From Rotaria socialis (taxonomy: Eukaryota): a stretch of DNA of 49,272 nucleotides. The notes under the pieces are model-generated. The model made no database searches. It was given only the letters and a program-made list of their open reading frames with translations, and was not told the origin of the DNA. Position numbers and translations under genes: made by a program. Below are positions 1 through 49,272 of the stretch, piece after piece. Every line of letters begins with the position of its first letter. Position 1 is the first letter of the stretch. Location of the stretch: the NCBI GenBank assembly GCA_905331485.1, contig CAJNYT010000219.1, positions 1 through 49,272 on the forward strand, in the 5' to 3' direction.

Positions 1-2164
1 TCGATATCTTTCTTATTTCTCAACTAATCGTTGAAAACGCAGAACAAAAAATGATCAGCGCAAAAATCTCTACAAGATGAAACCAATAAAACGGGATTTG
101 AAAACTTTTCTGTAAATGGTGGGAGGAAGCTGGTGGAAACACCCAGTTAGAATATAGAAAAATGCAATGATTAGAGAACAGTAAATGATTTACCATAAGG
201 ATGTAGGGGAAGATACAGAAATGTATGAAGTGCAACTAGTTCAAGTGGCTTTTTGTAACAGATGTTTTCAAAAAGAAAACTGCCAAATTTATTGATTTCT
301 TCGACTTGAAAAGCTAGTAGTTGTTGTACGTAACATTTGACTTTGTACATTTTACAGACAAAAGCACACGTTTTACCATCATAAAGAATCCATCGAATTT
401 TACCAATTATTGGTAGATTTGGAAATTTTTCTTTTGACACATTCAAGACTGTGCTTTGTGAATATTTATGACCACCAATAATTGCTTATATCAGCATATA
501 TCAGTTTCATTTTATAAATATATCTATGAAAAGAATCCACTCGAATATAAAGACATTGTCTATATATCTAATCATTTTAAAGGATGTCGGATATAAAAGA
601 ACAAAATTAAATATAAGCAGCTTTTGTTAAATTATTTATTAAATGCCAAGATTTATTTTTCTGATCGATAGAATGTATCACTTTTCGTTGATACGACATT
701 TAATGATATTTTTCACTCATCAATATGCCCGAACGATAATGTGAATGAAGAAGCATTCATTATTTCGTCTGATACAGATATGTTGATGAGAAACAGTTAT
801 CAAGAAGAGACGAATGCACACTGTTTCAATGCGGTACCACCGGAATCATCTATCTTTGAAAAAGATAAGATAACTGACAATTGCGAAGATCCTAATAGTG
901 AATGTACTGTCGATGAAGATTCATTTTTATTATCAATTGCTCGTTTCATATCATCACCTATGTTTTTAAATGATACAGACAGGTTGAGTGATGGATTGAA
1001 TAGCACAAATACTGATAAACCGAAATTGAGGCGTTCTAGAAAGTTTAATTCGCGATCTTATTACTATAAGCGGAAGGTTAGTTGTCACTTCAATCAATAA
1101 AACACATGTAACCATATTGATTTCATTAGATTACAAATGATATTCGAAGAAGATTATCAACATTATCTCATCGTAGCCAATCGGGCGCTGGAAGTCGTGG
1201 TTCAGCATGTCGTGAAGATGCTTAAAAATCACCGATAGATGAACTAATTACTTGGGTTACAGAACAAGTACAAGATAAACTTATTTCTTTGAATGAAATC
1301 AAAGACAAGTTAAGAAGTATTATATGTACCCATCACCAGAAAAAACTAGATGATATACAATTGAGAAGTGATTGGGTACAGCGACAGGTGCAAAAGTATT
1401 CGCCTGAGAAGTTTTGGTTCGGCAAGATTGCTAAGCGTCTTGGAACATATATTGGTCTAAATAACATCAATGATCATTTACAAAATAGTTTGTCATCGTC
1501 CTTTTCTTAGAATTTATCGCAATACAATTTTACGGCTACTACTGAACAAGATGATTTAATACAAAGTAACGGAAAGAAACAATTGTCTAGCACTATTTAC
1601 AGCAGTTACCACGTTGCGTGAGCAAATTCGAGAGAATAATCATCTGATTCAAGTCTTCCATAAAGAACCTGAGAATATTACTAATATGACGTCTGGCTTA
1701 TTGAATAGTCTTATTCCAATGTTGTTGAGAAATTTTATTGGTATGTTAACAGCAAGCAATCGCAAGTTTTCTAAAATAAAAAGTGAATATGTGTAAGATA
1801 CATATATATTCAAGCCATTACACTAAATATGAATATGTTGTTTTCTATTTTTAGATATTTAGATACATTTGATATTGATTTGTTTCGTTGTAGTGAAGAC
1901 TGGCTCAAAAATACTTCTATTTGCTATGACATCATTAATATTCAAAAGTACTGGTAGATAATACTAACTAAATACTTTACATACCCTCGACTCATGATTA
2001 AGTCAAGCGAATTCTTTTTTATTCTAATCGGATAGAGCCGATTACTGACTATTCAATCGACTGATACTACAAGATAATCATCTAGTATCTGAATTGATCT
2101 TATTCATGAAATGTGGCAAGCAGCACCAGTCACCAAAAATTGTCACAATGTCTTCTTTGATTCA

Positions 2165-2770
2165 TGTTACTTACGAGGGAGGATCACCAGCTGTTCAATC
2201 CCTTTTGCATTGAAACTATTTACATTATGTAGCTCCCAAGGAGTTATGGATACGCTGAAAATATTTTGGGCGGACAGTTTGTTGTTATGAAAATAGTCCA
2301 TCTTAAAGGTATGGTTTTTAATGAGTACCTGGACTCCCCTCAGGAACCTTGAAAAAAATTGATTTTTGAATTTCGACTTGAAACTTTACATAGAAATACA
2401 CCTCAACAAGAATAGTGTTTTGTGAATGTTTTTGGTCAGTGAATTTGTTTGTTTCATAAAATCTGCTACCTTATTTAAAAGATGTAAAATAAAAATTTCA
2501 TAATAGCTGTGTGTACTGATAGGATATCGTAGAATGGTCTGAAACGGCCACGAAACACTATTCTCGTTAAGGCATATTTCTATGTAAATTTTCAAGGTTC
2601 CTGAGCGGAGTTCAGGCACTCACTAAAAACCATACCTTACAAATGGGCTATTTTCGTAACAACAAGCCATCCACCCAAAATATTTTCAGTGTATCCATAA
2701 CTCCTTGGGAGCTACATAATGCAAATATTTTCAACGCAAAAGCGATTGAACAGTTGGTGACCTTCCCTCG
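2165..2770. repeat. ~600-bp foldback palindrome (arms ~270 bp, ~85-90% identical, central loop ~2440-2545)
   Basis: 2170-2275 'ccagctgttcaatcccttttgcattgaaactatttacattatgtagctcccaaggagttatggatac' is the reverse complement of 2690-2765. The arms extend inward ('ggttcctgag...' at 2590 versus 'cctcaggaacc' at 2350). Confidence 0.8.
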
Positions 2771-3560
2771 TTAGATATAATTATTTTCTGTAACATAAAG
2801 TTAGACAAGTAAGTAATCATTCATAAGCAGTAACAAATTGTTTTCATGACACACTTGCCAAAAAAGTCCATAGTGGTCCATAGAGTATGATTAAAAAGAA
2901 TAAGTAAATGAGCATTAATTGAATACATGGATATCGACTATTATCTAGATGTGATACATATCGGATGATGCATAAAGAATTATTCCTGTTGTGTTTTTGG
3001 TATTTTTCCTGTATTATCCTGTTAAGTCAAAATTTCTTTTAATCAAAGATAACACTTGCAATTCTACAAAAAATTAAGTAGCCTATTTAATTAATATATA
3101 TATAGCTTCTTCCATTTTACTGGATTCACATCAATTGTACAGTTAGATCGAATATAAAATGTAAATTTCTTATTTTTCTCTTTTTCTCACGACAGACTAT
3201 ATTTCGTCTACCGATGTTGCCGTTGTGATAGCATGATCTCAATAGATAGCTTCAATCAATTAATTCTAGGGTATGCGTGTCGGTGTAGATGTTATTTAGT
3301 TATTTTTGCACAATCACACCCACACCCTCAAGAAGTTAAGAAAAAGATGTTTAATAATTTCTAAGTTTTGCTCGTCAAAGCTTTGCTCGCATGTTGAATG
3401 TTCTTCTTAACTTTAATGATTGCGTGATGATTGTCTTCAAATGTTTTGTGGTAAATAAGCAAAGCTTTTAAAAAACAATGGAAGGTTTGCGGATAGTTTC
3501 CAGTTGAAAAATGAATACTTCCTGTATTGTTGTAAATAAAATCAATAACAGGGCCTTGAG

Positions 3561-3620
3561 GGTGTGGGGTGTACATATATTTATCACCTATAAATACACA
3601 TCCACACCCACACCCACACC
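3561..3620. repeat. Inverted telomeric-repeat module: (TGTGGG)n - 22-bp filler - (CCCACA)n
   Basis: gggtgtggggtgt ... tccacacccacacccacacc; a smaller cacacccacaccc tract lies at 3315-3327. Confidence 0.85.
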
Positions 3621-4279
3621 AACGATAAAAAAGGATATATAACTGTATAAATTTATCAAACAAGACTCGATGTAATACCATTTGTGTCTGAAACTGTTTT
3701 TACTTTTTTCAGAGAGCTCATATTCTAACCAAGTTTACCATTGTAAATGGTAATTAGCAACAAAGTTTAATAAGGTTATGCCATACATGGTTTTACTCAT
3801 CGATTCAAATAGTTCTCTCTCTCTCTCAAGTTAGATTAGGAAGTTCTTCTGATTAGAATTTGACTTTCTGCGTCGATTTGTACAAGCAGATTTTTCTATA
3901 GCACATAATTAGTTTCAAGTAGTACCGTTTGATCGCTCTTGGGTGTTCCTGTATTAATGGTTTTGAGCGGAACACAAATCAACATTCACATCTACAACCC
4001 ATTCGAAATATTTACAAGCCCTGTTGTTTTTTTTTGTGAAGTTTATAATAGAGGTCAATAACGACGAAAACATCACACACACAATCTTGTTTATTTAAAT
4101 CTTAATAATGTAGATTCTGGTGGGGGTTCTTTTCACGCATACCCTCCCCCCCCCCCACTAAACCCTAAATTTCTGTCTCCCCGTCTCTCTCTCTCTCTCT
4201 GTGTTGTCGATAAATCAATATGTAGTCTTGTTTTTAACAGTAGCATCCAGTCAAAACTAGTGTGATAGTATTTCGGTGA

Positions 4280-5362
4280 TCAAATTGATCTATCTATTAC
4301 TTGGTTGTTTCTTGGGCCTGTACCTATCAGCACCACAGGAATGCCTGTTTCACGTTCCATCATTTCTATATACTGCTTGGATTTTTCTGAAAGCTGATCA
4401 TATTGTGTGATACCAGCATCATCATAGTTGATATACTGTATGAAGTTAACTGCCAATTTGTTAACACCTGTCAGTTTCACTGCACGTTTGATACGATTCA
4501 CATCAATTTCAAATACCCGTCGTAATTTCTTAGTAACAGTTGTTAATTCTTTCGAAGAAAATGTCCCAATAGGGGCACCTGCTCGTTGTTCTACTTCTTC
4601 CCATGTGATTTCTTTTCCACCATCCCCTGAATATGCTTCACCTCCATCAGATTTAGCCATGTCATTAGAAATACGAATTGGATATGTACGAATGACACCA
4701 TAGATATCTCGAATATGTTTCGGAGGAATACCGTTATCTGAAAGTCCTTGCATTGGTGAACATTCTCTGCTGGTACAATGTGGATATTGAAAACCATGAT
4801 TAATACCTAATTCAAAACCTTGTGCTATTTCTAAAATACCTGTTTTTCCTTGTTCCAAATCATCGCAAGCCATTTCAGCTGTGTCTGCCAAAAAATTCGA
4901 CCACTCTCGAATGTCATGCATTAATTTATGATCTGGATGCCGCATTACTTTGAATGCACTAGCTGCACCAACACCTTTAAATGTACTTCCAGAGCGTATA
5001 TTCTCCTTTTCCCAATCACGATGTGTTTGTTGGATAACCGATGCTCTTGGATGAATAAAAAGACGGCCTTTTGCTTTTTCTTTGCCGCCAAGATACTGAT
5101 CAACTTCATTTTCAAGCTGTACCAAATCGATAACAGCGCCAGCACCTATATATAATTTCGTACTATCATTAATTAACGCTTGTGGCAACTGTTGGAAAAC
5201 ATATTTGGTGCCATCTTGTTTTATTACCGTATGACCTGCTTGTACACCATAGCTTTCAATAGCAAAATCATATTTGTGCTTTGTAGCTAAATATCCACCA
5301 ATAAGTCCTTTCCCGCACGATCCAAAGCAGAGATCAAGAATAATATCCAACGATCGTTCCAT
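4280..5362 (-). CDS. Short-form adenylosuccinate synthetase family protein (archaeal PurA / PurZ-type length), 360 aa, single exon
   Basis: Colinear with PurA throughout: 'QAGHTV' matches the NAGHT His motif, 'KGVGAASAF' the GTTGRGIGP region, 'LEIAQGFELGINHGFQYPHCTS' the EGAQG..DHGTYPYVTSS block, and the C-terminal 'EYDKLTEKGKAFI..ERVGVPV.IISTGP' of archaeal PurA aligns with 'QYDQLSEKSKQYIEMMERETGIPVVLIGTGP'. At 360 aa it has the archaeal/PurZ size, not the ~450 aa eukaryotic size. The N-terminal P-loop reads 'FGSCGKGL' where the canonical sequence is 'WGDEGKGK'. A true ATG (cat on the plus strand at 5360-5362) starts the ORF, and it has no intron. Confidence 0.8.
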   Translation of the reverse strand: MERSLDIILDLCFGSCGKGLIGGYLATKHKYDFAIESYGVQAGHTVIKQDGTKYVFQQLPQALINDSTKLYIGAGAVIDLVQLENEVDQYLGGKEKAKGRLFIHPRASVIQQTHRDWEKENIRSGSTFKGVGAASAFKVMRHPDHKLMHDIREWSNFLADTAEMACDDLEQGKTGILEIAQGFELGINHGFQYPHCTSRECSPMQGLSDNGIPPKHIRDIYGVIRTYPIRISNDMAKSDGGEAYSGDGGKEITWEEVEQRAGAPIGTFSSKELTTVTKKLRRVFEIDVNRIKRAVKLTGVNKLAVNFIQYINYDDAGITQYDQLSEKSKQYIEMMERETGIPVVLIGTGPRNNQVIDRSI

Positions 5363-6863
5363 CTGAATGCGTACCTAAAGTTGAACAAATATACATCATA
5401 TCATATAACAACAGCTATAGTGTTATTATGTGTGTACAATTGTTCTAAATAACAACGTATGATACAATACGAATGAATTCAAGTCGTAACCATTTTTCAT
5501 TATACAAAGCATTGATTGAGAGCTCTCATGTTAGTCATTTAAAAGTATCCAATTTAAAAAATAATGGTCTAAGATGATTACAAGGTAACTAAACAGATCT
5601 ATGTTTTTCTATAGGTTTCATAGGGCCTATTAGGATCTGCTAGAATCAAGCAGAGTCTAAAGGCTCGATTAAACTTCATAGAATCAACTAGCGCCCTCAT
5701 TATATGGATTCTATCTGAGGCTTTCGTGATCCCCTCACCCTAGAGATAATATATGTTGTCTTCTCTTCCATCCTCGTTCTGAAGAGTATTACAGACTCTA
5801 GCAAACCCTGTTAGATCCTGGGGGGGGGGACTATTATGACTTATTACATAAATTATATAGAATAGAATTGTTATGGAGTTTATTTGTGCCATTCAGTGAA
5901 AACCAATCTAGAAGCTAATCCCATACGTCACAGCCATCTCATCAGTTTTAATCCAAACAGAAATAAAGCTAAGACGACGAATAATATGAAAACCACAAAG
6001 CTATTTGCATGTAAATATATTACTTTAGAAGCAGTCTCGCGCTTCCCATCTCTACTATGTTTAAAATTATGATATCATCTTTCCGCTGAAAGTTGTTTTG
6101 CAGATTTTTATTGATGCATTTCAAGCAAAAGAAACATTTTTTTTAAAAAGGAATACAAACTGGGTACTATGAAAAGAAAAGTAATCCTACATTTTCTTGT
6201 TATTTCTCGTAAATTCGTTTTGATAACTAGTGTTTTGTCTTCACCTAGCTTGTATCTTTGCTAGACGTTGACATACCTCTTCGTTTGTTCTTTCGGTAGG
6301 AAGCACCTTTATATATATATATAAGTCGATATCTTGGAAATTTTCAGTATATCTACAAAACAAGGGAAAAAATCATGGCTATAATATGGATGGTATTGGC
6401 CAGCCCAGTGCTGGATCAATGTTTATTTATTTTATTTCTTTATGTCACTCTCATCATAATCAATTAGGTATCCGTATCACCAATATCAGTAACTTTATTT
6501 TTATATTTAATTAGACGGGCAATTTTCTTACTCATCGCATTTACCTATTCTTTTTCTTCTTCTCCATTAATAGACAAATATACTATATGTCTTTTACTTT
6601 TACTGACCGAAAACACAACACATGTAACATATGTTATTCGATGTCTATACAGATAATGAGGATAGAAATGCAAAAAAAAGAGAAAGAATTGGGGAATATA
6701 TGCTATCAATTGGGACACTTTCTCTTCTTTTCTCTAGTATATGTGTCTATTAATGGAGAACAAGAAAAATAATAGGTAAATACGATGAGTAAGAAAGTTG
6801 CACCATCATATTAAATAAGAACAAGAAAATTACTGATATAAGCGATACGGACATTTTATCACT

Positions 6864-6958
6864 GGGCGTGGGTGTGGGTGTGTGGATGAAGCAGAGAATA
6901 TGCAACACCCACACCCACACCCACACCCACACCCACACCCACACCCACACCCACACCC
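6864..6958. repeat. Inverted telomeric-repeat module with the longest C-strand tract, about 9 x CCCACA
   Basis: gggcgtgggtgtgggtgtgtgg - 19 bp filler - (cacccaca) for about 54 bp. Confidence 0.9.
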
Positions 6959-7575
6959 TGGTATTGCACGAAGTCTAGCACACTTCGAAACTTCTAAATG
7001 GTTTCACTCGTTAGTATGATTATAAATGCTTCTTTTGAAAGAGGTGAATAATAAACCCTTCTAATCAAAATATGATATTTACAACTCTAACTCTTAATTC
7101 TGTCTCATTTTTTTATGATGTACATTAAATAGATCAAAAAATGAGCATTGAAAAATATTTTAAAGACAAAAAGAAAATATTATTAAAATTCGAATAAAGA
7201 ACACTTGCCGAATTTAACCTTACAAATTCCACTGTTAAGCCACACATTTGCATTATGTTTGAAGAAAACAAATAAAATTTAAAATGAACATCTGGTTTAT
7301 TGAATATGTGAGTGAGAGAAAAGACAGCGCATAACTTATTTGTTAAACTGATAGATTGAAAAAAAAGAAAACCCTTAAAATGATCACTCTATCAATAAGT
7401 ATATGAATGCAGTGACGAATTCGAAAGTACCAAAAATTGGTAACATGCAGTAGAACGCATAGGCGCAGAAATTATTCAAAAATTGGATAGTCACTACATA
7501 ACAATTTTCGGGATTATATGCAAGCAGGTAACACAAAATATAAACATATCGTAAATTAAAAACACTAATAATAAA

Positions 7576-9954
7576 TTAGACTTCTTTAAATAATATTCCG
7601 TAGGGTCGAACATTCTGTGAATTGTTACACGTCCATATATCTCGATTGTGCTTTGCGATCGAACTATTATTAATTCTCACTTGAAACATAACTTGCAATT
7701 GTCGGCCATTGTATGGTGTTGGCCTAGAGTAGTGTCTACTCCCGGAATATGATGGATTAGGCGATAAATATATGCCTCGACCATGAGCAGAACCATTAAC
7801 AATAGGTATCCCATTACTACCTCCAGCAATTAAACCATTACGTAGTATAGCTAAAGCATTGGCAGTTGCAGTACCATGATAAGCTACAGGCCATGCATCT
7901 TTGCCCTCCGCTAGCCATTCAGCATTTTCATATTTTCCAAGTACTTTAATAGCCTTTCTATACCATCCGCATGGCCTTGTATAAGGTTCTGGTCCACGTT
8001 GAAAAGTTCGACCGGCATCATTTCTTGTTGTAAAATCGTAGTCGTAAGTGCTATCAAGAAACTCTTCATCTAGCATAACACGATTTACAAAACGATTAGT
8101 CCGAGCAGTAGCACTTGAAAAATGTGGAATATAAGCTGCAATTGAACTCTGATTGTATTGATAAAATCGAACGTTTTGATCATCTTCCCATCGATTTATA
8201 TCATTATCAATATTCCAATAACTTAATCGAATACTTTCAGGACATGTATATTCAGATGGTTCATTTATTATTAATAGTGGACAATGCTCTTTTTTATCAC
8301 TAAATTGAATATGATCAGCTTTGAAATGAATAACTGATATAATTCGATTATAATTTTCTTCTAATGTTCCTTTGTCCGGTACATAATCTTCGTTTTTCCA
8401 TACAGTATTTGGTAAGGATTTACTTACTACGGACTTTGATTCTGATTCTTGTGCTATTTTATATTCCATTATTCGAGAAGAATAATACATAACAGCATTA
8501 CTTTCATACATATCAGCCTTTTCACACTGAGGACACTTTATTTTTACAGTAGAATTAGACTCTTGTTTAATGGTTGATGTTAGTTTATCATTTAATCTTT
8601 TACAGCACTGGTAACAAAATAAAGCTGAACAATTTGGATTAAGACATAATCTATGTTTTTCAGGTATTAAACGACAATATAAACATTCTAAAGCCGAAGT
8701 TCCTTCCATTTCAAATTTATCAATAATTTTTGATTTACGGTATTCTGATAATCGAACTTTCTTGTAACATGTTGGACAATGATGTTCATGATTTGTATTA
8801 TCACAACTGGATTCAATACAAATGCGACAAAATACTTGTGTACAATATGGGCATTCTAAATTATCATCATTAAGTTGTGATAAACAATTTAGACATTCAG
8901 GTTTATCTATGAAAATTAATGAAGATGTTGACGGTTTATTAATTAAAGTAGCTGAATTAAAATCCGTTTCAACTGCTTGTGCTAAATTAGTTTCATTGGA
9001 TGGCGTTTCTTTTTTTGAGGATATAATTGGATTTGACTGAGTAGGATTTATTTTCTTAATGTTAACTTTATCAATCTGATTATTCAATTCATTGATTTTT
9101 GTTGATATCTTCATCCAATTGCATGATGATTTTAAATTATCGATCAAGAAATCGTTGCTCCCAATAGAAATTGTTGTTGATTTTTTATTTCCAATTGTTT
9201 GTTTTGCTTGCTGGGCGGATTTAATCACATTGATGGTCTCAACTGGAAACATTAAAATAATTGTATTATTATCCAATCGAGCTTCACATTCATAATTTAT
9301 TATAGCAAATTTATCCTTATTGATGTCTGAAACTTTTTGACAGCGATCACTAGGTTGGACTGCATTAATCTGAGATGACCCTATATCTCCGTCGACGATA
9401 GTATCAGGCTGAATATTAAATTTTAATTGAACAATAGAACCAGGATTAATTCCTAAATCCAACATTGGAATATATGCATTTTTATTTAATGAGTAATATT
9501 TTCCATTAGCCATAATTCCTTGCGCATAGCGACCGTCGCAACATCTTACTTTACAAAATTGAGATAACAATAAACGATCATAGGGTAATGCTATTAATAA
9601 TGGATAATCATATATTTGGACTGATTTGAACATGGCCGTTTTTATTAATTTAATATGTGACACGTCAGCATTAGCTGAAATGAATATTTTTTCTAGTAAT
9701 TCAAAGTAATTTTCTACATTCATTGTAATTTTTTCTGATAAATGATTAGTTTGAATCATTTTACCAATATGTTGACATAATTTATTATATCTGAGTGGAT
9801 GAATTAATTGGGACGAAGGAATAATTCCCATTTTAATTTCAGTTATTGGCCAATATCTGAGATCTTGATCTTTACTAACAGCGCTAATAGGTTTATTATA
9901 ATCAGAATTTTCACTTTCTAATTGATTAGTGTTATCGGCAATTAAATGAAACAT
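7576..9954 (-). CDS. Large (792 aa) protein with several Cys-rich zinc-finger clusters (RING/IBR/B-box-like) and a C-terminal PARP-type (H-Y) ADP-ribosyltransferase-fold segment
   Basis: Cys clusters 'CLNCLSQLNDDNLECPYCTQVFCRICIESSCDNTNHEHHCPTC', 'CLYCRLIPEKHRLCLNPNCSALFCYQCC' and 'CPQCEK'. The C-terminal 'WPVAYHGTATANALAILRNGL...GSAHGRGIYLS' matches the PARP H-G-S/T ... IL..GF ... G-x-G-I-Y-F pattern. The ORF stops before the third catalytic position of the ART triad. True ATG start. Confidence 0.6.
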   Translation of the reverse strand: MFHLIADNTNQLESENSDYNKPISAVSKDQDLRYWPITEIKMGIIPSSQLIHPLRYNKLCQHIGKMIQTNHLSEKITMNVENYFELLEKIFISANADVSHIKLIKTAMFKSVQIYDYPLLIALPYDRLLLSQFCKVRCCDGRYAQGIMANGKYYSLNKNAYIPMLDLGINPGSIVQLKFNIQPDTIVDGDIGSSQINAVQPSDRCQKVSDINKDKFAIINYECEARLDNNTIILMFPVETINVIKSAQQAKQTIGNKKSTTISIGSNDFLIDNLKSSCNWMKISTKINELNNQIDKVNIKKINPTQSNPIISSKKETPSNETNLAQAVETDFNSATLINKPSTSSLIFIDKPECLNCLSQLNDDNLECPYCTQVFCRICIESSCDNTNHEHHCPTCYKKVRLSEYRKSKIIDKFEMEGTSALECLYCRLIPEKHRLCLNPNCSALFCYQCCKRLNDKLTSTIKQESNSTVKIKCPQCEKADMYESNAVMYYSSRIMEYKIAQESESKSVVSKSLPNTVWKNEDYVPDKGTLEENYNRIISVIHFKADHIQFSDKKEHCPLLIINEPSEYTCPESIRLSYWNIDNDINRWEDDQNVRFYQYNQSSIAAYIPHFSSATARTNRFVNRVMLDEEFLDSTYDYDFTTRNDAGRTFQRGPEPYTRPCGWYRKAIKVLGKYENAEWLAEGKDAWPVAYHGTATANALAILRNGLIAGGSNGIPIVNGSAHGRGIYLSPNPSYSGSRHYSRPTPYNGRQLQVMFQVRINNSSIAKHNRDIWTCNNSQNVRPYGILFKEV

Positions 9955-10016
9955 AATTAATTGTAAAACTGAAATGGACTCATTTTCTGATAATAGTGTT
10001 TTTGATTCTTTACGTT

Positions 10017-10688
10017 CTAATAATAATAATCGGATTTATGAATAATTAATAATCGAAATGGTGGTAATGCAACACGATTTAATCGAAAAGAAAGTTTTAA
10101 AATTTCTTCGTATAATTCTTTTGCTTCATTTTCTAATGAAATCATTATATTTTCATATACTAATACATAATCAGCAAGATCAACAGGTATTGTGTCAATG
10201 TTATCACTATATAGTATAGTGGATAATATCAGATGAGCTGCACCAATAGTCATAGATTTCGGCAACCAAATCGATTTTAATTGACTATTTTTTGTTGTAG
10301 AAGATAATGAATTTAATGATTTAACTGAATAAATTTCATATTTAACCATACCAGCATCAGTGGTCTGATTTATATTATTAACAGTAATAAAATTACTAAA
10401 AGTTGTATAGAGATCATTGACAAATTCGTGTAAGATTGGATTGCCTTTTAAGTCTAAGACTTTTGTTTGTGCTTGTTGTTGAGATTTCTCAATTGTTTCT
10501 TTAACTATTTTACCGTGATCTTTTGATGAAAATGAATTAAAACAATACTTTTCACTTTCAAATAATGCTTTTAATATATTGACAGTTGTTGGGGTGTCAT
10601 AGATAATATTACTTATTGTGTTGTTTCGGTTATTCGCATTAAGATCATTAGTATCGCTTTGATTGGGAACAGTGGAGGAATTACCCAT
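10017..10688 (-). CDS. 223-aa ORF with an MGNSS N-terminus (N-myristoylation-type motif); unknown function, possibly a separate upstream gene or 5' partner of the 7576..9954 gene
   Basis: Uninterrupted ORF on the same strand immediately upstream of the 792-aa ORF. True ATG start. No recognisable domain. I could not find a usable donor that joins it in frame to the downstream ORF. Confidence 0.35.
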   Translation of the reverse strand: MGNSSTVPNQSDTNDLNANNRNNTISNIIYDTPTTVNILKALFESEKYCFNSFSSKDHGKIVKETIEKSQQQAQTKVLDLKGNPILHEFVNDLYTTFSNFITVNNINQTTDAGMVKYEIYSVKSLNSLSSTTKNSQLKSIWLPKSMTIGAAHLILSTILYSDNIDTIPVDLADYVLVYENIMISLENEAKELYEEILKLSFRLNRVALPPFRLLIIHKSDYYY

Positions 10689-11451
10689 TTTTTATTCGTT
10701 CGTAGGCAGAAAATCTGAAATTGTAGTCAAACTATAAAAGTAATACTAACATCGGATTAACTATAAAAATTTTGTGCTAATGATTCGAACAGAAACTCTT
10801 CTAATCGTCGTCCTTCTTCTATCTTAAGAAATTAAAAGACAAAAAGACCGCTTGATAACAGATAAAGAAGAATATTAAAATAAATAGAAGGATGTTTTCA
10901 TATTATCTAATCATTGCTGCTAGATCCTAATAGATATATTTGGCATTTGAATAGATAATTTTAACTTGTGTTCAATATCATATAACACTGTTGTATGGAA
11001 AAAATTTTTATTGCCAACGAAAAATCGTCAACCCACTTGTTTGAACAAGAATTTAAATATTTCAATTTTTTATTGTAGTGTTTTTTATGGGTCACCCTGT
11101 ATATAAACGAAACGAAAAGAAAAATGTAATATGAATCATTACTAACAACAAGAGACATGAAGAGAAACTCAAGGACACGCATATATAGTGAAATCTATAA
11201 TAAAGAAAGTACCAATAGTCTCCTCTGAACACAGTACAGATCATAACTATCTAATATAGATGAATAAATTATGAATATATCAGTGGCTGGCATGTGTAAG
11301 ATTTGCATAACTTGATGCAACCTAATTCACATATTCTTCAGTTCTATCTGAGTCGATTGAATGTAAAAGCTTTTCAGAATAAAGTAAAAATCATGCCAAC
11401 TTTAAAAAATTATTTCCTATGTAATGTTAACTGGCTGTCTCTTGTTTCAGC

Positions 11452-11508
11452 GGATGTGGATGTGTGTGCGCTATCTTTAACCCAGCCTACGCCCACACCC
11501 ACACACCC
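11452..11508. repeat. Degenerate inverted telomeric-repeat module
   Basis: ggatgtggatgtgtgtgcg ... cgcccacacccacacaccc. Confidence 0.6.
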
Positions 11509-11542
11509 TTATGATACTTGACGTCTCTTATTGATCCTTGTA

Positions 11543-12551
11543 TTAGAGATCTGAGCTACGTAAACTCCAGAGTTTAATTATCCATTTGTTTGCGATTTCA
11601 TCAAAGTGGCACGATGTTACCTTAGCAGGAAAACCATCGAAAATCAAAAGTTCTTGTTCATCCGGATAATTTGAATATGGGGACATATCCAGAGAGCCGG
11701 TATCTTTTTCGAGGTCAATGACAAAAAGAAAGTTGCTGCCAAAGAATTCGGCCACGTTCGGATTAAGAGTAGTTGAGGTAAACGCCGGTAATTGGATTTT
11801 TCTTTCAGAGACAACGCATAGTCGAAATTGTTCAATTTGTTCGTTAGTCATCGTTGCTCCTCGATATACTATCATATTAGTGGGAGTAAAATTCATAGCT
11901 GAATTCAATAGTACAGCAAATGGGCCGTTTGGCCATCCATTCACCTTCTCGTTGCTTCCCCACCTTTTTCGCTTCGATTATAAATCCTTCCGCTGCCTTT
12001 TCTATCCACATCTCAAGTACTGACTGACAAGTGATACCTTTCTCCCAACCAACGCCGTAATGAGAACAAGCTTCTTGAACAAAATCAGGAGTTGTTGGTT
12101 CAATTTGCCAGTTTATGAAACTGTTCGAAGGCAAAACTGAATCTTCCAAGAAACGTTCCGCTCTTACTCGTTTCTCTCGTTCATCCTTGTTACGATCAAC
12201 TATACGTTTCACTGGCCGTTGTTTCTTTTCGTCATTATTAGAGATTTGCATAGAACGTGCAAAAACGATATGATAGTCGTCGAGAAGAGCTTCTGGTAAG
12301 CCTTGTTGGAATGCTTCTTCGATGATTTCAGTTTCTACATCGGTGTATTTTCGCCATTCAGCAGGTTCTGCAAAACAGAAAGGAAGCGCATTAGATTGCC
12401 ACAGCCACTCTATATACTGCTTGGCAATCAATGCAGTAGTAGTCATATACGCAACGACCAAACGGTAGCAGTAAAGATTAGATGTGATAGTAAAAAGAAA
12501 GAAAATGAAAGATATATTTCGTTTCATTATTGACTCTTTTTGTTGTTCCAT
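11543..12551 (-). CDS. Secreted R-S-E clade mono-ADP-ribosyltransferase (arginine-specific type), two exons (12551..~11945 and ~11898..11543), ~320 aa
   Basis: The 224-aa ORF has a signal-peptide-like N-terminus (MKRNISFIFFLFTITSNLYC) and the helical N-domain. The 133-aa ORF carries the catalytic triad: 'VYRG' (R), 'FTSTT' (S-T-T) and 'DEQELLIFDG' ([Q/E]-x-E). The two ORFs overlap in different frames. A 46-nt segment with a GTGAAT donor and a TTCAG acceptor removes the overlap and joins the frames exactly (...KQRE-A-MNFTPTNMIVYRG...). The second ORF's 'M' is GTG, which is consistent with it being internal to an exon. Confidence 0.75.
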
Positions 12552-12797
12552 TCTGTGGCTGGAAGAAAGAAAAAAAAGAAAGGAAATGAAAGGAAATGAA
12601 AGGAAAGAAAAGAAGGAGACAATGTTGGTTAACTTCTGTTATGACACGTCTATAAGCTGTGTCATAAGATGAAAGGTATCACCCAAATATCTTGAGGATG
12701 TGTATAGTAAACAGAGACGTGCACAGGATATAATTTTTTCTCCTGCTCTTGCCTGTCCTGTTACCTACCTTGGTTCTGGTGGGCGGCAGGACAGGAG

Positions 12798-12867
12798 AGG
12801 GTGTGGGTGTGGGGTGTGTAGAGGTGGATGTGTGAGGTGATGCTTCTCTTCACTCACACTCACACCC
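12798..12867. repeat. Inverted telomeric-repeat module
   Basis: gggtgtgggtgtggggtgtgtagaggtggatgtgtgaggtg ... cactcacactcacaccc. Confidence 0.8.
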
Positions 12868-13387
12868 TAAAAATGGAAAGAAAACAAAAACGTATGACGA
12901 AAAAGCAGTAGGTCTCATTAAGTTTTGAGTCTCGATATATCTATAACAAAGGTTGAAGAGGAGCTGGCCATGCAATTTTGGCAGAGAAAAATTTGCTGTA
13001 TCAAACGAAATATTATTCAAAAAGGTTCTGATAGCTTACTACAAAAAACATAACTAAATACTAACTTAACCAATTTTCTATAAAAAAAAGTCGTTTTATT
13101 GAACTGTTGAGTGCGCATTGTTTTTTATTTTGCCATAACTGACGACCTGTAGATCCTTACATGTTGAGGGCGTATTCAATGCGTACTTCATAACATTTTA
13201 GCAGTGACCTAGAGTAAGCTAAATATTTGGATTTGTAGGTTTTTTTATCTTGCTCTTTCATTTCCTATCACAAAGTATAGCGTCTAAAATTTTTGGAAGT
13301 GCGATCCTGTGAAAAAAGATTCGATTTTCTCACGGAGCGTCTCTGAATTCACACTATTAAAATTCAGTATTTAGCGGGTGACTAAGG

Positions 13388-13510
13388 ATGTGGGGAGTGT
13401 GGTGTGGGTGTGGGTGGGTGTGGGTGTGAGTGTGTGTGAATCGCCAAACAAAACACCTATAGGGCACCCACACCAGCACCAACTCACGCCCATACACCAA
13501 CACCCACACC
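13388..13510. repeat. Inverted telomeric-repeat module (long and degenerate), abutting a TIR element
   Basis: G-strand 13388-13438 (gtgggtgtgggtgggtgtgggtgtgagtgtgtgtg), C-strand 13466-13510 (cacccacaccagcacc...cacccacacc). Confidence 0.8.
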
Positions 13511-13516
13511 AGAGAC

Positions 13517-14460
13517 CGTCACAGGGCAGGGCAAAAGTTTTTGCCCTGCGCCCTGATAATTTTTCCTATAAACTGATATACAGCATATTTTTCAGTAGAT
13601 TATGCTGACATGGTGATGGATTATAATGTATGTCATTATGCGCCAGTCACTGTGAAATTTGTTACTATGTCTAGTTCGGACAATACCAGTTTACTCATTT
13701 ATTATCATATAATTCAATTATAAAAATAAAATACTGCTTCTAAGAGAAATGCAAAACATGGTAGAATCATTTAATATTGTATAAGAGAACGAGCTAATTT
13801 AAGAATTATGTGTATGATGAGCTTTTTTTCTAAATGATTTCAGACATGAGCTTAGTATTCCAGAGGAAATTTCACTTGAAGATTCAACATGTTCTAATGG
13901 TAACTTTCTTCGCATGTTTTAGTTTTGTATGCTTAGTTCTCTATGTTTTAAATTATTTTCACTTGATATGAACTCGCCCGGTTTTACAAAATTAGAAGAT
14001 CTCTTATTTCATGATAAATCTTACCGCCCCATAATACACAATGAATCTCTTGCTACTGGTACATTTTGAAGAGTCTTTATTTACCCAGCACGATGAGTTG
14101 AGGAGAATACATGTGAAAGATTTACTTGATTTCTCACTTATTCAAATTATGTACATATTCAATCGCCAGATCACGATAAGCGCATTATTTTTGCAGTGAA
14201 CTGATTTTTGTGATAATCTTAATTGCTGTTTGCTACTCATACTTAATTATGTTTTCAGCGCATATCTATATTTTCTCGAATATAGATAAATAAAAATACG
14301 AGTACTTTACTTTTCAGCGGTTACAACATTTTCATTTAGTCTTTACCTTTTTCAATATTTCAGTTCAATTTATAATCACGCCCTGTCCTGCCCTGAGACA
14401 GGGCAGGATATAGCAGGGCGCAGGGCAGGACAGGGCAAAAAGTTGCCCTGTGACGATCTC
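13517..14460. mobile_element. TIR-bounded element (~940 bp) with GC-rich palindromic termini (CGTCACAGGGCA...GCCCTGCGCCCTG), flanked on both sides by telomeric repeats
   Basis: Left 'cgtcacagggcagggcaaaagtttttgccctgcgccctg' (13521-13559); the reverse complement of the right end (14395-14458) is 'cgtcacagggcaactttttgccctgtcctgccctgcgccctg'. No ORF. Confidence 0.6.
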
Positions 14461-14475
14461 TGATCCACACCCAGC

Positions 14476-14545
14476 TTTTGTTAAATTATTTATTAAATGC
14501 CAAGATTTATTTTTTCTGATCGATAGAATGGTATTTGTGTATTGA
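14476..14545. repeat. Dispersed ~70-bp repeat; second copy at 619-690
   Basis: 'gcttttgttaaattatttattaaatgccaagatttatttt(t)ctgatcgatagaatg' at both sites. At 14475 the homology starts exactly after a CACACCCA telomeric tract. Confidence 0.75.
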
Positions 14546-17500
14546 ATGAGAAGGGAAATGAAAATTTTTCACTTCTATAAAAACATAGTTGTAAAATATT
14601 TTAACAGTTAAAATAAATATTAAATTCGATTTTACTCATCAATTAATTGAAATTAATAGTTTAGAAAAATCTATTCTATTATGAGCAGAAATTATCAAAG
14701 GTTAAATGAATTTACATAGTACAGAACAAAAATATATGAATCGTTACTATTGCGATGTAATCGAACAAATGCTTCGAGTGCTAGAGGCATCATTATATAT
14801 TGAACTATGTAGAAGTTTATTAATAATAATCTATGAAACTCATTTAGTCTCGGAATATTATCTTCGTAGACATTGAAATTTTGTAAAAATACAATTTTAG
14901 TTTTAGTTTTCTATCATTTGAAATAGGAAATGACTTTTATTGTAATTAAGAAAGCAGTAAAATATCTTATCATCGAAGTCATCCATGATATCTAAGTGAA
15001 ATTATTAGAGATAATCAAGTTGATTTGTTCCGAATTTCATTTCAACACGTTTTGTATTCGTTTTCAATTGTATTTAATAACTGATAAACATGGTCAAGTA
15101 TTATTCAAATATGAATAATTCTGTTGTATTTAAACATAAAGATTTCGATTGAACATACGAAGAGAAACTTTCATTGCTAATGAAAAATATTGAATAATCA
15201 TTGAGACATTTGAACGACTTGTCTTCGCTTTTAAGAATGACGCCAAAATATAAACCTATTTTAATTAGTTCGACACACAGCTATTTAGTCACGCTCGATT
15301 AAATATATATAATTATTTACTTGTAAACAAATTATTTTTTAAAAAATAATTGTATATTTAAATGGCAAATATATTTACAAAAAAAAGTGTTGCTTGAAGT
15401 TCACTGTGATAATGGTTGTGGTTTACTTGTCAATGAAAATTGTCGAGAAAATCTTTTGTTTTTTTTCTTTATTGAATAATCTTTCTCTTCATTTTTGTTA
15501 ATTAGTCAATACATTTATTAAATTATATTCGAACTCATTATTATTTGTCATCATCAATAAAAAATGGATTTATGTTTAATAAATAGTGGAGAACCATTGC
15601 ATCTTTCATCATCTGATACAAAAATTATTTCATCAGGAAGATATTGTTTTCCGTCTCTTTTTCATTGAAGATCTGGATGCATGATATTCACCTCACACAT
15701 TCTACTCTTGTCTTAGTGCATGGGAAAAGACACATATATTTTTGTTGAACAGAAATCTTATTTTCAATCTTTTTTATTTGCTTAGTTTAACAGCTTTGGT
15801 GTGAATGAGAGATGAGCACAATATGCTCTCCCATCCACACGTTTGCCTTCGAGCTATTTTTAATTATTTGTCTCTAGAATAATGATAAAATTGTTAAACT
15901 TGAAAAAAAATCATTCATAAATATGAAATATCTAATAACTTATCAATATATATTCGAGTTTTATGATAGCACATCAATATGCGTATAAAATTCTCCATAG
16001 GTGCACACTTATCAATAAGGAAATGGATGATCTTAACCATTCTATCGTTTCTAGTACTATAATGGGCCACTTCTACAGTTCGATATATCAAAAATTAATA
16101 GATTACATCTACATTGAAAATATCTGGTAAATAGTTTCATCGGATTAATTCACCTATATATTTCTTTTTTTCTATAAGGAATCTTTTTGTTAACATAATT
16201 GATTATCAATGATCGGCTATCATTTAGACGATGTCCGTCAAGCATTGTATAAGTATACGTCTATTCTATTATCCGATAGACACATTATATCGACAATGAA
16301 TTCTTTATCAGGTATGAGTATGTGTAGCTCTTTGATAATATCATTTATTTGTATTATTCTTCTGTACAGAAGACTCCATGCAGCTGGTCGATTTACTTGA
16401 TGAGTTAATTTTAATTATCATGTACAAAGTGAAACCTAAAGTGTTATTGCTTTGTTCTACTATCACTATTGATAATAATCGTTTAGCAAAACTTGCACTT
16501 GATATGTATCATTCAATTGATTTAACTTTTAAGTATTTTCAATCACCATATCAATTTATTATTCCACGTTTTTACACACATTTTATGCCTTGTATCATTA
16601 ATAATATTCAACTTACACATTAGGTAAACTATGATTAACTATCGCTTTAGTTCATTTTCTACTTATAAAATAAGATAAATTCTTATTTTTTCAGAATTAA
16701 AAAAAAAGAACTCTACTTTAAATATAGAAGATTCAAGTGGCTTTTTAGGAACATTTAAGCAGAAAAGATGTGAGACTTTTTTAAGTATTCATTGCGATAA
16801 AAACTTTATGATCAAAATTGTGTTCCTTAAAAATCTTATATTTCGATCATAATACATTTAAAAAGAAGGAACCATTAGATGATATGCTAGTCTACTAGCC
16901 TCCTATCTCTGACCAGAATATGAGCTTTAAACATTATAATAACCTGGTTGATTCTTCTTCTCCTTAGATATTCCTAAAAAACAACTCGAATCTTCTGTAT
17001 TTCGAGTGGAAGTCGACAAAAACCTTTTCCAAAAAAATGGTTGAATACCGATGATTTTACCCTTCTGATAAAATCTATACTTAGGAAAACATTGATATTT
17101 GTATATATTATTAGGCAATAACCTTTACTGTGTTTCGCGGTGTTTTACTCTCTTCTCAAATATACCTCAATTTTCTGTACGTACTGGATAAGAGCAATAC
17201 TGCTCGCACTTGATCTAAATTCTTTTGTTCACTATCTGTGTCTTCTATTGTATCTTTCGAATTGGATGATGATTGTATTTTAAAAAATATATTTTAAAAT
17301 GGCGATGATTTAATTTTTCCTGAATCAATCCATCTGACTCTTATTCGAATAATATTATTTGAATTCGAACGTTGCATTTTTTTACTTAATCAATTGGGCT
17401 CATAATTATGTTCATTCGTTGTAAGTGTGTGGTGTTTGTTTCTGCATCAGATGTTGGTATTTTTTCTAAAATTAAATCAGTAAGCAATATTTAGTAATTG

Positions 17501-17899
17501 CAAATCTCATTTAATTAATTCATAAAGATTTCATGTCCTAATTTGAAACGATTGGCAATGAAAATTTGTTTCTTCCTGTTTTACAATGTTGATCAAATTT
17601 CGAATATTTAATATTATTATTAGCTATTGAATTCAAAAGAAATACACCCAAACGTTTTATTGATGGATTTGATTTGGATAAACACATTATTTTATGCATG
17701 CCTCATTTATGTCAATTTCATATTCGTTCAATATTACCAAATGCTGCTCATGTAGAAATCGAGAATGAACTTGAGCGACAAGAAAAAATAGAAACGACAA
17801 CAAATAATCTTGAATTTACTCATTTAACTACTCTGATTTTATTTGATATTCATTTGGATTATGCTGAACAATTACTTTGTCGAAGCCATTTTCCTTCTC

Positions 17900-18720
17900 T
17901 TATTGTGCAGCGGTAGGCTTTTCATTTAAGGAAATGTGCTCCAACCGCATTAGACCATCCATACGTATAGGCTTCTGTTTTTGTTTACTTTCAATACAAA
18001 CGCCATTAGCTACAGTACGAAATAGCTGCGTAATATCTTTATTTGGCTTTGCTATGTGTTTCAATAGATGTTTGGCGAATAATCCATTTCTATCAGTAGT
18101 ATCACCATCAGAGGCAATTTGATTTGGGCTACATGCAAAGACGACGTAGCTGCCATCCGGTACTTCCATTGCATGTAAACTAATACCTTCGAGCTTCGCT
18201 AAAACAACGATACGTGATACATCTTATACGGCACAATTTTGACTAGTTTTTGCTACCAACCGTTTCTTTGCCTTTTGTTTTTTGGATAGTGTACTCGACA
18301 ACAATCTAGTATAAATACCGTCACAAAGGATGGATTTTTTTGTCTTAATTGATGAAGAGTGCGTTCGGCACAAGTACAATAATCCTCAACATCTTCATCA
18401 GATTTAATTAAATCATCATCTACGTGAGCCAAATATGTTCTGCCATTAACGTGATAGCCATGGCCAGAAAAGTAGAACATAACCAAATCGCCGTCAACGA
18501 TTGTCTCAGCAAAAGCGGATATTGTAGAGGCCATTTGTGACTTTGTAAGATCACGTGCCGTTTTTACCTGAAATTTAATATTTCGTAGCACGTTACTAAG
18601 ATCATTAGCATCATTGATACAATGACGAAGTCTATCTTCAGATTGAATATAATTCTGGTTTCCGATAACTAATGCTATTTTACGGCGAGGCCTTGAGGCA
18701 GTAGAATTCAGAGTAGCCAT
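17900..18720 (-). CDS. Caspase-family (peptidase C14-like) protein: p20-like part (18253..18720) plus p10-like part (17900..18169), split by a short intron or frameshift
   Basis: 'KIALVIGNQNY...CINDANDL...FQV', 'FYFSGHGY' (catalytic His-Gly) and 'ILDCCR' (catalytic Cys, D-x-C-R type) sit in the first ORF. 'GSYVVFACSPNQIASDG...NGLFAKHL' in the second ORF is the typical small-subunit motif. The open frame upstream of the second ORF extends to '...RIVVLAKLEGISLHAMEV'. A candidate 62-nt intron (weak GTTGGT donor, TTGTTTTAG acceptor) would join the two parts. Confidence 0.6.
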
Positions 18721-18889
18721 GAGAATTATTTTTTTCTAAAAGAAAATAACTCAGTTAAATTACACGGCTGATAAGTATCGGACACTCAGGATACTTTAAT
18801 AAATAGACTGCAGATAGATTTTTGATGTATTTTAACTTTGTATCTGTGTGATACACTTACATATTGTATTGTTCTCTTAGAACGGTTCT

Positions 18890-19480
18890 CAATAGCATAT
18901 GAGCGCATGCGGTAAGTCTTTTTCCTGAAAAACTCTTCCACTCATTCTCTGCAAATGGCACTTGTACTTTTCCGCGGCACAATCAAACACATCATTTAGT
19001 ACGAGCAATGTCGTAATCAGTTTTCCTTCCCGTTTCGCCATATTTCAGTCCATGAGCATCGCGAAAAATAAAGTACGCTGAAGGATGGACTAGTAGACGT
19101 TTTGATTGTAAACGATCAGTATTATTCATGTATAGAAAACGATTTTAGAGAATATTAATTATGCTGAATATTTACTTATAAACAATCAAAAGCACAACGA
19201 AACCTTGTCAAACCGTTTTCTATACATGAATAATACTGATCGTTTACAATCAAAACGTATAATAGTCCATCCTTCAGCGTACTCTATTTTTCGCGATGCT
19301 CATCGACTGAAATATGGTGAAACTGGAAGGAAAACGGATTCCGACATTGAAACATGTAAATGGAATAATATGTTTTTGAACGCTGCTCGTGCTAAATGAT
19401 GCGTTTGATTGTGCCACTGAAAACTACAAGCGTCAATTGCAGAGAATGAGTCGAAGAGTTTTTCAGAAAAAAGGCTTACC
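18890..19480. repeat. ~590-bp foldback palindrome (arms ~255 bp, loop 19142-19212)
   Basis: 19041-19141 is the reverse complement of 19213-19312 with near-perfect identity. The outer arms still match ('agagaatgagtggaagagtttttcaggaaaaag' at 18925 versus 19441). The ORFs 19205..19399 and 19300..19482 are mirror-image artefacts. Confidence 0.8.
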
Positions 19481-20126
19481 ATATACGCTCATATGCTGCT
19501 GAGAAGCATGCAAAATACAAGGAGGCCTATTATTTTTGTCTGTCCATTATAAGAGTGATTTATAAGCAGCTACGTAAAGAACATGATATATTTTTTCACC
19601 TTAGGCAAATATTAGTTTTGGCTCATGACGCGAACTTTCGAAATGTTTTATTAATATTTCACAATACGTATTTTTGATGACGTCATTACTCTGAATAACA
19701 GATGAGATATGTTTTAATCACAGTCAAGTTATTAGAATTTTCAACGTTGTTTTAACAAAAAATACGTCTAAGTGATATAGGTAAAGTTAGCACCAAATTC
19801 GGTTATTTTTTGTCCGGATTAGCTCAAGAACGTGCGTTCGATGTAAAATTAAATTCTACGTCGAATTGCATTATTTTCAATAGTGGTCATCGAGCAAGAA
19901 AAGGGGCTCAGGATGAAATACTAGAGTTCGGGTGCACGATACCATAATCTTGATAGGCATTATTGAAGTTGGTCAAAAGATTTCAATCGCCACATAGGGT
20001 TGGACCGTTTGTTAGCTATAATATGTATAGAATGAAAGAAAGATATAAGGAATGAAAGAGGGATATATAGAGAGTGAAAGAGACAAGCAGTGTCACTGAT
20101 GTTATGTGACAGAACGAAGAAAAATA

Positions 20127-20198
20127 TGACCTTCATGGAGATCGAACCCATACCTTCTGCTATCCAGGCAGATGTCCTACCAGTTAGACTAGAAGAAC
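20127..20198 (-). tRNA. tRNA-like Pol III element (72 nt cloverleaf with A and B boxes); aberrant anticodon loop, so a tRNA pseudogene or SINE head is possible
   Basis: Minus strand: acceptor GTTCTTC/GAAGGTC (one mismatch), D-arm GTCT-AACTGGTA-GGAC, anticodon stem TCTGC/GCAGA with loop CTGGATA (anticodon GGA, but position 37 is T), T-arm ATGGG-TTCGATC-TCCAT, discriminator A, then a T5 terminator. Confidence 0.35.
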
Positions 20199-21252
20199 GT
20201 ATTAATCTTCGTTTAGCGTTATTGTGATCCGTCACTAACGCTATCACCGTTGATTTTAATTTGAGTTAATTAAGAGAGTTAATTAAGTGGTTTTACTTAA
20301 CACTTAATATTACATTAACGTAAACTGACACCCCTATAGCCACGTGACAGACGAGATCCTTCTTCATAGGAGAGCAAATCTAGCTGACAAGAAATTGAAT
20401 CAATAGCACACGAAATTAGCTTTATTCTCGACTCGAATGACTCGATCAACACTACTGTTTTAACGAGGAGCACCTTTTATGGCAAGACTATCATGATATT
20501 GTTTCAGAACAACAAATTTGGCCAGTAAGTGATACAAAAATTGAACTAACATGGCAGAAGTAGCTGTTCCCGTCTCTTGAATATAGGATGAGATGATAGC
20601 TACACTGTAAAAAAAAGAGGGTTTATGAAAGTGCAACGTGACACATACCCTTTTTTCCGTTTTTGAAATATCTGATAAACCCCTTTTCCAAATCATAAAC
20701 CTAAAAACTGTTTATTATCTTCGTCATATGCGGAAAAAAAGTTTATGACACGTTGCACTTTCATAAACCCCTTTTATTGGGTGCGGGTGTGTAAGAAACT
20801 ACCACGACGCTTTTCGACTGATGCTTAGTCAGTCTCATCAGGTGACTTAGTGTCTCTAGTTCGATTCAAAAAAATTTGAACAAAAAAATTCAAAATCAAT
20901 TCGAGAATATTATTCTGCTCTAATTCACGATGAAGTAGAATGGTAATATCTTGATGGTGTGGGTGTGTATTAAGTTTAGAAATTAACTACAACTAGTTTC
21001 GATTTTTCTGATGGGTCTTCATCAGATGGTTTAAGCGCTGTATAAGATATCAAATTGAAAGGAAAATTTCAAAAAAAAAATTCCTGGAACTTTTAATATC
21101 AAAGCAAAGAAGAGAATTCTCAACACTTAGTACAATGCTTGATCCAAAGATCATTGCAAAATACTTAGAAGAACTAAAAGTGTACGCGGAAGTGAAATTT
21201 TTAGCTAAAATAGACAAGCGAGTGTGAGAAGAATAATCATAGTAAATTTTGA

Positions 21253-21304
21253 GGATGTGGGTGTAAGCAATCTTTGTATTAACAATCCCACTCACACCCA
21301 CACT
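21253..21304. repeat. Inverted telomeric-repeat module; isolated G-tracts also lie at 20771-20790 and 20941-20958
   Basis: gatgtgggtgta ... cactcacacccacac. Confidence 0.6.
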
Positions 21305-21699
21305 TTACAGTATCTGAGCTTTGGATGAACCCATTTTCTGACTAATGGAAGATCGGATAGGAAAAATGACGGTGGATTCGGGTTCCTGGATCTCCATGAC
21401 CTATTGCAAATTTTGATAGTTTCGAAGAATCTGTTTCGCGTCTTGGTGTAAGCGTGTGTCTCTTCACGACATAGAGCATCTGTGAAACCCGTAAGAAACA
21501 TGAAGGAATACAAGCATAGTTTTTCATAAAAATTTAGCGTTAAATGCTGATGTGGTTTGTATTAGGTTTGATACAGGAGCATTGACTATGTACAGGAAAT
21601 GTAGAGATGGTGATCGGATCCTATTGAAAACTGATCGAAAACGATAGTAGGAAAGTATATTGATTCCGACTTTTGAATCCGTTGTCGGATTCTGTATAG

Positions 21700-22010
21700 A
21701 ATTGATCGAGCTGATGAGTTGTAGTCATTAGAAACAATCGATTGTTAATCAAACAATTCGATTGTAAAATATTTGGATTTCAATCGGTAGAGAAGATTTT
21801 AATCGATTGTAAAATTAAAATCAGTTTCAACTGCTGTAATTAGAAATAACCGATTGATAATCTATCAATTTGATTTTCCAAGATTGAAATTTCAATTGAT
21901 TGGGAAGATTTCAATCAATTGTTCGATTAAAATCAGAGTTTAAGGGGTAAAATCATCAATAATTGATAGAATAGATTAAAACTTGAATCAATTGCTGGAT
22001 TTTAGTCGGA
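21700..22010. repeat. Satellite-like low-complexity block built from CAATCGATTG / TTGATTGAAA-type units
   Basis: Repeated 'caatcgattg', 'aatcaattg', 'gattgaaat' and 'ttcaatcg' motifs over about 300 bp. Confidence 0.55.
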
Positions 22011-22256
22011 TTAATTATATTACAAAAAGAGGTAGTTTGGTTCGAGAAATCGGATTTGGTCAACCATAATTAAACATAATCACGATTTTATGAGGGATAT
22101 TTTTCACTGGAAAGTAATAACAAACAAACAAACAACAAATAAGTAAATACAATGATCGAAAAGAAAGAAAACATGAAAGAGTTACACATAACGACGATAA
22201 AGATAGATGCTGTAACTTGAAAAAGGTATAGACATATTCGTCAATTGATTAAAAGA

Positions 22257-22940
22257 TACCCTAGACAAACATCTTGTAAGCAAGATCTTGGTCAAGATAC
22301 AAGGTACAGATATGTTAACAGATCTTGGAAATTCAGGTACAAGATAACTGTATTATCTTGTACCCAAGATCTAATTACAGATCTTACATAAGAATTCATT
22401 AAATCTTGGATGCACACTAAAATAATACCTGCTGCATTCTTTTATATTTTTTCAATATATTTTCATTTTAATTATTCCTCTTCCGAATTCCAGCAAGTCA
22501 GATGTTGCGATCTGACTGGCTATAAATTGGTCTGATATCCGCCGGACCAATTAGGGAAGTCCTCTCTCGATCATCGATCGAGATCAGCATTCTCTCGAAT
22601 AATCGAGAAATAGTTGAGAAAAAAAATTTTGAAAATTTGTATTTTGTATGTTCAACCATGCTGTTTATATACAGCTGTGTATCCATTTTAAAACGGTGAA
22701 TGACTAGAGAGCATGTAAATACACTAATGATGTCGCTTTCTGTTTCGCTCAAGATCTTATCGGAAGATAATAGTACACGATATTTTTTCCATGATCTTGA
22801 CAAGTTCTTAAGTACAGATTTATCCGATACAACCAAGATATGTACATGCAAATTATCTTTTTAAGACCTTAATAAGATCTTACTTACCGATCCCAAGATT
22901 CCCAGATCTTGCTTACAAGATGTTCGACTAGGGTAGACCA
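22257..22940. mobile_element. TIR-bounded non-autonomous element (~680 bp) with ~35-bp terminal inverted repeats and multiple subterminal AAGATCT motifs
   Basis: Left end 'taccctagacaaacatcttgtaagcaagatcttgg'; the reverse complement of the right end is 'taccctagtcgaacatcttgtaagcaagatctgg'. The internal 117-aa ORF (22498..22851) has no recognisable domain. Confidence 0.65.
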
Positions 22941-23098
22941 TATGGCAATCTCGGAGTTGATCGTTTCTTCGTTCTAATAACAACTTCGTTCAGTATTATT
23001 TTTAAATTATTAGCATTCAGCAAGGACTTCTTATTGAATACTATAGTTCATTTTATCAGTCGCCTTAAACTTTTGGAAGTTTGACATTCATTCCGATT

Positions 23099-23162
23099 TG
23101 TGTGTGGGTGTGGGTATGGGCTGATCATGAGTCAGATAGGCACCTGCACCCACACCCACCCT
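23099..23162. repeat. Inverted telomeric-repeat module
   Basis: gtgtgtgggtgtgggtatggg - filler - cacccacacccaccc. Confidence 0.8.
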
Positions 23163-24862
23163 CGTGACTCACGCATGGTGAAAACCCCACCTCGCTATCT
23201 TGTTCCTATCAAAAGTTATTCAAAAAATACCCACCGCCTTTTTTTAAATGGGCAGTAGGTTCTTTTAGAATTTAGTTAATATACTGTGCAGATTATTGCA
23301 CTTTGTTTGTGATTTCTTTTGAATAAATTGAAATCATTTAAAACACGTATGGCAGAGTCATTACCATCTGATGACTTCATTAAACTAGGACGAAATCTGG
23401 ATCATGGTATGCTTGACACACCCACAACGTCTTTTTATCACACACCAAATCCAGTAATTAATCAACTGTTACACAAAAACAACTCGTCAATTCTGTCGCC
23501 ACCTCATCAATCACCATTGCCACATCATCCACCACTAAATCAGATCGTATCATAAACATTTTTATTCATAATCAGCACCTAACGTTTGCTTTTTTTCATC
23601 GTATTTGAATTACTTTATCATCAGCTTTTCTCTTTTTAATCATCTCGCATATTGTTTCTAGTGAACAATATGAATTATCTGAAGTTTTTCGTTCTTTTTA
23701 CTCTTACTATATTCTTTTCGGTTTTGTGGAACTCACATATATTTTCGAAGAAAATGGTGAGAGTAAGTTTAAAAGCGAGATTTTTGCGGCTCCCCACCCC
23801 CTCCCCATTACAGGCATTAATTAGCTTAAAATTGTGCTAATTAGGAGCTTGACTAATTAGGCTGCTGTTTCTTCCTTTTTTAAACTACAGACTGCACGAA
23901 AAAGCGATGCTTGCCCATTACAGACCATAGAAACTAGTATCTGTCATTGATAAATATACGAGCTAACAATTAATACTCAATTACAGATATAAGCAAATAG
24001 GCAATAACCTAATTATAAGCTTTGGAAATCAGGGTAGATTTTTTAGATGAACTATTTTGAATTATTTTAGTAAGCCAAAGGGATATATGTGAGTTCCACA
24101 TTTTAGCCACAAAGGGGCTGTACTAATAAGCTTTTCTTCTTCTTCTTATCATGGTGTTTGAATCGTTTCAATCTCGTATTCTATTGTTATGTGAAGGTCC
24201 TTACTACCTTTCCGCTGTATATATATTCAAATAAGTAAACCCAAAAGTGTCCCTACTACATAACTAACTAGCTATATATAGCGACAGAGAGAACACAGAG
24301 AGAAAGAAGATAGACCATGAACATATAGATAGTACGAATCAAACAACAGGCGAGATGTAGGAAGATAATAAGAGATACTGTAGATGGGGCGACTCTACGA
24401 CCTAACCGGAGAGCAGGTCGTAACACCACCCCGCAACTAACAAGATGCGCGCCCGCGCATCAACAGAAATGGAAAAAAAACCAGGAATACATAGGAGAAA
24501 AAAGAAAGTGGAAAAAAAACGAAAAAAACGAGAAAACTAGAAAAGGGTTAATGAGATTGACAGATGATTGTAGTCGAGGACAAAACCCTAACCAATTTGG
24601 CTTGTCATGTTGTCGATCGATGTCGATGATTGACATAAAGTCATTTCCTCGGACGATCGCCATTGCCACACCGTCGAGCCGCCTTCGCCACCTTGTTGAA
24701 GGAAGACAATGATAATGAAGAATGGGCACCGTCGCCACCCCGGCGACACCTGCTTTGTTGAAGCATATGCTGTTGAGAAGAGGATCACAACAGGCTCGGT
24801 TAATCTGCCAACAATGCTACGTTGTGCCGCTCTAGCACTTGTCGAAGTTGACTAACATGGCT

Positions 24863-24954
24863 GGGTGTGGGTGTGAGATGTGGGCGGGCATAATTTTGAT
24901 TGTGCGTACATGAGACAATAGAATAATATTCATACCCACAACCACACCCACACC
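24863..24954. repeat. Inverted telomeric-repeat module (58-bp filler)
   Basis: gggtgtgggtgtgagatgtgggcggg ... catacccacaaccacacccacacc. Confidence 0.8.
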
Positions 24955-25437
24955 GATTTAACCATAAACTCGCTGATGGAATTAGTTAGGCATTCTTTTT
25001 TGAAATTATATTTATTTCAAAGCAAATTTTGAAATTATTATTTTGTTGTCAGGTAGGACGATTATTGAAACTCTAGAGTTAAGACTAACAGATTGATTTA
25101 TATGAAAGACATACGGATAGGAATTCACTAGTACAGTCGGACTGGTACACCCACCTTCAATCTCATCCCCAGTCTGACCCTTCGAGTGGGGAACCCAAAA
25201 CGGTCCCGTTCCGGATGGGACTGAATTCGGAACCAAAAAATAATTTTTTGTGGAACCGGGACTAAATACTTTTTTAGTCAGTCCCGAGCAAATTTTTTAA
25301 AGAAAAAAAATCGTCTATAGTACTTGGTTCTTTTATTTTCAAGAAGTAATTTCACTATTTTCCCTTTCATATATTTTATAATACAAGAAAATCTTCACAA
25401 ATAAATATTCAAAATTTTAAAACAACACGATAAACTT

Positions 25438-25495
25438 GAGGGTGTGGGTGTAGACTGAATTAAAAACAGCGTATCCACATCGACACCCACACCCA
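25438..25495. repeat. Inverted telomeric-repeat module
   Basis: gagggtgtgggtgta ... cgacacccacaccc. Confidence 0.8.
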
Positions 25496-25832
25496 AAATA
25501 GAAGTGTGTTTCAGAAAATCGGGACCTGGACTGAAAAAAATTAGTCGGGCTTGGGATGGGATCGGGACCAAAAAGGGTGGTCCCTCATTTCCCTACCTTC
25601 CAGAGATAAGGCTTTATTTTGAAACTAGTTTTTGTATGCAAACTCACATGTTGTAAAATGTTTTTTTTTATTCTGTGCGATGATAATATTAGGAAAAATA
25701 GATAAGAGAAATTGCGTTGTACAGAATGAAATAAGCACAACGGAAAAATTATTTATTTTAATATTTGATATTCAACACAAGAAGACAGGCAAAAATACAT
25801 TATATTTTAACGAAAATTCATTTTAGGAGTTC

Positions 25833-27707
25833 ATGACTTCATTAACGAAAAATCTTGAAGGTCTGACTATTGTATGGCTTGATGTTGATCGTATTCATCA
25901 AAACACCGATGATTATTTTGATACGAAAAATCGTCTACGACAATGCAATAATTATATAGAAATATATCATGATCCAAATGAGTGTATTCATGGTATAATA
26001 GCGAATGGATACGTTTTTCTAATCGTTTCTGGTTCAATCTGCGAAACATTTATTCCGCTGATTTTTGAAATCAAACAGATCGTATTTATTTACGTTCTAT
26101 ATTCGGATAATCAATTGACGGACACCTGTGAACTAAAAACTATTTCAAAACTTCATGGAATATTCTCAAGTAAAAACCAACTTATTGAAAAACTGAAACA
26201 AGACGTCAAATCATATTTGAAGAGTTTGCCACTAACATGTATCGTCAATGAAAAGTCAATTCGTGCTTTAAACAAAGAATATTCTACGTTTATGTGGACT
26301 CAATTGCTTATGGACGTTTTAATTCAAATACCTCAAACAGATCGTGCAAAAATGATGATGTTAGAAGATTGCCGATTGCATTATGCTGATAATAAAGCTC
26401 AATTAGATGATATTAACGAGTTTCAAGAAAAATATGAACCAGACTTTGCAGTTTGGTGGTATACACGTGAGAGTTTCGCATATAAACAATTAAACCAAGC
26501 ACTACGTACACAAGATATTGACATTATTTTTAAATATCAATTTTTTATAAGAGATCTTTATGTACTATTGAAAGAATTATATGAAGAATCTATGCCATCC
26601 TTAGAAGAAATATCGATTGTCTACCGTGGCCAACATATCAATTGTGATGAATTGGAAAAAATAAAAAATAATGTGAACGGTCTTATTTCAATGAATTCAT
26701 TTTTATCAACAACTCGAAACAAGAATCGAGCTTTAATATCCGCCGGTGATGGTTCAAATAGGCCCTCGCTTGAATCCATCTTATTTGAAATTACGATTAA
26801 TAAAAATGTTGCTGCTAAAACTAAACCATTCGCTGACATTACAAAGATGAGTCAATTTGGCAAGGCAGAAGAAGAAATACTATTATCGATTGGAAGTATA
26901 TTCAAGATTCAGTCAGTTGAACAGTTAGCTGAAAATGCTCATGTTTGGGACGTTAAGCTAATATTAAATGAATCAGTGGTGATTAATGAAATAGACATGT
27001 TATTCAATTATTTCAAAATGAATTCAACTACAAGTATATCGAATGTCGGTACATTAGGTTTACTATTAGGAGAGATGGGAGAATATGAAAAAGCGGAAAA
27101 ATATTATCAAATGATGCTTGATGAATTATCAACAGATCATTGCGGAGTTCCAATAATATTAAATAATATGGGAGTATTATACAATGATATGGGTAATGAT
27201 GAAAAAGCATTAGAATATTATAAGAAATCATACGAAAGTTATAAAATGCAAAACGTATCAGAAAATGATCTTCTCTTAGCGAATTTATATCATAATATGG
27301 GTTCATTGTATTATGAAAATGAGTATAATAAAACAGCATTGAAATATTTTAAAAAAGCTTTTAAAATTTGTAATAATAATTCTACGCTACCCAGTCTTTT
27401 ATTATCTGCAACATTATATACAGACGTGAGTGGAATATATCAAGATAATGAAGATTCTGTTAATGCATTGGATCAGTTGCAACACACATTTGAAATCCAA
27501 AAAAGAATTCTACCATCAACTCATTTCAGAATCGCTGCAACATACAATAACATAGGAAGTGTTTATCTTTGTAAAGGAGATTATGCAAAAGCATTAGAAA
27601 ACTTTGAAATAGCCTTGAATATTGGATTAAAATCTTTGCCAGCCGATCATGAACATATTCAAACATATCGTGAAAATATAAAACATGCTAAAGAAAGAAT
27701 AAAGTAA
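25833..27707 (+). CDS. ART-TPR protein: R-S-E mono-ADP-ribosyltransferase domain followed by about 4 TPR repeats, with an uncharacterised N-terminal domain; 624 aa
   Basis: 'ISIVYRGQ' (R), 'SFLSTTRN' (S-T-T) and 'GKAEEEILLSIGS' (E-x-E). The C-terminal TPR-like repeats include 'LGEMGEYEKAEKYYQMML', 'MGVLYNDMGNDEKALEYYKKS', 'MGSLYYENEYNKTALKYFKKAF' and 'IGSVYLCKGDYAKALENFEIAL'. True ATG with an in-frame TAG three codons upstream. Confidence 0.85.
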   Translation: MTSLTKNLEGLTIVWLDVDRIHQNTDDYFDTKNRLRQCNNYIEIYHDPNECIHGIIANGYVFLIVSGSICETFIPLIFEIKQIVFIYVLYSDNQLTDTCELKTISKLHGIFSSKNQLIEKLKQDVKSYLKSLPLTCIVNEKSIRALNKEYSTFMWTQLLMDVLIQIPQTDRAKMMMLEDCRLHYADNKAQLDDINEFQEKYEPDFAVWWYTRESFAYKQLNQALRTQDIDIIFKYQFFIRDLYVLLKELYEESMPSLEEISIVYRGQHINCDELEKIKNNVNGLISMNSFLSTTRNKNRALISAGDGSNRPSLESILFEITINKNVAAKTKPFADITKMSQFGKAEEEILLSIGSIFKIQSVEQLAENAHVWDVKLILNESVVINEIDMLFNYFKMNSTTSISNVGTLGLLLGEMGEYEKAEKYYQMMLDELSTDHCGVPIILNNMGVLYNDMGNDEKALEYYKKSYESYKMQNVSENDLLLANLYHNMGSLYYENEYNKTALKYFKKAFKICNNNSTLPSLLLSATLYTDVSGIYQDNEDSVNALDQLQHTFEIQKRILPSTHFRIAATYNNIGSVYLCKGDYAKALENFEIALNIGLKSLPADHEHIQTYRENIKHAKERIK

Positions 27708-27722
27708 TCGAATATTAATAAT

Positions 27723-27778
27723 GGGGTGTGTGGTGTGGGTGTGGATATGATCCAGACTGGAAAATTCACCCACACCCA
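27723..27778. repeat. Inverted telomeric-repeat module immediately 3' of the ART-TPR gene
   Basis: ggggtgtgtggtgtgggtgtgg - 22 bp filler - cacccacaccc. Confidence 0.85.
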
Positions 27779-28478
27779 TAAATGGTAAACAAAGGAACCT
27801 ATAAAAACAGAACGTATACACATCAGCAGTCTACTTGTTGGCCAATAGCAGAAGAAAAGCAACGAATTTCTGTCTGGCAGATTATTACGTGTAACAGGCT
27901 AATTAATAAGAAAATAATGCGTCTTCAATTTTAAATTTTGTTTCCTTTTACTTCTTAAGAGATGGCATTTTGTTTATTTAAAACTGTAGGATAAGCTAGT
28001 GTTGCTTATGACTAAGAAACATACTATCAATTTACCAGAAAAATGAGACCTACTCAAATACAAAAGTACCAATAAATTTAAGTGTCAATGCTGGATGTGG
28101 GCGTAAGTGTTAGTAAAATTCCTGATTGCCATCAGGTGGAATATTGTATGATTGATATTTTTCTTATGCAAACTTTTAAAAGTCTAATATTTTGAGTGTA
28201 TAAGTAACTCGATTATGACTACATGGTCATAAAATCTGTGAGTATTCGTGGATGTTTGCATACTTTACACAAGGCGGTGGTAGCTAACAATTTAACCTTG
28301 TTAGTTTGGCAGTGAAAATTTTCATTTGATCCGAATATATACGATCCCTTTTATTGACGGCACAGTCGATATTTCGATTTTCAAAGCGATCAAACTATAC
28401 CATATCCGTGACATGTCAAATCTAATAGGAGACAATTCAATAAAAAATATCTCTGAAAAAATCTTGACAAGGTAAATG

Positions 28479-30061
28479 TTATTCTGCTAGTTCTGCTTCT
28501 ATAAGACGAACACAATGACTAAGTCCATCTTCATTTTTAATTAATTCGCTAATCTTTTTAGCACTGGTTTTATAAATGTTATAATTGTCAATCATAAGAT
28601 CACGAATTGCATTAGTTAAATTCTTCACATTGGTGTGACGTATGGAAATAGATCTTGGTCCTAATCTATTGATAAATATTCGATCACCGTTAAATGGTTG
28701 ATCGGCTCCAAAAGATAATACTAATGTAGGCAATCCATACCAAAGACTTGCATGTGTAGTACCGGCACCACCATGATGAATTGTTGCTGACATATAAATA
28801 AATAACCAAGAATGTGGAATGGCATGTGTCAAATAAAATATATTATCAGCTGTGGATAACGTACTGGCATCTGCGCTTTTAAATCCAACTAATGACATAA
28901 CTGCTTTACAATTATTTCTATCAAGAGCCAATAAAATTTTGCGTATAAATTCCATTTGTTCATCTGCTCCAAACATGGTACCCATCATTGATCCAAGACC
29001 AACATAGATAATCTTCTCGTTTTTCCATTTGGTCAAGAAGTCAAGAATAGGAGTTGGCGGTTGAAAATTCTCATTTTCTTTTTCAAGTATTGGACCGACC
29101 ATATGATCATTTTCGTGCCAATCGGATGGACATGGTATTAAATATTTGGAATAGATCGTTGCAGATACCAATGGCTTACGAAACAGGGATTGAGTCATAC
29201 GTTCATAATTTAATTTCATTGGTGGTAAATCATTAGTGGCACGAAGTTCATTGAGTTTATCATTATAGATGCTTGACATAGCATAGTCGACTATTTTCCA
29301 TTTCAATAAATTGGTCCACTTGAACAAACTACCACTTTTCCCACCTAAACCAGGCGGCGAAAAATGAACTGTTCGTATCACTGGGAATGTGTAGATTCCA
29401 ATTGCTTTAATATTAGGAAATTTCTCAATACAACTTAATCCAGGGAAAATAGATGCAACTGTTAGAACAATTAAATCAGCGTCTTTTACACCAGACAGAA
29501 TTCCATTAAACCATTCTTCAATCGCTGGTTGAAATATACGTTTTACTAATCCCATTTTTAAAATACTTGGATTCCGTCGGAGCTCGATTCCTTCTGGGCT
29601 TGTCGATAAAAAATGTTCTAGGTCACCACCGATTTCAACTACATCGAAACCTGAATAAACAAATAGAAGGTGATATCATGGAAATATTAATGAAAGAACT
29701 CTTCAATATTAGATTTAGATTTATATTGTGCGATGATACAATGATAATATGGGAAAGTATCAAGCGATTGTTGGATTTAAGATTGATAGTACTTACCAGC
29801 AGCTTTTACTATGTCTTGATAACGTCGATGTACACCAAGCCATACGATATGTCCACGTTTTTTAAGTTCTTCGGCAAGTATCATAAAAGGTTTCACATCT
29901 CCTAGAGTGCCAGTCGCCGGAATAAAAATCTTTTTAACTCTAGTATTCTTGCTACTGTCATTAATTTCTTTGGCAATCGAGCTTTCTTCCTGGCTTTCCA
30001 AGTCCATGAGATGTGAATCTTCACTTATATTTCTAAAATTGAAATCAATAATGTGTTTCAT
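28479..30061 (-). CDS. GT1-family UDP-glycosyltransferase (sterol 3-beta-glucosyltransferase / macrolide-GT type), two exons (30061..29797 and 29650..28479), ~480 aa
   Basis: Exon 1 'KKIFIPATGTLGDVKPFMILAEELKKRGHIVWLGVHRRYQDIVKAAG' is the GT-B N-terminal signature. Exon 2 carries 'HHGGAGTT' and 'GLPTLVLSFGADQPFNGDRI' (C-terminal UDP-sugar motif). A GTAAGT donor at 29796 and a TTATTCAG acceptor at 29651 give a 146-nt intron. That joins the frames exactly: ...VKAAG|FDVVEIGGDLEHF..., matching the UGT51-type 'GLEFFPIGGDP'. There is no GRAM/PH N-terminus. The track start at 30079 is TTG; the first ATG is at 30061. Confidence 0.8.
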
Positions 30062-33000
30062 ATAGAAATATAATCGCAAGAGACAGAATAATCAAATGTT
30101 ATATGTTGTAGATCGGATGACATGAATCGTTAACTCCTAAGTACATAATAGAAAAACAACGGTCCATCATCCTATTGGCTAAAAACAATTGAAATAAATA
30201 AGGCAAATACATTATCACCACAAAAGCTTAAAGTATAATGTTGACAAGAAGAAAAACTATCATGTCACAATTGCAATAAAGATAAGAACGATTCATAAAA
30301 CAAAAACATGCTTTTACACGACGTATAAAGTTGTGCTATAAAAAAAGCATACATTTAATTACATAGTTGCTGCTTTCATGTATCTATGTTGTCACTGACG
30401 GCAAATCTCTATCGAATAATAAATAAGATTTTCATTATTTAAGTCACCAGCAAACATAAAGTCTATATTACATGAATGAATATACATGTTTTCATGCATA
30501 ATATCATACAATTCTAACGTTTTCTTTGTTATACTAGTTATATAGCGTGTGATTCTTATCTTTAGCACAAGCGTTTTTGAAAAAAGAGAACAGAAACGAA
30601 GTGCAACACTCGAAAATGTATTAAATTTCGTTCATTTCGAAGTACTTTTAAAATAAGATAAAGAACGAAGTTTACTCTAAAAAGAATTTTTCTTTTTTAA
30701 AATACTTATTTCTACAATACGCAGCATGCAGCGGCGGAGCCAGGGAAGGACTAGGGGGATTGAGCCCCCTTGCTAAATTTTTGAAGGATGAATTTTTTCT
30801 ATAAAAAGATGTATAAGTCTTTGTAATTGAATATTTGAATGCTTTAGTTATTGGGTGAAGCTCGTAGTTGTTTCGGAAGAAAATAAAATACCGTAATTCT
30901 AATTTCCAATCAAGTTTTAAAGGTTATAATCTATCCTTACAACACATAACTAATGATTGAAAGATTTGAGGGTACGGTTTTGTTTATTGCCACTCAACTA
31001 GTTAGAAGGCATCTCAGACGAGTCGAAAGTTATTCTATGGCTAAAGCTTTGCGCTTTTTCGAAGATGATCTTATAAATGTTATGTATATTTTTATTCAAA
31101 TATAGTGAAGGACTTAGTGCAGAGCGTAAAAAGTTACTTTCAATGATGCGCGAACATTTTTTTGTTTGAACTGTAAGCTACGTTACGAAGATGTTAAGAG
31201 TTGTCGTAGTCCGTGATTTTCTTGAGCGGATACTTCCCGACAAAAAGGGGGATATTGATTTAAACTAGTTTTAACTCAATTAATTCTACACGCATTTATT
31301 AGGAGCTCCTCTTAACGTAAAATGATTTTGTTGAAAAGTCAATTTTTCAGAAATGAGTTTTGAGAAGAACAAAAGCTGAGATGTCTCAGCGAAAGCTAAA
31401 AAACTTCATGTAGTACATATTTTAGGGTATTTTAGGTTCTGCAAGCTGATTTATAGGGCAAGATAAGAAGTTTTCGATTTGAGTTGTAAAGCAAAATACA
31501 AAAATGAACGGAAGAAGTTTCCATCTTCACCTATTTGTTTGCTTTTCTGAAGAATATTTCACTGATTACTTTCGAAGAAAAACTGAATTCTAGGTCAATT
31601 TCCAAAACAGGTACCAAATTTTGATAGTAACTAATAATAGTTTTGAGCAAGTCGAAAATACTTTCTGTCAAGTTGAACGCGAAAAAACATTTTGCTTGAA
31701 AGCTTTCCGACCGCGCACGAATAAACTTTTGGATTAGTCAAAAAGACATTTTTCAAAAATCTCTTCAGATATGAGTAATAGTCGGCGAACAGCAACAGTC
31801 AAGTTATAAAAACTTTTTGAGTTTTTGCTGATTATTTTTTTCTCTTTTCGGAATTAGGAACATGCATCAATTTGATGCAGTTTTGTTGCACTATCAGATA
31901 TAATAATAGTAAAAAGTTTTGTAACTCATTCTAATGAAAAAATCAAAGTACTTAGAAAAAATTTGTCGTACGACACAATGTATCTATAAACGTTTCCAGG
32001 CGAGAATTAAAAAAAAACGCAGCAAACACCTGGTGATTGAAACAGACTTGTGAAACCAACGGTTATCACCATTATTCATATCGCACATTTAACAATGTAT
32101 TATTTCAAACAACGCAACTATACCAAACTGACAGAGAAGACAAACACAGGATGAGAGAGAAAGCACATACATACTAAAACACAGCCAATCCACACACCCC
32201 AGAAAATGACGCACACAAAAATATAGCTAATGATTCAAGACAAAATTATATCTCATAAAACATCTTCCCAGCAAAATAAAGCGTAAGAGCTCAAACTTTC
32301 CATTCAAACAAGCAACAATCATTCCAAATATTCAGATCTTGAAATGTACCAACTGCAACGACCACCGAGACTTATGAGTACTTCCAGTTACATTAACAGC
32401 ATTGATCCTATACGGGTTATGTCTTAATTTAAAATATGATCAACTCCATCTATGTATTCAATAGGAAAATTCAATCATTTACTGATATACTTGCTTCAAG
32501 AACTTTTCAAGGAGAACTATTATAGGTGCTATCTGCTGGGGCCACTACTGGTAGTTGTCGTCTGAACTTATATTTATCGATTTAGATAACGTGATGAATG
32601 AAAAGCATGAAAACCTATCAATTTCGTTGTTTAATAGGCAATTTTAGCAAAATAACATAAAATATCTTCGAATTCTAAGGAACTCCGTGGAACTTCAAGG
32701 AGTTGGAGTCTGCCGTTTTCTCCTTTGTTTAACGGGCAGAGCTGTCTCAATTTTTCAGAATTTCTACCTTAGCACTGTCACTTATTTAGCAAATTAAAAT
32801 TGTTTTTGAAAACCTTCTATTTTCATGATTTAGAACAATTAGCGACGAGGTTCATAATAAAATGCATTAACGTTGAGCTTCATGAAGTATGAAATTTTCC
32901 ATGGTATACCGACTATTTCAGCAGCTTGTGCAATAACTCAACGTGCAGAACTGAAAGGAAATATATGAACAACATTTGCCTACTCCTTGTTTTTTTCTCT

Positions 33001-33100
33001 TTTGCTTTACATGGAGTAACGCGTAACCACATTAGTTATCACACGATTCTATTGAAAATCGATCATAAAATGGAGACGTTCGCAGATTGATTATTTTCAG

Positions 33101-36100
33101 ATGAAACCAACTACTACCTCTACTTCATTATTATCACCATTCAATGGCAAAAGCATTGTACTCGAACTTGGCCATGAAGTAGGTTTCAAAGCTAAGCAAG
33201 AATTGATCAATTATTTACGAGAACAGCAAGCACATATTTCGTATATTTTGACAGCCAGTGTATGTTCGCGTGTTATTTCATCAAACATGTGGTTGGAGTT
33301 ACCTTTCTTTTAGACTGATTATGTTCTAACTACGACTAATGTAGATAGCTACAAAATACGTCGTGCCAAACGGCTTGGCTTACCGGTAGTGAATGTTGAA
33401 TATGTACACAAATGCCGTTGTTTGCGACCTGGTCAAACACCTATTGATATTAGCAAATTTATTATCAAGTCAGCAGAAGATCAAGAGAACTTTATAAAAA
33501 CCGGCACTATTTCCATGCAAGGTATTAGAAGTTCTTGTAAAAATCATGTCAGACATCTTTGTTTATTAGAAACTCGAGTAAACGTGACTAAAGCCAATAG
33601 ATTCGATTTGACTAAAATCAAGCTGTGGAATTCGGACGATGTAAATTTGCCTCGTTTCGATGAGCTGGCACATTGTGAGCTTGGCAGATGGGCGATTTTC
33701 AAAGTAGATTTGTATTCATTTCTAGCTGTTATTCTCTTATATTTCTATTGTTCATAGCAGGAAACCAATGATAATTCAAGTGTATTTTTTGTTCTTGAAC
33801 TTCAAGTTATTCCCGAAGAGTACTATGATCGAACAACGAGTGATTATCAACTACGATTTCGATATGAAAAACAGACTATTACCGACGAAGTTTCACAACA
33901 CGATAAAAAAGTATTGGTACAATACGCATTCAGTGATGATCCAAACGAACAACAACAGTTGTTTGCGTCGTACTATTATCGTGTGGCTGCAATGCCACGT
34001 ATAACACGAATTAGTGAGATGTTACCTAACAAATTAGGATCAAAATTATTATTACGTGTATGCAAATGACATTGATAAAAGAATATAATTTAGTTTTTAC
34101 ACATAAAAGAAATTGTTTCTAGTCTTTATTTACACAACGTATCGACACACAAATACTCGATGAAAATGTATGTCAATTGATTGAATCGATTTGGCTAGAA
34201 TCGATTGGTGATCTGAATAAAATTTTGAGCATATCACCTGAATCGATTACTCTCAAAACAGTATGTGTACACTTTCATATTACTGTGTGTTCTAAACATC
34301 CAAATAGATCATTGAGGCCGAAGCTGCACTACTCGAACTCAAAGCGACCAACAATCCTGCTGCTGCACTTCGTTTCTATTCACTTATACCACATCGACCA
34401 GAGTACAATATTGATCTAATCAAGAATCATCGAGCGTTGATCGAAAAAATAGACCTATGTCAGGTATGTCAATCTTGTTTTAAATTGTTTTACTTGATCT
34501 TTTCCCCGTTCAGATGCTTCGAGATATGCATACAGTCAACGAACTGACCAATTGGAATGTTAAAGCACCAATCGAAGCTAAATATCGAGCATTGAAATGT
34601 CATATTGAAACAGTAGCGAGTTCAACATTCGACTTTAAGAATATTGCTAAGCTCATTCAGTCGTCGACTAATAGGCGAGAGAATTTAACATTCTATTTCA
34701 TAATGATTGTTTTTTGTTTATTAGTGGTGAAGAAATTTTAATTCACAACATATTCAGTGTGACTAGACAGACAGATGCACTCAATTTTCGTACAACACTC
34801 TCCCACCAATGGCAGCTGTTTCATGGATCGAAATATGTCAATTTTCTTGGGATTCTTTCACGGTAAAATACTCATTTCGTTCTCTAGACAACATTTATAT
34901 GGCGGTTGTGCGTACGTTTAGTGGTTTAGTCATGCCTAAAATTGTAGTGGACCAATTGGGCGTTGAACGTACTGACGTGGGTTGTCTCGGTTATGGGATA
35001 TATTTTTCAGATTCTGCTTCGACGTCTTTGAAATATACGACAGCAAGTAGAATACGGCCAGGTCGTCGTTTGTTATGCATTTGTCAAGTAGCACTTGGTG
35101 AATCAGCCAATTATTATTTGTTTTCGCCGACTCTCACCAAACCTCCTGATGGTTTTCATAGTACACATGGAGTCAAACAAACAGAAGAAAATCAATCAAA
35201 GTTCACTGTAAGTGAAATGCTAGAAGGATTTATTAATTATGATACTATTTCACAAATCTACTTTGCGTTCTATCGAAATAGGATAATGAATATGCCATCT
35301 ATCAAGTTGAACAACAACGTTTACTTTATGTTGTGGAAGTTTCATGGTCGCCGATTGATGCTCTCAGTATCACTTTAGAACGACTACCTATTGTTCACCA
35401 TCAAGAACATGCATTGAAATTAAGTGAGCACGGTAATGATAAGCTATGATTTCTTGTTGGAATAAACAATTGACTAAATTTTTCTCAAAATATTCTAGCT
35501 GAAGTTCCATTAACGATGGAGGATGAAATCATTGAAGTAGCCGAACAAGACTATGGTTTGATATGTTCATCATCGAGAGACCTTGTACCACTTAAATCAT
35601 TTCATATTCGTGCTCAAATTGTTGATGTTACAGTTGAAGTAATTATATCTACGTTTCGATTGAAGTAAAATACTAATTCCTCATGTTTCTATCTAATGAA
35701 AAGGTTGTTCTCTATCAAGTCTATCATAATACGAGTTCGATACCTATCGAAGCTAAGTATGTGTTTCCTCTTGATGAAAATTCAACTGTATGCGGTTTCG
35801 AAGCACATATTAACAATAAAGTTATCAAAGGTGTCGTTAAAGAGAAAGAACAAGCCAAACGCGAGTATAGAGAAGCAATTGAAAAGGGTCATGGCGCCTA
35901 TTTAATGCATCAAGAAGAAGCTCAAGTGTTCAGCGTTGCGGTTGGTAATTTGCCAGCGCATACTGAAGTTATCATCAAAATAATTTATGTTGCCGAATTA
36001 GAAATCGAAAATGATGACATTATTTTTCGCCTTCCAGCCAAAATGACTTCATGGCAATCGAAAAAAGCTGTCGAAACCAAAGATCAATCGATTTTACGAT

Positions 36101-38538
36101 CTATCGGTATTGTCGATGAAAAAGTTGAATTCAGTTTCAAAGCATCGATTCGAATGCCCTATAAAATAACGAAATTATTTTCCCCAACACATCATCTACG
36201 TCGGAAAGTAACCGATTGTATAGCTATGATTGAACTTGTTGATAATGTCTTAATTGATCAAGATTTTATTCTTTCGATCACACTCAACAGTCCTAATTTA
36301 CCTCGAATAGCAAATGAAACATTGCCATTGGATGGCAACAGTGAAACAACTGACACATCGAACAGCCATCAATCTCAAACATGTATGCTTACCTTTTATC
36401 CACGATTCGAAACATTGACGACTTCGAAAGAACAAGTTGAAATTATTTTCATTGTTGATCTATCAAATTCAATGGATGGCAGTCACGTACAGCAAGCTAA
36501 ACAGTTAGCTCATTTGTTTCTTACGAATTTGAAAGTTGAAGATGAGAATACATATTTTAATGTAATTACTTTTGGATCAGGTAATAAGATGATATTCTAC
36601 AGCGTTATTGCGCATTCAAAACACTATAACGCTTTCAAAATATCATTTGATTTTGATGAAATTTCGCACACAGAATCGTCTCATCAATATTTCGAGCAAG
36701 TTCGAGGATGACAATGATTCGCAGTGGGTTATACTAAAAAATGCCATTATTTCCTTCGTTTTCTCTATGGGAACATTGGCCTATCCAGGTTACGTGGACG
36801 CACTTTTTGGTCCTCTAGTACTATATTATGAAAATCAATTGAAATATTATAGTGAAGTATATTAAGTCATACACAAAGGTAAGCTATCTCAGCTTGGTTT
36901 CTGAGATTCAGAAACAGGCACCTAAATATTACAAGATTTTGCACAGTCACGAAGATCTAATGGATCGCCTTGACCCATGCGACGTGATATATACCGTTCG
37001 ATAGAGAATTTTACGGGCTAAAAAAATGATCAGTCTAGATAATTAGGCTGGGTCATCGTAATCAGCCGAGTTACTTTTTGAAGTACATATAGTATTAGGA
37101 TCTACATTTATTTTACTATTGAAATTGCAACTATTTAGATAACGATGAATGTTTTCCTATGTCAGCACCAACTACAAAAGAAAATCTCGATAAAGCCAAA
37201 CACTTTGTTCTAGTTAGTAGTTTATTTTTTGAATCTGATTTTTCTATTGAAATATCCGTTTTCATAAATTCTAGCATTCACGTGTCCATCGTGGTAATAC
37301 GGATCTATTTGCTGTCCTTCAACGTTATTCGTTATTACGATCGTCGTTATCGTCGAAATTTGGCCGTCAAATCGTTCTTTTATCCGATGGACATATTCAC
37401 GACCTCAATTCAATTCTGGCTCTACTCAAACATCGACCAACTATGCGTCGTGATCGTTTGTTTACATGCTCAATTGGTAATGTTGCAAACAAACATGTTT
37501 TGAAACAGTTAGCTAATGGAGCAAATGGAGGTGGTCTAACAATAGTATTCGATTCAAACTATCGATCGAAGTGGAAAACAAAAGTATTTAACATCCTCGA
37601 ACAGATTCGACAACCGTGTGTAACAAATATATCAATCGACTGGCATGGCTGTTTGAATAAAGAGCAAAAACTCAATATGCAAGCACCGAAAAAGATTCGA
37701 TCTTTGTTCAATGGAATGCGACTTACTGTTTATCGATTCATAGAAAATTGTCACAAGGCAACATTGGCGGCTACTATTGACGAACAAGAATTTGTTACGA
37801 CTGTATTTAGTAGTGCAATGACAACGACCAGAGGACGTATTTTACACTGTCTAACCACTCGAGCGATTATTGATGATTATGACAACGGGCTATTGGATGT
37901 CGACGAGAGCGAAAACGAATTGATCAAAGTTCAATACAAACGAGATCTCATCGATCTCAGCATCAAACATTCTGTTGTCAGTAAATACACTAGTTTTGTT
38001 GCCATCGAAGAACGTGATGTCAACACGGATATAAAAACTGTTCAACCAGGTTAGTAAAATAATAGCAGAAAAGCAAAAATTTATCTGTATGTTTCTTACA
38101 CTATGGATCAAAAATCTTACTAGCACCAAAATTGAAGTATCTACATCACTATTGAAACATGTACTCTCTGTTATAGGTGTTCGTTTGCTTGAAGTTATGC
38201 TGGAACGCGATGTTGACTTACTACCATGCATGGGATGGGATGGTGATGTTTCAAATTTGACTTCAATCAAACAGAAATTGGCCGATGCGCGTATTTCACT
38301 GGAATGTGCATCGATTCAGGGCAAAAAAGAAACAATTGTTGATATTGAAAAACTTTGTCAAAAAGTTTCCTATCGAGCAGGTGGTGATGCGAAATTTGCT
38401 ATCATGATGGCTATCATACGCACATATCGACATTCATTGAATGATTACGATAAAGCAGATGAACTAAAAGATAAAATGCAAAAGGGTATGCTAATTGATC
38501 TAGGACCAAAATCTACATATATCGAATTTAAAAAATGA
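33101..38538 (+). CDS. Vault-PARP (PARP4)-like multi-exon gene: BRCT - PARP catalytic - VIT - vWA, at least 10 exons with 45-75 nt introns
   Basis: BRCT-like exon 33101-33313 continues as '...YKIRRAKRLGLPVVNVEYVHKC'. PARP signature exons follow: 'ALKCHIETVASSTFDFKNIAKLIQ', 'QWQLFHGSKYVNFLGILSR', and after a 60-nt intron 'GLVMPK...GYGIYFSDSASTSLKY...LLCICQVALGES...EGFINYD'. The VIT domain reads '...AQIVDVT|VVLYQVYHNTSSIPIEAKYVFPLDENSTVCGFEAHINNKVIKGVVKEKEQAKREY'. vWA reads 'EIIFIVDLSNSMDG...NVITFGSG', and the exon from ~37274 gives '...IVLLSDGHIHDLNS...RLFTCSIGNVANKHVLKQLANGANGG' (VWA5A/ITIH-like). Exact exon borders were not all resolved. Confidence 0.7.
34514..35378 (+). CDS. PARP catalytic-core exons of the PARP4-like gene (H-Y-E type)
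   Basis: H-G-S in 'LFHGS', G-x-G-I-Y-F in 'GYGIYFS', and an E in 'SEMLEGFINYD' corresponding to the NEYIVYD block. Donor GTAAAA after 'tcacg' and acceptor 'cgtacgtttag' (60-nt intron) keep the frame. Confidence 0.65.
35683..36711 (+). CDS. VIT domain plus the first half of the vWA domain (largest exon of the PARP4-like gene; 3' border may be the GTAATAAG donor at ~36581)
   Basis: The VIT consensus is reproduced. The vWA MIDAS-type 'DLSNSMDG' is followed by '...ITFGSG'. Confidence 0.65.
   Translation: MFLSNEKVVLYQVYHNTSSIPIEAKYVFPLDENSTVCGFEAHINNKVIKGVVKEKEQAKREYREAIEKGHGAYLMHQEEAQVFSVAVGNLPAHTEVIIKIIYVAELEIENDDIIFRLPAKMTSWQSKKAVETKDQSILRSIGIVDEKVEFSFKASIRMPYKITKLFSPTHHLRRKVTDCIAMIELVDNVLIDQDFILSITLNSPNLPRIANETLPLDGNSETTDTSNSHQSQTCMLTFYPRFETLTTSKEQVEIIFIVDLSNSMDGSHVQQAKQLAHLFLTNLKVEDENTYFNVITFGSGNKMIFYSVIAHSKHYNAFKISFDFDEISHTESSHQYFEQVRG
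37274..38054 (+). CDS. Distal vWA-domain exon of the PARP4-like gene
   Basis: The open frame from 37275 aligns with VWA5A '...LFVFTDGEVTDT...FSFGIGEGTS...LIKGIARASGG'. A probable acceptor 'ttctag' lies at ~37268-37273. Confidence 0.6.
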
Positions 38539-39770
38539 ATAGATATAATGACCGAAATGATTAGTGCAACCGTAGAAGAACGGCAAGCATTACAGCAACA
38601 ATGTCTAGCGAACAATTTAATAATCACAAATGACGAATTGTAAGTGAAAGAAAGGAAAGAAACATTTAAAAATTATTTCGTGTATCCTTTCTCTTGCAGC
38701 GGATCATTAATTAACTACGATGGTAAGAGGGAAACTCGGTCATTCTACTTCGGAAACGGTGGTAGAAAGCTTCGGTGAAGTGACATTAAATGGAACCACT
38801 TGGATGTTTTGAAAGAATTATATAGTCTAAATTTAAACCCCGACCTATACTGAGTAGAACATGTTAAGATCATCACAATGAATACCGCGTTGAAAACGTG
38901 TAGGTGGTTTTCAGAGAAATGTTTATATTTCATTTTCATAGATTTGATTCGTATGCTTGGAGCTGGTTCCAAGGATTTAACAACAGTTGAACAAATGGAT
39001 AAGGTAAGAAAGCTAGTTATACAATGATGATAAGCACCCGATTTTATTAATGAATTATTTATATCAACAGCAACATAAAACCTCTCAACAATACCTTAAA
39101 ACCAATTTCCAACTACAGATAACATGAAGATAAAGGTGCGTGAGTGAAAGAGGGATCATCACCACAGCTACACCTTGACTGGCAAACAAATTTTCCTATA
39201 AGGGTCTTTCGTTCGCAGTAAACGTATCTCCAAAATACTTTATGCAGCTGAGTTGATATTGATTCCGATGCTAAGCCGTTGTTGTAGAAAGAGTATGGTA
39301 AACAATAGAGCACAAAACATCAAACTGCGGGCGATTCGTGGGTGGTGCCAAAATCAACAAAGAATCTATATTGACGTCAGATAAATCTTTCGCTACAAAA
39401 TACACATGTTTCAGGATAATATTAAATAAAAGGCAGCATTGATAGTGCTTAGATGTAATTATTGATCTGTGAAGTAACATGATTTAGTGATTAAAAGCAA
39501 AATTGAGCTTTATTCAGGGTAATCTTATATAAAAATCTGATGGTTTTTCTCAAAACTGGTGTAAATATTTGAAAGGGAAAAAGGAACAGTTTATTAAGAA
39601 AAGGATGGCTTTGATTGATATAAATACAAGATGTATGTATTTCGAAAGAAGAGACTTCACATTCACAACATGTCTCTATAGAGAAACAATCAACTTCTTT
39701 TAAGAGATCTATTGATTCCTTGCTGATACAAGGTCTTCCGGACTATAAGCATAATAAATCAAATAGGAAT

Positions 39771-39826
39771 GGGGTGTGGGTGTGGGTATGTCTTTTTCAG
39801 CGCATGCCGACACCCACATCCACACC
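39771..39826. repeat. Inverted telomeric-repeat module just upstream of the calmodulin-like exons
   Basis: ggggtgtgggtgtgggtatg ... cgacacccacatccacacc. Confidence 0.85.
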
Positions 39827-39968
39827 TTCAATTTAATCTGCTTTAAGTATTTGTTAAATTTTCAATAACAACAATTCCTGTTGAAATTTTATTATTATGA
39901 TATCAGTTGAATAGGGATGAAACGGCATAGAAAAACTGTTGTGTACCCCTAAGTATTATTCATTTTAG

Positions 39969-41675
<1,707 letters not shown>

Positions 41676-42479
41676 GTAAGATCAAACAAAGATCTATTTA
41701 AAGAACAATGTACAGGTTTCTTCGATAACTAGCGTTCGTCCAATCAGAGTATTCCAGCTTGGAATCTAAACCAATTACGGGTTTTCAGTGTTGGATTTCT
41801 GACGAATAAGATTTCGGCTGTTTGAAATTTCAGTTGTTGAAACGTCTTCAGGAAAAAACAAACGACAATTTCACAGCGACGTTTCACTAGCGTAAACATA
41901 AAGCATCTTATTTATAGATATATGTGCCTTTGCCTGCTTACTGTCAGGTACCTATTGAGGACTCTTACATCATAAATCCGGTAATTGTTTTCAGTTAGCG
42001 AAACACGAATATGTTTGGTTGTGAATACGGGAGAATAAGTTATTGTGAAAGTAACATTCAACATGGGGATTCCATTAATAAAAAAAACTCCACTTTAACG
42101 CAGTTTTATAGCAAGACCGAGAAAAGAATTGTGTGCATATTTGAAGCAGAGATGGCCATGGCTTGAGTTCGTAAATTTTGAACCGAAGCGAAACTGAGAG
42201 AAATTCAAGTAGAGCTAAACGACTAGCTGTTTCATTTCAGTTCAAAAATAGCTCAAAATTAAAAAAAAGATATGCATCAAGATACAGGAAACCACAGATA
42301 GATTTCATCTGAATTATAAAACATAGTCAAGTTAGCCTATTTTCCACCATCTTGATGCCTTCTAGCAGTTTTCAGAAAACTGTTTTCTCAGATGACTTCG
42401 AAGAAGGAAAAATTGAGTATAATCCACGTAAGTACCATTCATATCTCATTTGATAGAGTATATAGCGGTAGTAAAAATC

Positions 42480-42740
42480 TCAAAAGCGCTTTGGTCCATG
42501 ACTTTTGAAAAGTTATACCCCTTTTAGTGAATTTTTGACCTATTCCTAGGTATGCACTAAAAAGATAAAATTAAGCAATTTCGATCTGAAACTTTGCCCT
42601 CGGATTAGTCTAAGAACCCTTAGAATATCGTGAAAGTTTCAGATCGAACTTGCTTAATTTGATTTTTTTAATAAATATCTAGGAATAGGTCAAAAAATGC
42701 AGTGAAAGGACCATAAATTTTGAAGAAAGAGCCATGGGTC
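42480..42740. repeat. ~260-bp foldback / MITE-like palindrome
   Basis: 'gacctattcctaggtatgcactaaaaagataaaattaagcaatttcgatctgaaactttgccc' versus its reverse complement at 42633-42700. The outer 'ggtccatgacttttgaaaag...' arms are also mirrored. Confidence 0.7.
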
Positions 42741-43740
42741 GAAACCATTGTGGGCTTTTTACAAATATACTTTTAGCATGATAATATATTCAAAATATCA
42801 GCTTCAACTATTTTTTCAGGGACATATATGGATTATTCTTATATCGAATTGTTTTTTGACATATGAGATTTGTAGATTGGCATGATGTAGACATTTAATT
42901 TAGCACTGGAGTATCTGTGATAATGTTTTATAGTTTATTGCAGCTGTAGTCAGCGAGGAAGAGTAATTAATTTGATGTAATGGTTTGGTTTTTTATTAAA
43001 AATGAATAATTTATGTGTCACTTCTCTAGACAGTAGTATTTTTTAGCATGGCAACTACCAGAATTCCGATCGAAAATAAGTGGTTTGCAACAAGAATCAT
43101 TAGAGGAATATGAAAAGGCTGATTCAGATAAGGGCAAGGGCACTGACGCTGGCGATGGCAATAGTTTCAGTGGCGATTTACCTTCGCTTCGGTTTACAGA
43201 CACTCGTGGGCCTTCGCCGATGAGTCATGATTTTCCCACTTGGAAGACCACTCTAGATAATGGAAATGAACGCTTAAAAGAACCGACTGGTCTTAATATA
43301 TTTTCGAAATTAGAAGATCAACCGGTACCAATATCTACTGTTTATAACAAACTGGCAGGAAAGAAGAAGAGAGGTAAGGTCATCATTATTATCAAGCTTA
43401 TTACATTATATCCGTTATAGGGTCATTGTCTGCGCCACTATCAGGGCTATCACTCGAACCGCCTCCAAAACAATCAAGTAAGATTTGAATAATAGATTGT
43501 TTGTATACGATCAAGAGTTCCGAATGTTGTACACTTATTTCCGAGAAGAAAACAGCAATTTATGAATTTGATTGAGTTTTAGTGATTTTTGCCCGATATT
43601 TTAAATTCAGAGTTACTGAGACTCCATCGAGTTTACAAAAAGTAATTAAAAGTTAGAAATGTTATGTTTCGACTACTGTCACTGATAAGTAATATTCGTG
43701 TTCTTATTCATATTATTGCTAACCTTTCCCTAACGAAAGT

Positions 43741-45178
43741 TTGAAGTTTACAAGTTCAGAAAATTACCTTTACATGAATGTGAATAACGGTGAATCTTCC
43801 TGTTACGTATATCTACCCTTACATTCGCACTCTCTTAAATATTTTTGCTGGAGTAGAAAGAACGATGGTAAGAAATTGAGCTATCAAAGTGCGGCACCCT
43901 TATTAGTTTGTTGCCAGCTGTGCACATTAAACATGCTACGTTCTGATTTGCTATCCATGTTAGGCGTTGAATTGGCAGAACCATTCGATTTTTACGGCCT
44001 TATCACTGATACTTCTGCATGGGCTTCTCTTTCTTTTCCCAAGCCACTGTCACCAGACATATCATGTCGAACAATATCATCCTGCACTAATGACAGCTAT
44101 ATGCCATCTCCAATAGCATTAAAACCGAACCCAAGTGTTGGTAAGTTAGAACCACATAAATTTCTCGATTACTTTAATTAATGGATCATGAACATAGAAC
44201 CATCTTTAGAAATGTCGTCATTTGGTGGTAGACACGATAGCATACAAGTTGCTACAAGTGAATCAAAAAGCTCGGAAGAAGCGAATATGTCAACGAAAAA
44301 ATCAGTTCGATACACTAAAGTACGTACATTAAAATGCAAGTTTTACAGAAACATCATCCAATTTTAGGAGCACCGATATGACGATAGAACGATAGACTTT
44401 GCACGTGAAAGTGCGCAACCAAAATCCACGATTTGTAAACAGACAAGAGAATTAGAGACGTGAGTTTTAAAAGGCTTGACGAGGATATGCAATGATTCGT
44501 TATTGATTGTCATTTTCGATCGATGGCTCTTTCTTTTTAATGATAACGAAATGAAAATTTAGATTTATGAAAATTTAGATTTCGAAGACAATTTGCACTT
44601 AATTTAACGTCCAACATATCTGTCTGTAATCTACTTCTTCTGGACGTATGCCCACTTGGTCTGGGCATCGAAGATATTAAGGGTGAGATGCATACATTGG
44701 TACGCCGTAATACAGTTATTCCAACGCGAACTCAACTTTATCCTATATTCACAAATGCTTATGCCTATCAGGCAACAGCTACCATTCGAATATTTGAAGG
44801 TGAACATTATCTCACAAAATACAATGTATATAGTGTTCTAACTTCATAAATTTTATTTTCTAATCGTCCTCTATTGCAGAGATTATTGGGCGAGTTTAGT
44901 CTTCCTGGTCTAACAAGCAACTTCTCTGCTCAGACACTCGAAATAGCTATTCGTATGGATATTGATGCTAATGGGATACTTCATGTCGATGCTGAAGAAG
45001 CACGTTCGGGCGCGAAAGCTTCGTTTATTCTTGGATCTGATCAGCAAAGTTCGACAATTACTCAGATATTTCATACCATCGCTAAATGCCTTTTATATTT
45101 ATCTAGGATTGAGCAAAAATGATATTGAGCGACATATTGCATATGTAGAAAGTGATGCAAATGTTGCAGCTAAATCTG
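43741..45178 (+). CDS. Divergent Hsp70-family protein (NBD subdomain IIB through SBD-beta and lid start), multi-exon
   Basis: The NBD-like exon ending at 44140 contains '...LLSMLGVELAEPFDFYGLITDTSAWASL' (Hsp70 '[20 protein letters not shown]'). The SBD exon ~44590-44825 reads 'NLLLLDVCPLGLGIEDIKGEMHTLVRRNTVIPTRTQLYPIFTNAYAYQATATIRIFEGEHYLTKYN'. Exon 44880-45048 reads 'RLLGEFSLPGL...LEIAIRMDIDANGILHVDAEEARSGAKASFILGSDQQ'. Exon 45107-45178 reads '(R)LSKNDIERHIAYVESDANVAAKSG'. All junctions are in phase. The N-terminal ATPase exons were not recognised. Confidence 0.55.
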
Positions 45179-45835
45179 GTTAGTGTGTAAAAAGGATAAA
45201 TGATGTTCAATTATTGTTATTTTGTAGTTCATGATCACAAACCCAATGATCGATTGTATTTAGTTCGTATTATGTCATCTTTTCATAGTTCGATTGTTCA
45301 CTTTTTCTGTTTTTTCTCAGCTGGCTGGCCAAATTACATCTGTAATACGTGACTTTTCTGGTGAACTTATAACATCATTCGGTAATTTGTCCTTCGTTGT
45401 TGTTTGAAAGATATAGCGAAAATGGTGTATGAATTCAGGTCAAACAATTGGTGCTCCACTTCTCATTCAACTGAAAAATGTTCGATTTTCAAAAACGTTA
45501 ACTGAAGAGCTCATCAAAATTCAATCTGAGGTAATTGATACTATTTTCAAGTCTTATTACCAAATCATTGTTTTGCATTTGATTCGAACATAGGACGGTT
45601 CATTTACGTTGAATAAAGATTTAGCTGATATACTTCATGTCAATGTTGATATTTTCGATGGCCTAGAACAATACTTACGCGCACTAGGTTTTAACTCGCT
45701 CGGTAAGATCGTAAGATTTATTATAGAGATATGACCTTTAATTTTTTTTTAGCTTTGAACACACAAAATGAAATTCTTCGTTTAATTGGTACAGGTGTCA
45801 TTCTGTTTTGGCTCGCTCTTCAAATGCAAGACTCA

Positions 45836-46031
45836 CCACAAAACACGTGTCCATTTTTATTTAACATTGAACAAATCAAAGTGAATTGATTTTTTCCAAT
45901 CTTTGCAATTTATATCCTACTCTCTTTATGTTGCCACAAAACACGTGTCCATTTTTATTTAACATTGAACAAATCAAAGTGAATTGATTTTTTCCAATCT
46001 TTGCAATTTATATCCTACTCTCTTTATGTTG
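45836..46031. repeat. Perfect tandem duplication, 2 x 98 bp
   Basis: 'ccacaaaacacgtgtccatttttatttaacattgaacaaatcaaagtgaattgattttttccaatctttgcaatttatatcctactctctttatgttg' occurs twice, head to tail, with no mismatch seen. Confidence 0.85.
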
Positions 46032-46667
46032 CTAAGGCTTTTCTCTGCAATCATTTATCTGCTAACACAAGTGAAAAACTTGACAAAGCGATCGGATTCT
46101 ATCAACAAATAAGTCAACGTAATCGTATCTATTGTAAACAATTAGAATTGAGCGATTCATCATGGGACATGTTTATTCAACGTATAGTTATCGGCATCGA
46201 TCATGGCGATAACTAAAAATTGATTTTCAGTGCCATCGATTGTTTTAATAATTTAACCATTACACTTTTATTATTCTAATCATGAATCACATCGATATTG
46301 TTTATTCTTGAGCACAAAAAAAAGCAAAGCATTCAAGCGTGCCGGTGGAAATGTGTGAGGGTAATAGTAAACATAAGGCGTACATCCTCATGTTTTTCAT
46401 GAGTCAGGTGTTGGAAAAAGTAGTTGCAAGAATCCTCAGTGCAAATTTTGGCGCGTTAGTAATTATGCTTGGCTTACGACTAAGAGGCATTGCACGTAAG
46501 CCACGACCAATTGCCACAGAACGTTGCTCAATGAATTTCACTGATTTGAGTGATCTTTTTACTGTGGGTAGATACCATAAAGTTATGGAGAGTCCCAAAA
46601 TTTCAACTCAAACGAATAAGCCGTTCCCGAAATATGAGTTTTGAAAATATGGAAATTTCAAAAAAAG

Positions 46668-46765
46668 GGGTGCGTGTGTGGATATTCCTGTAATTTGTTG
46701 TCACACCGAAACGCACGCTCCAGGCCCCCGACACACACCCGTCTACGCACCCGTCTACGCACCCA
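46668..46765. repeat. Degenerate inverted telomeric-repeat module inside a GC-rich island; contains an 11-bp tandem duplication (acccgtctacgc x2)
   Basis: ggggtgcgtgtgtgg ... cgacacacacccgtctacgcacccgtctacgcaccc. Confidence 0.55.
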
Positions 46766-48315
46766 AAACCCATACTCCGGTATGTTTCCGACAGGAATAC
46801 TGATTGCATCTTACGGGAATCTTTTCAGTAGGAATCAGCCGAAAAAGACGATGTTACCGGCGGGCCCCCGCCGGATTCTGTCAGAGAAATCATCGGCTTG
46901 TGTTTATTCACTCTGTAAATTGTCTTCTTTGCACACATGCATATACCTATAAGACTGTTTCTCGTTCCTTGTGATGAAATCATTTTCTGTTAGCATAATA
47001 ATCAAACGCTTTGGCGCTCTCCGCATCCAAATACAACACAGATTTTGTGTGATTTTTGCATGTGAGGTATCATCTTATTTCATGACCATGGTGAAAGTAT
47101 GCAAGGGTGTGTGAGTGTGGTGCAGGGTGGTCAGATCTTCTGAAAACCAGGGAAAATTTCTAAATTTTGAACATGTTCCTGATTATTTCTGAATTTGAAA
47201 TATTTTCAGATCGCTGCTTTGTCACTGAAATTAGGTACGATTATAACCCATTACTATAATAAATCAATTGCGTTTGATCAATTTTCTGTTTTAATCATCT
47301 TTTTATTCCTCGTTCAAATTCTGGAGTCGAATTGATTTTCGGTTATATGAAGCATTTATAGTTCGATTATCGTAATCTAGTAATACAAGTAACGCTCGTC
47401 GCTGTGCGATTCGCTTAACCCTCGACTGAAGAGTTTAAAGCAAGAATATATTATTCAATCTTACCCGGAAGAACTTTAACAATATCAAAGTACCGAATCT
47501 CCTCTACCACAATTATGTTATAGTTGACTTTCAAAACGTCCGCAGCTTCAAATGATAGTAATATCTGGATATAAAATTGATACGTTGCGCTAACATTTTG
47601 ATTAGATAAAGTCTTACAAAGATATATATCATAAAATTCTGATTTTCATATCACGATGGTCACAACAATATCTTGAAATGCTCTGAGATTTTTAATATGA
47701 AAACAATGTGTCTGTCAACACAAACTTATTCAGAATATGATACAGCGACCATTCATACTAGCGTTAGTTGATAAAGCCATTTGCCAAGACAAATATTATT
47801 CTATGGGGCAAATAATGAACTGAAAGAAGTTGATTCCAATTATCAGAAGTGGATATGGTTCTCCAGGGCTAGTTCGAATGTATAGCCAGAACACATGTAT
47901 ACCAAAATATTAGCTAAAAATGTACTTAAGATGAAACATGATTTCATTGTCGAATTTATGGGCCATCCTAGTCACATAGTACCATAAAATGATTTAATTA
48001 GAAGTATAAGATGGTATTGTAGCAGAGTGTGTTTATTCGTGAAATTCGATAACTAATCATGAATTACAAAGATATTAAATTTATAATGAAAAAAAGGAAT
48101 ATGGGATGAATATATAGAACAAAAGTAGTACCTGAATATTTCGCATATCATTTCATATGACGATAAAAAAAAGGAGACTACAGCTAATACATGCAATACG
48201 AGCAACAAAGTATAGTCAAATGTATAGATCATAGAGTAACTAATATAGAAAAGAAAATCATATACATAAAAATTGACACAAACTAGAGCAGTTTTCATGC
48301 AAAGCAGAAAAGATG

Positions 48316-49272
48316 TTACAACCATTCTGGAAAGCGTGCTTGGGTCTCTAAATATAGTTTATCGAGTCGTTCAATTTCTGTCAGTTGTGACTTGCTGGGT
48401 TTAATTAACAACACCTTGTAATCAAAATATCGCAAAATAACCAAATCAGTTAAGCGTTTTACCCGCGATAAGGGTACATAGACTGCAGCAATATCATCGG
48501 TTTCATTTGGCAGTTTTAAATCAATCACAACTTTATTCAATGTTTGACCTTGACTCTTGTGTGTTGTAATGCAATAAGCTGGTACAAGTGGTAATGCGCG
48601 CCGTTTAATTGATAACAGTGTTTTTCTATTTGATTTTGGTTTCTTATCTTTTGGAAGCATATCGCCTATATCGACTCGAAATGTTTGTTCCATTACCGGT
48701 ATTGGAATCAGTTTTGGCTGAAGTTGTTCTAAATTGCATTCGATCGTTGATTTGCTAATTTCCACCAAGGCGTACAGAGGTCGATGGACATATCGTGCAT
48801 TCTTGGAAAATTCTTCTGAAATAATATCAGTTGACACGGAATCTTCCTGGTAGACAAGCTGCCGAAAGATTCCGTTCACACCGTTGATAAGACCCAATTC
48901 AATTGCAATATTTTGCGTTAAAATTACAGGCATTCCAGGAACAAGAGGTAATAGACCTGGTAGATGCTCTGTTTTACTATCAGATAATTCTAATCATTTT
49001 TTAATAAGTGCTCGATCTTCAATTGGTTTGCCTTTGCAGGTGTCTTGGGCAATGCATACTATAGGTGTCTGTCCCACTTGTTGTGCTTTGTGACTAAGTG
49101 CCTTGTGATTTAATTGTGTTCGTATTTCGTTACGAAATACAAGAATCGGAGCCTAAAATGATGAAGATAGTGAATTGTCTAAATCTAGAAAAACAAATTT
49201 ACTTTATTCCATGGTGAATCACTTAACAAGGGTACGGAAGATTGCCCCACTATTCGTGTTAACAATAATTCG
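48316..49272 (-). mobile_element. Helitron / Pif1-like helicase C-terminal remnant (degenerate, runs off the window edge)
   Basis: 'ALPLVPAYCITTHKSQGQTLNKVVIDL...YVPLSRVKRLTDLVIL' is the Pif1/Helitron Rep-Hel C-terminal signature. Upstream helicase-like sequence ('LVFRNEIRTQLNHKALSHKAQQVGQTPIV...') is interrupted by an in-frame stop near 48990. Confidence 0.55.

Follow-up and report, generated by a model that had tools for sequence, protein, structure and literature searches.

Bdelloid rotifers are the animals usually cited for large-scale uptake of foreign genes, and an extra intron-bearing gene for a foreign enzyme is to be expected in their genomes. Among other animals, spider mites have UGTs (TuUGT202A2 and others) that are regarded as having come from bacteria by horizontal transfer. 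They are like the rotifer gene described here in being family 1 glycosyltransferases (GT1) of non-animal origin in an animal, with a comparable fold (TM ~0.65), but they match it only at E-values of 1e-5 to 2e-4, belong to another GT1 branch and have another inferred donor domain. The foreign genes of bdelloids have been reported to be mostly bacterial (PMC3499245, PMC5916493). With this class of genes (PMC3499245; PMC5916493; PMC11258130) the present one shares a non-metazoan affinity, linkage to host genes, a host-like composition, an intron and conservation across genera; it differs in that the inferred donor is amoeba-like rather than bacterial and in that the intron was seemingly inherited and not gained. 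The fungal sterol 3-beta-glucosyltransferase UGT51/ATG26 (PDB 5GL5, 5XVM; EC 2.4.1.173) carries N-terminal GRAM and PH domains, in a three-domain architecture characteristic of fungi (PMC9698648). A literature search recovered no paper combining 'bdelloid' with 'sterol glucosyltransferase', and the paper on horizontally transferred genes in pathogen response (PMC11258130) makes no mention of glycosyltransferases or of this family.

The window, a stretch of 49,272 nucleotides from Rotaria socialis (contig CAJNYT010000219.1), contains on its minus strand a two-exon glycosyltransferase gene, whose spliced coding sequence of 1437 nt (478 amino acids) is intact. Exon 1 (29797..30061, minus strand, 265 nt) begins with the ATG at 30061, comprises codons 1 to 88 and the first base of the Gly89 codon, and encodes a disordered leader followed by the first beta-alpha unit of the N-terminal Rossmann domain. 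The remainder of this domain and the entire C-terminal nucleotide-sugar-binding domain are encoded by exon 2 (28479..29650, minus strand, 1172 nt, including the TAA stop codon at 28479-28481). The spliceosomal intron between them (29651..29796, minus strand, 146 nt) reads GTAAGT...TTATTCAG and interrupts the Gly89 codon in phase 1 (G|GT). Its ends are canonical (GTAAGT...CAG), its GC content is 27% versus 35–36% in the exons, and reading through it unspliced leads to an in-frame stop five codons beyond the donor site. Splicing produces the junction KAAG|FDVVEIGGD, in phase 1, across which the protein aligns to intronless homologues with no gap. Moreover, the NCBI-annotated R. socialis protein P0001 is 100% identical to residues 11-478 of our model, junction included. 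Because of the gap-free alignment, the match to P0001 and the same intron position and phase in other bdelloid copies, we consider this a real splice and not a chance GT..AG pair. An initial annotation of this DNA, made from the letters alone, had described a canonical 146-nt intron splitting the gene and rebuilding an AAG-FDVVEIGGD segment, and was exact on both points.

The same annotation had the protein begin directly at the GT-B motif, which is not the case: GTLGDVKP is found at residues 51-58, behind an acidic leader modelled with low confidence (pLDDT <65). In the R. sordida orthologue, Met1 is replaced by GTG and codon 16 by a stop, and Met19 (30005..30007, minus strand) is conserved, so that, judging from this comparison, Met19 may be the true start codon. 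The reported lack of GRAM and PH domains holds for the gene and also upstream of it, since translating 30062-34000 in all three minus-strand frames revealed neither these nor any other Pfam domain at E<=1. The gene models of bdelloids in general span 443–471 amino acids and comprise the glycosyltransferase domains only.

The AF2 model of the window protein (pLDDT 90.6, pTM 0.89) adopts the GT-B fold with two Rossmann domains. A Foldseek search with this model gave 465 matches in the PDB at E<=1e-3, and the best 50 listed were without exception GT1 enzymes of GT-B fold. Three Pfam families scored above their cutoffs: PF06722 (39.1, cutoff 31.7), PF03033 (38.1, cutoff 26.2) and PF00201 (20.6, cutoff 19.5). 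Alignment with 73 homologues indicated that the protein keeps 14 of 14 invariant columns. These include G54, D55 and P58 in the N-terminal glycine-rich motif G51-T-L-G-D55-V-K-P58 (29888..29911, minus strand), where Asp55 would be the catalytic base, and H381, G382, G383, A384 and G385 in the donor-binding signature H380-H-G-G-A-G-T-T387 (28755..28778, minus strand), whose H380, T386 and T387 are conserved in at least 90% of these homologues. His388, which completes a GTTH sequence, is common to the eukaryotic short-form group, the corresponding sequence being GTTAAG in bacteria and plants. D405-Q406 of the GT1 sugar-donor motif (28698..28703, minus strand) is also invariant among the 73 homologues and is followed by PFNGD, with an Asn for the usual Trp that occurs only in bdelloids, in the amoeba group described below and in the eukaryotic sequence P0123.

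The nearest solved enzyme is the yeast sterol glucosyltransferase UGT51, both in sequence (E 1e-27, the next PDB match being at 1e-9) and in fold, where it is the top Foldseek match (E 4e-25, TM 0.74–0.83). The two proteins share the G-S/T-x-G-D-V-x-P and HHGG(A/S)GT...DQ motifs but are only 21–22% identical, and the GRAM and PH domains of UGT51 (PMC9698648) have no counterpart in the rotifer gene. Long forms named sterol glucosyltransferases, from Populus (SG1, P0111) and the chytrid Gonapodya (P0171), lie outside the short-form eukaryotic clade that holds the window protein, in neighbour-joining trees whose deep nodes have ~0% support. The assignment of the window protein as a GT1/GT-B enzyme of a sterol-glucosyltransferase-like branch devoid of GRAM/PH domains is supported. 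Bacterial MGT, OleD, YjiC and Gtf enzymes are like it in their GT-B fold, their length of ~400-430 amino acids, their single module and their EryCIII-like C-terminal Pfam domain, but their PDB entries match at E-values of 1e-9 to 1e-2 and they differ in signature residues. Membership in the macrolide glycosyltransferases (NCBIfam TIGR01426) was rejected at 64.5 bits versus a cutoff of 260, as were the NCBIfam models Mgt, OleI and Rgt, with 21–33 bits versus cutoffs of 700–800. The 'bacterial/MGT layout' of the initial annotation is not diagnostic of bacteria: equally short forms devoid of accessory domains occur in chytrid and sanchytrid fungi and in amoebae. A metazoan ER UGT of the UGT1/2 type was likewise rejected, human UGT2B15/17 being matched at E ~2e-3 and over the C-terminal domain only.

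The family is present in every bdelloid genus sampled (Rotaria, Adineta and Didymodactylos), with homologues 52–86% identical. No non-bdelloid animal, monogonont rotifers included, appeared among the named hits, in a search that covered the metazoan side by name and non-exhaustively. Within the 49-kb window, the neighbouring genes encode adenylosuccinate synthetase (split AdSS), WWE/PARP, caspase, TPR and PARP-VIT-VWA proteins, and the GC3 of the glycosyltransferase gene is 0.25 versus 0.19–0.28 in these neighbours. Among the features used to recognize horizontal transfer in bdelloids, linkage to host genes, taken irrespective of the origin of individual neighbours, and a canonical intron are both found, and the scaffold does not look like a contaminant. 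PMC5916493 asks for an hU of at least 30 and for a clan shared with non-metazoans; here the Vermamoeba match of the window protein reaches 344 bits, and the non-bdelloid animal proteins matched, all of them PDB chains, reach at most 27 bits. The gene is a further case of the well-known horizontal gene transfer of bdelloids, and horizontal acquisition is the best reading. On this point the initial annotation was partly right: the gene is restricted to bdelloids among named animals and is unlike metazoan UGTs, and its nearest relatives are eukaryotic, not bacterial.

An exhaustive HMMER search placed P0122 (315 bits) and P0123 (296 bits) right behind the bdelloids, with eukaryotes and bacteria intermingled from 190 bits downwards. 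P0122 is 55% identical to a short-form GT1 of Vermamoeba vermiformis (P0295, EukProt EP00029_P006988) and constitutes with it and the environmental P0296, P0297 and L014 a group of uncharacterised relatives. P0123 comes from an unplaced eukaryote and is fused to a FYVE finger; its contig also has Thg1, CHCH and Rad17-like genes, the Thg1 neighbour having no relatives in the database. Members of the Vermamoeba group are like the rotifer gene in several respects: they are short (437–443 amino acids), lack accessory domains, align with it nearly free of gaps at 39–43% identity, and have the DQPFNGD and GTTH signatures; the genomic copy on L014 also has an intron of the same phase in the Gly codon. 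Scores to Vermamoeba-like amoebae and unplaced microbial eukaryotes reach 340–390 bits, versus 150–176 bits and 27–31% identity for bacteria against bdelloid proteins. The window protein itself scores 344 bits (39%) versus Vermamoeba and 165–174 bits versus bacteria, and the A. vaga protein 386 versus 152–176 bits, the amoeba-group score being about twice that of any bacterium. Trees were built by neighbour joining only, with bootstraps, two distance measures and three trimming levels. They grouped bdelloids with the amoeba group and P0123 at 90–100% bootstrap, in place of the bacterial affinity proposed beforehand; with chytrid and sanchytrid short forms added, the values were 50–100% according to the distance measure, and weak (50–62%) with one of them.

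These comparisons bear directly on a bacterial source. A GT1 of MGT/OleD/YjiC type transferred into bdelloids, with its spliceosomal intron acquired later, would agree with the hundreds of bacterial homologues of equal length and domain layout, two of which were confirmed in bacterial gene contexts, and with the bacterial majority among reported bdelloid foreign genes (PMC3499245, PMC5916493). It is nonetheless improbable in view of the gap between bacterial scores and those of the amoeba group (340–386 bits), the bootstrap support for a clade with eukaryotic sequences, the absence of GTTH and DQPFNGD from bacteria, an NCBIfam MGT score far under its cutoff, and an intron in common with the genomic copy of an amoeba. 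The 'bacterial-looking' short architecture is misleading, and the donor lineage was most likely a free-living amoeba-like eukaryote. Another alternative is vertical inheritance, by which an ancient amorphean gene and its intron would have survived only in bdelloids, amoebae and a number of zoosporic fungi. The relatives do all belong to Amorphea (Amoebozoa, Holomycota), and a shared intron fits common descent equally well; however, the neighbour-joining tree unites bdelloids with amoebae and leaves fungi outside, contrary to the species tree, and with no other named metazoan among the hits, monogononts included, vertical descent needs very many independent losses. We regard it as very improbable.

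The intron occupies the same alignment column, in phase 1, in all four bdelloid copies mapped, namely that of the window and those of A. vaga (74 nt), the R. socialis paralogue (317 nt) and Didymodactylos (1661 nt). The donor side was sampled through one genomic copy, the contig L014, found by a metagenome scan with P0297 (the scan with the Vermamoeba protein P0295 found nothing). L014 encodes a protein 86.5% identical to that of V. vermiformis and has eight GT-AG introns, of which introns 6-8 were placed by eye and verified by translation. The Vermamoeba-like designation comes solely from this 86% identity, which is to a EukProt protein derived from a transcriptome; the flanks of L014 offer a single clue, a sub-threshold RasGEF match. 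Intron 1 of L014 (2813-2993) interrupts the homologous Gly codon in phase 1, within an ungapped alignment. The amoeba copy is unlike the bdelloid ones in having seven more introns, none of which is present in bdelloids, and a GC3 of 0.53 versus 0.25. Agreement in position by coincidence has a chance of ~8/1311 (0.6%) under uniform placement, or ~2/51 (4%) if introns enter G|G sites only. Since the Gly codon and the phase are shared with the amoeba copy, the intron was most likely inherited from the eukaryotic donor, with the 3' introns lost. The statement of the initial annotation that the intron was gained after the transfer is probably wrong. An intron shared with chytrids was also considered and rejected, those of Cladochytrium lying elsewhere, at about amino acids 30 and 214, and Obelidium being intronless.

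The intron could also have been gained separately in bdelloids, by chance or through a preference for proto-splice sites, after transfer from an amoeba-like donor. Most copies have G|GT at the junction and L014 has AAG|GT, a context that resembles a proto-splice site and makes a parallel gain possible. The seven other amoeba introns missing from bdelloids agree with such a gain, as do P0122 and P0123, which belong to the same clade and are uninterrupted ORFs on their contigs; either only some members of the donor group have the intron, or it was lost there, or these contigs are transcript-derived. Nevertheless, we consider separate gain unlikely, because codon and phase coincide exactly in an ungapped alignment and because every bdelloid copy examined, from both paralogue lineages and from Didymodactylos, has the intron, with no intron-free stage on record.

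As a whole, the explanation we prefer, and hold to be probable, is that of a foreign gene which came with its intron from a microbial eukaryote related to Vermamoeba and which encodes a UDP-sugar transferase. Genomic DNA of a relative of Vermamoeba-type amoebae, and not of a bacterium, would have been taken up a single time by the ancestors of bdelloids, before Didymodactylos, Adineta and Rotaria diverged. The donor gene would already have had an intron in the Gly codon right before the strand (I/F/V)-(D/E)-x-x-E-I-x-G-D. Bdelloids would have retained this 5'-most intron, the seven downstream ones having been lost or never received, a pattern that agrees with 3'-biased, reverse-transcript-mediated intron loss. 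Afterwards the gene would have adopted the base composition of its host and been duplicated. A match of donor and recipient introns in codon and phase is a direct, tree-independent pointer to a eukaryotic donor and to transfer at the DNA level. If true, this would be a documented eukaryote-to-animal transfer of genomic DNA, and not of cDNA or bacterial DNA, in which an intron marks the donor domain, and the keeping of only the 5'-most of eight introns would be a clean example of 3'-biased loss after transfer.

Amoebae and bdelloids live in the same habitats. Transfer from bdelloids to amoebae, or to both with an unsampled eukaryote or an amoeba-infecting giant virus as the common source, would be in keeping with this proximity and with a branching order of bdelloids, the amoeba group and P0123 that has only 35–39% bootstrap. 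We judge it highly unlikely, the next outgroups being microbial eukaryotes rather than animals and the amoeba copy having eight introns versus one in bdelloids. A giant-virus vector was addressed by a scan of viral contigs and rejected, with motif-level matches only, at 44 bits or less.

Under the preferred explanation of an amoeba-like donor, the product is predicted to be a soluble, functional, nucleus-encoded family 1 glycosyltransferase of GT-B fold. The C-terminal domain would bind a UDP-sugar, most likely UDP-glucose, via HHGGAGTTH...DQPF, and the N-terminal domain a hydrophobic hydroxylated acceptor, for which a sterol is the leading candidate. Asp55 of GTLGD would deprotonate the acceptor, leading to an inverting transfer. 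The presence of a sterol-glucosyltransferase-like enzyme across bdelloid genera may point to a glycolipid or detoxification capacity beyond that of typical animal genomes. We give a little better than an even chance to a broader proposal, in which the intron came with the gene from an amoebozoan-like donor into the germ line and stayed fixed in codon and phase through the bdelloid radiation, and in which the family may also provide bdelloids with a pathway to steryl or lipid glycosides absent from other animals, perhaps in partnership with the SnoaL/NTF2-like neighbour of the core paralogue.

Paralogues differ in their surroundings. A SnoaL/NTF2-like gene adjoins the glycosyltransferase gene in A. 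vaga and at the other R. socialis paralogue; neither the window nor the loci of amoebae and chytrids contain it. Comparison of the window copy with its R. sordida orthologue, which carries a 5-nt frameshift, gave a dN/dS of 0.41; identity is 90–92% in exons, barely above the 88% of intron and flank, which suggests a modest constraint on this paralogue. From these values, the window copy appears to be a Rotaria paralogue that has diverged and is subject to moderate purifying selection.

The glycosyltransferase (GT) gene was found at the coordinates given in the initial annotation, on the minus strand, as two exons (30061..29797 and 29650..28479) separated by a canonical intron of exactly 146 nt (29796..29651, minus strand; GTAAGT...TTATTCAG). 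GC content is 27% in the intron vs 35–36% in the exons, and unspliced read-through meets a stop five codons past the donor. Splicing restores an ORF of 1437 nt encoding 478 aa and rebuilds the predicted conserved segment, the junction reading KAAG|FDVVEIGGD in phase 1, inside a Gly codon. The annotated R. socialis protein P0001 ("unnamed protein product, partial [Rotaria socialis]") matches residues 11–478 with 100% identity, junction included; the window is thus DNA of a bdelloid rotifer, and the splice is backed by a separate, independent annotation. The protein had been said to begin directly with the GTLGDV motif, which is inexact: GTLGDVKP starts at residue 51, behind an acidic leader of low confidence in the AlphaFold2 model. 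Judging from the R. sordida orthologue, whose Met1 is lost and whose codon 16 is a stop, the true start may be Met19. Over 3.9 kb upstream of the gene, no minus-strand frame of the three gave a Pfam domain at E≤1; no GRAM/PH exon is therefore hidden there, which bears out the reported absence of these domains, found N-terminally in fungal sterol glucosyltransferases.

Pfam domains above gathering scores were Glyco_transf_28 (N-terminal), EryCIII-like (C-terminal) and, marginally, UDPGT. The AlphaFold2 model, built from 73 homologues (mean pLDDT 90.6), showed a GT-B enzyme with its two Rossmann halves. The catalytic domain of the yeast sterol 3-beta-glucosyltransferase UGT51 was the closest solved match both by sequence (E 1e-27; runner-up 1e-9) and by fold (Foldseek E 4e-25, TM 0.74–0.83), where GtfB/GtfD, spider-mite UGTs and OleD ranked next; similarity to human UGT2B in the sequence search of solved structures was negligible. 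All 14 family-invariant columns are kept, including G54, D55, P58, H381-G385, D405 and Q406. If the enzyme works like its homologues UGT51 and Gtf, the C-terminal domain would bind the UDP-sugar via HHGGAGTTH...DQPF, the N-terminal domain would form a hydrophobic acceptor pocket, and transfer would be inverting, with Asp55 in the GTLGD loop as the base. On this analogy, the chances that the acceptor is a sterol or similar lipophilic alcohol appear evenly balanced, and a sterol specifically is a more tentative assignment. Identity as a macrolide GT was rejected, the NCBIfam macrolide-GT model giving 64.5 bits vs a cutoff of 260.

Homologues with 52–86% identity were recovered from Rotaria socialis, R. 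sordida, R. magnacalcarata and two further Rotaria, and beyond this genus from Adineta vaga, A. steineri, A. ricciae and Didymodactylos carnosus; the named hits of the protein search included no animals besides bdelloids. A second R. socialis paralogue, P0007, lies on a 489-kb contig (61% identity). The R. sordida orthologue (L013, 3264–4848) shares 89% DNA identity with the window gene, the exons (90–92%) having a slight advantage over the intron and flanks (88%), with a dN/dS of 0.41 at a dS of 0.16. It carries an ATG to GTG change at codon 1, a 24-nt insertion, the early stop, and a 5-nt insertion near codon 443 that shifts the frame, and represents either a decaying gene or an assembly error. 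The window copy, whose splice sites are canonical, is intact; it appears functional but only moderately constrained.

In A. vaga and at the R. socialis core paralogue, a SnoaL_2/NTF2-like gene (123 aa) sits divergently upstream of the GT gene (L001 3037–3408 and L004 1721–2092, both minus strand and outside the window). The two proteins are 53% identical and score 27.6 and 29.2 bits with Pfam PF12680 (cutoff 27). This gene was found neither in the window nor at the amoeba and chytrid loci; the pair, kept across genera, could form a functional unit.

A word-indexed search gave an apparent cliff from the bdelloids down to ~30%-identical bacterial and metagenomic proteins. An exhaustive HMMER search altered this picture: directly after the bdelloids came P0122, an environmental short form of the amoeba group (315 bits), and P0123 (296 bits), followed by a mixture of eukaryotes and bacteria at ≤190 bits. 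These lower matches included short forms from the sanchytrid Sanchytrium (445 aa) and the chytrids Obelidium (448 aa) and Cladochytrium (451 aa), the amoebozoan Vermistella, long forms from an oomycete and Gonapodya, and bacteria such as Anaerosporobacter, Anaerolineae and Hyphomicrobiales. P0123 (L009 1612–3621, a Logan SRR33677529 contig), a member of the same GT subfamily, ends in a FYVE zinc finger (Pfam E 6e-17), and its compact, apparently intron-free contig carries Thg1, CHCH and Rad17-like genes; this fusion and these neighbours identify it as eukaryotic. The Thg1 gene had no relatives in the protein database. P0258, of the chytrid group, adjoins SPT16 and CCT genes. A search seeded with P0122 led to a Vermamoeba vermiformis transcriptome protein (EukProt, 55% identity), which matched the window protein at 344 bits (39%) vs 165–174 bits (29–31%) for bacteria, and the A. 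vaga protein at 386 bits (43%) vs 152–176 bits.

The initial annotation implied bacterial kinship, to be checked by phylogeny. In trees built by neighbour joining only (211–213 sequences, three trimming levels, two distance measures), bdelloids were monophyletic (100% bootstrap) and joined the amoeba group and P0123 at 90–100%; the chytrid/sanchytrid short forms were added at 50–62% with Kimura distances and 83–100% with score distances. Rare characters agree with these trees: GTTH after HHGGAG is common to bdelloids and all eukaryotic short-form relatives, bacteria and plants having GTTAAG, and DQPFNGD is restricted to bdelloids, the amoeba group and P0123. The layout without accessory domains had been taken as that of bacterial macrolide enzymes, but chytrid, sanchytrid and amoeba-group enzymes are short too and the protein scores below the macrolide-GT cutoff. 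Together with the scores, trees and rare characters, these eukaryotic short forms indicate that a short, domain-free layout is no bacterial hallmark. From sequence comparison, the nearest relatives of the bdelloid GT are microbial eukaryotes, and the putative donor is an amoeba-like eukaryote rather than a bacterium, its taxonomy being drawn from one transcriptome label and environmental contigs.

The bdelloid intron occupies the same alignment column in the same phase in the four copies checked (146 nt in the window copy, 74 nt in A. vaga, 317 nt in the R. socialis paralogue and 1661 nt in Didymodactylos), and was therefore present before the bdelloids radiated and the paralogues diverged. 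Many metagenomic "380-aa" matches are ORF calls covering exon 2 only, as would be expected if environmental bdelloids generally had the intron. The Didymodactylos model P0037 (L002 4191–5851) includes 9 extra residues, RFIVLLTES, where its exons join; splicing at G|GTCGGT...TTTTAG|GT would drop them and give back the family consensus, and the model is probably mis-spliced.

The JGI metagenome contig L014 carries a genomic GT copy whose reconstructed product (443 aa) shares 86.5% identity with the Vermamoeba protein; this gene (2659–4613) contains eight GT-AG introns of 47–181 nt. Intron 1 (2813–2993; ...AAG CAA G|gt...ag|GT GTT GAA) falls in phase 1 within the homologous Gly codon, where the alignment is ungapped, and none of the seven positions of introns 2–8 is occupied in bdelloids. 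A weak RasGEF-like ORF (E 6e-4, below the Pfam cutoff) lies upstream of this gene. In the two chytrids compared the bdelloid position is not occupied, Cladochytrium having two introns elsewhere and Obelidium none. The intron had been proposed to be a gain since transfer; given the shared codon and phase, the simplest reading is that it arrived within genomic DNA of a eukaryotic donor, one donor-side genomic copy having been compared. Parallel insertion at a proto-splice-like site in bdelloids and amoeba is a possible alternative: the P0122 and P0123 ORFs run without interruption on their contigs, and coincidence of the single bdelloid intron with one of the eight has a probability of about 2/51 (4%) if restricted to G|G sites, but only ~0.6% under uniform placement. 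If the intron was inherited, the downstream introns would have been lost in the bdelloid lineage after transfer and the 5'-most alone retained, the pattern expected of reverse-transcript-mediated, 3'-biased intron loss.

Horizontal gene acquisition on a large scale, with bacteria, fungi, plants and protists as sources, is well documented in bdelloids; the acquired genes often contain introns and show linkage to genes of the host (PMC3499245; PMC5916493; 10.1101/226720; PMC11258130). The window GT resembles them in bearing an intron and lying among other genes, and its third-position GC (0.25) is like that of its neighbours (0.19–0.28). No mention of this GT family was found in the bdelloid horizontal-transfer literature searched. 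Uptake of foreign genes by bdelloids being known already, this family is one more case; what it adds is a corrected donor, probably amoeba-like instead of bacterial, and an intron that was apparently inherited.

Further genes checked in the window encode adenylosuccinate synthetase, a TPR protein, two PARP-type proteins and a caspase-domain protein. The single-exon TPR gene (25833–27707, plus strand; 624 aa) adjoins the GT gene directly downstream on the opposite strand; in its product a TPR array (TPR_12 E 3e-29) occupies the C-terminal part, and the N-terminal 400 residues match no Pfam family. The PARP-type genes lie at 34809–36711 (plus strand) and 7576–12551 (minus strand), one with PARP catalytic, VIT and VWA exons, vault-PARP-like, and the other with WWE and PARP exons. 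The ORF at 18253–18720 (minus strand) encodes a caspase domain (Peptidase_C14, E 2e-28); a bdelloid metacaspase, apparently of fungal origin, has been described (PMC11258130).
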